From a virus, in the IMG/VR virus record IMGVR_UViG_3300050821_023931, positions 11,619 to 75,618 of that record: a stretch of DNA of 64,000 nt. The stretch is one strand, 5' to 3'. Positions 1-64,000 of this stretch are shown here, piece by piece (positions within the stretch are counted from its first letter, which is position 1; each line of letters starts with the position of its first letter). Both the position numbers and the translations under genes were made by a program. The notes below the pieces were generated by a model. That model ran no database searches, was not told the origin of the DNA, and saw only the letters and a program-made list of their open reading frames with translations.

Positions 1-3000
1 ATCGTAACATATAACTGATTATTTACTACAAATGTGCTAGTAACTGTTTGTTCACCAAATAATTCGATATACAATCTATTAATATAAACATCTTCGCCAG
101 GGACTTGAGATGATACTAATCCTGCTATAAATATATTTTGATTAGTCCATAAAGTAGCAATACTTATAGTTGAATCTAACCATTCAGGCACATCACAAAC
201 AAGTAAAAGCTCTTCAATACCATTTGGATCAAATGATAATTTTCTAACTTCGTTTATATTTATTTTCTCTTCTTTAAATAAACCTGGAATTCTTATAAGA
301 TCTGTTTTAGCTAACGGTGAAGCATCTTCTAAATACTGACCGTCTAAGTTATATAGTGCTGTTATTCTAAGAATAAGTTGATTAGTATCAAGATTTAATT
401 CAACATATGTTATATCATTTCTCCTTGAATCTGGTTCGATTCTACCAGATGCAAATGTAACATTATTATTGTCTGATAGTACTAGACCTTCATGGAAAGT
501 TGATATTGTTCCATTACCAAAATTTTCGAAAAGACCACCTTCAAAAATACCATCATACCATTCACCCTGGAAAATACCATTTAAGAATCTTGATTCTTTA
601 GAATTATAGTTGTAATCTACATATTTTGGTGTATCCCATGAGCCAATAAATAAACCATTACTTGTATCAGAAATATAAGGATCCCATACAGAACTTACAA
701 GATGTGCTGTATATGGCGTTCCACCGACATTAAAGCTTACATTACCGGTTAAATATAAATTATACATCACACGTCCTGTAATATATGGTGAATTAACACT
801 ATCAAGAACAAAAGGATACGTTGTAGAATTTGTATGTTTGTAACCATTAATTAATACATCAACATCAAAATTTCTATTAGTAGTATATTGGTTAAGATCC
901 TTTAAATTATGCTCAAGTCTATTATTAGATGGTTGTGGTCCTACTGGTATTGTTTTAGATGTTGCTGGTGTATGAATTCCTGGTAATTTTAATCTTGTTG
1001 CTATACCACTATTTAAAGTATATGTTGTAAATGAAGGTGTAGCTTTTTGTATACCATCAAATAAATTAACAAAGAATAGACCTTCTTGTGAAACAGATAT
1101 TGCTGGATCACTTGCGTATTTTCGTACAACTGGTGATCCACTAGTTGAGTACATATCTGTTACACTGGTAACATTATAAGAAGCAGCAACACTATTATTA
1201 ATTAATTTGGTTGAATAATTTATTGAGAATTTATTAATCTTAGTTGATGTATCATACAAATAAATACTTGTTGTATCTAATGCTATTTTATTTGCTATAG
1301 CTTGATAATTAATCTTATCTGCTATCATACCAGTTACTACAGGAGTGTTGATAGTTCCCCAATCTGTAATAACAGATAAATTAGCCGTATTAAATTTAGA
1401 ACCACTTTTTAAAGCATTAACCTGTATCGTATTATTGTTTATTGTAGTCGTATAATTTATATAAGCACCACTCAACTCAATTATATTATCTACAACATAA
1501 CCAGAAGTTGACTCTGATGAAAGTTGAAGATTGAATACAGCTCCACTAGTTGAAGCTAAACCAACAAGACCTGAAGCCATGTTAGCATTTGTAGTAATAC
1601 CAGTATTTATTTCTTCAAGTCTGTTAATAGTAAAAGGCTTACCATTGGTTGCTGAATGATTAGCACCAGCTTTTGTTTGTGCAACTAATAAGGTTCCTTC
1701 ATAAGTTAATGTGTAATTAGTAAACGAACTATTTGTAATATCTAATAAAGTTCTTACAAGTATTACTTGACTCTCATCACCGAGAATAAAATTTACCCAT
1801 CCACCATAAATGCCAGGATTAAATCCATCAATAGAAGATTGTGCTGGACTATATGCAGAAGTTGAATAAAGACCATTTGTACCAAAAGCAAAAGATGATG
1901 TACCATTTATAGGTGTGAAATCAGATAATTTATAAAGTGTAACAGCACCATTCTCAAAAGTTTCAGTAAATGTTATTGTATCACTAGCTACCTGAGCAAT
2001 AGTACCAACTTCATAATTTATTGTATTCAACGATCCTGATGTACCATTTAAATAGATAGGTGATGTGTTGACCGTATTTCCACCAATTAAAATATTAAAT
2101 ATATCATATCCACCAGTATTTGAACCTAATAATTGTATAGTACCATTTGTACCACCAGATATATTTACTGTTCCGGTATCTAATGTTCCTGTTATTGTTG
2201 TAGCAGTTAAAGAAGCTGTAGTTCCTGTACTTCTGAATATATCAAGAGATTGTCCTTTAAGATTAACTGTGTAACCATTAGAAATTATCTTATCTCTAAG
2301 TCTTCTTAACATATAATCCTGATCCTGACTAAATGGATTTATAAGTGTTTTAGCTATCGTTGTAACACCATCATTTATCTGAACAACATAAGGCACATTG
2401 TTATTATTAAAAGTTAAATTACCATAATAGAATGGATCTAACGCTATTCCACCAAAAGGATTTGAATTGAAATCGTAATATGACCCAGTATATGAACCCT
2501 GTGTACCATAAACACTATTATAACCATAAATGAAACTATAAGAACTTCCAGATGTTGCAGCACTAGATCCTGAAGAACCATAAATGTTATACAACACCAA
2601 TATATTATCATTACTCACTGCTATATCAATAGGTGTAACAGAATATTCAAAAGCTAAACCACTTGATGAGAAATTACTAATTACTTCAGGTGTGGGTAAT
2701 ACAAAATTATCTGAATTAGATTTTACGCTAACAGAACCATTAGCTAAAATAACAGCCTTACTTTTAAATGAAACAAGTTTACTTATATTTGGAAGATTAT
2801 CAGATATCAAAGTTCTATTTAATGTGGGGTTACCATTTGTTCCAGATATAGCTTCTAAACGAACCAAACTAGTATTATCTGTATAATATACTAAGTAGTT
2901 TGAATGATCCGTAAAACTTGAAACTGATATAAGATTAGCTTCGTCAAAAACTAAATCATTCTCAGAATGATTGTATAATACTTCTGAACCATTTAATATG

Positions 3001-6000
3001 CTTAAATTAACTGAACCGTTTTCGTTAATATCATTTATAGGTTTAGTCATACCAATATCGACTGGTATAAAATAACTCCAACCAGCTGTAGAAGCTGATA
3101 AATTTTTACTTACATATAAGGTATCCGTATTATCATAGAAATATAAACTGATACCACTCGTTGAAGAGTTCTTGATAAATTGTAAATCTTTTACTGTTCC
3201 TGTATGAAGTGTATAACTAACAGATGCTGTTGCTGAATCTATCAATTTTATTTTCGTACCATCCGAAACAGCAAACATTGTTTTTCCTTGATACGATACA
3301 GAAGAGAATTTCTTATCATTAACAGAAATAGACGATGAAGTTCCTGTTATTAAAGCTGTAGTTACAGTACCTGTATTATCAAATAATTGGTATAAAGAAG
3401 GAGAAGATACACCAACTAAACCATATAAAAGTGTATCTGTACCAGCTATATCAACGAGATTAGAAAGTACAACAGTACTAGTGAAAGCATTAGTAGCTTC
3501 TTGTACAATAGTATCATTTAAGACATAATTGAAATTACCACATCTGTCTAATGTTCGTACCGGTATATTTAAAATATTATAATTAGAACCTGGGTTCTCT
3601 TTAAACTGTTTGTATCGGCCTTTAGTAACGGTGTTATTTTGATATATGCAATTTGTTACAGCATCATAAGTAATGATGTTTCCATTATTAACAAGTATAT
3701 AATTAGAACTTTGTGAAATATTTGAGTCATATTGTGGTTCAACACTATAGAATGTATCATCTTGTGTACCACCTATTATTATTCTGTCTGGAACTTGTTG
3801 TGATCTGTATATTTCTCCTCCGTTAGTACCAAAGGATGTATTTACAGTCATATACAAATCATTAGTAGCTTTATTAAGAAACTCTGACCAAACATTAGCT
3901 CCAGGAGTAATTATTTCAGATTCCATTCTATAAACAGTACCATCATTGAATAAAAGATACAGACAAATACAATCAAAGGTTCCTGTGTTAAAAGTATCAC
4001 AAGTTAAATCTATGATTCCTGGAATAGTGTCTATTAAAGTAGATGTTATTGCACCTATTGAAGATATAGCTAGTTCATATAAACTATCTGCTAACATAAC
4101 ATAAAGATAAGTGTATCCGGATAAGTTAATACCTGTTATTAACCGATAACTTGTGTTGTATGTTAGTGTAAATGGTGTTCCAATACTTAGTAGTCTAGTT
4201 GATGTTGTAAAATATACATGACTTGCCGTACCAACTAATACATGTACTAAATCTAATATAGGCTCATTCGTTAACGATATAAGTTCTGTAGGTTGTGTTG
4301 AAATATTATTAGTAACCTGAATTTGGTACTGATTACCTTCATCATTTATAGATGAGAAATATATTGTATTAGTATCAGGACCAAATACCATTCTTAATGG
4401 TGTAAAGTTTAAAACAGGAATAGAGTTTACATAAAGATTAGGTAAACTTTCGTTAACCTTTATTAATCTTTCTATTGTAGATGGATCAGGACTTTTATCA
4501 TCACTTAACCAATATTGATAAGAAGTTGTAGAATTTACAAGATCTAGTAATCTTAATTTTGTATTAGGATTATTAAATCCTGCAATACCGGAAACGAAAT
4601 CTGTAAAGCCTATTACAGTAGAGTCTGCTGGGTATAACTCACTGGCAGCATTATATAAAAGTCTAGCATTCTGATAACCGAGTCTGATATTATTGACTTG
4701 GTAACTTAAAGCATTATTTGGGTTTAATTCATTCGTAGTAACACTATTATCTAATGAAGAAATATAGATTCTTTTTATTCTTTGTGTAGTACCAAAATCA
4801 GATGGTTCATTAACAATAAAATAAAAAGTATTGAATATAGTTGTTAATGTATCGTCAACTGTGATTGTAGAAACAGGATATTGTATATCAGAAATATCTT
4901 CAGTATATATTAGAGTTGGTGAAGAACTTAATATGAAAACATTGTTTTGTAAATTTAATGATACTTGATATATTAAATTACCCTGATATAAAAACAGAGA
5001 TGTTTTTTCTGTATTTTTAACCCGTATACCATTCATATAACCATATGAAATTGTGTTAGCAATACTAAATCCTGTTACACCTTGATTAACAGTATTTGTA
5101 TTAATACTGTAAATTTGACCATTTCTTAAATAAAGAATATCATTAAAGTTTAAAGAAACATCTGTTGTTAAAAGAAAATCTGCTTCTTCTACGGTAGCAT
5201 TATTGAAATTATCAGCAATCCATATATCTTTATAAACAATGATTTTAGTTTGTGTCTGTGTAGAGACTGTTATATTATTAATAGAATTAATATAATCAGC
5301 ATTTTTAGTCTGTTGAATAATTTGAAACTGTGTCTTATCTTTACTAACTCTTAACCATCTGTATTCAGTTACACTTATATTATTTGTAATTACATCAAAA
5401 TCATCAAGAAAATAAACCCAAGGAGAATTGTCTGATGTAACCATTTTACTAATACGGTTAAAAGCAAATATTTCTTTCTCTGGATTATTCAATATTATAC
5501 CGATAACATCAAGACTATCTGTATTCGTATTATATTCAATCACACGTTGATAAATTCTATCAGCAAACCAGAACAGACCAGTTTGTAATTCAAGAACATC
5601 AATACTATTGTTAATTACAACCAATGGTAATTGATTAGCCTCTGGAGGATTCGGATTATCTAATGTATCATCAAGACCATTGTATATTTTAAGTCTAGTA
5701 CCATACTGATCTCTATTGATAATATTGAATTGTTGATTATTAAATACATTCGGGCTTATATTATCAAAATCTTGGAATATTATATTGTAATCATTTTGAT
5801 AAAACGACGGTTGGTCTAATTGTATCCATCCATTACCATCTACATATATAACACTTGGTGCTGAATTCGATTGATTAGTAGCATCATTTCTACTTCTGTT
5901 GTTTAGAATACCACCATTGCTTTTATCTTTGAATACGCCAAGACCAGTAAGATATGTTCCACCTCTAAAATCAATGCTATCAACCCCAGCGTTCTCAATC

Positions 6001-8327
6001 GATCCATTTAGAAATATACCATTCTTGAATAACCCTCTTTTCCAAAAACCGTTATTCCAGGTTCCGTTATACCATATAGAGTCACCAAGAGCAAAAGTAT
6101 TATCTACATTTTCTGCTTGAGCATCAAAACTATTAGTCATGATTCCTTCCATCCAAACACCTGATAACCAAACACCCGATAGGTAAATACCGTTATTAAA
6201 ATTACCATTTTTCCAATATCCTGAACGCCATACTGCTTGTATATTGGTATTTGTTAAATCATCACTAAAAATAGAATTAAAGTTACCATTTTTGAAAATA
6301 TTGTCTTGAATAAGACCAGAATTAAAATCACCATTCTCCCAAATAGAAGTACCAACAACATTATAACTTCTCTCATTTATTAATTCATAATCAATAAATA
6401 TATCAGATGCTGATATGTTAGGTATAAATGATGTGTCAAGTGTGATTGTAAGATCATATTTGTTAATGTCTATAATTCTAAGTTTAGTGTCAATATTAGT
6501 TTTTACATTAGTAATTCTGTTTTCTGTTGTATTACTATCGATATTAACAACTAATGTTATTTGTCTAACAATATTAATGTTGGCAACTTCTACCCAATCC
6601 CAATATTTAAAATCATCTATACTCTCTACAGATAATGTGAGAGTATCTCTTGTACCATTTAATATATCTGTAAAAACCGTAAGAGTTCCTTTTTTATAAC
6701 CAGTCTGCCAGCTTCCAGCATTCCATACACCCTTACAGAAGTTAGATTTAGAAATTCTTGCATATTGAAGGTTTAATGGTATTGAAGGAACAACTGCATT
6801 AATGACAACAGCAAATCTTAATCTTTCTTGAAGATCCGCTGTATAAAGTATATTTATAATTGGGAATACATTCATATTTAAGAATGATTCACCTATCTGA
6901 TCCGAATAAGATTGTAAGTAAGTATTACCAATAACACTTTTGATATATGATATCAATATTTCATCACCTATTTTAAAATGACTTAGGTATTGTTGATCAA
7001 TTTCTATGTTTACACTAGTTCCATTTTGATAGATATTTAATATTCTAAAAGTAGAAGCACCAACCCATGAACCATTTATCCATATAATATCTTTAACTAA
7101 AATATCAGTAGCAATACCTGTTACTGGTGTAGAGTCGAATATTCCACCTTCCCAAATAACGGTTGAATATTCGGAAGATGCTTGGCCAGATTTGAATATA
7201 CCATTCCAAAATTTACCACCTTGTAAGGCTATATTTGTATAACTTCCAGAAAGTATATCAGTATCGAAAAAGCGTCCTGTATCAAATGAGTTTGGTTTAA
7301 TTGGTGAATCGCTAATAAGAATTTCCAAATTAAAATATCCTATCTCTTTAAATAAACGTTGAGTTATATCTGTTGTAATAGCAGATAATTCAGTATTTAT
7401 TTCTTTTATGAATACACTGTTATCAACAATAGAATCAATATTAAAAACTCTATCATTTTTACCAAGATTAATATATTTGTTTTTGAGTCTAAGTTGTATT
7501 GAAAACCCAGCATTATATGCTTGTTGAAGTTCATATGGTAATGATAGAAATTGAATTTTATCATCAGTTATGTTTAAATAATGATTGTTTAAATAAATTC
7601 GTCCAATATTTCCACTAACAAAAATATTATATCCAGCACCATTAAAATTATTAGCAAAAGTTACTATATTAATTCTTGAACTATCATTTGGATCCTTTAT
7701 AGAACCAAATTGGTTAAGTTCTTGATATTTACCTGTTTTATTAGAATTATATTTACTTGTAAATGCACCATATTGTATGGATCCTCCTATTACGGTACCT
7801 TGTGTAAATTGAGCTGGTGTATTAATATATTTATTGTTGAATTTAGCTGAATTTGTTTGAACAGGATTTTCTGAATCACCATTTTCTGAAATTTTAAATT
7901 CTCCAAACAAACCACTGTTAAAAATTCCACCATTAAATTCACCTCTAACAAATACTGATTTAGAAAGATATGCTTCCTTGATATCATTAACGCCTGGTGA
8001 GGTTAAATAAACCGTTGGTGGATTAATTATTAAACTAGTAATACCAGCTGATGTAAAGGATTCATTACCTATTGTAATAGGAATGTTAAGAGTAATACTA
8101 TTTGAATTATTAGTATTATCTATATCTAAAATCGTATATCCAGCAGCAAAAGGATCATAAAGATTATAGGCTGGATTTTCAGGTTTAGTAAATTTCGTGT
8201 TATCATAATTACCTCCATGTATAAATACTCTATCACCAATTGAAAGATTAGAATCTAATTCAGTATAAAATTTTAGATAGTTACCATTTAAATCTACATA
8301 ATTTAAAAGTTTAACACTATTTGACAT
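1..8327 (-). CDS. Giant putative virion structural protein (>2770 aa, 3'-truncated by window edge)
   Basis: ATG at 8327 (MSNSVKLLNYVDLNGNYLKFYTELD...). Long stretches translated by hand are stop-free and the frame is still sensible at position 3 (...FVVNNQLYVT). Absence from the ORF track is consistent with no stop inside the window. N/T/S/I-rich with (W/F)xxG pentapeptide-like tracts (WYNGTWNNGFWKRGLFKNG). Preceded by GATATATAA. Confidence 0.85.
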   Translation of the reverse strand, partial: MSNSVKLLNYVDLNGNYLKFYTELDSNLSIGDRVFIHGGNYDNTKFTKPENPAYNLYDPFAAGYTILDIDNTNNSNSITLNIPITIGNESFTSAGITSLIINPPTVYLTSPGVNDIKEAYLSKSVFVRGEFNGGIFNSGLFGEFKISENGDSENPVQTNSAKFNNKYINTPAQFTQGTVIGGSIQYGAFTSKYNSNKTGKYQELNQFGSIKDPNDSSRINIVTFANNFNGAGYNIFVSGNIGRIYLNNHYLNITDDKIQFLSLPYELQQAYNAGFSIQLRLKNKYINLGKNDRVFNIDSIVDNSVFIKEINTELSAITTDITQRLFKEIGYFNLEILISDSPIKPNSFDTGRFFDTDILSGSYTNIALQGGKFWNGIFKSGQASSEYSTVIWEGGIFDSTPVTGIATDILVKDIIWINGSWVGASTFRILNIYQNGTSVNIEIDQQYLSHFKIGDEILISYIKSVIGNTYLQSYSDQIGESFLNMNVFPIINILYTADLQERLRFAVVINAVVPSIPLNLQYARISKSNFCKGVWNAGSWQTGYKKGTLTVFTDILNGTRDTLTLSVESIDDFKYWDWVEVANINIVRQITLVVNIDSNTTENRITNVKTNIDTKLRIIDINKYDLTITLDTSFIPNISASDIFIDYELINERSYNVVGTSIWENGDFNSGLIQDNIFKNGNFNSIFSDDLTNTNIQAVWRSGYWKNGNFNNGIYLSGVWLSGVWMEGIMTNSFDAQAENVDNTFALGDSIWYNGTWNNGFWKRGLFKNGIFLNGSIENAGVDSIDFRGGTYLTGLGVFKDKSNGGILNNRSRNDATNQSNSAPSVIYVDGNGWIQLDQPSFYQNDYNIIFQDFDNISPNVFNNQQFNIINRDQYGTRLKIYNGLDDTLDNPNPPEANQLPLVVINNSIDVLELQTGLFWFADRIYQRVIEYNTNTDSLDVIGIILNNPEKEIFAFNRISKMVTSDNSPWVYFLDDFDVITNNISVTEYRWLRVSKDKTQFQIIQQTKNADYINSINNITVSTQTQTKIIVYKDIWIADNFNNATVEEADFLLTTDVSLNFNDILYLRNGQIYSINTNTVNQGVTGFSIANTISYGYMNGIRVKNTEKTSLFLYQGNLIYQVSLNLQNNVFILSSSPTLIYTEDISDIQYPVSTITVDDTLTTIFNTFYFIVNEPSDFGTTQRIKRIYISSLDNSVTTNELNPNNALSYQVNNIRLGYQNARLLYNAASELYPADSTVIGFTDFVSGIAGFNNPNTKLRLLDLVNSTTSYQYWLSDDKSPDPSTIERLIKVNESLPNLYVNSIPVLNFTPLRMVFGPDTNTIYFSSINDEGNQYQIQVTNNISTQPTELISLTNEPILDLVHVLVGTASHVYFTTSTRLLSIGTPFTLTYNTSYRLITGINLSGYTYLYVMLADSLYELAISSIGAITSTLIDTIPGIIDLTCDTFNTGTFDCICLYLLFNDGTVYRMESEIITPGANVWSEFLNKATNDLYMTVNTSFGTNGGEIYRSQQVPDRIIIGGTQDDTFYSVEPQYDSNISQSSNYILVNNGNIITYDAVTNCIYQNNTVTKGRYKQFKENPGSNYNILNIPVRTLDRCGNFNYVLNDTIVQEATNAFTSTVVLSNLVDIAGTDTLLYGLVGVSSPSLYQLFDNTGTVTTALITGTSSSISVNDKKFSSVSYQGKTMFAVSDGTKIKLIDSATASVSYTLHTGTVKDLQFIKNSSTSGISLYFYDNTDTLYVSKNLSASTAGWSYFIPVDIGMTKPINDINENGSVNLSILNGSEVLYNHSENDLVFDEANLISVSSFTDHSNYLVYYTDNTSLVRLEAISGTNGNPTLNRTLISDNLPNISKLVSFKSKAVILANGSVSVKSNSDNFVLPTPEVISNFSSSGLAFEYSVTPIDIAVSNDNILVLYNIYGSSGSSAATSGSSYSFIYGYNSVYGTQGSYTGSYYDFNSNPFGGIALDPFYYGNLTFNNNNVPYVVQINDGVTTIAKTLINPFSQDQDYMLRRLRDKIISNGYTVNLKGQSLDIFRSTGTTASLTATTITGTLDTGTVNISGGTNGTIQLLGSNTGGYDIFNILIGGNTVNTSPIYLNGTSGSLNTINYEVGTIAQVASDTITFTETFENGAVTLYKLSDFTPINGTSSFAFGTNGLYSTSAYSPAQSSIDGFNPGIYGGWVNFILGDESQVILVRTLLDITNSSFTNYTLTYEGTLLVAQTKAGANHSATNGKPFTINRLEEINTGITTNANMASGLVGLASTSGAVFNLQLSSESTSGYVVDNIIELSGAYINYTTTINNNTIQVNALKSGSKFNTANLSVITDWGTINTPVVTGMIADKINYQAIANKIALDTTSIYLYDTSTKINKFSINYSTKLINNSVAASYNVTSVTDMYSTSGSPVVRKYASDPAISVSQEGLFFVNLFDGIQKATPSFTTYTLNSGIATRLKLPGIHTPATSKTIPVGPQPSNNRLEHNLKDLNQYTTNRNFDVDVLINGYKHTNSTTYPFVLDSVNSPYITGRVMYNLYLTGNVSFNVGGTPYTAHLVSSVWDPYISDTSNGLFIGSWDTPKYVDYNYNSKESRFLNGIFQGEWYDGIFEGGLFENFGNGTISTFHEGLVLSDNNNVTFASGRIEPDSRRNDITYVELNLDTNQLILRITALYNLDGQYLEDASPLAKTDLIRIPGLFKEEKININEVRKLSFDPNGIEELLLVCDVPEWLDSTISIATLWTNQNIFIAGLVSSQVPGEDVYINRLYIELFGEQTVTSTFVVNNQLYVT

Positions 8328-8407
8328 CCAGACATATTTTATTATTGCCTTTATATATCAAAAGAATAATTATTTCAATAGATAATCGAGATGTTTTTTA
8401 AAAAATA

Positions 8408-8427
8408 AAAGGCCCCGAAGGGCCTTT
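8408..8427. terminator. Intrinsic terminator downstream of dnaK
   Basis: AAAGGCCC-CGAA-GGGCCTTT hairpin with A/T tracts on both sides. Confidence 0.85.
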
Positions 8428-8430
8428 ATA

Positions 8431-10302
8431 TTATTTTACTTCTTCATAATCTACAGTTTCAGCATCTTGAGGTGTCTCTGAAGCTTCTGTTTGAGCTTCT
8501 GTTGTAGCAGAATTTGATTGTATTTCACCATAAAACTTACTAAGCTCCTGATTAAGACTTGTAGTTAAAGAATCCATTTTCGTAAAGTCTTTAGAATTCT
8601 TAGCTTCTATGAGATCTTTAATTAAAGTTTCAACTGAAGACTTAGTTGCTGGTGTCACTTTGTCACCATATTCTTTGAATTGTTTTTCGGCCTGAAATAT
8701 TGTTGATTCAACAGCATTAAGTTTCTCAACTTCCTCTTTGAATTTCTTATCAGCTTCAGCATTTGCTTCCGCTTCACTTTTCATTCGTTCTATTTCTTCT
8801 TTTGTTAGAGATGTTTTATTATCAATTCTGATAGATTGTTGTTTACCAGTATTTTTTTCTCTTGCTGTAACAGTAAGTATACTGTTTGCATCTACACTGA
8901 ATTTAACTTCTATCTGAGGTGTTCCACGCATTCCTGGGGGAATTCCATCAAGAGTAAATTTACCAAGAGATTTATTATCAGAAGCTCTTGTTCTTTCACC
9001 TTGTAAAACATGTATTTCAACAGATGTTTGATTGTCTGAAGCTGTAGAATAAACTTCTGTTTTTTCTGTTGGTATAGTTGTATTACCATCAATCATCTTT
9101 GTAAAAACGCTTCCAAAAGTTTCTATACCAAGTGAAATTGGTAAAACGTCTAAAAGTAAAATATCAGTTGTTTCTCCAGTCAAAACGCCACCTTGCAGAG
9201 CTGCACCCTCAGAGACACAAAGATCCAAATTCAATGTTTTATTAAGTTTTTTACCAAAGAATTCTTCTAATTTTGTTTGTAAAGAAGGTATGCGACAGCT
9301 CCCACCAACAAGTAAGATATCGTCAATTGATGTTATATCGATATTTTCTTTTTTTAGACATTTATCACATAAATCAATAATTCTATTATTGAAAAATTCT
9401 ATCAACTGTTCGAATTTTGATCTACTAATTGTTTTATTTAAATGTAAAGGTACACCATTTAAAACTGTTATATACGGAAGAGAAATATCAGAAGAAGGGC
9501 TAGAGCTTAATTCGCATTTTAGTTTTTCGGATGCTTCTATAAGTCTTTGTAAAGACATTGTGTCTTTTCTTAGATCAAATCCAGTTTCTGTGAGAAACTC
9601 AGTGGCAACATAATTTATAATTGCCTCATCCACAAGAAATCCACCTAAATCTAAATCGCCATGGGTTGATACTATCTCAAAAATATTATCTGAAATATTT
9701 ACAACTGAAATATCTACAGTGGAACCTCCAGCATCAACAACTATTACAGTTTTTTCAGTATCATCTGGATATTTCACATTTAAACAACCAGCTGTAGGCT
9801 CACTAATAATCCTTTCAACTTGAAGATTGCTTATAATACCAGCATTTTTAGTTGCTTCTCTTTCTTCATTATTAAAGAAAGCTGGTACTGTAATAACAGC
9901 TCTTGTTATTTCTTCACCCAAATAATCTTCAGCAGTTTTCTTCAATTTTTGAAGTATCATGGCTGATATTTCTTCTGGTGAATAAACTCGGTCACCAATT
10001 TGAACAGCAGCCCTACCGTTTGAATTTACAATTTTGTAGGGGCGTTTTAAATCTTTCACTTGATCATACGTTTTACCCATTAATCTCTTAATGTTATAGA
10101 TGGTATTCTCTGGATTCATGTTGGCTTGTCTTTTTGCTGAATCGCCAACCTTTATACCATCTTTCGTGAAAGCCACCCAACTTGGGGTAGTGTATAAACC
10201 TTCAGAATTAGGTATAGTTTTTACTTCCCCACCTTCGATAATTGATACAGCAGAATTTGAGCTTCCCAAATCTATTCCGATTATTTTGTTTGATTTTGAC
10301 AT
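8431..10302 (-). CDS. dnaK: Hsp70/DnaK chaperone (divergent ATPase domain)
   Basis: GIDLGSSNS, IKRLMG, TVPAFF, EPTA, DAGGST, DILLLDV linker, STASDNQTSVEIHVLQGER, C-terminal VDYEEVK. Confidence 0.97.
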   Translation of the reverse strand: MSKSNKIIGIDLGSSNSAVSIIEGGEVKTIPNSEGLYTTPSWVAFTKDGIKVGDSAKRQANMNPENTIYNIKRLMGKTYDQVKDLKRPYKIVNSNGRAAVQIGDRVYSPEEISAMILQKLKKTAEDYLGEEITRAVITVPAFFNNEEREATKNAGIISNLQVERIISEPTAGCLNVKYPDDTEKTVIVVDAGGSTVDISVVNISDNIFEIVSTHGDLDLGGFLVDEAIINYVATEFLTETGFDLRKDTMSLQRLIEASEKLKCELSSSPSSDISLPYITVLNGVPLHLNKTISRSKFEQLIEFFNNRIIDLCDKCLKKENIDITSIDDILLVGGSCRIPSLQTKLEEFFGKKLNKTLNLDLCVSEGAALQGGVLTGETTDILLLDVLPISLGIETFGSVFTKMIDGNTTIPTEKTEVYSTASDNQTSVEIHVLQGERTRASDNKSLGKFTLDGIPPGMRGTPQIEVKFSVDANSILTVTAREKNTGKQQSIRIDNKTSLTKEEIERMKSEAEANAEADKKFKEEVEKLNAVESTIFQAEKQFKEYGDKVTPATKSSVETLIKDLIEAKNSKDFTKMDSLTTSLNQELSKFYGEIQSNSATTEAQTEASETPQDAETVDYEEVK

Positions 10303-10303
10303 A

Positions 10304-10744
10304 TTATTTTATTGTTATAGTTTTAGCCTTTTCAGGTTCGATTGTTTTTACTGGTATAATAATACTTAGTATTCCATCTTTCAATTCTGATGTAATATCT
10401 TCAACATCATACTCACCAGTAATAGTGAATTCAGCCTTACCTTTTGATGATTTAATCCATTCCTTTTGGATGAATTTTTTGTGCTCTTCAATGTCTTTTT
10501 TGTATTTTAGCCCTTCATCTTTTACTTCAACAGTAAGTATATCTTTGTCGATAGTAATTGAAATATTTTCTTTTTTTATACTTGGTGCAAGTATTTCAAT
10601 TAAATAACTTGTCTCGTTTTGACTAACATTTGCTGGTAATCTTGCTTCTAACTCTTCTGTTAAGGCTTTCAAAAGCTCTTCTGTTAATTCTTCTCCGACT
10701 TTAAGAATTTTCTTCAAATCGAAATCTTTTAAACTGTATTTCAT
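10304..10744 (-). CDS. Small heat-shock protein (Hsp20/alpha-crystallin)
   Basis: YLIEILAPSIKKENISITIDKDILTV...ITSELKDGILSIIIP...ITIK; immediately upstream of dnaK. Confidence 0.9.
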   Translation of the reverse strand: MKYSLKDFDLKKILKVGEELTEELLKALTEELEARLPANVSQNETSYLIEILAPSIKKENISITIDKDILTVEVKDEGLKYKKDIEEHKKFIQKEWIKSSKGKAEFTITGEYDVEDITSELKDGILSIIIPVKTIEPEKAKTITIK

Positions 10745-10775
10745 GGTAGTATAATTTATTTTGTAATTGTTGGAT

Positions 10776-10814
10776 TCAAATTGTTTGCCATATTAATTTA
10801 TATGACAAATTGTC
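10776..10814 (-). promoter_or_regulatory. Putative sigma54-type (-24/-12) promoter plus palindromic site for hsp20-dnaK
   Basis: Minus-strand TGGCAAACAATTTGA (10790-10776) has GG-N10-GA spacing; palindrome GACAA-A-TTGTC at 10804-10814. Confidence 0.5.
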
Positions 10815-10873
10815 CTAAAGTTTTTATAAGGCCTGTAAAAATTACCTATATACTATAGAAAGAAAGTTTTTGT

Positions 10874-11821
10874 ATGATTCACAATTTTGGTGATGATATT
10901 ATTTTATATGAAGGTGATATGTTAGAATTATCACCTAAATATATCAAAGATTCCAGTGTTGAACTTTTGTTGGTAGACCCTCCGTACAATATTGGAAAAG
11001 ATGGTAAAGATGGTTGGGATACTTTTGTTTCTGAGGCAGCATATTATGATTTTTTATCAAAAGTATTTAAAGAAGCTGATCGTATATTAAAACCTTCTGG
11101 TACAGTTTATATTTTTCATCAGAAATTTAAAGACTTGTGTTGGATACATGATCATCTGACAAAAGTGTACAAGTTCAATTTTAAGCAGTTGATCACTTGG
11201 AATAAAAAATTTAATGGGTGTCGGCTGGAAGGATATCTTGAGGGATATACATCACAAGTAAATAAGAATAGAAATTATCCAACAATGTCGGAGAATATAT
11301 TATTCTTTTCTAAACAGCCCGATCATTTTGAAAACCCATTTGTGAGAGTGATGAAAGAAAATATGAAAAAGTTAAACTTGACTCAAACTCATTTAAGTAA
11401 ACTTATAAAAACTAGGAATGGAAAAAAAAGTGGTTGGTCATCCACAAAACTAAACGGTAGACAACTTCCTACACGAGATCAATGGAAAAAACTTTGTGAA
11501 TATTTTCGGATAGAAGATAAGTACGACTTATTGATAAATATGTATGAAGAAGAAAGATATTATTTTTCTTGTCAGGGTGAGTTACACTCTGTATGGAATT
11601 ATTCTATAGATTTTGATAGCTGGCATGTCTCAGCAAAACCGATTACTTTATATCAAAGTATTTTTCGTCATTCATATAGGCCTGGAAGTCTAATTGTTGA
11701 TTTATTCTGTGGTTCGGGTAGTGTTATCGCTGCCAGTCTAAAAGAAGCTTGTAAATTAATCACTTTTGAAAATAAATCTGAATATGTTAAAAATATAATA
11801 TCTGATTTATTGGAAGATTAA
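10874..11821 (+). CDS. DNA amino-methyltransferase (N6-A/N4-C, beta class) with inserted HTH-like region
   Basis: DPPY near N-terminus, H..AKP and DLFCGSGS near C-terminus; central MKKLNLTQTHLSKL...QLPTRDQWKKL segment resembles XRE-HTH. Confidence 0.9.
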   Translation: MIHNFGDDIILYEGDMLELSPKYIKDSSVELLLVDPPYNIGKDGKDGWDTFVSEAAYYDFLSKVFKEADRILKPSGTVYIFHQKFKDLCWIHDHLTKVYKFNFKQLITWNKKFNGCRLEGYLEGYTSQVNKNRNYPTMSENILFFSKQPDHFENPFVRVMKENMKKLNLTQTHLSKLIKTRNGKKSGWSSTKLNGRQLPTRDQWKKLCEYFRIEDKYDLLINMYEEERYYFSCQGELHSVWNYSIDFDSWHVSAKPITLYQSIFRHSYRPGSLIVDLFCGSGSVIAASLKEACKLITFENKSEYVKNIISDLLED

Positions 11822-11838
11822 AAATTAAGATATATGTA

Positions 11839-13386
11839 ATGCCTAAACCAAGAGGATATTGGACTAAAGAAAAATGTCATACAGAAGCCTTAAAATATAA
11901 AACAAGGAAAGAATTTGTTGAAAATGCTAAAAGTGCATATACATCAGCTTATAAAAATGATTGGATAAAGGATATTTGTTCTCATATGGAATATCATGGT
12001 ACACGATTTATTCGTTGTGTTTATGTATATGAGTTTGTTGATAATTACGTTTATGTTGGTTTAACATATAATACTAAAAGAAGAGATAAAGAACATAAAA
12101 ATGGTTTGAAAAGTGCTGTTTATAAACATATTAAAGAAACTGGGTTAATACCAAATTTCATACCAGGTGATTATATTCCCGTAGAAGAAGCACAAAAATT
12201 AGAAGGGGAAACAGTTCAGAAATATAAACTAAATGGTTGGTGTATATTGAACAAAGCAAAAACAGGTAATTTAGGTGGTAGTGTTTTAATATGGAACAAA
12301 GAAAAATGTGCTCAAGAAGCCCTAAAGTTTAATAGTAGAAATATTTTCAGAATAAATTCTAAATCATATAGAGCAGCTCTTGCAAACGGTTGGTTAAATG
12401 AAATTTGTCAACATATGACCGAAGGGAATAAACCAATAACTTATTGGACTAAAGAAAAATGTCATGAAGAAGCTTTGAAATATAAACATAAAACAGTTTT
12501 TGAAAAATCATCTACTAGTGCTTATCGAGTTTCTTGTGAAAATGGTTGGTATAAAGAAATTTGTTCCCATATGGAAGTGATAATTAAACCAGATGGATAC
12601 TGGACAAAAGAAGCATGTAAAGAGGAAGCTGTGAAATACAAATCAAGAACAACATTCTTTAAAAACTCTATAAGTGCTTATAAAGCAGCTTATAGAAGTG
12701 GTTGTTTAAATGAAATTTGTCAGCATATGGTTTCAAACAAAAAACCTAATGGTTACTGGGGTAAAGAAAATTGTGCTGAAGAAGCTTTGAAATATAAATC
12801 AAGAAGTGAGTTTTATAAAAAATCTGGTGCTGCTTATAATTCAGCACATAAAAACAAATGGCTTGAAGAAATTTGTACACATATGGAATATTTACAAAAA
12901 CCTAATGGTTTTTGGAATAAAGAACGTTGTCGAGAAGAAGCTTTGAAATACAAAAATAAAAATGAATTTATTATATCATCCAAAGCTGGTTATTCTAAAG
13001 CATCTAAAAATGGTTGGTTAGACGAAATATGTTCTCATATGATATCAATAAGAAAATTTAGTGGTTATTGGACATATGATAAATGTAAAGAAGAGGCTTT
13101 GAAATACAATACAAAGAATGATTTTTATATAAATTCAAAGGGTGCTTATCTATCAGCTTATAGAAAGGGATGGTATGAAGAAATATGTTCTCATATGGTT
13201 TCACCATTAAAACCAAATGGTTACTGGACATACCAAACATGTAAAGAAGAGGCTTTGAAATACAAAACAAATGTAGAATTTAGAAAAAAAATGTCTGGGG
13301 CTTACAATGTAGCTTATAAAAACAGTTGGTTAGATGAAATATGTTCTCATATGATTCCACCAAAAAATAAAAGAAAATCTAAATAA
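11839..13386 (+). CDS. GIY-YIG endonuclease with eight ~52-aa tandem repeats (1 N-terminal + 7 C-terminal); homing-endonuclease-like
   Basis: VYVYEF...VYVGLT...RRDKEH...LE...LN GIY-YIG signature; repeat YWTKEKCxEEALKYxxxxEFxxxSxxAYxxAxKNGWLxEICSHM. Confidence 0.8.
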   Translation: MPKPRGYWTKEKCHTEALKYKTRKEFVENAKSAYTSAYKNDWIKDICSHMEYHGTRFIRCVYVYEFVDNYVYVGLTYNTKRRDKEHKNGLKSAVYKHIKETGLIPNFIPGDYIPVEEAQKLEGETVQKYKLNGWCILNKAKTGNLGGSVLIWNKEKCAQEALKFNSRNIFRINSKSYRAALANGWLNEICQHMTEGNKPITYWTKEKCHEEALKYKHKTVFEKSSTSAYRVSCENGWYKEICSHMEVIIKPDGYWTKEACKEEAVKYKSRTTFFKNSISAYKAAYRSGCLNEICQHMVSNKKPNGYWGKENCAEEALKYKSRSEFYKKSGAAYNSAHKNKWLEEICTHMEYLQKPNGFWNKERCREEALKYKNKNEFIISSKAGYSKASKNGWLDEICSHMISIRKFSGYWTYDKCKEEALKYNTKNDFYINSKGAYLSAYRKGWYEEICSHMVSPLKPNGYWTYQTCKEEALKYKTNVEFRKKMSGAYNVAYKNSWLDEICSHMIPPKNKRKSK

Positions 13387-13438
13387 ACTTACTTTTAACT
13401 TCTGAACAGAATACATATATAAAGACTTTGTCTGATAT

Positions 13439-13801
13439 ATGGTGAAAGAGGACTTAAATAACTTCAAAGATATAGTAAAGCCTTTCGTGAGTTATTTTAA
13501 ATCTCTAGTAGATCATGATGATTATCTTATACTTTATAGAAAATGGGCTCTTTGTAATTTAAATCTTGATACACTCATTGATGTGATAGGTGACACAAAT
13601 CAAGAAATAAAAGTACAAACACCTCTTAAAGTTCTTCTTGATTATTACAGATTTTTTGAAATTAAAAACAAACTTTTTCTAACTGATTTATCTATTTCTG
13701 AATTACAAACTAATTGGATTAAACTATTAGAATACAGAAATATATGTATAAAAAATACTATTCTAATGAATCTTTATTATCATGATTCGTTAGATCTTTA
13801 A
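13439..13801 (+). CDS. Hypothetical protein
   Basis: 120-aa ORF preceded by TAACTT-N13-ATATATAA. Confidence 0.65.
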   Translation: MVKEDLNNFKDIVKPFVSYFKSLVDHDDYLILYRKWALCNLNLDTLIDVIGDTNQEIKVQTPLKVLLDYYRFFEIKNKLFLTDLSISELQTNWIKLLEYRNICIKNTILMNLYYHDSLDL

Positions 13802-14534
13802 TTCGAACCATCCAATTTTTCTGTCCCCTTTTTTCTAACTCAAATCCAGGCACAAACTTTTTTGTCATAAATTTAACCAATGTTGTTTTAGCTGCTTTTA
13901 AATTAGAGTAATGATGTCCAACGGTTTCAACCATAAGATTAAATTCGTATTCATCTTTATCTTTTAAAAATTCATTGATTCTATTAATGGTACCTTTGAA
14001 TACAGTAAAAAATTCTCCTTTGTTATTACCAGCTATTGACTCTTTTTGTTCTTCATAAACATTGGGAAGTTTATATCTAGGTTGTTTTGGTTCCGGATCA
14101 TGACGAACTTTTATGGTTTGTCCAAAAAAGAATTCATCTTCACTCATTACACCATACCAATCTTTATTTCTTCTTAAATCAACTTCAATTAAACCAATAT
14201 CAAGGAAATCTTTACATATAGAAGCTGCTAATTCTAAATCGCTGTGATCTTTCTTTTGTATATAAAACATAGGTACAACGACTGATACCTTATGTAAATG
14301 TTTTGACCAATTGTTTGCTTGACATATTACTTTAAAGCAAAAAGATGATTTAACTTCTAATCCCCAAAATATACCATCTTTTACCGCTAAAATATCTATT
14401 CTTTTATCACCACCGGTTCCACTCATAGATACTTCCTTGTAAACGGTCCAACCAAGAAACTCTAAATATTTTACGGCTCTAGCAGCCAAGTCAGATTCCG
14501 TAAATTTTGCTGTTTTCTTAATTTTAGCTGACAT
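13758..14534 (-). CDS. PD-(D/E)XK nuclease-family protein
   Basis: VYKEV...RIDILAVK...GLEVKSS...QA motif. Confidence 0.75.
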   Translation of the reverse strand: MSAKIKKTAKFTESDLAARAVKYLEFLGWTVYKEVSMSGTGGDKRIDILAVKDGIFWGLEVKSSFCFKVICQANNWSKHLHKVSVVVPMFYIQKKDHSDLELAASICKDFLDIGLIEVDLRRNKDWYGVMSEDEFFFGQTIKVRHDPEPKQPRYKLPNVYEEQKESIAGNNKGEFFTVFKGTINRINEFLKDKDEYEFNLMVETVGHHYSNLKAAKTTLVKFMTKKFVPGFELEKRGQKNWMVRIKDLTNHDNKDSLE

Positions 14535-14620
14535 CTATATTTTTAATGTTTCTTTATATAGAAAGCTCATATGGTTCCAAAAGTTATTTTTAATATATAC
14601 TTTCAAACTTTCTAAAATTA

Positions 14621-17600
14621 ATGGCTATTAACATTGCTGATTATGGTGATCCTGGTATAATTATAAACGAAAAGGATTTTTCTCTATATACGATTTCAGG
14701 TTCTGATAATAACGTAACTACGCTTATTATTGGTGTTAGTCGTCAAGGACCTATGAATCTACCTATTCAAGTTAATTCTCCAGAAAATTTTGAGGAGATC
14801 TTCGGATCGTTAGACCGGACTTTGGAGAGAAAAGGATCATTCTTTCATCAAACCGTTGAAAACTTACTAGCTAGTGGTTCCACTGTTACTTGTATCAATC
14901 TTTTATTGACAGACCCCCAATTTGATTTATATAATTGGATGTCTTTCTCAACGACAGCTTTTGTTCAAAATTCACCTGTTCGTAGTAATGCTGTAGATAG
15001 TTTTTATGATAAGAGAGGATTCTGGAAAAGATCTCCGGATCAATTATTAACGGTAGCAAATAATAGTTCGGTTGATGCAAACCCGAGACTTTTTAACCTA
15101 GTCAATATGGGTGGTAAGGCTGTATCAGTTCTTATCAGACAATCGGCAAACAAAAATTTTGATATTACTTTAGAAGATTGGTATGGTGGTCGTCATTTGG
15201 TACCTAATTATCTTCATCCACTAGATTTTGTTTCAGATTACCTGGTAGAAATGTTTGTTTTTGAGGGAAGATGGGATAATTATAGAGTATTATCAACAGA
15301 TCCTAAATTAGGTAAATACTTTAATTCTAATGGTCTTAAAAAAGAACTAATTCAAAATTTTGTAAATGAAAAAAGTTCTAATTTTATACAAAGATATGAA
15401 GGAACTTTTATTCCATATTTTGCTGATATTAAAGGTAATGATATGTGGCTTCCTAGTCTTGTTAATGATGATATTGATACATTAGGTATTTTAGTAGTCC
15501 AGGATATAGATAAGTTTGAAATGAGTAATCCATCTGATTATATGGTTGATATTCTTGGGGCCAGTCTTGAAGAAAATAGAACTGATGTAATAGATTTCCT
15601 TTCATATAAAGAAAATATTGTTGATTTACTTGTTTTAGATGAGATGATGGTCGATCAGATTGGTAATGATTTTGGTTTTGATTTAACAGGTTATTTAGGT
15701 TCTACTTCTGGAACTTATTATGCAGGAAGAAGGATTGGTTATGCTGAGGGGTATGTACAAGGTTGTCGTCTAAAACCTCTTATATTAAGTTCTACTGGAA
15801 CAGTAACTGTTAATCCGTTCGATTGTGATACTGAAGCTTATGTTATTTTTAAAGGTCAACAATTTACTTTAAGTGATGATATTAGTTATGTATTTGCCTT
15901 GCATGAAAACATATCAACGAACATGCAAGCTTTGATGTTGTTTTATGTAGACATTACTGGTATTCATATGACTATTGGTGCTCAATCTTCTATAAATGGA
16001 TCTATGAAATTTCCTTATATGGATCCTGACAACACGTTAGTCCTTGGATATTATAGATTTTATCAGATTGGTTTACAGTATTACATAGAACTTCCTGTAG
16101 GAGTAACAATAGATATTAATGGTTTTATATTACCGTATAGATTAGGTAGTGAGACAGCACCAAAGATACATTTTCAAGATGTTCCGTATGCTTGGCAGAT
16201 TAATTTATATTTTGAAAATGTAAAAACAGTTACTGGATACGATTATAATGTTAACCGAATATATTATTTATGGTCCATATTATCACAAAAGTTAGTTCAG
16301 AAAGTATCCATGGTTCTTGATGTAAATAGTAATAAGAAAGTTATTAATTTTATTGAACCTGGTGATGATAATACAGGAAGATGGCTTAGAATAGGTGTGC
16401 TCGATACAACAGCAAATATTAGAGATACTATTTCTGTGAATTTAGAATTAGCTATTTATTTTGCTGACGTTGATTTTATATTCCAAGATGAAAATATATT
16501 AAGAACTACAGATAATCCATTTGTGATTGGTCAAGATGGTATCGTGGGTAGAGACAGTATGCTTTATCAAGCTTATAAGCAGAGTTTTGTTAATACTGGT
16601 GATCACTTCTTTTTAGAATTGGCTACTGAAATTAATACACAGTTTATTTTTGATAATGGTAATAATTTGCTTGTGTTACAAACGGGACCTATTGAAAATT
16701 ATCTCAATCTTAAAATATTTGTATACGGTTCACAATATAACGATGGTGAGTTTAATGTTATTGGAGAGACTTATTATAATAATTATTATGCTTTGGTTTT
16801 AGATAAACCTATTGTTGCTGAATCTGTGGCGGAATTAGGAATTTTTGATGCTTCAGTTTTACAGTATTTAAATTTGTATATGGTAAATGATATACTTTAT
16901 GCTGACTATAAAGTTGATCCTAACCAAACTGAAGTTTTTCAAAATATAGTTAAACCAAACAATCCTAATAGTTTTAGAAAAACTGTTGAGATACAGCAAA
17001 TACTTAATAACAACATAATACTTGTAGATGCTACTAAATATGTTAATTTATTAAATGTTGGTGATTTCTTACTAGCTGATACAACTAGTGATCCATTTTA
17101 CAGCGAACAAGGCTTTAGAAAAAGGGATTGGGTTAGAATTATTGATATTGTAGCTTATGCACAAAATACTAGTTGGTTGTTAATTGAAGCTGATGCTGCT
17201 ATTAATATAACTAATCTTAATGGTAGTCTTCAAACTACAGGTTTTGTAAAAGTTGAAAATTATGTGAATACTTATAATTTACATACATTCGATGGTTTTA
17301 AAGTAAGACCAGAATCTATGCCGGATGGTACAGAAACAAGACTTAACGATATTCTTAATTTAGTTGCTCCAGGAACTAAATTGTTCGATCAAATTACTGA
17401 TCCAGAGATATTGGAATGGCGATATTTGGTAGATTCGTTTGGTCTTGGACTTACAACAAATTGTAAACAACAATTGGCTGACATTTGTGGGGCAAAAACA
17501 TTAGGTTTAGGCTTCCTGAATTTACCTTCTGCAAAAAGTTTTAAAAAATCAACAAGTCCAACATTTACAGATCCTACCTATGGTAATCTTTCTATTCAGC

Positions 17601-18325
17601 AAATAGTTAATGGTGGTTCAAGGGTTACTTCGGGAAGTTTCCAATTTGGTTTAGCTGATGGTGTAGGTATAAGTAATGTTGCTTATTTCTTCCCTTATGT
17701 TATTATCAATGATGATGGAAGGCCATCTTTTGTTCCTCCGGCCAGCTTTGCTGCTAGTTTATTCTTATCAAAATATACTACTAGAGATAGTCAAATTACA
17801 CCATGGACGATTATGGCTGGTGCTGATCGAGGATTTATAGCTGGGATAGCTGGTACAGAAATGGAGTTTACACAAAACGATTTGAATCTATTAAATCTAT
17901 TAAGAGTAAATCCTATACAAACACATCTTACTAAATTCTATGCTATAGCCTCTGATAACACAGCTGAATCTAAGAATAGTGTTTTAGGTAATATACATGT
18001 TCGTGAGGCTTTAATAAGTTTAGAAAGTTCATTAAGATCAATGCTTAAATCTTTCCAATGGAAATTCAGTATACCTTCAGTACGAGCTGAAATTCTTAGA
18101 CAAGCTAATAATATATGTCAGAATTATTTTACACAAAATGCTATAGCTAATTATAAAAATATATGTGATGAAACGAATAATACACCAGATCTTATTGATG
18201 CACAGATAGGTGTTTTGGATACTTTTGTTGAACCAATAGCTGGAATGGGAACGATTGTTTTAAATATTGGTGTTGATAAAACTGGCGGAATTCAAGTAAA
18301 TGAGACAACTTCACAAATTTTTTAA
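14621..18325 (+). CDS. Contractile tail sheath protein (T4 gp18-like, enlarged)
   Basis: N-terminal PGIIINEKDFS, GVSRQGPMNLP, FEEIFG; C-terminal PW..AG..RG, RVNPI, NIHVRE, ICDETNNTPDLID, FVEP. Confidence 0.92.
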   Translation: MAINIADYGDPGIIINEKDFSLYTISGSDNNVTTLIIGVSRQGPMNLPIQVNSPENFEEIFGSLDRTLERKGSFFHQTVENLLASGSTVTCINLLLTDPQFDLYNWMSFSTTAFVQNSPVRSNAVDSFYDKRGFWKRSPDQLLTVANNSSVDANPRLFNLVNMGGKAVSVLIRQSANKNFDITLEDWYGGRHLVPNYLHPLDFVSDYLVEMFVFEGRWDNYRVLSTDPKLGKYFNSNGLKKELIQNFVNEKSSNFIQRYEGTFIPYFADIKGNDMWLPSLVNDDIDTLGILVVQDIDKFEMSNPSDYMVDILGASLEENRTDVIDFLSYKENIVDLLVLDEMMVDQIGNDFGFDLTGYLGSTSGTYYAGRRIGYAEGYVQGCRLKPLILSSTGTVTVNPFDCDTEAYVIFKGQQFTLSDDISYVFALHENISTNMQALMLFYVDITGIHMTIGAQSSINGSMKFPYMDPDNTLVLGYYRFYQIGLQYYIELPVGVTIDINGFILPYRLGSETAPKIHFQDVPYAWQINLYFENVKTVTGYDYNVNRIYYLWSILSQKLVQKVSMVLDVNSNKKVINFIEPGDDNTGRWLRIGVLDTTANIRDTISVNLELAIYFADVDFIFQDENILRTTDNPFVIGQDGIVGRDSMLYQAYKQSFVNTGDHFFLELATEINTQFIFDNGNNLLVLQTGPIENYLNLKIFVYGSQYNDGEFNVIGETYYNNYYALVLDKPIVAESVAELGIFDASVLQYLNLYMVNDILYADYKVDPNQTEVFQNIVKPNNPNSFRKTVEIQQILNNNIILVDATKYVNLLNVGDFLLADTTSDPFYSEQGFRKRDWVRIIDIVAYAQNTSWLLIEADAAINITNLNGSLQTTGFVKVENYVNTYNLHTFDGFKVRPESMPDGTETRLNDILNLVAPGTKLFDQITDPEILEWRYLVDSFGLGLTTNCKQQLADICGAKTLGLGFLNLPSAKSFKKSTSPTFTDPTYGNLSIQQIVNGGSRVTSGSFQFGLADGVGISNVAYFFPYVIINDDGRPSFVPPASFAASLFLSKYTTRDSQITPWTIMAGADRGFIAGIAGTEMEFTQNDLNLLNLLRVNPIQTHLTKFYAIASDNTAESKNSVLGNIHVREALISLESSLRSMLKSFQWKFSIPSVRAEILRQANNICQNYFTQNAIANYKNICDETNNTPDLIDAQIGVLDTFVEPIAGMGTIVLNIGVDKTGGIQVNETTSQIF

Positions 18326-18344
18326 AATATTTTTTATTTTTTAT

Positions 18345-18370
18345 AAACTTTAATTGGATAGCCTATATAA
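18345..18370 (+). promoter_or_regulatory. Phage promoter motif AAACTT-N13-TATATAA
   Basis: Same motif and 13-nt spacing recur at 19527, 25773, 40414(-), 51626 and 52204. Confidence 0.7.
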
Positions 18371-18446
18371 ATATCACAAGGAACATGTTCGCTGCCCCTA
18401 ATTAAGGCCCTTTGGTAAATAACAAACATATAAACAATTAAATACT

Positions 18447-19460
18447 ATGAGTAAAGATCTATTTCGCTTAGACGCAAAGAAAACAACAAATTTTACGGAA
18501 CAAAAAAGTTTCGTACCAGAAGGTATTTATAAACCTTCTACAAAAACAGCTAAAGATGCACGTGAGGGTTATTCTTCAATAATCAGATTACTGCCTAATT
18601 TCACACAGAAAAAAGAAGTAGAGGATAATGCGATTCGTATTACTACTTTCTATGTAAACATAGAAGAATATCCGGAACTTAACGGAAAGATTTTTTCTAA
18701 AACAAACTTCGCTGAAAAATGTCCTCTTGGTACTCTTTACAAAAGATTAAAAGATAGTAAAAGTAGTGAGGATAATGATAAATGTGATTTATTCAAAAAA
18801 TCTACTAAATATTATTCTTATATTCTTGTAATAGAGGATGAAAATGCTCCTGATCTTGAAGGTAAAGTATTGATTTGGGAATTTGGTATCAAAATAAAAG
18901 AGAAAATCGATATTGAAATGAAGGGTAAAAACAGAAAAAAAGAATCATGTAATGTATATGATCTTGCTGTTGGAAAAGATCTTCAAATTCTTATCACTGG
19001 TGCTGGTCAAATGACTAATTATGATAAATGTGTATTTGTTGAACAACCATCACCTATTTTCTTAAAAGGAAAAGGTGTTATACCAACTGAAGAAGACGAA
19101 GATGGTAGAGTTATTATTGCTCAAGATATGCAAGAACCTCTTGTTAAATTTCTTCTTAAAAGAAAGAAAAATTTAGAAGAATTAGCACCTATTCCATGGG
19201 ATGATGAAATGGTTGATAAAGTAAATCAAGTAATGGAATACTTGAATGGTTCTACACCAATTGCTTCAGCCAAACAATCAATCAAGCAAGTTTCTTCTAA
19301 AAGAACAGTTGTTATTGATGACGAAGATGATGCTGATGCACCTGTTGAAAAACCTAAAGCTACAGCGAAAGCGAGTACTAAAGTAAATACTTCTACAGCA
19401 AAAGCTACAATGACAGCCAATCAATTCTTTGGTGATCTTGATGATGAGGATGATGAATAG
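18447..19460 (+). CDS. Single-stranded DNA-binding protein (T4 gp32-like)
   Basis: IIRLLP, CPL, YYSYILVIED...EGKVLIWEFGIKIKEKI, YDLAVGKD, NYDK; acidic tail FFGDLDDEDDE. Confidence 0.88.
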   Translation: MSKDLFRLDAKKTTNFTEQKSFVPEGIYKPSTKTAKDAREGYSSIIRLLPNFTQKKEVEDNAIRITTFYVNIEEYPELNGKIFSKTNFAEKCPLGTLYKRLKDSKSSEDNDKCDLFKKSTKYYSYILVIEDENAPDLEGKVLIWEFGIKIKEKIDIEMKGKNRKKESCNVYDLAVGKDLQILITGAGQMTNYDKCVFVEQPSPIFLKGKGVIPTEEDEDGRVIIAQDMQEPLVKFLLKRKKNLEELAPIPWDDEMVDKVNQVMEYLNGSTPIASAKQSIKQVSSKRTVVIDDEDDADAPVEKPKATAKASTKVNTSTAKATMTANQFFGDLDDEDDE

Positions 19461-19480
19461 TCTCTAGTAAAAAGTAATTT

Positions 19481-19523
19481 AACAAAAAAGGAATGTTTTA
19501 TTAAAAAACATTCCTTTTTTGTT
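19481..19523. terminator. Intrinsic terminator after SSB gene
   Basis: AACAAAAAAGGAATGTTTT...AAAACATTCCTTTTTTGTT long inverted repeat. Confidence 0.8.
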
Positions 19524-19573
19524 TGACAACTTTAAGCAGTTTAGCTATATAAATAAAAAGAAAAACTTGTAAT

Positions 19574-20743
19574 ATGTATTATAAATATAAGTTCGATGGA
19601 AAAGGTGAACCTAAAAAAATTATTAGAGAAGAAGGTGACTCTTATATAATGAGTGATGGTGCTCATATAAAAAAAGGACTTTTCGAAACGTTATTCACTA
19701 AATATGAAGGTAATATTAATGAATCAGTATCTATGTATCCTAATAATAACAATTTGAGAAATACTGGATTACCTGTAATTCATAATGCTGGAATGATAGA
19801 TGATGATTCACCTATAGATCCAGATACTTTTTTCAAACAGGGTGCTGTACAAATGCATAGTAGAATTGAATATGATAAAAACAATTTAGATAATCCTAAT
19901 TATCAAAATAAAATTAAACAGGAATCAAGAGACTTAGGTTCTATTGTATTAGATGAAAATGCTAGACATAAACTATACAACAATACTATTCCTAATCTGA
20001 ATGTGCAAGTAGGTCATTCTACTGATAGTGTAGTAAATCCTAATGAGTATGTATCACCTTATGGTTCAAATGTACAAAATATAAAAAAGAGCCAACTTAA
20101 TCCAATGGCTATGGACCCAATGTTTTCGGATGCTAAAATTGAAGGCTCTGTTAAAACAAATAATCCTGGATCTGTAATGCCTACTGTTAACAGCAGTACA
20201 TATCAACAAGATTTATATCTACAACAGCAACAGAATCAACAATCTTTTCAGAATCAACAGTCTGTTCAGAATCCTCTTTTTAAAAAAATGAAGAGAAAAC
20301 ATTCACATACATTTTCTATTAAATATACTAAGTTTATAGCAGATCCTGATTTTATTAAAATAATGGATTCTAATATGGAAGATAGTTTAGTTGAATTATT
20401 TGCTGAGGAATTTACAAATGAGGTGATGAAAGATCGTGCTACTATTAAACAAATGTTTATTGATGAGCTTGAACTTGTTGTGTATGGTAAGAAAAAGACT
20501 AAACCAAAAAAGATAGTTACTAAAAAATCGAAAACCGTTGAAATTGAAACGGAAAAGGAAACTGAAGTAACAATTGTTGAGTCTAAAAAAGATTTAAATA
20601 TAGATCCTATTTCAGGTAAGAGATTTGCACCAGTCGACCCAAGATATGCTCATTTGAATTTACCACCAGTTCTCGAAGATGACGATGATGATGGGACTAC
20701 AGTTACAATATTAAATGAAGGAATGTCAGAAGAATTAGAATAA
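19574..20743 (+). CDS. Hypothetical protein, largely low-complexity (N/Q-rich, acidic tail)
   Basis: 389-aa ORF with upstream CAACTT-N13-TATATAA; shares a short motif with 41424..42416. Confidence 0.8.
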   Translation: MYYKYKFDGKGEPKKIIREEGDSYIMSDGAHIKKGLFETLFTKYEGNINESVSMYPNNNNLRNTGLPVIHNAGMIDDDSPIDPDTFFKQGAVQMHSRIEYDKNNLDNPNYQNKIKQESRDLGSIVLDENARHKLYNNTIPNLNVQVGHSTDSVVNPNEYVSPYGSNVQNIKKSQLNPMAMDPMFSDAKIEGSVKTNNPGSVMPTVNSSTYQQDLYLQQQQNQQSFQNQQSVQNPLFKKMKRKHSHTFSIKYTKFIADPDFIKIMDSNMEDSLVELFAEEFTNEVMKDRATIKQMFIDELELVVYGKKKTKPKKIVTKKSKTVEIETEKETEVTIVESKKDLNIDPISGKRFAPVDPRYAHLNLPPVLEDDDDDGTTVTILNEGMSEELE

Positions 20744-20749
20744 TATAGT

Positions 20750-20947
20750 ATGAAAAAAACATCAACTTATATGACTTATTGTTTTAAATGTGATGAATAT
20801 TTATATTACTATCCAGCTAAACTAGTTTTAGAAACAACAAAAGATAGCATTATTAGTAACAGGACCAGAATAATTTCTCTTTCATGTAATACTTGTGGTA
20901 GAACTGGCAATTATGAATTTCCTGAAGAGTTTGAAAAGATAAATTAG
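20750..20947 (+). CDS. Small zinc-ribbon protein
   Basis: CFKC...CNTC. Confidence 0.6.
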   Translation: MKKTSTYMTYCFKCDEYLYYYPAKLVLETTKDSIISNRTRIISLSCNTCGRTGNYEFPEEFEKIN

Positions 20948-20997
20948 TATATCAGAAAGAATTATTCAGATAAATACAATAAATTATTTAAGTCATA

Positions 20998-22671
20998 ATG
21001 CGTAGCAGTAAATTTATAAAGTTGGATGTTGATGTTCTAATGGAATGGATATATGATGACCAGAATTTTTTAACAGAGGATTATCGTGTTGTAGTTAATA
21101 CCATAAATGATACTAGAGCTTTTAGTCAGCAAGCCATGACAGGACTTGTTAATACTGTTACAGATAATCAGACAGAGAACAATTTATTTCCAATTGATGT
21201 AAATAAATGGGGTATCCTTGATCCTAATCAATCTACTAACCGCTATAATTATATTCAATATCAGGAATATCCCGGAAATGTCCCAGAAAGATATGATATT
21301 GTAGTATTACATTTTCCTATTGAATATACTTTTACGAATTATTTAGGTGTAGTACTTGAAATTTCTTGTTTAAATTATTCACAAACAGAAAAAATAACTT
21401 TATCAAATTACTTTTTTGATAAAACAATTGTTTCAAGAAATTCTGATTTAGGTCTTACTGCACCACCGTTTATGTTTGAGGAAAGAATGTGGGGTAAGAA
21501 TATACAGATTATGGTACCATCACCTTATTATGTTTCAAGAGAGGTAGTACCAAGTACTGCTTATGGAGTTACACCGGGATCTATAAATGCTGATCTTGCA
21601 GGTAATACAGGAATTGGTTTATCACCACAATCTCCTATTTTTGTTGATTTTGGATTCCTTACAACAAAGAATACTACATTGTTACAAACGGCATATTATA
21701 GTACGGTTATGTATGGTGTAACATTACCTCAGGTACCTGATTTTGCAACCTTAGCTGTTACTATTGCTCATGCAACAGACGGTGATTATTTTGAGATAAA
21801 TGGTCTTTATAACGGAGATATAAGTGACTTTAATAACTTCATGATACAAGCAGCAAATAATGGAAATAGTAGTTATATAATATTTGATGTAACCGTGACT
21901 GAGAAGACTAGTGTTACAGGAACTTATTCTTTTCAAATGACTGAAAATTGGGAACAACCTATTACATTCAGACCTATAATATTTTATTCAAATACAACAG
22001 CTGCTATACAAGTTACTATGCGTATAGTTCAGAATACTGACCAAACAAATATACTTATTCGAACTGTAACATATGCTATGTTACAGAATGAAGTTTCTAA
22101 ATATTCAAGGAATCTTACTAAGATAAATGTTGCAAATACTTTCAAGCCAAAACTTTATAATGCTAAACCGGATCAGATAATTTTTAATAATGCTGATCAG
22201 AGACTTACCAAAACTCAGACTATTCAAGTACCTTATCCTGTAATATATGACAGATTTAATATTTTAGTTAAGAATTTATCTGAACAAGTAAATGATACCA
22301 CTTGGTATGGTCTTGGTCAAAGTCAAATTTTATTATTTCCTTCACCATCTGACAATATTGTAAAATTTGCTATTGGTAAAGGTTCTACAGCTGCTGGTAT
22401 GGTACCGTTTCAAATACAAACTGGTGCTGATGTAGAATTAGTATTTAAGTCAGCTTCTAAATTAATAAAAGCAAGTCTTTGGGTTGAATCAGGACAAGTT
22501 GACTTTACACAAGGTATGATCGTATTTCGTATCTTAGCCAATCAAATGGATGATATTGAAAAGATAGAAAAAGATGGTTTCGATCAATATTATATTACTA
22601 TTACAGATCCTGTTTCTACAGTAACAACAATCCTTTATGCTGGAAGATATTTATTATATAATACAAAATAA
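20998..22671 (+). CDS. Putative virion structural protein
   Basis: 557 aa, T/N/Y/beta-rich composition like neighbouring structural ORFs; no recognised family. Confidence 0.6.
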   Translation: MRSSKFIKLDVDVLMEWIYDDQNFLTEDYRVVVNTINDTRAFSQQAMTGLVNTVTDNQTENNLFPIDVNKWGILDPNQSTNRYNYIQYQEYPGNVPERYDIVVLHFPIEYTFTNYLGVVLEISCLNYSQTEKITLSNYFFDKTIVSRNSDLGLTAPPFMFEERMWGKNIQIMVPSPYYVSREVVPSTAYGVTPGSINADLAGNTGIGLSPQSPIFVDFGFLTTKNTTLLQTAYYSTVMYGVTLPQVPDFATLAVTIAHATDGDYFEINGLYNGDISDFNNFMIQAANNGNSSYIIFDVTVTEKTSVTGTYSFQMTENWEQPITFRPIIFYSNTTAAIQVTMRIVQNTDQTNILIRTVTYAMLQNEVSKYSRNLTKINVANTFKPKLYNAKPDQIIFNNADQRLTKTQTIQVPYPVIYDRFNILVKNLSEQVNDTTWYGLGQSQILLFPSPSDNIVKFAIGKGSTAAGMVPFQIQTGADVELVFKSASKLIKASLWVESGQVDFTQGMIVFRILANQMDDIEKIEKDGFDQYYITITDPVSTVTTILYAGRYLLYNTK

Positions 22672-22682
22672 TACAAAATAAT

Positions 22683-22841
22683 ATGGAAGAAAAGAAATAT
22701 GTTTTAGAAGGTGTTTTTACTGAATTTGGTAATACATCATCATATCCTGGAAGAATCTATGGTCTTCATGTTTGGGATAAGAAAAAGAAACGTTGGAAAG
22801 TTGATCCTCTATTTGAAAAAGAATTGGGTATTCAAAAATAG
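22683..22841 (+). CDS. 52-aa protein resembling the N-terminus of T4 gp21-type prohead protease
   Basis: Hand-translated MEEKKYVLEGVFTEFGNTSSYPGRIYGLHVWDKKKKRWKVDPLFEKELGIQK*. Confidence 0.5.
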   Translation: MEEKKYVLEGVFTEFGNTSSYPGRIYGLHVWDKKKKRWKVDPLFEKELGIQK

Positions 22842-22859
22842 TTTTTGTAATTTTACTTT

Positions 22860-23192
22860 ATGATTATAAAAGTATATGACAAAGTTATTAAAAACGAAGG
22901 TAATTGGGTTCCTAACGAATTTGATGCCTGGGGTCGAGGAGTTGGTATTGGAGAAATAATATCAATTGTTGGAAATTATGGTCAGATTCGTTGGCCGAAT
23001 GGTATACATTTAGAAAATCTATCACATTTGAAATTAATGCCTTTAAAAAAGAATCATATTATATGTCCTAAATGTAAATCAACCGATACTTATGAAACAG
23101 TAACAATAGAAGGTTGTAATAACTGTGGATTTTTTAAAGATTATCATAATTGGGATCATAATGAACCAGATTTTTACTATGAAGAAAGTTAA
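22860..23192 (+). CDS. Hypothetical protein with C-terminal zinc ribbon
   Basis: CPKC...CNNC. Confidence 0.65.
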   Translation: MIIKVYDKVIKNEGNWVPNEFDAWGRGVGIGEIISIVGNYGQIRWPNGIHLENLSHLKLMPLKKNHIICPKCKSTDTYETVTIEGCNNCGFFKDYHNWDHNEPDFYYEES

Positions 23193-23201
23193 ATGAATAG
23201 T

Positions 23202-23480
23202 TTATAAATCCATATCACTTGATATGGTTATCCCGAAATTCATACCATCACTATTTACATATTTTGTATAAGATCTTCCGTAAGATCCGGCATCAGGTTG
23301 TTTAACTGGTTGTGGTCTTGATACTGGTTCTGCTCTTCTTGAACAATCTATGACGGGCACAGAACTATTTGGTGCTGGATTATTTTCAATTATTTGTTCT
23401 TGTGTTTGAACTACAGTAACGGTATAATACTTATTAGTGTAATGATTTAATACTTTCCCCTGATTATTGTTATAATACAT
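23202..23480 (-). CDS. Hypothetical protein
   Basis: 92-aa ORF preceded by CATATATAA on minus strand. Confidence 0.55.
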   Translation of the reverse strand: MYYNNNQGKVLNHYTNKYYTVTVVQTQEQIIENNPAPNSSVPVIDCSRRAEPVSRPQPVKQPDAGSYGRSYTKYVNSDGMNFGITISSDMDL

Positions 23481-23548
23481 AAGGCTTTTTCTTTTTATAT
23501 ATGAAAAGATTTGGCTGAACTGATATATAATGAAAATAGAAATTATTT

Positions 23549-24757
23549 ATGTCATTAAAATACTTTGATTCATTTAGCAAGTTTTTAGAAAATAAAACTG
23601 AAGCTGGTGATACAGATATAAAATCTAAATTTCTTAGAAGAGATCCAGATAAACTTATTCATAAAGCTAAGGATAACATGTATTCTTTAAATTTTGATCA
23701 CGCACTTGAATTATTTTCTAAAGCTTTCAGGAATGCTAGAGAAGAGGATAAAGATGAAGCTGTAGAAGAAATAATGTCAGCTATAGATTCATTTGAAGTA
23801 GAAAAATTACCTAATCTAGATGATGATCAGAAAGAAGAGTTTAAAAAATTTGAAGATGATTTAGATTTATCTTTTATTGAATCAGATAGAAAATTAAAAG
23901 CTGCTTTAAGAAAGATTGATAATGCTGAGGATAAAATTACAGATGCTGAAGAAGCTCTAAAAAATAAGGATCTTATAAAAGCTGCTGAATATATTAAGGA
24001 TGCTGAAAGAAAAATAGATAAAGCTTATTTTAAGAAAATTGAAGATAGTGAAGCCTCTGATGAGGATAAAGAAACCGTTAGACATAAAATAGCTGATGTA
24101 ATAAGTAAAATAGCAACTGTCCAGGCTGATATAAAAGAAGAGACAGAAAATATTAGTGATGAAGCTGAAAAGGAAAGAGTCAATAAAAAATTAGATAAAA
24201 GAGAACTTGAAGTTGTAGCTAATTTAGAAGATCCTACTCTACCTTCAGCTGCGGTTGGTACAATAGGTACACATATTAATAATACGGAGCAAACAACAAA
24301 TGAACCAGCTAAAACTGATGATACTGTTAAAAGTAATGTTACTACTACTTCAGAGACTGAAAAAGCAAAAGAGGAAGATATAGTAAACAAAGAAAATGTT
24401 CTTCAAGTTGCTTTAGATCCAGAACTATATAAAAATCCTAAATTTAAAAAGACTTTAAATGAAATAGATGCTAATAGACTCGCAATAATTCTATGGAATG
24501 CTATGGATGGGTTAGGTACAAATGAAGAAATTTTATTTAATGCATTACGTTCACCACAGCTTAAAAATATAGCAGATTATTCATATCTATCCGATGTTTA
24601 CAAAAAAATATCTGCTCAAAAAGGAGATGATCCAGTACAAGATCTTTACTTAGCAATATATGATACTCTTATGGGTCAGACAGAATTAACTACTTCTGAA
24701 AGAGATGAATTAGCAGATATTATACTTAATAAGATTAAAGACTCTTTTAAAAAATAA
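23549..24757 (+). CDS. Putative internal virion protein: helical/coiled-coil with C-terminal annexin-like repeat
   Basis: N-terminus KYFDSFSKFLE; LWNAMDGLGTNEEILFNAL resembles the annexin GxGT-(D/N)E repeat; GATATATAA upstream. Confidence 0.6.
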   Translation: MSLKYFDSFSKFLENKTEAGDTDIKSKFLRRDPDKLIHKAKDNMYSLNFDHALELFSKAFRNAREEDKDEAVEEIMSAIDSFEVEKLPNLDDDQKEEFKKFEDDLDLSFIESDRKLKAALRKIDNAEDKITDAEEALKNKDLIKAAEYIKDAERKIDKAYFKKIEDSEASDEDKETVRHKIADVISKIATVQADIKEETENISDEAEKERVNKKLDKRELEVVANLEDPTLPSAAVGTIGTHINNTEQTTNEPAKTDDTVKSNVTTTSETEKAKEEDIVNKENVLQVALDPELYKNPKFKKTLNEIDANRLAIILWNAMDGLGTNEEILFNALRSPQLKNIADYSYLSDVYKKISAQKGDDPVQDLYLAIYDTLMGQTELTTSERDELADIILNKIKDSFKK

Positions 24758-24766
24758 GTACTATAA

Positions 24767-25345
24767 ATGCAACCAAATTCTAATAATAGTCAGTTTGTCT
24801 TTTGTTTACCAACAGATTTTGTTCCAGATGTTTTGGAATATAAATATAGAAAACATTTACAAAATTATCATCTACCTTTTGAAACTGTAGTTGATTATTT
24901 AAATTCATCGATAAAAGAATTTGATATGCCATCTTTAACTTTTCAGACAGTCGAGCAAACTACTCGTTATGGAAAAAAAATAGGTTATAGAGGTGGGGGA
25001 AGCCCATATGATGTTTATAATAATAAACTAAATATCACATTCAGATCTATTAATAACCATGCTAATTATTTCATTATGCGAGATTGCTTAATGTATCATT
25101 ATATAAATTCATCTAATATATTTGTATCACCATTTCTTGTTTATGTATTAGATTTTTATTATAATGAAAATTTTATTTATACTTTTAAAGAATTAATACC
25201 TACTGGTTTAACAGATTTTAAATTGGCTTATCATGATCAAGACAATGACGAAAAAATATTTTCAGTAACGGCTATCTATAATTATTTAGAAATAGAATAT
25301 TTACTTCATGATAAGCCACAACTTCCACCAAAAAAGCATCTATAA
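24767..25345 (+). CDS. Tail-tube-like protein (gp19/gp48/gp54 fold)
   Basis: IKEFDMPSLTF...LNITFR...YTFKELIPTGL..FKLAY...FSVTAIYNY pattern typical of T4-type tube proteins. Confidence 0.65.
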   Translation: MQPNSNNSQFVFCLPTDFVPDVLEYKYRKHLQNYHLPFETVVDYLNSSIKEFDMPSLTFQTVEQTTRYGKKIGYRGGGSPYDVYNNKLNITFRSINNHANYFIMRDCLMYHYINSSNIFVSPFLVYVLDFYYNENFIYTFKELIPTGLTDFKLAYHDQDNDEKIFSVTAIYNYLEIEYLLHDKPQLPPKKHL

Positions 25346-25370
25346 CTATTATTAGATTCTTAAAAATTGT

Positions 25371-25769
25371 ATGGAAGAAAGAAACGAAATCCTTAAGGCC
25401 AATATACTTGCCTTATTCAAATTATTTGATAATGCTACACATGTAATTGTAAATTATATGATAAGTCATAATGCATTTACACAGAATTTTCAAGATTTGA
25501 TTATTAATAATAATAAACTTACTCAACTCTCGAAGTTAGAAGATCCGAAACCACCATTTTTTCATTCTCAAAATGAAATGCATAATTATTATAATGATCT
25601 TTTTGTACAACCAAAACATGAACCGGTTGAACCTAAACCTGTACCCTTCAAAAATGAAACTGAGTGTTTACAATCACAACTTATAGAAGCTTTAGCAAAA
25701 GAGGATTATTTAAAAGCAGCACATATCAGGGATTATGCTAACGAATTTAAAATTAATTTGCAAGCATAA
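25371..25769 (+). CDS. Protein with C-terminal UVR (UvrB/UvrC) motif
   Basis: LQSQLIEALAKEDYLKAAHIRD. Confidence 0.7.
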   Translation: MEERNEILKANILALFKLFDNATHVIVNYMISHNAFTQNFQDLIINNNKLTQLSKLEDPKPPFFHSQNEMHNYYNDLFVQPKHEPVEPKPVPFKNETECLQSQLIEALAKEDYLKAAHIRDYANEFKINLQA

Positions 25770-25831
25770 TCAAAACTTTATTTTTAAAACCAATATAACT
25801 ATAAGTTAACCACTTTTAAATATAACTATAA

Positions 25832-26986
25832 ATGATTAGAACACTAGAACCAGAAATTGATATCTTCGATGATATTACATCCTTAATTAAGGTAAGAAAG
25901 GGTGAAAAAATTTTAAGTAGAGAACCTTATGCTGCCGAGCTTTATAATTTAATGCTTGGATATGACACATATGATTCTTCTACGAATACTTTAGCAGAAG
26001 GAGATGTTGTTGAAGGTAGAATAGTTCAAATGACAGAACTGTATCTTGCTGTTGACATTCGCTCAAAAGATTATCTCTATATTGACATGAGGTCTGATGA
26101 GTCTCTAGCAATTAGAGAATCTGGTAAAACTATTGGTGATAAAATATCTGTACTTGTTACACATTTTAAAACTGATCCATATGATGCTAGAGGAAGTTTT
26201 ACTAAGTATTTAAGACAAGTTGTTGAAGTAAAAATGAAGGAGGATTCTGATACTGAAACAATGTTCAAATGTTACATCAAAGAATTGACTCCGGCTGGTT
26301 ATCTTGTTGATATTGTTCGTGAGGGTCTTAAATTTGCAGCCTTTATGCCTAATACTCTTGCTGGTGTAAATAAACTACATGATCCACAATCATTAGTTGG
26401 TACCACAATGGATATTATGTTAGATGGTTACAGTTATGAAAAGAAAACCTTCATTGCTTCCAGAAAGAAATATTTAGAGACTTTGATTCCTTCAACTATC
26501 AAGAAAATGGATATCACTGATGCTGAAGGTAATTATTTACCATACGAAGGTGTTGTTACTGGTGTATCTGATTTTGGTGTGTTTGTTGAAGTTTATGGTT
26601 GTGTTACTGGACTTATTCATAAGTCTAATATTGAGCCTGAACTTAAAATTGATACAATTCAGCCAGGTAAAATTATAGCTTTCTATATTAAAGAGAAACT
26701 AGCTAAGAAATTAATACTTACTAGAGTTATTCGTGAGACAATTTGGGATACCATAAGAGGTGGTCGAATATACGATGGTATAGTGAAAGATATTAAATCA
26801 TTTGGTGCTCTTATCCGTTTGGATGAAGAAACAATAGGTCTTATACACAATTTAGAAATGGTAAAAGGTGGCTTTACATTAAAAGCTGGTGATACTGCTC
26901 GTGTAAAAGTTCTTTCTGTTAATAGAGAAGATAGAAAAATTTTCTTGACTATGGCTCCTAAAAAGACCTCTAAACCAGCTAAATAA
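25832..26986 (+). CDS. rpsA: Ribosomal protein S1-like (four S1 domains)
   Basis: EGDVVEGRIV; AGYLVDI...AFMP; YEGVVTGVSDFGVFVEV..VTGLIHKSNI; YDGIVKDIKSFGALIRL...GLIH...VKVLSVNREDRKIFLTM. Confidence 0.85.
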   Translation: MIRTLEPEIDIFDDITSLIKVRKGEKILSREPYAAELYNLMLGYDTYDSSTNTLAEGDVVEGRIVQMTELYLAVDIRSKDYLYIDMRSDESLAIRESGKTIGDKISVLVTHFKTDPYDARGSFTKYLRQVVEVKMKEDSDTETMFKCYIKELTPAGYLVDIVREGLKFAAFMPNTLAGVNKLHDPQSLVGTTMDIMLDGYSYEKKTFIASRKKYLETLIPSTIKKMDITDAEGNYLPYEGVVTGVSDFGVFVEVYGCVTGLIHKSNIEPELKIDTIQPGKIIAFYIKEKLAKKLILTRVIRETIWDTIRGGRIYDGIVKDIKSFGALIRLDEETIGLIHNLEMVKGGFTLKAGDTARVKVLSVNREDRKIFLTMAPKKTSKPAK

Positions 26987-27009
26987 ATCCTGCTAACAAG
27001 TAGGTAAAC

Positions 27010-27044
27010 AAAAACCTCCAGTATATTTTACTGGAGGTTTTTTT
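27010..27044 (+). terminator. Intrinsic terminator after rpS1-like gene
   Basis: AAAAACCTCCAGTA-TATTT-TACTGGAGGTTTTTTT. Confidence 0.9.
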
Positions 27045-27060
27045 ATTATGTAAATTGTTT

Positions 27061-27068
27061 TATATTTG
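27061..27068 (+). promoter_or_regulatory. Bacteroidota housekeeping-sigma -7 element (TAnnTTTG)
   Basis: TATATTTG 21 nt upstream of DHFR; same element at 32859(-), 41375(+), 41391(-), 51533(-), 53484(+), 60674(-). Confidence 0.65.
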
Positions 27069-27089
27069 TGTTTATAACAAAGTTTTTAT

Positions 27090-27596
27090 ATGAATGCTAT
27101 TGTATGTGTTGATGTTAATGGTGGTATCGGTTTAGATACAGATCTCTTATTTCATTTCTCAAAAGATATGAAACGATTCAAATCTCTTACTCAGAATTCC
27201 GTAGTAATTATGGGTAGGAAAACTTTCGAGACTTTTCCCAGTCCTTTGAAAAATAGAATAAATATTGTTCTTACTAAACAAATTGACTATGTTAAAGAGG
27301 GTGTTATCGTAACAAATAAAGAAAATATTAACAGTATTTTAAGTAGGCCTGAATTTAAAGATATGTCTGTTTGGATTATTGGTGGAGCCGAGATATATGA
27401 GTTATTTCGTGATGAAATAACTTGCTGGGAAATAACATATGTCCCAGAGGTTGTTGAAAGTAATGTGAATATCAGTGAACTTATTAAATGTATAAGAAGT
27501 ACTTGGTATCGGTCAGAGATAACTGAAAATATTGATTTTGATAAAAAAACTGATACAGAAAAAACCTTTTATTTTGAAACATATAAACCATGCTAG
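27090..27596 (+). CDS. folA: Dihydrofolate reductase
   Basis: AIVCVDVNGGIG, DMKRFKSLT, VIMGRKTFET, PLKNRINIVLT, WIIGGAEIY. Confidence 0.95.
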   Translation: MNAIVCVDVNGGIGLDTDLLFHFSKDMKRFKSLTQNSVVIMGRKTFETFPSPLKNRINIVLTKQIDYVKEGVIVTNKENINSILSRPEFKDMSVWIIGGAEIYELFRDEITCWEITYVPEVVESNVNISELIKCIRSTWYRSEITENIDFDKKTDTEKTFYFETYKPC

Positions 27597-28240
27597 TAGT
27601 AGAATCTAAATATAGAGAAATTGCCCGGTATATCATTTTCATGAAAATGGCTGAGAACCTGGCTAAATTAAGTTGTGATCCTAAACGGCAGGTTGGAGCT
27701 TTGCTTATTAAGAAGGACTTTAAAAATGTTATTAGTATTGGTATCAATGGTACTATACCTGGAGCATCAAACAGACGTTCTAGCATGGAGACAGGATCTT
27801 CCGGACTGAGACATGCTGAAAGGAATTGTTTGGTTATGGCTAATGTTACAAACCCAAAAGAGTATATGTTATTCTGTACTTTATCACCTTGCCCAGATTG
27901 TGCTGGTGATATTGCTGTAGCAGGTATTGATACTGTTTATTATAAGGATATTTACCCAAGTGGTTTTAAGGCTGGCCAGATAGCCATGACAGAAGCAGAT
28001 ATTAATGTTGAATCTATATGGGCTAAATTAAACAGACTGTTTACCGATATCGTTCATGGATCCATGGTCCTTTACAGAGAATCTTTTTATAGTAAAACTA
28101 TAACTAATGAAGGTGTAACCATATTAACAAAAAAGTATCTCGAAAAATTCGGGATACCTTTTGATGATAATTTAGATATGACAGACTGGAAATACGACTT
28201 TGTTGGAAGTTTTACCAAATATCTGTATAGTGTTGTTTAG
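27590..28240 (+). CDS. dCMP deaminase
   Basis: LSCDPKRQVGALL, GING, HAERN, TLSPCPDCA. Confidence 0.92.
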   Translation: MLVVESKYREIARYIIFMKMAENLAKLSCDPKRQVGALLIKKDFKNVISIGINGTIPGASNRRSSMETGSSGLRHAERNCLVMANVTNPKEYMLFCTLSPCPDCAGDIAVAGIDTVYYKDIYPSGFKAGQIAMTEADINVESIWAKLNRLFTDIVHGSMVLYRESFYSKTITNEGVTILTKKYLEKFGIPFDDNLDMTDWKYDFVGSFTKYLYSVV

Positions 28241-28578
28241 TATTTATTAAACTCGGCGTAGATGTTATTAACTTTTTTAACAAGATTTTCATCCGCTACT
28301 TCGTTTCTCAACATACTTCTGTGGCTATTTAAAATAGCGATCATGTGACTAAGTTTAGCAACAAGATCTTTGTTTTTAATTTCAGTCTCTTCAGGAGTAG
28401 TTGCTGCTGGTTCAGCTGGTGTTTGATCTTCACCGAAATCAACTGAATCGTTAGTAGTTGAAGCTGGTGGTGTAGCTGTTCCTGATGAGGAAGCTGTAGT
28501 TGTTTGTTTATCTTCTTCGAATTCTAAATTTTCATTAGCTTTAGTAAATTCGTGGAATGATTTAAGTTTTCTTTCCAT
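28237..28578 (-). CDS. Putative internal head protein
   Basis: N-terminus KLKSFHEFTKANE; S/T/P/A-rich linker; AGATATATAA upstream. Confidence 0.6.
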   Translation of the reverse strand: MERKLKSFHEFTKANENLEFEEDKQTTTASSSGTATPPASTTNDSVDFGEDQTPAEPAATTPEETEIKNKDLVAKLSHMIAILNSHRSMLRNEVADENLVKKVNNIYAEFNKY

Positions 28579-28677
28579 AGGTTTTATTCTGTTTTAAGTA
28601 TTTTATAGATTTATATATCTCAGACTCTATATATCAATTGTAATTATGGTGAAAATATTTTTTGAATATATAAATAC

Positions 28678-28842
28678 ATGAGTGATATAAAATTAGATAC
28701 AGCAATTAAATGTTCTAACTGTGGATGTGTGACCAATGTTGTGAAAACTTTATGTCCTATAAGTGAGACAAAAGGTAAACAATCTTATATTAATATATGT
28801 ACAAAATGTTTTCTTAAAAAGTGTTTATCTATTTTTAAATAA
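28678..28842 (+). CDS. Small Cys-rich zinc-finger protein (54 aa)
   Basis: Hand-translated MSDIKLDTAIKCSNCGC...ICTKCFLKKCLSIFK*; GAATATATAA upstream. Confidence 0.55.
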   Translation: MSDIKLDTAIKCSNCGCVTNVVKTLCPISETKGKQSYINICTKCFLKKCLSIFK

Positions 28843-28878
28843 ATGCGTGAGGGAGCCAGCGAACCCTTATAGATACTA

Positions 28879-29220
28879 GTGATGAAAACTATTTATCTTA
28901 TTCGTTCAATATCCAAAGAAGGAGATCCTACCTACAAAATTGGTATAACAAGTAAAGAATTTGTATCCAAAAGATTACAAGAATTACAGACAGGTAATGC
29001 AGGCGTTTTAGATGTTTTATATCGGTTTGAAACTAAGATTGGTGAACAGGTTGAAAGAGCTGTACAAAATTATTATAGCGTTGGTCGATTAAACAGAGAA
29101 TGGTTTGATATTGATTATCTAAAAGTAGATGATTTTTTAAGTGTTTGTGAGAAAACAGAAAATAATATAGCCTTGATGATTTCGGAGAATACATACTTTC
29201 AAAATAAAAGAGGCTTTTAG
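28879..29220 (+). CDS. T5orf172/MUG113-type GIY-YIG protein
   Basis: IYLI...YKIGIT...KRLQELQTGN...E...REWF. Confidence 0.85.
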   Translation: MMKTIYLIRSISKEGDPTYKIGITSKEFVSKRLQELQTGNAGVLDVLYRFETKIGEQVERAVQNYYSVGRLNREWFDIDYLKVDDFLSVCEKTENNIALMISENTYFQNKRGF

Positions 29221-29231
29221 AGCCTCTTTTT
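29206..29231. terminator. Bidirectional terminator between convergent genes
   Basis: AAAAGAGGCT-TTTAG-AGCCTCTTTT. Confidence 0.8.
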
Positions 29232-29232
29232 A

Positions 29233-29691
29233 TTAACCAATTACTTTAATATTTTCTGGTGGAACCGTTTCATCAAGAGTGATGTCACCACCTACTAAAT
29301 CAGGATGAGCATCCATATAAATATCAAATAACATATCCCAGTCGGTCTCACCAGTTTCTTCATCCTCCATTAAATCAGAATTCCAATAAGTATTTTCCTC
29401 TGGGTATAGATCATAATAACTATCAGGTGTAATTGTTATCTCTAATAGTACTGTGTCACCACCAACTCTCTGTATACCAGGATCACCTAAAACTGTATGA
29501 ATTACAGGTATTATTCTACCATAATTAGGAGAAAGACCTTCTTTCATTATATTTTCTAAATATTTAGGTTCCGTTCTGTGGTATAATTTAACACCATTAG
29601 GAAACATAGCTGTTAATTTATTTACAAAAATATCTTGAAAATACGATTCGCTATACTCGAAATTTTCAAATGTTTTAATGTAAATACCCAT
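29233..29691 (-). CDS. ADP-ribosyltransferase (Tpt1/KptA-like) fold protein with capsid-targeting-like N-terminus
   Basis: LYHRT....LENIMKEGLSP, VLLEI, terminal VPPENIKVI; N-terminus YIKTFENFE. Confidence 0.6.
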   Translation of the reverse strand: MGIYIKTFENFEYSESYFQDIFVNKLTAMFPNGVKLYHRTEPKYLENIMKEGLSPNYGRIIPVIHTVLGDPGIQRVGGDTVLLEITITPDSYYDLYPEENTYWNSDLMEDEETGETDWDMLFDIYMDAHPDLVGGDITLDETVPPENIKVIG

Positions 29692-29745
29692 GATATAAAT
29701 TTATAAATTTGATGTATATATGCTGTTTAGAATAGATGATGTTAT

Positions 29746-30033
29746 TTAGTTCTCCAATAGAGGTGTTTCTCTACAGGCTTCGGGTGTTTCCGGCCTCCAG
29801 TTGAGATGCTTCAAGAACATGTTAGTTATAAATAATTGTATATCAGTATAATTCATGTTATATTGCTTCTCAAAAACTGACCATATTATTGTATAATCAA
29901 CATAAAACCAAGCATTTTTTCTATTGTACATAACAACAAATCCATCTAAATCTTTAATCACAATATTACCTGGATATTCTTTGTCTAAAGAAACACTCCC
30001 TAACTTCGATATCAAAAAATCCTCCGCTGTCAT
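29746..30033 (-). CDS. Hypothetical phage protein
   Basis: 95-aa ORF in a leftward run of small genes. Confidence 0.7.
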   Translation of the reverse strand: MTAEDFLISKLGSVSLDKEYPGNIVIKDLDGFVVMYNRKNAWFYVDYTIIWSVFEKQYNMNYTDIQLFITNMFLKHLNWRPETPEACRETPLLEN

Positions 30034-30049
30034 TTATATGAGTTATTAT

Positions 30050-30448
30050 TTAAGATATCCATAGTGCCTCAAAAATATCTTTTTGTCTTTCTTTTATACA
30101 TTCGTCAACTCCTATAACTTTACCCATCATAAGGTCTCTGATATAAGAAAATGTTTCAATATCTAAGCCGGTTTCAGTAAGCATTTTATCTTCGTATAGT
30201 ATGTAACCACTATTCATATTTTTTGATTCATGAATAATTACAAGGAATTTATCTTCTATACCATAACAAATTCCTAAGACGTTGTTTTTAACGACTCTTT
30301 CAAACCTAAACTCCAGAAAATACATTTTTTTATTGAACTGAAATATCAATTTAATTTCTGCTGAAGCATGACCACTACCGGACAGATCACTTGCAGAAAT
30401 ATTGTTCTTAAGAATTAAATTCTTTATTTTTTGTGAAATCGTCTTCAT
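30050..30448 (-). CDS. Hypothetical protein (likely start MKTISQK)
   Basis: In-frame ATG at 30448 avoids overlap with the upstream gene. Confidence 0.65.
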   Translation of the reverse strand: MKTISQKIKNLILKNNISASDLSGSGHASAEIKLIFQFNKKMYFLEFRFERVVKNNVLGICYGIEDKFLVIIHESKNMNSGYILYEDKMLTETGLDIETFSYIRDLMMGKVIGVDECIKERQKDIFEALWIS

Positions 30449-30459
30449 TTTAGTTTTGT

Positions 30460-31734
30460 TTAAAGTTCGAAACATACATATACTTCAGCATCATTATGAT
30501 AGAACCCAGACTTACCAACACTTTTGTAATCTGGTATGTTATTCCATTTTGAATGTCTTGTTGTTCTAACAGAAGCACCATTATATTCCAACGTAGGTCT
30601 ACCACTATTTGTAATACTGGTCATTTTAAAATCATAAATTCCTGTTGGTAGAGATTCTTTTGCACCTTCACTAAGTCCTTTTACAGGAAATATAACAACT
30701 TTAAATTTAGGAGCTTTTTTGTTTTTTTCGTAATAACTTAAAATCTCTCTTTCTATCTGATATATTGATTTGCTACCAGATATTTTTGTCCATTTAGTGT
30801 CAGCTTTTATGTTCTTAGACAGTTCTCTTGCTTCGTTAAGATAATCAGTATAAGATTTCTTTGCTTCTTTACCAAGAAGAATCAAAAAAGCATTTTTATA
30901 TTCTTGAATGAGTTCGTTGATAAGTTTTTTACTACGTTCACCATCATTATCACCAATTTTAGCAAATGACACAAGTAATTTTTTGATATTTGGTGTATCA
31001 CATATAGTTACAAATTTATCAAAATCAACTCCTGGATTTTCTGTACGATTAAAGTACAACAAGGCACCGAATTCTGTGTTAGTCATGTTGCCTTTATTGT
31101 ACATAACATCAAGAAGCTTCATATCTTCTATGAAAGAAGTACTAAGAATTCTGTTTTTAATAATTTCATTCTTTTGAGTTGGTTTTGTTTCAGTCTTCCA
31201 GCCATAATCTCTTATAGCACTTATCGCTGATAAATAACCATCAAAACCATCATAGAAATTAGTTATATTTAGATCAAATATTACTTTAAGGGCCAAAGCA
31301 AAACCTCTGTCATAATATTTACCGGTTCCATTATAAAACTTGAAGTGATTCAAATAAACCAAAAGTTTTAATATGTTTTGATCACTAATATCATCAGTGT
31401 GGTATATACGTACTTGTATAGGATGTTCTGGTGCAGTATAGAATAGTAATCTTCTGAAACCATCCAATAGTACATATTCACCATCTGTTTTCTCCAGAAG
31501 AAAGAAGTTTTGGTATTCGTATATTTCTAATGGAGGATTCTTTTCTAGCTTTTCTTCTCTGTTATGAGAATCGATCTCTCTGTTATATTCTTCCAGGTTG
31601 ATCCCTTTTTTAGTTAAATTACCTTTCAAATATGAACTAAGTTTTTTAGCTGATACTGTATTAATTGTATAATCTACACCAAGAAAATTATCATGTAACT
31701 TGGCCGTCGTTTCTATTTTGAATGTGTTTTTCAT
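30460..31734 (-). CDS. ParB/Srx/DUF262-like N-terminal domain protein
   Basis: EYVLLDGFRRL motif. Confidence 0.55.
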   Translation of the reverse strand: MKNTFKIETTAKLHDNFLGVDYTINTVSAKKLSSYLKGNLTKKGINLEEYNREIDSHNREEKLEKNPPLEIYEYQNFFLLEKTDGEYVLLDGFRRLLFYTAPEHPIQVRIYHTDDISDQNILKLLVYLNHFKFYNGTGKYYDRGFALALKVIFDLNITNFYDGFDGYLSAISAIRDYGWKTETKPTQKNEIIKNRILSTSFIEDMKLLDVMYNKGNMTNTEFGALLYFNRTENPGVDFDKFVTICDTPNIKKLLVSFAKIGDNDGERSKKLINELIQEYKNAFLILLGKEAKKSYTDYLNEARELSKNIKADTKWTKISGSKSIYQIEREILSYYEKNKKAPKFKVVIFPVKGLSEGAKESLPTGIYDFKMTSITNSGRPTLEYNGASVRTTRHSKWNNIPDYKSVGKSGFYHNDAEVYVCFEL

Positions 31735-31813
31735 AAGTTAAAACTTTATACGTTTTTTGAATATAAACGCAAATAAGTAAAAAAGGTTGTAAAAACCTAA
31801 AAATTCACAACTT

Positions 31814-32047
31814 TTATGTAAAATCAGTTTTACTTCTATAAATTGCAATAGCCTCTCGCATCTTCTCAGCACATTCTTCGATAGAATTACCTTTGACTAC
31901 CGGGAATCGATCATCTGACTTAGATGAAAAATGAGAGAAATATTTACAAGTCCAAACAGTATCAGAACCACCATCCGGCATAAAACATAAACCGAATGGT
32001 TCCCCATTGTAAGTATGTTTAGGTATTTTTGATAATATATCTGTCAT
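31814..32047 (-). CDS. Hypothetical protein
   Basis: 77-aa ORF, tightly packed operon. Confidence 0.6.
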   Translation of the reverse strand: MTDILSKIPKHTYNGEPFGLCFMPDGGSDTVWTCKYFSHFSSKSDDRFPVVKGNSIEECAEKMREAIAIYRSKTDFT

Positions 32048-32049
32048 AT

Positions 32050-32241
32050 TTACTTCTCATTTTTTATATAGCCGTTTGATATTCCTGAACAGAATGCTAC
32101 AACAGCTAATATAAACCAATACCTAAAATCATAAACAGATATTTTAAGTAGAAACAATAAACATAATTGTAAAGCAATCAATTCTAAGTTCCTCATACAA
32201 AATGAAAAAACTACTAGAAATATTTGAATTAAGTTATTCAT
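32050..32241 (-). CDS. Small membrane protein
   Basis: Two hydrophobic segments. Confidence 0.55.
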   Translation of the reverse strand: MNNLIQIFLVVFSFCMRNLELIALQLCLLFLLKISVYDFRYWFILAVVAFCSGISNGYIKNEK

Positions 32242-32245
32242 ATTT

Positions 32246-32833
32246 TTATTCTTTTGATGGTATTATGTTAGAAAACAAAGCCTCAGTCTCAATTATACCA
32301 ACAGTAGCATCAAAACTTGTTTCGCTATGTTGTTCTATTCTAAGATAATTTTGCTCATTTTTATCCATATAATCAAAACAAACCATTTCTAAAGAACTTT
32401 CTATATTCGTTGTTTCTACATCTCTAACAAAACAAGGCTTTTCATTTTGTAGAAGGAATTCTATACCATTATAAGTAATCTTATTTGGTGCTGTTTGATT
32501 TTCAACAATAGAATCCGCTAGTGTTTCATCAATAGCACCCATATTTACTCTTTCTGTTACAATAATACGAAGACCATTCATATCATCCATATAAATATAC
32601 TTATTAATTGTACCATCGGTAATCTTAAATTCAAATGAGAATACATTATTACTCCAGTCAAACTCTATTTCTTGAATGACTTCCCAGGCTTTTCCGATAT
32701 AATCTATAAACCAGCCAGGATGAATATCTGTGATTTTTAGGTTTAATGGATCGTAATTCAATTCAGATTCATCATTTTTGTATGATGTAAAACCAAAAAG
32801 GTTTTTTAAAAAGTTAAAGATTCTTTTGATCAT
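32246..32833 (-). CDS. DUF4178-like protein
   Basis: YDPLNLKITDIHPGWFIDY...WEV...FDW...EFKI...PNKITYNG...FDY...YLRIEQ; TACCTTTG promoter upstream. Confidence 0.65.
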   Translation of the reverse strand: MIKRIFNFLKNLFGFTSYKNDESELNYDPLNLKITDIHPGWFIDYIGKAWEVIQEIEFDWSNNVFSFEFKITDGTINKYIYMDDMNGLRIIVTERVNMGAIDETLADSIVENQTAPNKITYNGIEFLLQNEKPCFVRDVETTNIESSLEMVCFDYMDKNEQNYLRIEQHSETSFDATVGIIETEALFSNIIPSKE

Positions 32834-32974
32834 GTTTGATATGTTTTTATTTTATAAACAAAGGTAAAAAGAATTATATGAAAATACTAAATAAAACAGA
32901 AATAATGTAGTTTTCGTCTTCTGTATAAGATAGCTGGCCGTATATATAATTCATAATTATAGAAAGAAACCTAA

Positions 32975-35900
32975 ATGTTACAGTTATTAAATCAGTCGTT
33001 ATCAGATTTACAATTTTTAAATGTTAACGAAACTGTTTATTTCTATTTTGATAATAGTGGTTATTATACAGGTGGTACACAAGGAACTTCTGGTACATCT
33101 GGTTCTGTCTTTGTAGATCCGTTAAATTTACTTGGTACAGAAAAATATGTATGGAATTTTGATGCTGCGGATTCAACACCAGATAAAGCTATACAAACTA
33201 CTATTGGACCAGATCCTGTAAACAGGGAGGTGAGTTTTCAAAATCCTGGACCAAGAACTGTAGAATTAAAAATATATGATGCTGGTACCAGTGGTGCTGT
33301 TATTTATGATGAGTCTATAAATTTTAGTGTATATCAATTTGCTTCTGAGATTATAGGTCCTGAGTTTGTGCAGGTGAATCAAACTGGAAATTTCCAAACT
33401 TTAGAAGGTCCTGGTGATGATGTGACCTATAATTGGTATAATAATGGTGTTTTAGAGAAATCGGCTAGTTTAGATACTGATTCAGAACCACATATGTATT
33501 CTATTGCTTTTACTGTTAATATGACAAGAGCTTCTATAAAACTTGTTATGAATCATGGTAATGGTACACAAATACTTCAATTTGTTTGTGTTGTATCCAG
33601 AGGTAATGCAACACAAGGTCAAAAATATGAATCCGATGTAACACCTAAACTTTTGTTCTTTAATAAAGAAGGTGATTGTTTAAATTTCAATTATAATGTT
33701 TATCAGGATGATCGTTCCCAATGGGAAGGAGATATGATATTTCATGTTAACGGTGATGATACATTTAAAACACAAGCTTTGTATATTTTTGAATCTGTAC
33801 CACCAGTAACAATAGATCAATCAAGTTTAATACTGGATAAATTTCAAGTCTTTAATCAATTTGGTATAGATTTTCAGCCTACAAATACAATAGCTAAAAC
33901 TGTTTATAATATTGATAAAATTGAAGCTGTTAATAATTCATCAGATTTTTATACAAAATGGGTATATGGAAACAATTTTCATATTATATTTCCTATTGGT
34001 TCCGAGGTTTATTTTGAAAATGTTAATTATTATAACATTACTAACAGTACGACCATTAATACACCTTTATCCGGTACAGCCATACCAGATTTTAATTCTT
34101 TTCCTGGATTCGGTATACAAACATTTACTGTGTTAGGTACTAAACAAGATGCTATTCTAATTCTTACGACTACCAATAATAATGTATACAATAGTAATTA
34201 TGCTTCAGCTACTAATTTCTATACCTATTCTACAACTACACAAATATATAAAACTGCTCAGGGAGCATTAGTCAACATACAACCTGGGACAATAGTAGGT
34301 TTAAATATTATTAAAGTCTTTAGTACTGATTTATATCTTACTACACCTACTGTAGATGACGAATTGAACCCAGAATGGAATGAAAATGGTTTCGAATATC
34401 TTTTATATGATCAAAAAAGTTTGACTATAGTAAATAGTCAATTTAATGATGGTGTTTATAATGTGAAATTTCTAAATTCTGATCTTACAAATAAACTTTT
34501 AACTAAATATTATAAAGTTGATTGTATTAATTTGTTGGATCTTATGCCTAATCCAAGAATGGGTTTTAGAATAGATATAACGTTTAGAACAACTAGAATT
34601 TTATTATCAACGAACCCAGTAGATTTTATACCAGCCAGTACACTACCTTTTTTACTTAGTAAAAATCTTATCATATATGAAGCTATACCAACAAAAGATT
34701 TTACTCCTGGATTATTGCAGACTGGTGTTAGTTTTAATTTTGAAGACAATGGAACTAATAATCCTAATTTTGTTGGAACTTATGATTGTATTAAAGTTGA
34801 TCAAATATTAAATATTGTAACACCAAATAATACAGATACTACAGGATGGAGTATTAGAATGTATAATACTGATAGTTACAGTGCTCTGGCCTCTCTTGTA
34901 AGATTTTCTAATTTTATTGATACTCAACCTCTAGTATATGATTTAGCAACAAGGAATTCATATATTGAGATGTTGACACTTCAAATAGTGATAAACAATA
35001 TATCCACTTATAATATACATTTTAAAACTATAGATTTTAACTTTGATAATGGTGATATGGATAGTTTATATGTATTTATTAAAAACTATATTAATACAAA
35101 TATAAAAGGTGTTGGTGCTTTTGTTGATAGAGATAATGTAAGAATACTTGAATTCCCAGGATATTCTATAACTACTTTAACTATGGGTTGGCAGTATGGT
35201 TTTACGATTAAACATAATGTCATACATTCAACATTACTTCCACAATATGGTCTTGCCGGAAATGCTGTTATAAGTCTTAACACAAGTGATTATAATGGAT
35301 TTGTTTATTATAGAACATCTACAAATACTGTTCATATATTTATCTGGGATGATGTAAATTCTGTCGCTGCATGGTATACTATGGGTGATACAAAAAAGGT
35401 GGTATGGGTTGAAACTACTGGATCTATAGAATATCAACAAAGCACTTTAGGTTCGGCGTATTTAGTTGATACAGTATTATCGTTTTATCAAACTGGTAAT
35501 CTATCCGATATTAATTTGGGTCGAGATATACAAGCATATCAATTTGTTAATGCTTATCAAAGTGTGTTTGCAAATTATGGTTTGGAATTATTTATAAATG
35601 GTAGTGACTTGTGTATAACAAGAATACAATTACTTAATTCTACTAGTACTACTGAAGATTATTCTATTATTGGGTTCTTTGCTTTAACGCAAGCATATTT
35701 CACCCCAGCACTTCCGGGTGAAATAACAGAGTCTTATCCTACAGGACTTACCTCAGGGACTGCTGGTATGGCCACTTATACACAATTAACACAAGAAGTA
35801 AGATTTCAAAGTGTTGAGATGTTTCAGGTTGCTACTCCAGTTATAGCAGAGAAAAACCATTTTATAGGTCTTTATGCTGCACTTAAAAGTATTTCAGCAA

Positions 35901-38839
35901 ACTATCAAAGAAAAATAGAGATATTTTCTATTGATAAAACATTCGGTTTGATTATAAAAATTAATGGAATTAATTATTCTGTTGCTTATGATGACATTTT
36001 TGATAACTCTTTAGTAGGTTATGATACAATTGACTCAACAATGGGTAATTCTTCTGAATCTTTTTTATTGAATGATCTAATTGATATTCAACGAATATTA
36101 ATGAATTTTGGTAATCAGGAATTTACAATAGGACAAGAGACCTCATCAAATGATAGTTCTGTTGGTCTAAAATATTATAGAGAACTTGAAAGTCTTGGTG
36201 TGATAATATACCTTGAACGTTCTTCTTTCTTGGATCCTTTATACTCTTCTTCTGGTGGAGGAGCATACGGTGAAAGACCTTATGATACACTCGTTATTGA
36301 ATCTAAATACCCAAATGTACCTGTAACGTTTAGTGTTACCGGTGCTCTCGATTATAGAATTAAAAATAAGGAAATAGAATTTATTGATATTGGTGCAACA
36401 ATGACAGTATCTATAAACTCTGTAAATTATACATTAAATAATATTCCTTCAACACAATCTATTCCTGATACTTTAGAATTATTTGTTACTACATATGCAG
36501 GACAATTATTTCAAATTGGTATTATAGTGGATCACTATTATTTAGAAAATTTCCCTTATGACAGATCGACTAGTCTTTTATTTTATACTCTTGCTGATAC
36601 TACAAGGATTAATATTACAGTATGGACAGGTAAAAATTCTATTCCTGGAAAAGAAACTTATATTATTAATGATTATGCACCTGGGAATGTAGGTATAATA
36701 CTTGCTGGTAATGAATTAGCAACAACAGACACTAATATTGACCTTGAAGCAGCTGGTCTTGCTACAGCAATGATAATCGCTGTTACTGGTGCTAAATTTC
36801 CATTAAATAATCAAGAATATAATATAATTTATCTTGCTTCAGACCGTGTTGGATTATCTTATCAGGGACCTTTCTGGCCAAGCTCAGATGATTTAGGTAC
36901 AACTCTTCCACAAAGGGTACCTGGATTTGATTGGGAATTATTATCTGAACCTGGTACATCACTTGTTTATGGCACTTCGGGAACATCTGGTTTGGTAGAG
37001 AATTTAATTATTAAAAGTAGACAATTTCTAAGATATCCAAGAGAAGGATATATGGGTGATACACCAAAGAAGATTCAAGCTCGTTGGCTTGATGATACGG
37101 ATACATCAATGTTCTTCTATGAATTTACAGGAAATCAATTAAACGTTACAGATCATGGTGCTTATACTTATGTAGGACCAACACCTTTATTTTCTGATTC
37201 GTATAATTTATATCTTAACAGTAATCCTAATAAAGATCTTACAAAAGTAGCTGATCCAAGATATCAACAAACAGTATTTGAAGATCTTACCTATAATATA
37301 GAATTCCTAGATTCAGAAACTGATATTAATCCTCAACCAACACCTTTACAAATATTTATAGGTTATAGAGGAGATCTTGAAGGTGTAAATACAAGGACTT
37401 TAATTATTGAAAGAGTTGAAGATATCAATATAACAATTAATACTGAACCACAGGATCCGACTCGTACATTCTTGCCTTGGGTTAATATTATGACTTTCGA
37501 TAGTACTACCAATGAACTTACACTGTCAAGTAACAGAGGTGTGTTAACAAATGCTAACAATAATACTTATAAACCTTATAGTTTTTTAGATGCTGGATTT
37601 TTAATTGGACATCTTGTTCAAATTAATGGTGTTGATAGTAATTCTGCTTATAATGCAATGTCATTTAAAAATAATGGTTTTATTGGTGAGATTGCCATTG
37701 TTGGTATAAACAAAATCACATTTAAAAATACTACTACACTAGTAGATGAGGTTAGTTATTCAATAATTAAAAATCCTCTTCCACCTTTTAATCAAATTCC
37801 TGCCGGTTTAAGTGTTACAATAGCTGTAGTTCCTCAACAGATTGCTCAAATTAATATAAATGGTCAAACAGAAATAGAAGATGACCGTTTTCTGGCCATG
37901 TTCAATATTCTTGGTGGTAAAATTCTTCATAGAGATGTTTTTATATTCAAAGATTATGATATTCAAGAAGCCGGAATTGACTGGATATTCTTGAATGAAA
38001 AAAGAAAAGAAATGCTTTTAATAAGAAATGATATTTACAATTATATCGGTTCTTATAAAGCCGTTATTCATGCTATCAATTATTTTGGTTATAATGATGT
38101 AAGTTTCAATGAGTATTATTTGAATATCGATAAAACCTCTAACAATTTTGGTAAATTAGTAAAAGTTGAAATTCCTAATATATTTGATAACAGTACTCCT
38201 GGGTGGAATGCTAATGATTACATAACAAAAACATTACCTAATCCAAGATTCCAAAAGACTGGTTTATTCAATTTAACCTATAGATTAACGGACACCAATG
38301 GTAATAATGTACTAAATTATACTTTAGATGAAGTTACTATTAAACTACTCGGTTTAAAATCTTGGTTACAAGATCAAACAATACCACCAGGTAAAAGAAT
38401 TAAAGATATAACTGGTGTTGGTGAAGATAACCAAACCACTTATTTAGTACATGATGTTAGAAAAATTATGAAGGTTAAAACAAGACAAACTTTATCACCT
38501 GTAGTTGTGTCCAGAGTAGAAGTTTATCTTCAACCTATTGTAAATGTTGGTGAGACATATAATGTTCATATAGTATTTGGTACGGAAGATACAACTACTA
38601 TGCCTGACTATTATCATTTGAAAATTAGTACTTTTGCTGCGGATCCAGACATTAAGACCACTGGATATAGACTGGCTCCAGTACAAACAAAAAATGAATA
38701 TAGAACAGATCTTACAGGGTACAATTTTACTGTTGACCGCTATACGGATCCTTTCATACTGATAGAAATATTTTCAGACAATAACTACGGTGCTACATTC
38801 AAATTCCGTAAAACTTATGATATTTCTAATAGTTTATAA
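32975..38839 (+). CDS. Very large virion protein (1954 aa), probable baseplate/tail component with N-terminal PKD/Ig-like domains
   Basis: YVWNFD...FQNPGPRTVELKI (PKD-like); C-terminal IYNYIGSYKAVIHAINYFGY resembles baseplate-wedge motifs; TATATATAA upstream. Confidence 0.65.
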   Translation: MLQLLNQSLSDLQFLNVNETVYFYFDNSGYYTGGTQGTSGTSGSVFVDPLNLLGTEKYVWNFDAADSTPDKAIQTTIGPDPVNREVSFQNPGPRTVELKIYDAGTSGAVIYDESINFSVYQFASEIIGPEFVQVNQTGNFQTLEGPGDDVTYNWYNNGVLEKSASLDTDSEPHMYSIAFTVNMTRASIKLVMNHGNGTQILQFVCVVSRGNATQGQKYESDVTPKLLFFNKEGDCLNFNYNVYQDDRSQWEGDMIFHVNGDDTFKTQALYIFESVPPVTIDQSSLILDKFQVFNQFGIDFQPTNTIAKTVYNIDKIEAVNNSSDFYTKWVYGNNFHIIFPIGSEVYFENVNYYNITNSTTINTPLSGTAIPDFNSFPGFGIQTFTVLGTKQDAILILTTTNNNVYNSNYASATNFYTYSTTTQIYKTAQGALVNIQPGTIVGLNIIKVFSTDLYLTTPTVDDELNPEWNENGFEYLLYDQKSLTIVNSQFNDGVYNVKFLNSDLTNKLLTKYYKVDCINLLDLMPNPRMGFRIDITFRTTRILLSTNPVDFIPASTLPFLLSKNLIIYEAIPTKDFTPGLLQTGVSFNFEDNGTNNPNFVGTYDCIKVDQILNIVTPNNTDTTGWSIRMYNTDSYSALASLVRFSNFIDTQPLVYDLATRNSYIEMLTLQIVINNISTYNIHFKTIDFNFDNGDMDSLYVFIKNYINTNIKGVGAFVDRDNVRILEFPGYSITTLTMGWQYGFTIKHNVIHSTLLPQYGLAGNAVISLNTSDYNGFVYYRTSTNTVHIFIWDDVNSVAAWYTMGDTKKVVWVETTGSIEYQQSTLGSAYLVDTVLSFYQTGNLSDINLGRDIQAYQFVNAYQSVFANYGLELFINGSDLCITRIQLLNSTSTTEDYSIIGFFALTQAYFTPALPGEITESYPTGLTSGTAGMATYTQLTQEVRFQSVEMFQVATPVIAEKNHFIGLYAALKSISANYQRKIEIFSIDKTFGLIIKINGINYSVAYDDIFDNSLVGYDTIDSTMGNSSESFLLNDLIDIQRILMNFGNQEFTIGQETSSNDSSVGLKYYRELESLGVIIYLERSSFLDPLYSSSGGGAYGERPYDTLVIESKYPNVPVTFSVTGALDYRIKNKEIEFIDIGATMTVSINSVNYTLNNIPSTQSIPDTLELFVTTYAGQLFQIGIIVDHYYLENFPYDRSTSLLFYTLADTTRINITVWTGKNSIPGKETYIINDYAPGNVGIILAGNELATTDTNIDLEAAGLATAMIIAVTGAKFPLNNQEYNIIYLASDRVGLSYQGPFWPSSDDLGTTLPQRVPGFDWELLSEPGTSLVYGTSGTSGLVENLIIKSRQFLRYPREGYMGDTPKKIQARWLDDTDTSMFFYEFTGNQLNVTDHGAYTYVGPTPLFSDSYNLYLNSNPNKDLTKVADPRYQQTVFEDLTYNIEFLDSETDINPQPTPLQIFIGYRGDLEGVNTRTLIIERVEDINITINTEPQDPTRTFLPWVNIMTFDSTTNELTLSSNRGVLTNANNNTYKPYSFLDAGFLIGHLVQINGVDSNSAYNAMSFKNNGFIGEIAIVGINKITFKNTTTLVDEVSYSIIKNPLPPFNQIPAGLSVTIAVVPQQIAQININGQTEIEDDRFLAMFNILGGKILHRDVFIFKDYDIQEAGIDWIFLNEKRKEMLLIRNDIYNYIGSYKAVIHAINYFGYNDVSFNEYYLNIDKTSNNFGKLVKVEIPNIFDNSTPGWNANDYITKTLPNPRFQKTGLFNLTYRLTDTNGNNVLNYTLDEVTIKLLGLKSWLQDQTIPPGKRIKDITGVGEDNQTTYLVHDVRKIMKVKTRQTLSPVVVSRVEVYLQPIVNVGETYNVHIVFGTEDTTTMPDYYHLKISTFAADPDIKTTGYRLAPVQTKNEYRTDLTGYNFTVDRYTDPFILIEIFSDNNYGATFKFRKTYDISNSL

Positions 38840-38847
38840 ATATTGAA

Positions 38848-40383
38848 TTATTTCATGTGAGAACAAATTTCGTTTAACCAACCGTTCCTATATGCAGCAT
38901 CATAAGTTCTTCTACATTTCTCACAAAACTCTTTTTTCTTAGTATATTTTGAAGCTTCTTCTCGACAAATTTCTATTGTATAATATCCAGAAGGTTTTTG
39001 AGGACTAGTCATATATTCACATATTTCATCTAACCAATTATTTTTGCACGCTATAGTATAAGCACTACCAGAATTTTTTTGAAATTCACCTCTAGTTTTA
39101 TATTTTAAAGCTTCTTTAGCACATGTGTCAAAGTTCCATTTTCTTCTGCTTTCATTAGATCTAGCATCTTTCATATGTAAACAAACAGTATCAAAAATTT
39201 TTAGATTTTTAAGTTTAACATAAGCAGTAAGATATTTTTTATGAAATTCAGTCTTATTTTCACAGGATTTAGCAGCATTTATACAACGTTCTTCTGTCCA
39301 GTAATGACGAAGTCTAATTTGTTCCATATGTTGAGTTATATCATACCATTTATTTTTTAAAGCTTTAGAATAGGCTGAAGGACTATTAATTTTGAGATCA
39401 TCTTTATTAATATATTTGAGAGCTTCTTTTTTACATCTCTCATAAGTCCAATAACCGTTAGGTTTTTTAATTTCAATCATATGAGAACAAATTTCATCTA
39501 ACCATTTATTTTTTGATGCTGGATTATAAGCTAAAGAATTATTTTGAAATTCACCTCTAGTTTTATATTTTAAAGCTTCTTGAGCACATTTTTCTTTTGT
39601 CCATTTTATGTTATTGCTACCTAACGCACCACCTTTCGCTTTATTTAATACCTTCCAGCCATTACTTCTATACTCAGATATATAAAAGTTCTCGAATTTA
39701 CCAACTTCATCAGCAGGATATAAACCAATATTTTTAACATTATATTCTTTACAATGGTTTTCGTAGTGTTTAAATACTTGACTATTATCCTTATCTTTAG
39801 TAAAATGTTCTTTTATTCTTCTATCAATACTACTTGATATACCTACATAAGCATGGTTATCAGTAAACTCAACAATATAAACATATCTTCTGGTTTTATT
39901 TCCTTGTGGTATCATATGTGAACATATTTCTTCTAACCAACCACTTTTACATGCTGCAACATAAGCTGCTTTAGAATTTTTTCCGAATACATTCCTAATA
40001 TCATATTTCAAAGATTCGATTAAACATAATTCTTTAGTCCAATAATGATCAGGCTTCTTCCTGTTTTCCATATGCGAACATATTTTATCAATCCAACCAT
40101 GACTTAGTGCTGAATTATAAGCACTACCACATTTTCTTTGAAAATCTATTTTCTTTGTATATTTTGAGGCTTCTTCAGCACATTTTTCTTTAGTCCAATA
40201 TCCTACAGGTTTTACAATTTTTATCATATGAGAACAAATTTCATCATACCACCCATTTTTTATAGCAGAACAACGAGCACTACCACAATTTTTTATAAAT
40301 TCTACTTTTGTATTATACTTTAGAGCTTCTTCATGACATTTTTCTTTAGTCCAATATCCTGAAGGTTTTATATTCTTATTCAT
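38848..40383 (-). CDS. GIY-YIG endonuclease with eight ~52-aa repeats (3 N-terminal + 5 C-terminal); paralog of 11839..13386
   Basis: YVYIVEF...AYVGIS...RRIKEH...FE...LNKAKGG; same repeat; AAACTT-N13-CATATAA upstream. Confidence 0.8.
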   Translation of the reverse strand: MNKNIKPSGYWTKEKCHEEALKYNTKVEFIKNCGSARCSAIKNGWYDEICSHMIKIVKPVGYWTKEKCAEEASKYTKKIDFQRKCGSAYNSALSHGWIDKICSHMENRKKPDHYWTKELCLIESLKYDIRNVFGKNSKAAYVAACKSGWLEEICSHMIPQGNKTRRYVYIVEFTDNHAYVGISSSIDRRIKEHFTKDKDNSQVFKHYENHCKEYNVKNIGLYPADEVGKFENFYISEYRSNGWKVLNKAKGGALGSNNIKWTKEKCAQEALKYKTRGEFQNNSLAYNPASKNKWLDEICSHMIEIKKPNGYWTYERCKKEALKYINKDDLKINSPSAYSKALKNKWYDITQHMEQIRLRHYWTEERCINAAKSCENKTEFHKKYLTAYVKLKNLKIFDTVCLHMKDARSNESRRKWNFDTCAKEALKYKTRGEFQKNSGSAYTIACKNNWLDEICEYMTSPQKPSGYYTIEICREEASKYTKKKEFCEKCRRTYDAAYRNGWLNEICSHMK

Positions 40384-40425
40384 AAATATTATATGAGTTA
40401 TGAATATAAAGTTTTGATAAAAAGG

Positions 40426-40465
40426 TAATAAAAAAGAGAAGTTTTTAGGCTTCTCTTTTTTATTA
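40426..40465. terminator. Intrinsic terminator
   Basis: TAATAAAAAAGAGAAG...CTTCTCTTTTTTATTA. Confidence 0.8.
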
Positions 40466-40502
40466 AAAATATTTTTGTTTACTCAGCTTTCAGAATCTTT
40501 AA

Positions 40503-40697
40503 CTATTCTTCGTCGTTTGAATATTCTCTAACGTCAAGTAGTTTTAATATACCATCTTTTGTTCCATCATTAAGTTGCCAATTTTCATAAGCTGCCCGAT
40601 CTTCTGCTGTAAAAAGATTTACCCTAAGAACTAAATCAAATAATTCCGAATGATTTTCAAAACCATTCTGTCTTGCTGCTGCATCTAAGTCTTCCAT
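40503..40697 (-). CDS. Hypothetical protein
   Basis: 64-aa ORF in leftward operon. Confidence 0.6.
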   Translation of the reverse strand: MEDLDAAARQNGFENHSELFDLVLRVNLFTAEDRAAYENWQLNDGTKDGILKLLDVREYSNDEE

Positions 40698-40710
40698 TTG
40701 TATCTTAATT

Positions 40711-40986
40711 TTAGTTTTGTGAAATTAAATTTTTACAATATCTGGAAACATTGAATACTTTATCAAGTATGTCCTGGTCTTTTGGTAATTCAACCAGAAC
40801 TAAAGCTTCAGCCATTTCGGGAGCATTATTTTTTAGATAGGCTGCTCTATACTTATTGAAGTATTTCTCAACATCTACTTTTTCACCAATTTTCATAAGC
40901 GTGAAGGTATCCTTATCAAAAAAGCAGGCTGGTGTTTCAATGTTTTCTAAATAGATTTGATTTTTGTTATTTCTAACATGTAGCAT
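40711..40986 (-). CDS. Hypothetical protein
   Basis: 91-aa ORF in leftward operon. Confidence 0.65.
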   Translation of the reverse strand: MLHVRNNKNQIYLENIETPACFFDKDTFTLMKIGEKVDVEKYFNKYRAAYLKNNAPEMAEALVLVELPKDQDILDKVFNVSRYCKNLISQN

Positions 40987-40990
40987 AGAA

Positions 40991-41356
40991 TTAATTGGAT
41001 TTAGTTATTTGTTTTATTGTTTCCTGTGATACTTCATAATAGTAGTACAGAGTATCTGTATCATTATTCATAAAAAAGTTTTTTGTATATGTTCCATTTC
41101 TAATAGTATCACCAACTTGCACATTAAACTTAGTATGTTTTGTAGTTCTATGTGTTATAATTTCTTTTGTATCGATATCTTTAAGAAATATAATAGTGTA
41201 TTCAGAAGTGTAAATATAACTTGTAGGTTTGACTAATATTTTAGTAACAACCAAATTTCTACCATTAAAATTCCGAACTCTTATTTGTCCTTTTTTTGAA
41301 GCACATCCAACAACCACAATACCTATAATTAGTAATAATATCTTTATATGCTTCAT
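40991..41356 (-). CDS. Putative lipoprotein
   Basis: MKHIKILLLIIGIVVVGC lipobox-like signal. Confidence 0.65.
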   Translation of the reverse strand: MKHIKILLLIIGIVVVGCASKKGQIRVRNFNGRNLVVTKILVKPTSYIYTSEYTIIFLKDIDTKEIITHRTTKHTKFNVQVGDTIRNGTYTKNFFMNNDTDTLYYYYEVSQETIKQITKSN

Positions 41357-41423
41357 AATTCAAAAAACTTTTTGTAATTTTGTTATATCACAAATATAGA
41401 TATTATAATTAAAAAACAAAACT

Positions 41424-42416
41424 ATGAAAACATATCAAGATTTAAAAAATCTTTTAGTATTTGACATTGAGACTGTTAAACTAACAAAAACTTTTTCTGG
41501 ATTAAGCGAAGGTATGCAAAAAGCTTGGAAAAAAACTTGTGATAAACCATCAGTTACAGATAATGGTGGTCCTGCTACGTTTGAACAATTGTATACGACT
41601 AAAGCTGCTTTATTTGCTGAATTTTCAAAAGTTATTTCCATATCTTATGGCGTTTTCACTGAGACAGCCGACAGAAATCTTCAACTAACCGTTAGTGAAA
41701 TTAGTGGTCATGATGAAGTGGAGATACTTACTAAATTTAATGAAGTAGTAAACAAGATTGGTTATAATTTAGTTATGGTAGGTCATAATATTAAATTCTT
41801 TGATATGCCTTTTCTATGTAAAAGATTTCTTATTAATGGTTTATTGATTCCACAACACATGGATATAAGAGGTAAGAAACCTTGGGAGATTAAACACCTA
41901 GATACAGCGGAGATTTGGAATTTTGGTAATCTTAAAGGATCTATGCCTTTGAGTACTATTACAACTGTTCTTGGTATACCATCAAGTAAAGATGATATTG
42001 ACGGTTCAATGGTTGATAGTACATACTATAATGAAGAAAATGGTTTAGCACGAATTACTTTGTATTGTTGCAAAGATGTTGTTGCTACAGCTCAAGCATA
42101 TTTAAGAATGAATAGTACACCAGTTATACCAGACGAAAATGTTACTATGCCGGAAATTGATTTGGTTGCCTTAGATCCTGAAATGTTTTTTAAACAAGGT
42201 AACTCTTACATGAAAAAGGTTATTGATTTTGAAAAAGAAAAATTAGAAAATATTGATTTCAAAAATAAAAAACAAACATCAACCACAACAGTAACTCCAG
42301 ATAAAAATGAAGATACTGGTTTAAATGTGAAAGATTACGTATCACCATATGGTTCTAAAATGGAACCAGTAATAAAAGATCCTTTATTTTCTGATGCTAA
42401 AATAGAATCTAAATAA
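41424..42416 (+). CDS. PolB-like 3'-5' exonuclease (DEDD)
   Basis: VFDIET, AALFAEFSKVISIS, GHNIKFFDMPF, KPWEIKHLDT, YCCKDV. Confidence 0.88.
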   Translation: MKTYQDLKNLLVFDIETVKLTKTFSGLSEGMQKAWKKTCDKPSVTDNGGPATFEQLYTTKAALFAEFSKVISISYGVFTETADRNLQLTVSEISGHDEVEILTKFNEVVNKIGYNLVMVGHNIKFFDMPFLCKRFLINGLLIPQHMDIRGKKPWEIKHLDTAEIWNFGNLKGSMPLSTITTVLGIPSSKDDIDGSMVDSTYYNEENGLARITLYCCKDVVATAQAYLRMNSTPVIPDENVTMPEIDLVALDPEMFFKQGNSYMKKVIDFEKEKLENIDFKNKKQTSTTTVTPDKNEDTGLNVKDYVSPYGSKMEPVIKDPLFSDAKIESK

Positions 42417-42423
42417 TTTCTAT

Positions 42424-42963
42424 ATGAAAATACTTTTAACCTTTATTCTATTTTTGCTTTCATTAACTGGTAAGTCTCAAACATGTATTGTTTACTTCGA
42501 AGCTGAAAGAAAAGGTGATGTAAATTTCACCTGGCAAATTAAGAGTGACGAAAAAGAATTAACATATTTGATTCAATGCTCTAATGATAAGTTAAATTTC
42601 ACTGATATGTATAAGTATAAAACTGAGCATAGAACTATCAATGTTTCTTTATTTTCGGATTATACTTATTTTCGGCTAAAAATCATGATTAATAAAGATT
42701 GTTATATTTATTCAGATATACTTTATTTAAAAAACGATCAGCCTATTCAAATATGTCCAGATGTTACCGGGGCTCATATAGTTTATATTACCAGTAAAGA
42801 AGAAGGTACTTGTTACATTTACAATAAAAGTAATACCCAGTTTTTATCATATTCGATTACTGAAGGCTATAATCAAATCTATTATCATTTACCCAATGAT
42901 GAATATACAGTAAAAGTATTTACTGAGAATTTTGTCCAACAAATTAAAATATTTGTAAAATGA
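42424..42963 (+). CDS. Secreted protein resembling a Bacteroidota FN3/Ig + T9SS C-terminal sorting domain
   Basis: Signal peptide ending KS|Q; VNFTW..SD...YLIQCSND...YFRLK...YSDI; terminal LPNDEYTVKV......IKIFVK. Confidence 0.5.
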   Translation: MKILLTFILFLLSLTGKSQTCIVYFEAERKGDVNFTWQIKSDEKELTYLIQCSNDKLNFTDMYKYKTEHRTINVSLFSDYTYFRLKIMINKDCYIYSDILYLKNDQPIQICPDVTGAHIVYITSKEEGTCYIYNKSNTQFLSYSITEGYNQIYYHLPNDEYTVKVFTENFVQQIKIFVK

Positions 42964-43220
42964 AAAAAATACTAATTATAATATTCTTCATCTTATCACA
43001 AACTATCAATTGTTACTCTTCTGATGGTAAACAAGTAGTAATAGTTTGTCATGCAGATGAAGTGAGTAATATAATAAATCCTCTATTAGATAGAGGTTAT
43101 ACTGTTGCTTCAATGACAGCAGAAAATGTATCTATAGCAATCGAAACACATTCTTTTATGATTTCTAAAGGATTAATCATCATAGTATTAAATAAACCAG
43201 TACCAAACATAAAGAAATAA
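42960..43220 (+). CDS. Small secreted protein
   Basis: N-terminal signal peptide. Confidence 0.55.
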   Translation: MKKILIIIFFILSQTINCYSSDGKQVVIVCHADEVSNIINPLLDRGYTVASMTAENVSIAIETHSFMISKGLIIIVLNKPVPNIKK

Positions 43221-43222
43221 TT

Positions 43223-43507
43223 ATGAATACTCACTATCTAAAACAAATTCGTAAAATATACGAAACAAAGTTTAAAAAGGATGAAAATGGATATACTTTA
43301 TTCGTTATTGATCATAAAAACCAACATGTTAGTAAATATGATTCTATAACATCTTTTATAAATGAATTTGTTAATTATGATGAACTAACCGGTATGTGGT
43401 CTATGTATGCTTCAATCTTTTATAAAGAAAGAATTTCAAAGAGACTACATAAAGCTGAGCAAAGACGAAAGTATTATGTAGCATTAGAAGAATTAAAACA
43501 ACAATAA
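43223..43507 (+). CDS. Hypothetical protein
   Basis: 94-aa ORF. Confidence 0.6.
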   Translation: MNTHYLKQIRKIYETKFKKDENGYTLFVIDHKNQHVSKYDSITSFINEFVNYDELTGMWSMYASIFYKERISKRLHKAEQRRKYYVALEELKQQ

Positions 43508-43508
43508 A

Positions 43509-44831
43509 TTAAGCTACTACCTTGGCTTTACTTAATCTGCCAAGTGTAGTAGTTTTTACTTCTTTATAAACAGAATGCTCTTTAATCTCTGCTGTAAATT
43601 CAAATATATCACCTTCAGTGAACTCTTCTAATTCCTTACCACCTAAAGAGTCAGCAACAATGAAGCTTTTATTTAGTTTACCAAATTTCTTAAAAATGTT
43701 ACCATTTTCATCTTTGAATGTCCATAAATACCAGGTACCATATTCACCCTCACCACTTTTAACATCTTCTAATATGAGTCTTAAAACGGCCTTCTCTCCT
43801 ACTTTACCAATCCATACAGATTCTTTATCTTTAAGCAATTGCTCTTGTCTCTCAAGACCTCTATAGTAAGAATTTATAGCCGGTGCAATTATCATAGCTT
43901 CATATAGTCTGATTTTGTTTCTTCCGGTTAAATCATTCAATACTTTATTGTGCTCAAGTTCAAATACCTCATCAAGAGGTGGGTTAGTTTTAGTACCTTT
44001 TAAAACTACATGTTCTGTTAAAGGTAGATTTTCAAAGTAGTGTCTTATTTTACCACAAATAGATTCATTGATACTTGTATTCAAAACAATATCCTTATCG
44101 AAAAGTATTTTCTCTAATTTATCATTAGTGGCCTTTCCATAGTTTGTTCTCCAGCATTCACCAACTCTTCTACCATGTCTATCAGTTTCAGAATCATACA
44201 ATTTTTTTATGTATCCTTCTTCAATAATTAATTTGTTCGCTAATGTAATTACAAGATCCAGTGAATGAGCAGTATTCCATTGACTTTGGACATTTTTAAA
44301 GTTGAAAGGTGTGAGACCAGTTATTTCCGTTTTGAATTCATTTATGATATCAAACGCTGATACAAATGATTCTGGATTAAGGCCGATGAAATGTTTCATA
44401 CAGCTTTTACCAACTTTTATAAAAGCATTCTTAGAATCTTTAAGAATGAATGATTTGTTTCGAGCTATTTTTCTGTTACAATGCTCACAGTGCATGTTAG
44501 TAACATCTTGATATTTAACTGGTAATTCATCCTCAACGTCTATAGTAAAATGACTAAGACTTTCGTGGTTTACTATGGCAAATAAAGCATAATCACCATT
44601 CAATTTAAATAATGAAGCAACATTGATAGTCACATCGATAACTTGAAAAAATTCTGATATCAGTTCAGTTTCTCCTGGAACAGATATTTCCTTATTATAA
44701 ATATCAGACAATTCCATTGTAGGCTCGGATAATCCGAACTTTACAGCAGCACGAACTACAGCTTTGAAAGCTTTACGAAGTTCGTACTCTTTTTCTTTAA
44801 GAATAGTAATATTTATAATTTTTTCAGTCAT
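43509..44831 (-). CDS. Hypothetical protein with Zn-binding CxxC...C and C-terminal OB-fold-like region
   Basis: CEHCNRKIARN...VGKSC; WIGKVGEK...GEYGTWYLWTFKDENGN...AEIKEHSVY. Confidence 0.7.
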   Translation of the reverse strand: MTEKIINITILKEKEYELRKAFKAVVRAAVKFGLSEPTMELSDIYNKEISVPGETELISEFFQVIDVTINVASLFKLNGDYALFAIVNHESLSHFTIDVEDELPVKYQDVTNMHCEHCNRKIARNKSFILKDSKNAFIKVGKSCMKHFIGLNPESFVSAFDIINEFKTEITGLTPFNFKNVQSQWNTAHSLDLVITLANKLIIEEGYIKKLYDSETDRHGRRVGECWRTNYGKATNDKLEKILFDKDIVLNTSINESICGKIRHYFENLPLTEHVVLKGTKTNPPLDEVFELEHNKVLNDLTGRNKIRLYEAMIIAPAINSYYRGLERQEQLLKDKESVWIGKVGEKAVLRLILEDVKSGEGEYGTWYLWTFKDENGNIFKKFGKLNKSFIVADSLGGKELEEFTEGDIFEFTAEIKEHSVYKEVKTTTLGRLSKAKVVA

Positions 44832-44977
44832 TACAATAAAGGTTTTTCAGGATGAAAGATTTCAATATGTACAAAATGATTGTTGATTTGTAATTCAACA
44901 TGTCCACAATAAGGACAAACATGACCAAAACATTCCTGTTCAAGGTCTTCTATTTCAATAATATTATTTTCGCTCAT
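44831..44977 (-). CDS. Small zinc-ribbon protein (likely start MSENNIIE)
   Basis: CPYC; ATG at 44977. Confidence 0.45.
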   Translation of the reverse strand: MSENNIIEIEDLEQECFGHVCPYCGHVELQINNHFVHIEIFHPEKPLL

Positions 44978-45332
44978 TTTGTTGCCATTTAATAAAATCT
45001 GTAATACATTCAAAGATTGCTTCAATGCATGGTCCTGTACCCATAAATGAAGGGTTTTTATCATCAAGACTTTTTATATGACATGAAGATGAGTAAATTA
45101 TCAATTCAAAATCTTTACAGAAAGCCTTTTCTAATTTTAAAACTACCGGCATTAATTCATTCCAGTCAGAATGATAGGAAAATTGATAAAGATTATAACC
45201 ATATTCTTCACCATCAATCATTTTATGGTATCTATTAGGTAGATGTTCATATTTACCAAGTAACCAGCCTTCATGTTTAGCAATTATTTTATTACCTTCA
45301 ATAATTTTTTCTTCGTTCATATTAGTAACCAT
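44964..45332 (-). CDS. Hypothetical phage protein
   Basis: EGNKIIA...YHSDWNELMPVV. Confidence 0.7.
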   Translation of the reverse strand: MVTNMNEEKIIEGNKIIAKHEGWLLGKYEHLPNRYHKMIDGEEYGYNLYQFSYHSDWNELMPVVLKLEKAFCKDFELIIYSSSCHIKSLDDKNPSFMGTGPCIEAIFECITDFIKWQQNERK

Positions 45333-45406
45333 AATGTATTTAACGGCTAAAACTAATAAATGTTTTCGAATATAAAAAATATTTTGATATTTTCCTTTAA
45401 ATTTTA

Positions 45407-46495
45407 CTATAAAATACCCTTAGTCAGCTTTTTATAATTTGTAAAGACTTCTTTATCAAAGATATTGATCATTTCATCTTTTATCTCAGATTCCATGTTT
45501 TCTTGAAGTTTTATGAAATCTACTGTAATAGTTTCAATTTCCCAGTTAAAAGTATCAGGATCCAGTTTTAGTTCTAATTGAGGTTCTTTTACCTTGTTTG
45601 TATCAAACATCTCTACACGTTCAAAAACATGATTCTCCATTAAACCAAGTAAAGACTTCCTGGCCTTCTTACTATCCAATAATAAATTACTATTTAATAC
45701 TAGGTCCACCATATCATGAGATACATTACTTGATGATAATTTAACCAAGTCTTCTTCTGTAGCAATTTCCAAGGTTTTATATTCTGGAGAATAAGTATTT
45801 TCATAAGTATCAATTTCACCAGTTTTCATATCTAGGATAAAAACAGCTTTAGTATCATTTTTATCGGCCCTGTCCATATGATATGGTGCTCCCACATAAG
45901 TAAAATTACCATAAGTTTGACGTATATGAATGTGTCCTGAAAACACATGATTAAAATGTTTAAAAGCATTAAGTCTTACAAGTGTGTCAATAGCTTTCCT
46001 TTCATTGTCAAAAGCTCCTTGAAGTTCGCTGTGACAAAAAACATAGTCACATTGTTTATTAGCAAGCAAAAGACTCATTTGTTCATCACGGTTTTCGATC
46101 CAAGGTAGAATGTATATTTTTTTATTATCCTGTGTGATTATTTTAGGTCTTTCATAAAAGAATAGATTATCAATATGTTTGAGCCATCTTAAACTATTTT
46201 GTGTTGGGTCTATGATAGAATACATATCGTGATTACCTATCATTACATGTGTAGGTAATATCTTTGTTGTAGCTTCAAATATTTCCTGGGCCAGTAATAA
46301 TGCCGGAATATAAATGGATGTTCTATCATGAAATATATCACCAAGAAAGTATAAATGATCACCTGGTCTGGCTTTATCTTTAAGCATTGGTATAAACCAT
46401 TCAAAAAAGTAGTCTCTTGCACTTTTTACCCACTTTTCAGCGTGTAAAGCATGAACTCCCAAATGTATATCCGAAATAATAAAAGATTTACTCAT
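45407..46495 (-). CDS. SbcD/Mre11/T4 gp47-like recombination nuclease subunit
   Basis: SDIHLG, LGDIFHDR, GNHD, FCH, FSGHIH metallophosphoesterase motifs. Confidence 0.9.
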   Translation of the reverse strand: MSKSFIISDIHLGVHALHAEKWVKSARDYFFEWFIPMLKDKARPGDHLYFLGDIFHDRTSIYIPALLLAQEIFEATTKILPTHVMIGNHDMYSIIDPTQNSLRWLKHIDNLFFYERPKIITQDNKKIYILPWIENRDEQMSLLLANKQCDYVFCHSELQGAFDNERKAIDTLVRLNAFKHFNHVFSGHIHIRQTYGNFTYVGAPYHMDRADKNDTKAVFILDMKTGEIDTYENTYSPEYKTLEIATEEDLVKLSSSNVSHDMVDLVLNSNLLLDSKKARKSLLGLMENHVFERVEMFDTNKVKEPQLELKLDPDTFNWEIETITVDFIKLQENMESEIKDEMINIFDKEVFTNYKKLTKGIL

Positions 46496-46565
46496 GTATT
46501 ATTATATATTAAAAATGAGCTTTAGTTGTAATACTTAGATATATAAAGAAAACAGAACTTAAACA

Positions 46566-47417
46566 ATGGCTTGGTATGGTAGCAGCTCAAATAGTAAAAA
46601 GAAAAAAACTACCCAGAAAAAAGAAAAAGTGAGTACAACCAATGTTCAAGAGAAGGTCATGGGAACAGCAATGGTAAGGATTGTTGAAACCAAAAAAGAT
46701 ATTATTTTCAAAAGTAAAGAACCATTTCAAATGGAAGATATGAAAGAAGAAACTGAACCAGTTAAAATTATTAAAGAGGAAATTAAACCCATAGAGCCTA
46801 TTAAAATTGTAGAAGCTACTGTTACTGAAATACCTATAGCAGTTAAAGAAATACTTCCAGTTATTGAAACTCCTGTTGAAGTAAAGGCTCCTGTGATCGA
46901 AAAAGTTATACCAGTTAAAATTGTAGTTGAAGAGAATATAATAGAACCAGTTATACCAGAAATTATTCCAGAAATAATTGAAGAATCGAAAATAGAGGTT
47001 CCTGAAGTAATACAAATCACTAATGTGGAAGAAGTTGTTCCTTCAATTACACCTATAGAAGAACCTGTAGAAAAAGATTTAAACCCTTTAGATTTAATTA
47101 ATAAAGCAAATCTTCCAGATGATGCAGAAATAGTTCTTACCGAAGAAGAATTAAAAAGTATGCTTTCTAAAATAGAAATGAATGTGAAAGAAAGTATAGT
47201 AATGGGTGAAGTTGGGTATACAGAACCTATATTTCCTATTGATAGTAAAGCAGAGAAATTCAGACAACTTTCTAAAAAACCATTCGAACTAAGATATAAA
47301 GGAATCAAAATATTTGATTCCTATACAAATAAAAGAAAGGTTCAGTTTGAATTTACTCATGTATTTGTTGGTGATAGAAAATATCCTTATCAAAATTTAA
47401 CTATCCTTAATAAGTAA
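46566..47417 (+). CDS. Hypothetical protein with E/P/I/V-rich low-complexity linker
   Basis: 283-aa ORF; GATATATAA upstream. Confidence 0.75.
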   Translation: MAWYGSSSNSKKKKTTQKKEKVSTTNVQEKVMGTAMVRIVETKKDIIFKSKEPFQMEDMKEETEPVKIIKEEIKPIEPIKIVEATVTEIPIAVKEILPVIETPVEVKAPVIEKVIPVKIVVEENIIEPVIPEIIPEIIEESKIEVPEVIQITNVEEVVPSITPIEEPVEKDLNPLDLINKANLPDDAEIVLTEEELKSMLSKIEMNVKESIVMGEVGYTEPIFPIDSKAEKFRQLSKKPFELRYKGIKIFDSYTNKRKVQFEFTHVFVGDRKYPYQNLTILNK

Positions 47418-47431
47418 AAGATATATAGAAT

Positions 47432-49237
47432 ATGACAAAGTTTTTTAAGAAATTTGATAGTTTTATGAATGAAGGTGCTATGATTGATCTTAGTACTATA
47501 TTTGTATCAGCCGTTTTTGGAAGAAGTCTTTTTGAATATAGAAAAGTCAATCTTAAATTATGTGTTAGTGGTATTAATAATATTCTTGAAAAATCTTTTA
47601 ATGAGTTTACTTCCAATAATGTTAATGAGGCTGTATCTGTAGACCGTTATGATCAGGCTATGGAATATTTAAATTTGTATATTGAAAAATTAGAAACTTT
47701 TATCGATTCTTTAAATAAGAAAATTATTGATAAAGAACAAGCAAAAGAATTAGTTGATCTTATAAAAAAAATAGACAAACAATATTTCTCTCCTGCTATA
47801 AATGATATTTTAGCTGAACATTTAAAAGATTTTAATAAATTAAGGCTAATAACAAAACCTTACACCTCTAGTATAGACTCTAAACCATTTGTTATAAGTA
47901 AACAAGATATAGAAAAAAAGACCGCTGACCTAGCTGTATTAAAAGATTCGTATCTTGATTTGGTTAGAGATCAATCTGATATAGAATATGGTATAGAAAA
48001 TAATAAACCTTTACCCGATCCTGATTTTACTGTACAATTTTCACCAGGACAAAATAAAACACAAAATTCAGATCCTAAAAATCCAGATTTTTTACAAATA
48101 CAAGAATGGCTTAAGAAATTCCCTGAACTACTAAATATGTTCACCAAATTTAGATTCGATGAGAAAGTCTCGATGAGAAATATAGAAGCACTTATTAAAG
48201 ATATAATACTATACAGGGATTATGTGGGACATTTACCAAAACCAGTAGATCAATATGAATTATTCGATGAATTATCAAATGATATTAAGGATTTAAAAAG
48301 TAAATTTAAAGTAAACAACACTACAGAAATAACAAAAAATAAACCTACACCATGGAGTAATGGTAAAAAGGAAACTTTAACAAACTATTTAATTGAAAAT
48401 TATAAAAAACAAATAAATGAATATTTAGTAGATATTGCTAAAAGTAAATTTACTAATCCTACAGCTAAAGCCCGTGTAGAGTATAATAAGATTTTGGAAA
48501 AAAGTTGGGTTGAATATAAAGACGAATTATTTGAAAAATGGAAAGATTATTATCTTATAGATAAACTAAGTAAGTTTTTTGAAATTGGTATAAAAATGAC
48601 GACTACAAAATTACATGATTATAAAGATAATACTGATAATGATGTTGCTCAAAGGGTCCTTGAAAAATTACCTTTTATTGATGCTAGTAGTTTAGAATCT
48701 GGTATTTCACATATAACAGCAGGAAATTTTTATATGGTACCTATTCTTGGTAATAATGATCATCCAACGCCACACTGCATTATATTCTTTATACCAAATA
48801 ATATAGAACAAATTGATAATCATGCTGGGTTATGGGCTATTCCTATAGCAAAGGTAAAATTTAATAATTTTAAATATAAAGTTGAACAATTCTTTCTTGA
48901 TAGCTCCAACAATTTACTTTCTTCATCACCCATTTTCTTAGTTACTAATACCAAAGCTAATTTAGATATAGATGGTCAGAAAATACTTCTTGTTAAAGTT
49001 GTACCTAATGAATTCAATATGTTAAAAATGCGATATATCAGAGTTGAAAATCCTGATACTGATAGAAAAGAAAATAGACTGTATATAGGATCACCAATTT
49101 TTAAACTATTAGCATCTGAGATGAAAGACAAATTTAAAATTGATAAAAATAGTTTACATATAAAATATTATCCTAAAGATAAAGATGATATTGAAACCTA
49201 TTTCTTCAGACAAAAAAGAACTAAAAAAGACAATTAA
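47432..49237 (+). CDS. Putative internal virion protein
   Basis: N-terminus FFKKFDSFMNE, second internal KSFNEFTSNNVNE; GATATATAG upstream. Confidence 0.65.
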   Translation: MTKFFKKFDSFMNEGAMIDLSTIFVSAVFGRSLFEYRKVNLKLCVSGINNILEKSFNEFTSNNVNEAVSVDRYDQAMEYLNLYIEKLETFIDSLNKKIIDKEQAKELVDLIKKIDKQYFSPAINDILAEHLKDFNKLRLITKPYTSSIDSKPFVISKQDIEKKTADLAVLKDSYLDLVRDQSDIEYGIENNKPLPDPDFTVQFSPGQNKTQNSDPKNPDFLQIQEWLKKFPELLNMFTKFRFDEKVSMRNIEALIKDIILYRDYVGHLPKPVDQYELFDELSNDIKDLKSKFKVNNTTEITKNKPTPWSNGKKETLTNYLIENYKKQINEYLVDIAKSKFTNPTAKARVEYNKILEKSWVEYKDELFEKWKDYYLIDKLSKFFEIGIKMTTTKLHDYKDNTDNDVAQRVLEKLPFIDASSLESGISHITAGNFYMVPILGNNDHPTPHCIIFFIPNNIEQIDNHAGLWAIPIAKVKFNNFKYKVEQFFLDSSNNLLSSSPIFLVTNTKANLDIDGQKILLVKVVPNEFNMLKMRYIRVENPDTDRKENRLYIGSPIFKLLASEMKDKFKIDKNSLHIKYYPKDKDDIETYFFRQKRTKKDN

Positions 49238-49241
49238 ACTT

Positions 49242-49616
49242 ATGAGTATTTTAAAATTTTCAGACTGGAAAAAACAACAAACAATAAATGAGGATCTTGA
49301 TATGACACAAAATCTGAAAGATCTCGAAATGGATAGAACCGATGCTCAGGCAATAATTTCTAGGATAGATTCTATTAAAACTATTACAACACCAGAACAA
49401 CTTGATTCTACTAAAGAATCAGTTTTTAATCAATACAAAGATAAGAAAGGAACTGCTACAGTAGCTGCTTTATCTTTATTGGATCTTGAAAGTCAACATA
49501 GACTTTATCAGATTAAAACTCAAGATGCTAGCAAGAAATTCACAGAAACTATTACAAGTCTCGATGAAACTATAAAATCTTTGAAAGATAAAGCAACAGC
49601 TAACCCTAACGAATAA
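49242..49616 (+). CDS. Putative internal virion protein, helical (likely start MSILKFSDW)
   Basis: ATG 4 nt after the previous stop; ILKFSDWKKQQTINE. Confidence 0.6.
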   Translation: MSILKFSDWKKQQTINEDLDMTQNLKDLEMDRTDAQAIISRIDSIKTITTPEQLDSTKESVFNQYKDKKGTATVAALSLLDLESQHRLYQIKTQDASKKFTETITSLDETIKSLKDKATANPNE

Positions 49617-49635
49617 ATAATATCCTATATAAGAT

Positions 49636-51078
49636 ATGGCTGATGAAAATGAATTTTTAGCAATCGATGAAAGTCTTGATAATATAGAAAGTATTGTAGG
49701 TGAAATACGTGATACAGTTAATAAACAAGATGAATCAGAAGATGATTTTGTCTCTTCTGACAAAGCTGATTTTTATGAAACTGTAAAAAGTATAAACACT
49801 ACTCTCGAAAGTGTAAATAGTTATTTTCAAAATATGGGATCTTCTAAGGTTGATAATCTTCAGGAGCCTATAGAACCTATTGAGGATATCACCAATGATA
49901 GAATTTCTGATCAATTAATAGAAACTACTAAAGTAGATAATGCTATGCTTGTGGATCATTTGACCGAAATAAATGATACACTTAAAGAAATAAAATCTTT
50001 TAACAATCCTGAAAATACAACTAATATTAGTCCAGAAGAAACCAATAAAATAGAAAACATCAATAAATCGTCTCAAGGTATAGATCAGGAGATGAAAACT
50101 ATAGCTGAACTACAAGAAAGTATTTCTAGTACTAATATAAACAATCAAGGTACCGATATTCTATCAGAATTAAAAGGTGTGTCTGGTGTAAATTGGCAAG
50201 ATGAATTGATTGAGCCTTTACAGCAATTAAGAGATATTATAAATGAGCCAGTATTAAAAGATAATATAACAAGTGTTTTAGATAGCTTATCCTCTAAAAA
50301 TATTGATTTGTCAAAAATACAAGAACTTGAAAAAATATTACCAAATATTACGAGTTCTCTCAAAGATTTTAAATTAGACCCGGCAGCATTTAAGGACCTA
50401 GAAGAATTCGAAGAAAATATTAATAATATCAAAACCGTTATGGCTTCAAATAAGTCATCTAATGATTTTGAAAGTCTTGAAAAAGCTAATAATCCAATAT
50501 CACAAATAAATACTATACCAGTAACAAATGTGTCAGATGATATGAATTATATTCCTGGTCAAAATGCTATGACTGACACATCTGATTTTGATACAGAGAC
50601 TTCTGAAATTAATATTGCAAAAGAAACTAATACTGAATCTAATTTAAAAAAAACTCCTGATGTATTAACACTTGAACATAATCAAGAAGCAGCTACGTCG
50701 GATTTTGTTGTAGAACCACATAGTTCTCAACAAATAATGCATTCTGAGAATACCACTGATAATCCTTTAGAGACTTCTAATAGTACAAACTCACAAATGA
50801 CAAAACTGGTTGAGCTTGTACAGAAACAAAATGATCTATTAAATTCTTTTATCCAAATAAAAACAACTGACCCAGAAAAAGATAATAAACCAGAAAAACC
50901 TATAATGGAAATGGGTAGTGCACAAAGTAAAGAAGCTGGTACCACTGAATCCGCTGATGATGCTACAAATATCGTATTACAACAATTGGTCTCAATAATG
51001 GGTATATTAAATTCTAGTATATCAGAACTTTCTTCTTCAATGATGGCTTCTAGGAATAAACCAATAAAATTGAACTAA
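49636..51078 (+). CDS. Acidic N/E/S/T-rich hypothetical protein
   Basis: 480-aa ORF, low complexity/coiled-coil. Confidence 0.75.
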   Translation: MADENEFLAIDESLDNIESIVGEIRDTVNKQDESEDDFVSSDKADFYETVKSINTTLESVNSYFQNMGSSKVDNLQEPIEPIEDITNDRISDQLIETTKVDNAMLVDHLTEINDTLKEIKSFNNPENTTNISPEETNKIENINKSSQGIDQEMKTIAELQESISSTNINNQGTDILSELKGVSGVNWQDELIEPLQQLRDIINEPVLKDNITSVLDSLSSKNIDLSKIQELEKILPNITSSLKDFKLDPAAFKDLEEFEENINNIKTVMASNKSSNDFESLEKANNPISQINTIPVTNVSDDMNYIPGQNAMTDTSDFDTETSEINIAKETNTESNLKKTPDVLTLEHNQEAATSDFVVEPHSSQQIMHSENTTDNPLETSNSTNSQMTKLVELVQKQNDLLNSFIQIKTTDPEKDNKPEKPIMEMGSAQSKEAGTTESADDATNIVLQQLVSIMGILNSSISELSSSMMASRNKPIKLN

Positions 51079-51506
51079 TCTTTCATTAGTTTCTCAAGAT
51101 GATCAAGTCGCTCAGCATTTACCATAGCAAAGTTAACTTCTCTCTCAGATTTATTTGGTGATAAGTTCTCTGGGAAATAACCAACATTTTTATAAAAAGT
51201 ATCATCATCAATTTCTTCACTATCGATATTAAATACTCGGTAACAGGACTCATTACTAATTATAAGATATAAAGGAACAATAGATTTTTCACAATCCATT
51301 ACGACAAAAATATCATTTCCGGATAATGATTCTTTTAAGAAATTATCTGACATTTTGATAAATGCCCAAGGAGAAACACTGGATAATAAATCAAAGAAAC
51401 CAACTGTTTTTACCAGAACCGTTATAGTATAACACCAGATATCAACAACTTCGATATCTCTTCTGTTATTAAATCCTTTTATAATGCGTAATGTTAGATT
51501 GTTCAT
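51075..51506 (-). CDS. Hypothetical protein
   Basis: 143-aa ORF with TACATTTG element upstream. Confidence 0.7.
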   Translation of the reverse strand: MNNLTLRIIKGFNNRRDIEVVDIWCYTITVLVKTVGFFDLLSSVSPWAFIKMSDNFLKESLSGNDIFVVMDCEKSIVPLYLIISNESCYRVFNIDSEEIDDDTFYKNVGYFPENLSPNKSEREVNFAMVNAERLDHLEKLMKD

Positions 51507-51675
51507 ATTTTTATTAATCGTTGTATGATAGTCAAATGTAAAACTTTTTTCGGTAACACAAAAATAAAATAATTAAAATTTTGGTAATGTGGATAATTTT
51601 ATAATGAAATAATTAATATTTTCTAAAACTTATATTGGTTTTACTATAAAAGTATTAATATCAAACATCAATAAC

Positions 51676-52194
51676 ATGAATGAATTAGAATCCTTGGGGT
51701 TTTCTGTTGATAAAAAGAAAACAAACACTAAATACGGCTTTTTTAAAAGTATTCAAGTATTTTTTAACAAAATACGCATATTTCTAATCTATAGAAACAT
51801 TCTAAAAAGGAATAGTATAATTCTATGGGAAAGATTTAATATTCGATTTGATGATGTATATCGTTTATATACAGTAATCATCATTCCACCAGAAACAATG
51901 TCGCTACTTTCTATGAAAGATAATAAGTACCATATGGTATTTCAGCAGGAAGTCGTTACACAAATAACAAGTTATATAAAAGCTGTTAGTGGTTATTTAA
52001 AAACAGTTGGTATGGGTGAAGAGTGGTATGGTTTGACTGAAATGACAGAAATAGATCAAATGAATTATAAAATAGTAATTAGTTTTGCTTTTTTTGATAC
52101 AGTTAAAGTAGCTAACTGGTTGCTAACTATAGGACTGGTTTCTTTTATTGGTTTCTTTATCTGGTTTATTTGGTACATAAAACAAATAATTTAA
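51676..52194 (+). CDS. Membrane-anchored protein
   Basis: C-terminal TM helix WLLTIGLVSFIGFFIWFIWY; AAACTT-N13-TATAAAA upstream. Confidence 0.75.
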   Translation: MNELESLGFSVDKKKTNTKYGFFKSIQVFFNKIRIFLIYRNILKRNSIILWERFNIRFDDVYRLYTVIIIPPETMSLLSMKDNKYHMVFQQEVVTQITSYIKAVSGYLKTVGMGEEWYGLTEMTEIDQMNYKIVISFAFFDTVKVANWLLTIGLVSFIGFFIWFIWYIKQII

Positions 52195-52253
52195 CATTTC
52201 TGAAAACTTTCAAAATTAAGCTTATATAAACTCTAACTAAAACATTTTAACAT

Positions 52254-52733
52254 ATGCCAAATTTTCATAATATAGAAGCTGATATCGAAAATGATTTAAA
52301 CGATATCATTGAAAAACTTGCTTTTCCTGAGGGAATAAAATTCAAAATTTTAGGTGTCGAGAAGCAAAAGACTCTTTTTAAACTTGTAAAAGTACCAGAT
52401 ATATATTCTTATCTGATGAAAGCCTATTTCATACTTCTTGTTAATCAGGAGTTGTACGATAAACTTAGTGGTGATTCAGAAAAAGCCATCGAGATACTTG
52501 CTGATGAAGAGCTTTGTAAAGCAGCCTTTGATTTAGAAAAAGGTAAAACAACAACAGTTAAACCTGATAGTGTTGGATTTAAAGCGAACTATAATAAATA
52601 TGGTTTCGATAAAGTTCAAAGAGCTAAAGACCTTGAAAGAACATCTATTAAACAAGCTGAAGATGATACCGAGGATAGTAAAGAAGCTGTTGTTATTAGC
52701 GGTAATAAAAGCAATCCTTTCTTTCAAGACTAA
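52254..52733 (+). CDS. Putative phage metallopeptidase-like protein (HExxH degenerate)
   Basis: FILLVNQELYDKL...ILADEELCKA...VKPD resembles the DHELxH family but lacks the His residues. Confidence 0.4.
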   Translation: MPNFHNIEADIENDLNDIIEKLAFPEGIKFKILGVEKQKTLFKLVKVPDIYSYLMKAYFILLVNQELYDKLSGDSEKAIEILADEELCKAAFDLEKGKTTTVKPDSVGFKANYNKYGFDKVQRAKDLERTSIKQAEDDTEDSKEAVVISGNKSNPFFQD

Positions 52734-52754
52734 AATTTAAATAATTAATAAATA

Positions 52755-53420
52755 ATGAAACAACAAGAAAATTTAACACAAGAACAAATACAGGAAGTTA
52801 TAAGACTTCTTGATGAAGGTAATTTATTATCTCCTGATGAACAACAAATAATTGGTGATAGTTTTGCATCACTCAATAAATTCATGGCTGATAATAAAGA
52901 TAAAGTAGATGCTGGCGAAGATCTTGAAAAAATCAACATTGAATTGAATGAGGCATGGAATAATTCGAGACAAGCTATTGAAAATATTAAATATACACTT
53001 TCACTTAATGGTGAAGAGTATAAATTTGTAATAGATTTATTAACTACATTAGAATTTCCTTCTGTTGATGAAATTTTAATAGCCGAAGAAGTTGATGAAA
53101 CTATTCTCTCACAAATTAAGGTTAAATTCCCTGTTGCCTCAGATTTTGTAGCAAACTATTCTGTAGGTATAAAACAACTTACTAATTTCTATCATGTTCT
53201 TACACTTTATAAAGCTAAAGGTTTATATTCTACAAAAACTAAAACTTTTAGTAATGTAATGAAAAAGACTGGTATGATATCTCTTATCTTTTCTTACTTT
53301 AACCAGTTAAGTCGTGACATGGCTCCTATTGTGTACCAATTCAGTCTTGGACTTAGTAAAGCGGAAGAAGAAGAAGTACCAGCAGGTACTATACGAGAAA
53401 CAGAGCAAGCAGAAGCTTAG
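52755..53420 (+). CDS. Hypothetical protein
   Basis: 221-aa ORF followed by terminator. Confidence 0.75.
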   Translation: MKQQENLTQEQIQEVIRLLDEGNLLSPDEQQIIGDSFASLNKFMADNKDKVDAGEDLEKINIELNEAWNNSRQAIENIKYTLSLNGEEYKFVIDLLTTLEFPSVDEILIAEEVDETILSQIKVKFPVASDFVANYSVGIKQLTNFYHVLTLYKAKGLYSTKTKTFSNVMKKTGMISLIFSYFNQLSRDMAPIVYQFSLGLSKAEEEEVPAGTIRETEQAEA

Positions 53421-53447
53421 AACAATATAATTCCTTATTAAAAAATT

Positions 53448-53482
53448 AAAAACATCTATGACTTTTGTTATAGATGTTTTTT
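53448..53482 (+). terminator. Intrinsic terminator
   Basis: AAAAACATCTATGAC-TTTT-GTTATAGATGTTTTTT. Confidence 0.8.
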
Positions 53483-53515
53483 GTATATTTGCAAAAAAAT
53501 TAATTATAAAAGATA

Positions 53516-53653
53516 ATGAAAACAATAAAGATAGGTGAAATTTTTGAAGTTGATGGTAAAAAATATACGATAATTAATCCTCAAAAACTGGAACAGGAAA
53601 CTAATGAACATGGTCAAATAGTTATATTATTAACAGAATTAACTTATCATTAG
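53516..53653 (+). CDS. Small hypothetical protein (45 aa)
   Basis: MKTIKIGEIFEVDGKKYTII...; follows TATATTTG element and ends 2 nt before the next ATG. Confidence 0.5.
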   Translation: MKTIKIGEIFEVDGKKYTIINPQKLEQETNEHGQIVILLTELTYH

Positions 53654-53655
53654 TC

Positions 53656-54645
53656 ATGGGAGGAAACGCACTAACAGTTCCGTCAAGAAGAATTACAAAA
53701 GATGAATATCTTGTACTTGAAAGTAAAGTATTCGAAAAATTAAGACAAAGATTTTCTGATGTTAGAAATATATTGTATTACCGAGATAAAAAAGATTTTG
53801 GTGATATGGATATTCTTATTGCTAAAGATGGTACAAACAATGAAGATACTAGGAATTATTTGTTGTCAGAATTTGGCTCTAAAGAAGTTGTTTGTAACAC
53901 TGATGTTATATCATTTGAACTTGATGGGTTTCAAATAGATTTGATCTTTACTGAGCCTGATGATATGGAAGCAGCAGCCTTCTACTACAGCCAATGCGAT
54001 GCCAATAATATCATTGGCCGAATTGCTAATCAGTTTGGTCTTAAATTCGGTCACACAGGACTCGTTTATGTGAACAGAGGCCAAAGTGGAAATATTATGA
54101 ATAAAGTAGTATTAACTAAGGATCCGGTCAGAATATATGAATTTCTTGGTTATGACTATGAAACATATGCTAAAGGTTTTGATACTCTTGAACAAATATT
54201 TGATTTTATTATAGCAGGAAAATATTTCTCAAAAGAAATTTTCGAATACGAAAATTTGAATCATCAGAACCGTACCAGGAATAGAAAAAGGAAAACGTAT
54301 CAACAATTTCTCGAATATATTTCAACTCTGAACATATATTATGAATTCAAAGAGGAATACGAATATCTTAATCATATTGATTCATTCTTCCCTGAGGTAG
54401 GCCTTAAAAGCAAACTGTTAGAATTTGTAAAAGAAGAATTACAACGAATGAAAATGAAAGAGAAATTTTCAGGAAAGATTGTAATAAGTATTATTCCGGA
54501 ATTGAAAGATAATAGCTTAGGTTTGTTTATTGAAAAATATAAATCAAGTAAAGAGTCTTTTGATGATTATGTTCAAAAAACAAAAGCTACGGATATTAAA
54601 AAGGATATCTTAGCTTTCTATACAAACTTAAATAGTAAGAATTAA
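53656..54645 (+). CDS. Pol-beta-superfamily nucleotidyltransferase
   Basis: KKDFGDMDILI and FQIDLI (three catalytic Asp), GLKFGHTGL. Confidence 0.75.
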   Translation: MGGNALTVPSRRITKDEYLVLESKVFEKLRQRFSDVRNILYYRDKKDFGDMDILIAKDGTNNEDTRNYLLSEFGSKEVVCNTDVISFELDGFQIDLIFTEPDDMEAAAFYYSQCDANNIIGRIANQFGLKFGHTGLVYVNRGQSGNIMNKVVLTKDPVRIYEFLGYDYETYAKGFDTLEQIFDFIIAGKYFSKEIFEYENLNHQNRTRNRKRKTYQQFLEYISTLNIYYEFKEEYEYLNHIDSFFPEVGLKSKLLEFVKEELQRMKMKEKFSGKIVISIIPELKDNSLGLFIEKYKSSKESFDDYVQKTKATDIKKDILAFYTNLNSKN

Positions 54646-54654
54646 TATATAAAC

Positions 54655-54775
54655 AGTAATCGTTGAGTGAAGGAGAGGTTAGAAACCTCAGGTCTTGGGA
54701 AATATGGAACCGTCTTCATGTACGACCAATAAAGATCATATAGCTTAACTGACAGAGCACCACTCAATGATTACT
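54655..54775 (+). ncRNA. Structured ncRNA: circularly permuted tRNA mimic (YrlA/Y-RNA-like)
   Basis: 15-bp terminal stem (54655-69/54761-75), T-arm-like GAGG-TTAGAAA-CCTC, extended acceptor-like hairpin, D-arm-like TAGCTTAACTGACAGAGCA; ATATATAA directly upstream. Confidence 0.65.
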
Positions 54776-55007
54776 CTTTAAATTCACCTAAATCTTTTAA
54801 CATATTTCTACCTATTTCAGTAATTTTTTCTGCTGTATCAGGATCATAAAGATTAAACGTATTATTTACGGCAGGTTTATATTCAGAATTAACAATTATT
54901 TTAACAACCTCTTTCCAGTTAGGAACTTTACTAAGTTCATCAATTTCTCTGTCAGTTAAACCGGTTGCTTTTAAAATTGTAATGTAATATTCTGGTAAAG
55001 TATTCAT
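54771..55007 (-). CDS. Hypothetical protein
   Basis: 78-aa ORF, last gene of the long leftward run. Confidence 0.65.
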   Translation of the reverse strand: MNTLPEYYITILKATGLTDREIDELSKVPNWKEVVKIIVNSEYKPAVNNTFNLYDPDTAEKITEIGRNMLKDLGEFKE

Positions 55008-55011
55008 GAAG

Positions 55012-56595
55012 TTATTTGTTTAATAATTCTATTAGATAATCATAGTGCCACTTACATATATTATATAAACTATCCTCTGGTTTAAAGCCGATATATTCGA
55101 ATGCTTTTAAGTATGAATGATCCTTTAGTAACTCATTCTTATTTTCATAGAAATCCATATTCAACTTCCATATATCAATAGAGAACCCCATAGGATCCAG
55201 TATAGAAGCTCTTATATAAGGACAAACGTATGGATAGATATAAGGCACTCTGGCTTTGATACCGTTTGGTAATTCAATAGTGAGCCCATTATTTGCTTCA
55301 CCTATTATGAAATCACGACAATCTAATATTTCAGATTCGTCATTAAATGAGATATTTAGTGTTATGCTACATTTGATATCAATTTCATTTTGTTTGAGAA
55401 GGTCTGTCACAAATAATACAGTTTTACCTGTATGAACATCATCATCGAATAAAATATACTTATTTCTATCTAAAGAATCAATTTGTTCTTGTAATGGGAT
55501 AGAACCAATTCTATTGGTGTATCCAATTTTATTAATACCGAACGTATCATAGTACCTAGATATCTGTAAATTATTTTCACAAGTTATCAATGAATCCAAA
55601 CTTATAACAGGACATAAATCAGTCTTGTTAATCTTCTCTAAAATACCAGATATCTTATCTTTCTGTTCTGAAACACTGTTTTCTTTTATAGAAATAAATT
55701 GCTCATTTAGTTTACTTATTATATCAGTCTGTAAGGGAGAATATTTATCATCTGAATCTTCTACACGAAGTTTCAATTCTTTTTTACTTAATTCTATATT
55801 CAGATTTTCTCGTACTTTTGTTGATGAATTATCATTGTTACCATCACAAAAAATTATATCATAATTATCATCAAACAACGATTTGTGCTCTTCATAAGCT
55901 TTTTCATATCCTGGTCTTTTTACTACAACGCAATGACCTTTGAAGGTAAAAGTCTTTGAGAATCGAGCATTATCAGAACCACAGACAAAGAATATAGGAA
56001 TCTCTACACCCAAATGTTGTTTTAAATACAATTGGAGCCTTTGAATAACATCCGTGAAGTTGACAGCGACTTTACAAAATAAAGCTTCCCATGGGTCCAC
56101 AAACAACCAATCAATATCTTTTACAGCATCATTAATTAGTTTTATTCTATGGTAGGCTGGAATTGCTTTATCTTTAATCTTAGAGTAAATATATTCGTCG
56201 TGTCCAGGTGATAGATATCCACCAATAACGGTAAAATCATTTTCTTCAACAGCTTTCTTAGCTTGTATCATTGTTTCTATATGACCATTATGTACTGGAC
56301 ACATAGCTCCAGTTGAAAGAAGTATACAAGGATTCTTAGAATTTTTAAGATTTTCTTTTATATGATGTATTGGTGTACATAGAACATTTAGACTCTTAGT
56401 AATATCATAATTAGATTTATCTGAGTCTAAAAAGAATCCGGCCTCTAATATTCTACTTAAACAATATTTATCAGCTTCATATGTATTTCTATAATGAAGC
56501 CTTTTGTAATTGTTATAGATATCATTATAATATGGATCTCTTTCAATTTTTGCTTGAGCATTCCAATATGTTCTTTCAATCTGCCAATCATCCAT
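55012..56595 (-). CDS. NMN/NaMN adenylyltransferase (NMNAT/NadD-like) fused to a type I phosphoribosyltransferase-like domain
   Basis: TGAMCPVHNGH (HxGH), GGYLSPGHDEY, HRIKL, VDPWEA, FVCGSD, SSTKVR; C-terminal ILFDDDVHTGKT PRPP-binding motif. Confidence 0.8.
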   Translation of the reverse strand: MDDWQIERTYWNAQAKIERDPYYNDIYNNYKRLHYRNTYEADKYCLSRILEAGFFLDSDKSNYDITKSLNVLCTPIHHIKENLKNSKNPCILLSTGAMCPVHNGHIETMIQAKKAVEENDFTVIGGYLSPGHDEYIYSKIKDKAIPAYHRIKLINDAVKDIDWLFVDPWEALFCKVAVNFTDVIQRLQLYLKQHLGVEIPIFFVCGSDNARFSKTFTFKGHCVVVKRPGYEKAYEEHKSLFDDNYDIIFCDGNNDNSSTKVRENLNIELSKKELKLRVEDSDDKYSPLQTDIISKLNEQFISIKENSVSEQKDKISGILEKINKTDLCPVISLDSLITCENNLQISRYYDTFGINKIGYTNRIGSIPLQEQIDSLDRNKYILFDDDVHTGKTVLFVTDLLKQNEIDIKCSITLNISFNDESEILDCRDFIIGEANNGLTIELPNGIKARVPYIYPYVCPYIRASILDPMGFSIDIWKLNMDFYENKNELLKDHSYLKAFEYIGFKPEDSLYNICKWHYDYLIELLNK

Positions 56596-57355
56596 CAATA
56601 ATAGCTTTAAAAGTTATGTCACCTCTTATTATAATTCTGGGATCGGTACCAATGTATCTCTCCACATCATGACAAATTCTATGTTCAAATACTAAGATAT
56701 TTCCTTTTACCGGAGATACTGAACAGATAACATCTTCATTCAGACTTTCATGAATCCAATCATCATGCTTACGATCATAAACTGGTATATCACCTTTCCC
56801 ATCATGTATGAATCTAGTTGCTCCAGAATCATTAGTTGTAAGGTATACTACAAAAGACATAAGAGTTCTGTATTTACTATCCTCATAAATATATCCAGCA
56901 TCATAATGAGCGAAATGTTGACCACCAGATTCATACTTCATAAATCTTAGAAGTGGTGATATAGAATATGGTTCCCAATTTTTATAAGCTTTAATTTGCC
57001 ACCAATCTGTTGGTGTAAAATCATCACAAATCTTATTTTCAAAAGAATCTTTTATCTTATTCCAGAATTGTTCAGCCAGCTCAGGTACCCACATTGTGGT
57101 TCTTTTTGAGCCAACTTCATAATTAGGTATATCTGTTCTACCATGTACACTTACCGGTGCACAACTAGGTGATTGTTGCATCAAATCAATTAGTAAGTCA
57201 CATTCATTATCAGTGAATACATTTTCTAATACAAAAGCATTATCAAATAAAACTTCTTTCTTGATATTAGTTGGTTCATTTAAAATGAAAGAAGGGAATG
57301 GTGGTTCCCAACCTCCAGGCAATTTAGAAATATCTGGTTTCTTAATAGTAAGCAT
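56588..57355 (-). CDS. 2OG-Fe(II) dioxygenase (prolyl-4-hydroxylase-like)
   Basis: LENVFTDNEC, RFMKY..G.HF.HYD, FVVYL, GAT.F, PVKGNILVFEH..HDV, R. Confidence 0.88.
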   Translation of the reverse strand: MLTIKKPDISKLPGGWEPPFPSFILNEPTNIKKEVLFDNAFVLENVFTDNECDLLIDLMQQSPSCAPVSVHGRTDIPNYEVGSKRTTMWVPELAEQFWNKIKDSFENKICDDFTPTDWWQIKAYKNWEPYSISPLLRFMKYESGGQHFAHYDAGYIYEDSKYRTLMSFVVYLTTNDSGATRFIHDGKGDIPVYDRKHDDWIHESLNEDVICSVSPVKGNILVFEHRICHDVERYIGTDPRIIIRGDITFKAIIDG

Positions 57356-57549
57356 TAGAATATTTTATCAAAAGCCCCACAATAATAAAGTAAAACTAAA
57401 AGTATAATACAAACACCAATGCTCCAATACTGTTGTTCACATTCAGTATTTTTAGTATCGAAACCACTTAATGCTGCTATCAATAAATTTAGCAGAATAA
57501 ATAAGCCAGAAAGTACGAGTAGTAAAACTTGAAATATCATAATCACCAT
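57355..57549 (-). CDS. Small two-TM membrane protein
   Basis: Two hydrophobic helices; overlaps both neighbours. Confidence 0.6.
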   Translation of the reverse strand: MVIMIFQVLLLVLSGLFILLNLLIAALSGFDTKNTECEQQYWSIGVCIILLVLLYYCGAFDKIF

Positions 57550-58523
57550 CCTCCCCGAATATGTCTGTTTAAAATATCAATGAAATGTGAAGGTTTACCT
57601 ACCTGGTATTTGTGACGATTCGTATCGTGTAAATCTTCAATATTTTTAGCATACTTCTCAAAGATTTCTTTCTCATCATCTTTGAGAAGCTGTGATATTT
57701 TTTGTATATCCATATAAGGGGTTTCCATAGTATATTCAAAAGATCTATTATCTGAATCAAATTCTTTCAATAACAAATACATTTCTAAAAACCAATATGG
57801 TGCACCAATCATACTTTCATCATTTCTGCCATCCCAAACATCACCAGCTGGAGTAGCATTTATAATTTCTTCCGGAATACCTAAAACTTCTGCAACAGCA
57901 TATACTTCAGATTTATGAATGTCAGCTATTGGTTGTAGATCTACCATAGCATCTGAGGCTTTACCAAAAAATCCTATGTAAGAACCTTCATCACGATTAA
58001 TTGTTCCTACAACAATTGATTTTTTACCTTCTGCTTGTAAGATAGCAGCATGATAATATAAACATGGTGTTCTAACAATTGATGCCAGTTGTCCTTGAGC
58101 CCAGGTACTTTTAGTATCTAAACTCCGATCTACATAAGAATTGAATACTGAAGATAAATCAATTGTTGTAAACCGAACATTCGCAGTACAAAATTTTGTT
58201 AATAAACCAGATCTTTTGGTACCTATAATTTGATTAGATGTACCAACACCATAAATTGGCATGTTAATACCTAATACTTTCTTTAAAGGGCTACCTTCAA
58301 CTTTTGAAGCTTTAGATAATAAAGCGAAAACTATGGCTGAATCAATACCACCAGATATTCCGATAACAGCTGAATCAAGTTTAGCCCATATAAAGAAATC
58401 ATTTATGGCTTCTATTTTCTTTTCAATATAAGAATTAACATCAAAACCTCTCAGTCTCTTCGTTCTCTTCTCAATATCTTTGAGAGTTAATTTTTTTTCT
58501 GGATGTTGTAATACCGGTGTCAT
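57543..58523 (-). CDS. nadE: NH3-dependent NAD+ synthetase
   Basis: VIGISGGIDS, GINMP, RTPCLY, VVGTINRDE.YIGFFGKASD, QPIADIHKSEVY. Confidence 0.88.
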   Translation of the reverse strand: MTPVLQHPEKKLTLKDIEKRTKRLRGFDVNSYIEKKIEAINDFFIWAKLDSAVIGISGGIDSAIVFALLSKASKVEGSPLKKVLGINMPIYGVGTSNQIIGTKRSGLLTKFCTANVRFTTIDLSSVFNSYVDRSLDTKSTWAQGQLASIVRTPCLYYHAAILQAEGKKSIVVGTINRDEGSYIGFFGKASDAMVDLQPIADIHKSEVYAVAEVLGIPEEIINATPAGDVWDGRNDESMIGAPYWFLEMYLLLKEFDSDNRSFEYTMETPYMDIQKISQLLKDDEKEIFEKYAKNIEDLHDTNRHKYQVGKPSHFIDILNRHIRGGW

Positions 58524-58535
58524 ATTTAGATAATA

Positions 58536-58802
58536 TTAATAAATACTAATACTTATTGTGAAAGTGTCCGAATGAGTACTAGTATAAACAATAAACTTTT
58601 GAAGTTCATAATAACGATGTAGGGATTTAATATATCTAAATTTTGTTTCAGAAGAATCTATACTATCCATATCAACATTTATTGTAAGCGTTTGGATGCT
58701 TTTACCAGAACATATAATTTCTTTTATCTTAGCCTCAACCGCATCAAAAGAATCTTTATCAAGACTTATCAGATACTTTTTTATTGCTTTTACTGCTTTC
58801 AT
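58536..58802 (-). CDS. Hypothetical protein
   Basis: 88-aa ORF in operon. Confidence 0.6.
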   Translation of the reverse strand: MKAVKAIKKYLISLDKDSFDAVEAKIKEIICSGKSIQTLTINVDMDSIDSSETKFRYIKSLHRYYELQKFIVYTSTHSDTFTISISIY

Positions 58803-59196
58803 TTTTGTTAATTTTATAGTCCTTTATAAAAATGTCATCGATATAATAGGGATCACATAACCATCCACTTCTTGTTTTTTCTCTTGGTATCCCAATAAAC
58901 TTATACAAATTCACATCATAATCAACAATTCTGACTGTGTGGCCTGTTTGTTTATGTTCAAAGATATCACCAATCTTTACCTTCCAATAAATCTCAGCAT
59001 TCTTTATATAAATAACTTTTATTTTATCAACAAGAACTTTACGTTCATCTTCAAGAAGTCTAATTTCTTCTAAATTTTGATAAAAATAAATTTTTTCCTT
59101 CTTTGTTTTTAAACCAATACGGGTTTTTGAAACTGGAATTGTACTCTTTCCAGTCATAGCTTCACCATAAATTCTTATACCACTTTGTTTATGCAT
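58759..59196 (-). CDS. Hypothetical protein
   Basis: 145-aa ORF in operon. Confidence 0.6.
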   Translation of the reverse strand: MHKQSGIRIYGEAMTGKSTIPVSKTRIGLKTKKEKIYFYQNLEEIRLLEDERKVLVDKIKVIYIKNAEIYWKVKIGDIFEHKQTGHTVRIVDYDVNLYKFIGIPREKTRSGWLCDPYYIDDIFIKDYKINKNESSKSNKKVSDKS

Positions 59197-59197
59197 T

Positions 59198-60352
59198 TTA
59201 TAAAATTATATGTGGGACAAAGCTACTTCCGTTATTTGTGATGAGACTTACTGATTCTCTTATACCCATACCACAAGCTTCACCTCCGATAACCCAGGAG
59301 CCTATTACAGGGTATTTAATTGTACCATTTTCATCTTCGTGACCAACTAATTTTTTCAACTCTTGGTAAACATAACCTTCGTATCCATAGTCACCATCTT
59401 CTGAATGAACAGTCTGACCATTTTCAACAATTTCTATGTTGGCACCTTCTCTTGAAAAAATTGGTTTCTTTACATAATCTACTAACAAATGTTTTTTGTT
59501 TTCGAAATAAGTAGGTAGAAGATAAGGTGAATCTGGATAAAGCTCATACATGATAGCCATGATTCCTTTATTACTCATTACTAATTTCCAAATAGGCTCA
59601 ATAAAAGATGTTTCACTTTCTAGTAAATTATCACCAAATCCTTCGTTGATCATCCACTCCCAAGGATACAACTTAAACAATGTTTCTATTGTATTTTCAT
59701 TGGTGTCACGAAACTCTTGGTCTTCACTATTCCAGCCAATATCTTGTACATGTAAAAAATCTGTTTCTATACCGGCTTGTTCAGCTGTATCTCTTAAATA
59801 GGTAACAGTTGTATAGTCTTCGATATGATTTTTAACCGAAGCAAAGTAGAATGGTTGTGTATAATCTTCATCAGCGATATATTTCCAGGAATCAATTAAA
59901 GATTCATGTATACTATTAAACTGATCCATATCAGGAAACCTTTCTTCAAGCCATTCCCACTGTATAACAGCAGCTTCAAATAAAGATGTTGGTGTATCAC
60001 CATTGAATTCAAATAGTTTAATGTCTATACCATCAAACCAAAAATCGAACCGGCCATAAAGAGATAAATCATCTCTCTCCCAAGAATCGTATATTAAGTT
60101 ATGAAATTTCTCAGGAATTCCTAATTTACTTAACAAACGTTCATCAAGAATATGTTGAACAGTATCAATATACATTTGATAAACTTCATTTGTTGCTCTT
60201 TCAAGATTATTAATCTGAGACATATTGAATGCGTAATATGCTGATTCATCCCAATAAGCTTGTTTCTTATCATCGTGATGATGGAAATGAAGTCCTTGTT
60301 TTTCAACAACGCTTTCCCAGTTAAGTCTGGGTCTGATTTGAATTCTCTTCAT
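59198..60352 (-). CDS. Glutathionylspermidine synthase-like ATP-grasp ligase (YgiC/YjfC family)
   Basis: YWDESAYY, LYGRFDF, EFNGDTPTSLFE, QFNSIHE, FKLYPWEW, SNKG, KPIFSREGANI, IGSW, GIRE, FVPH. Confidence 0.92.
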   Translation of the reverse strand: MKRIQIRPRLNWESVVEKQGLHFHHHDDKKQAYWDESAYYAFNMSQINNLERATNEVYQMYIDTVQHILDERLLSKLGIPEKFHNLIYDSWERDDLSLYGRFDFWFDGIDIKLFEFNGDTPTSLFEAAVIQWEWLEERFPDMDQFNSIHESLIDSWKYIADEDYTQPFYFASVKNHIEDYTTVTYLRDTAEQAGIETDFLHVQDIGWNSEDQEFRDTNENTIETLFKLYPWEWMINEGFGDNLLESETSFIEPIWKLVMSNKGIMAIMYELYPDSPYLLPTYFENKKHLLVDYVKKPIFSREGANIEIVENGQTVHSEDGDYGYEGYVYQELKKLVGHEDENGTIKYPVIGSWVIGGEACGMGIRESVSLITNNGSSFVPHIIL

Positions 60353-60357
60353 ATAGA

Positions 60358-60651
60358 TTAAGATCCTGAATAGTGTGAACTAGAACCCCATCCGCCTCTG
60401 CTCGTATAGCTACTGCTTGGTGGCGGTGAATAACTTCTTGTATAGTATCCACTACTGGTATGATGTACATAAACGGTTCTCGTTGTGTAACCATGCCAGC
60501 CAGGGAACCAACATATCCAAAGAGAAGGATTATGAACAGGATATCCATTAGGACCGTAATATTCGGTTTCTTCTTTTACACTATCTTCACATCCGAAGGT
60601 TAGTAGCAGAGAAGCCATCAAGAAGGTAGCAATAATTTTAGATTTTTTCAT
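60358..60651 (-). CDS. Lipoprotein with Ser/Gly-rich tail (YgiB/DUF1190-like partner)
   Basis: LLLTFGC lipobox; C-terminal SRGGWGSS; directly upstream of the Gsp synthase-like gene. Confidence 0.65.
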   Translation of the reverse strand: MKKSKIIATFLMASLLLTFGCEDSVKEETEYYGPNGYPVHNPSLWICWFPGWHGYTTRTVYVHHTSSGYYTRSYSPPPSSSYTSRGGWGSSSHYSGS

Positions 60652-60723
60652 TTTATAAAATATGTTGTTAATGCAAATATAATAAACTAAAACATTAAAT
60701 GAAATTTTTTATATAAAATAGTT

Positions 60724-60960
60724 TTAGTATTCTTTAATATTGAATTTTATGAGCGATTTTAGATGTTTATCTACGCATTTTTCACAGATTTGTGCTGACC
60801 AATGTTCTAGATCTTTATTTGACCAAAATCCCCAATGAGAGTCTAATTTTAAAAATTCAAAATTGACTTTAGCTGAATCCCAACAAGATTCACCACATAT
60901 GTCACATAAAATATCAACTATCTTATCAACTTCTTCTGTCTGTATTTTTCTAATTTCCAT
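60724..60960 (-). CDS. Small zinc-finger protein
   Basis: CDIC...CEKC. Confidence 0.65.
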   Translation of the reverse strand: MEIRKIQTEEVDKIVDILCDICGESCWDSAKVNFEFLKLDSHWGFWSNKDLEHWSAQICEKCVDKHLKSLIKFNIKEY

Positions 60961-61033
60961 TGTATAGCCTATCGTTCTTTAGATCTTCTAACTCTTCAAT
61001 ATGTCTTATAAAATTTATAATCATAGTAGTATT

Positions 61034-63010
61034 TTATATTTGTATACCAAGTTCTTCCAAAATCTGATCATAAGTCTTTATTGGAATACCCAATTTAGTA
61101 GCGGTCTTCATTTTAGAAGTTGTTGCTTTAAGATCATCACAAATAAGAAGTTTTGTATCCTTCTTCAGGGCTGTATGCATATAACCCTTAGGTTCTATTA
61201 ATTTAGCGAACTCACCTCGTGATTTGAATCCACTTGGTGCTTCACCAGTCATTTCAAATGTTATCGTATCTGTACTCATAGCAACTTTTTGTTTAGGTTT
61301 AATAACTTCAACGCCTACTTTCTCTAATGTTTCCAACATGTATACTATTTTCTCTTGGATCTCAGAATTCTCTTTTACAGCCTCAGCCATCAAAGCCTTT
61401 TCATAACCAGCAAAAGAATATTCTTGTCCTGTCAAATATTTTGCGAACTCTGCTGATATAGTTTTACCTATACCATCAATTTGAACAGCATTAATAACTC
61501 TCCATAATTCAACTTTTTTCAATTTCTGTAAAGACTCAAATATTTTATCAAGTGCCCGGCCAGCTTTAAATAGACCAGAAGTAATAAGAGATTCTTTAGT
61601 CATTGTACCATCAAAATAACTATGAATAGTTTTAATACCAGCACCATGTAAGTTTTCTATGGTTGCTGGGCCTATACCCTTAACATCAAGAATTTTTAAT
61701 CCTTTATCAATTTTCCTTACAGCAAAGTCTGGTAAATCTTGATAATTTTCAACTCTGATATGAGGTCCATCCCAATAAGTTTTGTGTCCTTTATATTCAG
61801 TTGGGAATATGAATTCTGTTTCAGAGGCTTCGATAATCTCTATAATCTGTGGAATAATATCACCAGCCTTACGTATTTTAACTGTAGCACCTATGTTAAG
61901 TTTCTTATCTCTAACATATCTGTAATTGTGTAAAGAGGCTTTAGAAACCATTGTACCATCTAATTCTACAGGCATCAATATAGCTTTAGGTGATAATTCA
62001 CCTTTGCTACCCATTGTATTAGTAATGTTAGATATTTTTGTAACAGCATCTTTAGCTGGAAATTTAATAGCTTTGGCCCATCTTGGATGATGACTTGTAA
62101 CACCCATTGCCTCTCTGTATTGTTCAGGAACCTTAGCAACAATACCATCTAATTGAAATATTGAAGTTCTTCTATATTCAACAAATTCTTCATAAATATC
62201 AACAATACTGCTAATATCTGTAATTGTTTTTCTGAAAATAGGAAATTTATTATTGAATCCCCAGGTTTGAAGTGTTTCGAGTGTATTGTTGTCTTTGAGA
62301 GGGATATTAGAAATGTTTTCCGCTATTATCACATAAGCAACAAAAGCAAAATCTTTAATAATTTCTTTCTCTATAATATCCCTGTTCAATATACCAGCAA
62401 TAAAATTTCTTGGATTGGCCGGGCAGTTAGGATCATCAATATCAAAATATTCAGATTCAAAAATTGTAAGAGGTATTACAACTTCACCACGAATCTCTAC
62501 AAGCTCATCTTTATATGGTATTGTTGCTGGGACAATGAGTCTTAATTTATCAGTAACATCTTTACCTTTTCCATGTTTACCCCTGGTAATAGCTTGTTTC
62601 AATTTACCTCGTTCATAAACAAGATTGATTGCGTTACCATCAAATTTAGGTGTGAATTCTATTTCAATACCAAAATAATCTTTAAGCCAGTTAAGGAAAA
62701 AATCAATTAGTATAGTCGCAGCATCTTTTACTTGAACTTTATCCAAAGATAACATTGCTGTAGGATGTGGATGAATTAAATCTTTTGTATTTCTTGGACC
62801 ATTTACTTCATCAACAATTCTGGATCCTTCAGCTCTTAATATTTCTTCAACTATATCGAAGATGATGTCCGGCATTATAGGAGCTTTTGCTTCATCATAA
62901 TAAGCATCACAGGCTTCTTCATATAATTCTTCTAATTGATTCAAAGAGATAGACGTAAATTGTTCTCTTGATTTTTCAACGGGCATTCCGAAAAAATTAA
63001 ATTCTGTCAT
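61034..63010 (-). CDS. ligA: NAD+-dependent DNA ligase
   Basis: AYYD...IMPD..FD, MLSLDK, PKFDG, AITRG, EIRGE, NPRN, DGIVAK, AIKF, ASLHN, KAGDIIPQ, HhH GIG motifs, C-terminal BRCT. Confidence 0.95.
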   Translation of the reverse strand: MTEFNFFGMPVEKSREQFTSISLNQLEELYEEACDAYYDEAKAPIMPDIIFDIVEEILRAEGSRIVDEVNGPRNTKDLIHPHPTAMLSLDKVQVKDAATILIDFFLNWLKDYFGIEIEFTPKFDGNAINLVYERGKLKQAITRGKHGKGKDVTDKLRLIVPATIPYKDELVEIRGEVVIPLTIFESEYFDIDDPNCPANPRNFIAGILNRDIIEKEIIKDFAFVAYVIIAENISNIPLKDNNTLETLQTWGFNNKFPIFRKTITDISSIVDIYEEFVEYRRTSIFQLDGIVAKVPEQYREAMGVTSHHPRWAKAIKFPAKDAVTKISNITNTMGSKGELSPKAILMPVELDGTMVSKASLHNYRYVRDKKLNIGATVKIRKAGDIIPQIIEIIEASETEFIFPTEYKGHKTYWDGPHIRVENYQDLPDFAVRKIDKGLKILDVKGIGPATIENLHGAGIKTIHSYFDGTMTKESLITSGLFKAGRALDKIFESLQKLKKVELWRVINAVQIDGIGKTISAEFAKYLTGQEYSFAGYEKALMAEAVKENSEIQEKIVYMLETLEKVGVEVIKPKQKVAMSTDTITFEMTGEAPSGFKSRGEFAKLIEPKGYMHTALKKDTKLLICDDLKATTSKMKTATKLGIPIKTYDQILEELGIQI

Positions 63011-63615
63011 ATATTATCGTAGTATACAATTTTTGATTTTTTTATTATTACACGTTCTTGTGAATCACATACATCCACAATAAAACCTTTCCATGAAGAA
63101 AGGTTAGGTTCTATTAATTTAACATATTTTTTAATTTCATTTGGTAATTTATCAATTTCAATCCGGCATTTATTGTGGCATTCAGCTATATTTCTTAATA
63201 CATATGCCATAGACATTTTGTAATATGGTGAAGGATCTACTTTTAGTTTCTTTGCTGTTTTTATGGCCCATATCTCAGCACTGTATTCTTCTACACATTT
63301 GGGTTCTATTGAACCCATTACAACATGCCCTATTTCATGTAGAGCAACCATAAATTCAATAATACCCATGTTTTTTATTTGGGGTATTTTAATAATTTTT
63401 TCTTCTATCCATGCCCGACCAACAGGAGATTTAAATCTCTTTTTGTCTATAGTTATTTGATGTTCCTTACAAAGGTTCTGAATAATTTTATTAAATTCTC
63501 TCGATGTCATATCATCATATACATTTTTAAAACCAAGTCTTAATGTTATATCATTAAATGAGACTAAGTTTTGATAATTATATATGAACTTTCTTAACGA
63601 CTTGACTTTAGACAT
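63007..63615 (-). CDS. Zincin metallopeptidase-like protein (HExxH)
   Basis: ALHEIGHV...EEYSAEIWA. Confidence 0.7.
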   Translation of the reverse strand: MSKVKSLRKFIYNYQNLVSFNDITLRLGFKNVYDDMTSREFNKIIQNLCKEHQITIDKKRFKSPVGRAWIEEKIIKIPQIKNMGIIEFMVALHEIGHVVMGSIEPKCVEEYSAEIWAIKTAKKLKVDPSPYYKMSMAYVLRNIAECHNKCRIEIDKLPNEIKKYVKLIEPNLSSWKGFIVDVCDSQERVIIKKSKIVYYDNI

Positions 63616-63616
63616 T

Positions 63617-64000
63617 TTAATATAGAATATCTATCTTTGTAATTCTTGTAAAGTATTGACTATGACATATTTTAACGTAATATTTTGTCTGGCTTGTTGA
63701 GTAAATATTATTTTTTATAGATTCATCTAAAAACTCTATAGAAGCTTTTAATTCACCTTTTTCTAACCAAACATTTTTTACCTGATGTGAAGCTAATTTT
63801 ATTTCGTTATTCCAAATATCAGGATCCCAGATAGATGGGGCATAAAGATGGCCAATCATAGGTATTTTGTTACACTCAAAATCTTCTACACAAAGTCTCA
63901 AAATTTCTTCATAAGAAACTCTAACAGTTTCGTTTTGATCAAACGTATCTGAATATGTTTTAATTAAAGGTATACAACTAACAGTGAATTCTTTAATCAT
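63617..64000 (-). CDS. Degenerate prohead-protease-like (gp21) protein; start at window edge
   Basis: MIGHL..P...ASHQVKNVWLEKGELKASIEFLD resembles gp21-family GEL.HP...SH.....W......G..E.LD. Confidence 0.4.
   Translation of the reverse strand: MIKEFTVSCIPLIKTYSDTFDQNETVRVSYEEILRLCVEDFECNKIPMIGHLYAPSIWDPDIWNNEIKLASHQVKNVWLEKGELKASIEFLDESIKNNIYSTSQTKYYVKICHSQYFTRITKIDILY

Follow-up and report, generated by a model that had tools for sequence, protein, structure and literature searches.

A conserved gene module tied to NAD, joining a NadE-family enzyme, a 2OG oxygenase and an adenylyltransferase-phosphoribosyltransferase-like fusion in huge phages and bacteria

Gene organization of the locus

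The DNA analysed here (the window: 64,000 nucleotides, positions 11,619 to 75,618 of IMG/VR record IMGVR_UViG_3300050821_023931) comes from a 75.6-kb record with a CheckV completeness of 14%. A tail sheath gene (phrog_34521, E 3e-82) identifies it as tailed phage DNA, and the fragment originates from a huge tailed phage. The four overlapping minus-strand genes of the original prediction were all recovered as ORFs (Table 1); direct reading of the sequence gave overlaps of 7 nt between the nadE gene and the two-TM ORF (ATGGTGA), 1 nt between that ORF and the oxygenase gene (TAATG) and 8 nt between the oxygenase and fusion genes (ATGGATGA). The 528 residues of the fusion protein are counted from a TTG; translation probably begins at the ATG at 56595 instead, yielding the 527 aa of the database protein P0001.

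Table 1. Features of the module and of its surroundings in the window
Feature	Coordinates	Strand	Description
NadE*	57543..58523	-	326 aa, predicted single-domain NAD-synthetase-type PP-loop amidating enzyme
NadE* PP-loop	58338-58355	-	SGGIDS, aa 57-62
2-TM ORF	57355..57549	-	64 aa, two hydrophobic helices, between nadE and oxygenase gene
2OG/Fe(II) oxygenase, prolyl-4-hydroxylase-like	56588..57355	-	255 aa; PF13640, fold matches
Oxygenase Fe ligands H150-x-D152	56900-56908	-	
Oxygenase Fe ligand H229	56669-56671	-	
Oxygenase R240	56636-56638	-	2OG-binding
Fusion ORF	55012-56598	-	528 aa counted from TTG; stop codon 55012-55014
Fusion N-terminal region	56389-56598	-	aa 1-70, helical, conserved
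NMN/NaMN adenylyltransferase domain, eukaryotic type	55783..56388	-	aa 71-272 of 528-aa ORF
HxGH motif	56281-56292	-	H103-x-G105-H106
Type-I-phosphoribosyltransferase-like C-terminal domain	55015..55782	-	aa 273-528
PRPP-loop	55420-55446	-	LFDDDVHTGKT
NAD-dependent DNA ligase, LigA type	61034..63010	-	PF01653 E 2.5e-38, PF03120 E 5e-23, phrog_3869 E 7e-129
Tail sheath	14621-18325		phrog_34521

The NAD-dependent ligase anticipated in the same leftward run is indeed present; it is a phage-encoded NAD+ consumer that provides context and lies outside the module, and LigA is likewise found 2-6 kb from the fusion gene in two further phage loci (L005 and L008). An ART-like gene had also been suggested elsewhere in the window, but the ORF concerned (29233-29691) has no Pfam match.

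Sequence signatures and domain architectures

The first protein, which we call NadE*, displays the expected SGGIDS PP-loop and was recovered, in keeping with its original assignment to the NadE family, by the PF02540 (111.8 bits against a cut-off of 21, E 3.8e-32) and TIGR00552 (105.4 bits against 63.65) profiles. S57, G58, G59, D61 and S62 are invariant in the subfamily alignment (A5). NadE* does not reach the full-length equivalog cut-off (best PRK13980, 125.5 bits against 255) and has a subfamily-specific C-terminal motif, IE..H..N.HKY.VG.P...D...R..GGW; on sequence grounds it represents a separate NadE subfamily with a C-terminal motif of its own. Family-profile scans detected no glutaminase domain in it, and its nearest solved relatives are the short NH3-dependent NadEs 2e18, 3p52, 3fiu and 1xng. 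Given this closest similarity to NH3-dependent NadEs, including the Francisella enzyme, simple ammonia use may apply.

The third gene had been read as a 2OG oxygenase from an HxD...H...R pattern, an assignment upheld by residue conservation, profile and fold alike: H150, D152, H229 and R240 are invariant in 16 orthologues (alignment A2), PF13640 is matched with 28.5 bits against a cut-off of 27, and the structural model (pLDDT 92), a double-stranded beta-helix, has bacterial, algal and viral prolyl 4-hydroxylases (P4Hs) as its top folds (E about 1e-7; Foldseek E 7e-8 to 5hv0, 3gze and 5c5t), although the likeness to P4Hs amounts to only ~15% identity at a TM of about 0.5. At least 300 orthologues exist, all with absent or generic names. 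The oxygenase is conserved at 35-52% identity, on par with the module enzymes, with all catalytic residues kept, and its gene context points to a small-molecule role.

The last gene encodes a fusion protein whose HxGH adenylyltransferase domain has the NMNAT fold. The HxGH residues are invariant, as is S259 of the SSTxxR motif, whose R263 is kept in at least 90% of homologues; the GGYLSP..DEY and VDPWEA motifs align with the plant, fungal and human NMNATs 9rpk, 9iw1 and 1gzu, vindicating the eukaryote-like character noted originally, and the NadD equivalog TIGR00482 is not reached (57.8 against 112.45 bits). In the C-terminal domain the segment YILFDDDVHTGKT has the features of a type I PRPP-loop, namely a hydrophobic run, two acidic residues and xxTGxT. 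The type I PRTase motif proposed here thus stands, with D385, D387, G391 and T393 invariant and D386 kept in at least 90% of 25 homologues. After the loop comes a 'hood' of strong conservation (EILDxRDF, GLV, PYxYPYV, R463, W477), and the domain, as judged from its motifs, is divergent and type-I-PRTase-like.

Conservation, gene fusions and mobility

A gene-neighbourhood survey, named beforehand as a check that could refute the triad, found the NadE, oxygenase and fusion genes conserved together, operonic and sometimes fused. Among the 65 related loci with at least 2.2 kb of upstream sequence, 49 have both partners and 41 the tight order nadE>oxy>fusion; at 20 of the 22 genome loci, and at most of the phage ones, the three genes follow one another in this order on a single strand and abut or overlap. 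Partial sets occur in some phage records, most of them incomplete. In some bacteria NadE is fused to the oxygenase, such fusions being present in loci L025, L029, L030 and L031, and in L032 all parts are contained in one ORF. At least 21 database proteins of 1131-1427 aa match the fusion profile and look like all-part fusions; both NadE and NMNAT are recorded for 17 of the 21 (precomputed Pfam column), and four of five that we rescanned have NadE at the N-terminus with NMNAT downstream, three of these four with the oxygenase in between. The two-TM ORF has no tblastn relative in 31 related loci and no family match; its existence and overlaps were predicted correctly, but it is a local insert and not a member of the conserved module.

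Together the three conserved genes make up a functional unit with a tie to NAD, a link indicated by the NMN-binding motifs shared with solved NMNATs and by gene context involving NrtR, NadV, PnuC and NadR. NrtR is encoded directly upstream of the module in Leptospira and Polyangiaceae, and other bacterial neighbours include NadV, PnuC with a NadR-like gene, NadM-Nudix and an ADP-ribosylglycohydrolase. Genes for Nampt and a Nudix protein adjoin the module in phage L118, and PF04095 is found elsewhere in the related phages G001, G003, G004 and L118. All five carrier genomes checked encode canonical NadC and NadE, four of them also NadD above the family cut-off, and no PncB or NadV family member was detected in two Leptospira carrier genomes. 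The distribution of the module is sporadic (4 of 401 Spirochaetota), and in the tree phage copies are scattered among bacterial ones: the module moves between huge phages and bacteria. It is not phage-specific, being an accessory bacterial NAD-salvage module, in an NrtR/NadV/PnuC setting, that huge phages have as well.

A radical-SAM enzyme in oxygenase-less loci

Three oxygenase-less loci (L003, L049 and L118) encode a RaSEA-like radical-SAM enzyme beside NadE* and the fusion protein. In L003 and L049 a CX4CX2C protein lies between the two; these proteins are 52% identical to each other and match the RaSEA profile TIGR01210 (E 5e-49 and 8e-61) just under its trusted cut-off (167 and 206 against 212 bits), and they agree with RaSEA clusters of the ESM Atlas at feature scores of 0.98-0.99 and TM of 0.87-0.89. 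No oxygenase is encoded anywhere in the 232-kb phage record of L003. The phage locus L118, found by a search from the RaSEA-like protein, comprises NadE*, the fusion, a 202-aa ORF and the RaSEA-like gene (PF04055, 44 bits), with no oxygenase in the locus. Across about 115 loci the two oxidases are mutually exclusive, and the window's own record has the 2OG oxygenase form and no RaSEA-like CX4CX2C protein. NadE* belongs to one and the same subfamily whichever of the two it accompanies, and no NadE-RaSEA fusion was seen among the best 150 RaSEA-like representatives.

In archaeosine synthesis NH4+, Asn and Gln are not substrates of ArcS, which instead transfers lysine to preQ0; RaSEA then converts the lysine adduct to archaeosine, removing the lysine skeleton and leaving its nitrogen behind, and the two enzymes form an obligate complex (PMC11298593).

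Functional inference

The order phosphoribosyl transfer, adenylylation and NadE-catalysed amidation, as originally conceived, is the simplest reading of the gene set. A repair or decorating role for the oxygenase is less favoured: because several lineages have it fused to NadE and three loci have a RaSEA-like stand-in for it, it is better understood as the obligatory partner of the amidation step. We propose, at odds slightly better than even (about 55%), that the three genes constitute a self-contained, mobile NAD+-synthesis module of four catalytic parts. Its product is probably NAD+ or a very close analogue, and chances are even that the PRT-like domain is the base-attaching enzyme. This domain would couple PRPP to a free pyridine base, of which nicotinate is the likeliest, and the NMNAT domain, going by its fold and motifs, would adenylylate the mononucleotide. 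NadE*, as a member of its family, would activate the nicotinate carboxyl through adenylation, and the amide nitrogen may then come from an amine or amino-acid donor, neither free ammonia nor glutamine. Stripping of the donor's carbon skeleton would yield NAD+ with its primary amide: hydroxylation by the P4H-like oxygenase of the carbon adjacent to the nitrogen would make the carbinolamide collapse, and in oxygenase-less lineages the RaSEA-like enzyme would take the dealkylation step. The donor and dealkylation step is suggested by the enzyme swap together with the known ArcS-RaSEA reaction, and as the mechanism for the NAD amide this analogy is put forward tentatively, at odds clearly below even. 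Such a module would secure NAD+ for the NAD-dependent ligase that the phage itself encodes, with host PncB, NadD and NadE not required, and may conceivably support the phage against NAD-depleting host defences.

One might instead envisage a plain Preiss-Handler-like route with ammonia, in which the oxidase acts on the pyridine base or nucleotide, either generating nicotinate from an environmental precursor (for example from trigonelline by N-demethylation, or from a reduced or alkylated pyridine that is oxidised or aromatised) or making a hydroxylated NAD analogue. The invariant oxygenase arginines R85, R137, R163, R181, R240 and R244 and the TDWWQ motif (A2) would suit an anionic nucleotide or carboxylate ligand, and the fold matches include PolD (9blq), a 2OG enzyme acting on nucleotides. 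A TonB receptor and PnuC adjoining the Cellvibrio cluster hint at import of pyridine compounds, and possession of NMNAT and NadE despite host NadD and NadE would suit a non-standard intermediate. We nevertheless regard this as rather unlikely: it leaves unexplained both why the oxidase is fused or adjacent to NadE, not to the PRT domain, and why a RaSEA-type C-N lyase should stand in for it; it is doubtful that dehydrogenases and LigA could use a modified NAD, and a phage-infected cell offers no obvious candidate precursor.

Improbable, in our estimate, is an oxidase that releases NH3 from a free amino acid or amine by oxidative deamination and supplies it to NadE* in place of a glutaminase domain. 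That NadE* has no such domain, that its oxygenase fusions in several lineages mirror glutaminase-NadE fusions and that host NadE frames of 485-805 aa suit the larger glutaminase-fused type (judged by frame length) would all accord with this, but it would be energetically costly, and neither 2OG oxygenases nor RaSEA-type enzymes are known to us as dedicated ammonia donors. The substrate of RaSEA is the adduct and not free lysine (PMC11298593). Very improbable, finally, is that the oxygenase serves in regulation, as a protein hydroxylase that responds to O2 or 2OG in the manner of P4H/PHD enzymes, has NadE*, the fusion or a host protein as target and stays outside the chemistry, or that the module's dinucleotide is unrelated to NAD. 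The closest folds are protein prolyl hydroxylases, among them the B. anthracis P4H that modifies EF-Tu (5hv0, 5v7y), and ESM Atlas clusters show 2OG oxygenases of unassigned function to be frequent in phages; yet replacement of a sensor by a radical-SAM lyase would be unexpected, the oxygenase is as conserved as an enzyme with its catalytic residues intact, and the gene context and shared NMN-binding motifs favour NAD as the dinucleotide.

The module with amine-donor amidation, in its fullest form, would perform amidation free of ammonia and glutamine: the NadE subfamily would ligate the donor to the carboxyl of NaAD or NaMN, followed by the P4H-like oxygenase in aerobes or the RaSEA-like lyase elsewhere, coupled to the first type-I-fold pyridine phosphoribosyltransferase and mobile in huge phages, bacteria and perhaps fungi. 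We offer this version as a speculative possibility. To our knowledge, NAD biosynthesis is regarded as fully mapped, only two nitrogen sources are known for NAD amidation (NH3, or glutamine via a fused glutaminase), and the known pyridine phosphoribosyltransferases are all type II. If correct, the proposal would add to a universal pathway, through a widespread mobile module, new enzymology that unites an amidating enzyme with an oxidase, available in O2-dependent and radical-SAM versions, and an adenylyltransferase with a type-I-PRT-like domain. It would likewise equip huge phages with a source of NAD that is independent of the host and serves their NAD-dependent ligase, and would constitute a candidate fourth route past NAD-depleting defences. 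The RaSEA lead turns the unexplained oxygenase into a concrete, testable hypothesis.

Comparison with known systems

Two phage NAD+ reconstitution pathways are NARP1, comprising the PRPP-synthetase-like Adps and the Nampt-like Namat, and NARP2, comprising Nampt and Nmnat/Nudix. NARP3 consists of PnuC and a NadR-like protein (PMC13464706). These sets resemble the present module in being phage-borne NAD-making enzymes, and NARP2 and NARP3 similarly end in an NMN adenylyltransferase step. The module is distinct from NARP1 and NARP2, as had been claimed, and from NARP3 as well: none of the three has NadE, an oxygenase or a type-I-PRT fusion, all of which are present here, and the NARP preprint mentions neither NadE nor an oxygenase. 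The module proteins match neither the Adps nor the Namat family; in the window's 75.6-kb record (~14% of a genome) PF04095, the Nampt family required for NARP2, and NAPRTase are absent, and no Adps, Namat, Nampt, PnuC or NadR was seen.

Jumbo phages have been reported, at annotation level, to carry pncB-nadD-nadE Preiss-Handler clusters and NAD-dependent ligases (PMC11662467), so NadE in a phage NAD route is not new in itself. No paper on the NadE-oxygenase-fusion module was found in the literature searched. Those clusters and the window's module share a NadE-family enzyme, an NAD-dependent ligase and occurrence in huge phages, and the predicted chemistry follows the Preiss-Handler scheme, with base and PRPP giving the mononucleotide, adenylylation giving deamido-NAD and amidation giving NAD+. 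The parts differ: PncB is replaced by a type-I-PRTase-like domain fused to the adenylyltransferase, the latter is of the eukaryotic NMNAT type and not NadD, and NadE* forms a subfamily of its own that always comes paired with, or fused to, a 2OG oxygenase or else accompanied by a RaSEA-like radical-SAM enzyme, whereas the classical pathway has no oxidase. With the eukaryotic-type adenylyltransferases (human NMNAT1/3, A. thaliana NaMNAT 9rpk, C. thermophilum 9iw1) the phage protein has HxGH, GGY(L/M)SP..D.Y, VDPWE and SSTxxR in common; unlike them, it is fused to a PRT-like domain of ~255 aa and has a conserved helical N-terminal region.

The proposed amidation would resemble peptidylglycine amidation or an archaeosine-style mechanism. 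As with ArcS and RaSEA, paired enzymes would attach an amino acid and then remove its carbon skeleton so as to install its nitrogen, and the obligate ArcS-RaSEA complex has a parallel in the pairing and fusion of NadE with its oxidase. A RaSEA-family protein is common to archaeosine synthase and the three oxygenase-less NadE* loci, whereas the window itself has the 2OG oxygenase. The amidating partner is a PP-loop NadE here and a TGT-like ArcS there. The analogy would carry a reaction on a tRNA amidine adduct over to a dinucleotide amide: where ArcS-RaSEA handles a nitrile or amidine on tRNA, the module's enzymes would work on a dinucleotide bearing a carboxylate or amide.

Gene layout and provenance of the window

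The run of four minus-strand ORFs described in the original prediction is present at the positions tabulated below, and successive genes overlap, the junctions reading ATGGTGA (nadE and the 64-aa ORF), TAATG (the 64-aa ORF and the oxygenase gene) and ATGGATGA (the oxygenase and fusion genes). The true start of the fusion gene is likely the ATG at 56595, in agreement with a 527-aa database twin. A Shine-Dalgarno-like GGAGG (57540-57560, minus) lies immediately 5' of the 64-aa ORF, with a spacing best suited to the second ATG of this ORF (MIFQ...); other starts in the leftward run, such as that of nadE at 58523, have no such sequence. The NAD-dependent DNA ligase does lie in the same long leftward run, as had been noted, and the gene described as ART-like (29233-29691, minus) gave no Pfam match at E <= 0.01. 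The 329-aa protein encoded convergently with the NAD operon additionally shows a weak match to the Pol-beta palm (PF14792, E 0.002, below cut-off).

Features of the window discussed in the text
Feature	Position	Strand	Remarks
NadE ORF	57543-58523	minus	
64-aa ORF	57355-57549	minus	two hydrophobic helices
2OG/Fe(II) oxygenase ORF	56588-57355	minus	
Fusion protein ORF	55012-56598	minus	528 aa
Glutathionylspermidine-synthase homologue	59198-60352	minus	full-length; PF03738 E 6e-146, phrog_6215; in leftward run with NAD genes and ligase
HSP70/DnaK	8431-10302	minus	phage-encoded; PF00012 E 2e-198
Very long ORF	3-8327		>2775 aa, running off window start; adjoins HSP70/DnaK gene
329-aa protein	53656-54645	plus	phrog_24943 'DNA polymerase' E 2e-43, strong

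The source record, a 75.6-kb IMG/VR entry, has a completeness rating of 14%. This low value, together with the HSP70, the LigA, the very long ORFs and the eukaryote-like NMNAT, had raised the suspicion of a giant eukaryotic virus, which is ruled out by the tail sheath, SSB and SbcD-like nuclease of the record. These same three genes identify the record as part of the genome of a huge tailed phage.

Domain architecture of the module proteins

The NadE scores over the Pfam and TIGR00552 cut-offs and passes none of the full-length equivalog models; its nearest solved relatives are short NH3-type NadEs, and it has no glutaminase domain. In the oxygenase the residues H150-x-D152, H229 and R240 are kept in all 16 aligned orthologues, and its predicted structure (pLDDT 92) is similar to prolyl-4-hydroxylases from bacteria, algae and viruses (E ~1e-7, TM ~0.5). 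Among its structural neighbours in the ESM Atlas are bacterial enzymes of the 2OG oxygenase class with fused WD40 and TEP1-type beta-propellers (TM 0.71), as well as eukaryotic oxygenases from molluscs and rotifers (TM 0.73-0.79). The fusion protein, which joins a eukaryote-type NMN/NaMN adenylyltransferase (NMNAT) domain to a C-terminal type-I-PRTase-like domain, was likewise modeled with a pLDDT of 92, and we found no curated family spanning it. Neither tblastn against the GenBank phage collection nor a search of viral contigs with the single sequence recovered a match to it; a profile scan of viral contigs did recover relatives. The PADLOC defence and anti-defence families contained no match for the fusion protein or NadE, and only the generic 2OG model matched the oxygenase.

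Conservation, gene order and fusions

The fusion family comprises at least 196 full-length homologues. At 22 loci taken from species-representative genomes, and on 9 huge IMG/VR contigs, the nadE, oxygenase and fusion genes are clustered, mostly abutting and in that order. With 80 metagenome loci added, the fusion gene has an upstream flank of 2.2 kb or more at 65 loci; both partners are present at 49 of these, and the tight canonical order is seen at 41. All three genes also occur in each of the three phage records with a completeness rating of 97% or higher. The reading of these genes as an NAD pathway is upheld to the extent that the module is real, conserved and accompanied by NAD-linked neighbors. 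The membrane protein drops out of it: we rejected the 64-aa ORF as a component, as it has no relative in any related locus, and it is a local insert.

At four loci (L025, L029, L030 and L031) one open reading frame encodes both NadE and the oxygenase, and at a fifth (L032) a single 1193-aa frame holds all parts. Furthermore, the fusion profile matched 21 database proteins of 1131-1427 aa; according to precomputed Pfam annotation, 17 of these combine a NadE with an NMNAT domain. Four of the five that were rescanned have an N-terminal NadE with the NMNAT domain further on, the oxygenase lying between them in three; the fifth, a fungal protein, shows the NMNAT domain alone. In P0261, a 1273-aa protein from Arthroderma uncinatum, ~89% of the length is matched by the fusion profile (E 2e-86) and the NMNAT domain spans residues 313-416; the family may thus extend to fungi. 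The converse situation is encountered in a 391-kb IMG/VR phage that is complete and bears terminal repeats (L005:7968-9515), where an in-frame TAA at codon 260, exactly at the linker, yields NMNAT and PRT-like ORFs of 259 and 233 aa. The fusion seems to be naturally split here, and the position of the stop codon at the domain boundary fits two separable activities. A Cellvibrio MAG locus (L019) has an in-frame TAA within the NMNAT domain, reflecting a pseudogene or an assembly error.

A radical-SAM enzyme in place of the oxygenase

At three loci (L003, L049 and L118) the NadE of the module's subfamily and the fusion occur without the oxygenase. In the first two a CX4CX2C protein, 52% identical between them, is encoded between the NadE and fusion genes, and the entire 232-kb phage record of L003 contains no oxygenase. 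These proteins match TIGR01210, the model for RaSEA, the radical-SAM partner of ArcS in archaeosine synthesis, with E-values of 5e-49 and 8e-61 (167 and 206 bits, under the cut-off of 212), and in the ESM Atlas they fall with RaSEA clusters at 0.98-0.99 by features and at TM 0.87-0.89 by structure. A scan of viral contigs from the RaSEA-like protein uncovered one further phage, L118, a 95.7-kb contig with a tail sheath and no oxygenase, in which the order (149-7071) is Nudix, Nampt (NAMPT_N and NAPRTase), NadE, fusion, a 202-aa ORF and the RaSEA-like gene. Given the Nudix and Nampt genes upstream, this phage cluster unites a pair resembling NARP2 with the new module.

The two oxidase types were found together at none of ~115 loci, and the NadE beside either is of the same subfamily with a shared C-terminal motif. 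Two unrelated C-H-activating enzymes can thus partner this NadE interchangeably, which speaks for a genuine chemical step and against a regulatory one. The small ORFs flanking the RaSEA-like genes are not conserved across the three loci, and no NadE-RaSEA fusion proteins were detected among the 150 best RaSEA-like representatives. At another locus lacking the oxygenase (L077) a radical-SAM/SPASM and ATP-grasp protein is encoded 1.4 kb upstream of the nadE-fusion pair; it is a weak case and possibly unrelated to the module.

NAD context, hosts and mobility

The NAD regulator NrtR is encoded directly upstream of the module in Leptospira and Polyangiaceae, and other bacterial neighbors include NadV/Nampt, PnuC with a NadR-like enzyme and a TonB receptor, NadM-Nudix and an ADP-ribosylglycohydrolase. 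The Cellvibrio cluster combines a TonB receptor, PnuC, NadR-like, NadV, a second, shorter oxygenase paralogue (PF13640), two unknown ORFs, NadE, the oxygenase, the fusion and Smr, with the paralogue lying between nadV and nadE (L017:4452-5105 and L019:4862-5419). Canonical NadC and NadE matches were recovered in all five carrier genomes checked and a NadD match over the family cut-off in four, which implies that the module is accessory. These NadE matches sit in long open frames, as fits the glutaminase-fused type. Both Leptospira isolates checked lack a PncB or NadV family gene, and the PRT-like domain of the module is therefore the only candidate salvage PRTase there.

Among the 401 Spirochaetota sampled, only 4 encode the module. 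A tree built from 78 fusion proteins places its seven phage copies at dispersed positions among those of bacteria, and Leptospira clusters with phage copies (SH-aLRT 93). The module is mobile and is not confined to phages, where the original prediction had placed it.

A possible amidation mechanism

ArcS transfers lysine onto preQ0, without using NH4+, Asn or Gln, and RaSEA, with which it forms an obligate complex, converts the lysine adduct to archaeosine such that the nitrogen stays on the base (PMC11298593). By analogy with this pair we tentatively propose, at a probability of roughly 0.3, that the module's NadE might ligate an amine donor to the nicotinate carboxyl once this is adenylated, whereupon the oxidase would strip the carbon skeleton of the donor, so that NAD+ with its primary amide remains. 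For the 2OG enzyme this would mean hydroxylation of the carbon adjacent to the nitrogen. Such hydroxylation has counterparts in peptidylglycine amidation and in AlkB/JmjC dealkylation, and enzymes of the P4H-like type have amide-bound amino acids as their substrates. This proposal would account for the fusions of NadE with an oxidase, the absence of a glutaminase domain, the retention of a dedicated NadE despite that of the host and the P4H-like nature of the oxygenase.

Relationship to known systems

NAD synthesis in jumbo phages, including pncB-nadD-nadE clusters, has been reported at the level of annotation along with frequent NAD-dependent ligases (PMC11662467), and the general idea is therefore known. 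Our searches of the literature on NARP, NadE with oxygenase, NrtR and jumbo phages found no description of the module, nor any link to it for the nrtX-nrtY genes, which lack description in the NrtR paper. Unlike the known phage NAD+ reconstitution pathways NARP1, NARP2 and NARP3, the last of which consists of PnuC and NadR (PMC13464706), all of which lack NadE, an oxidase and the NMNAT-PRT fusion, the module combines these three components, leaves two enzymatic steps unassigned and is a predicted new variant of NAD synthesis.
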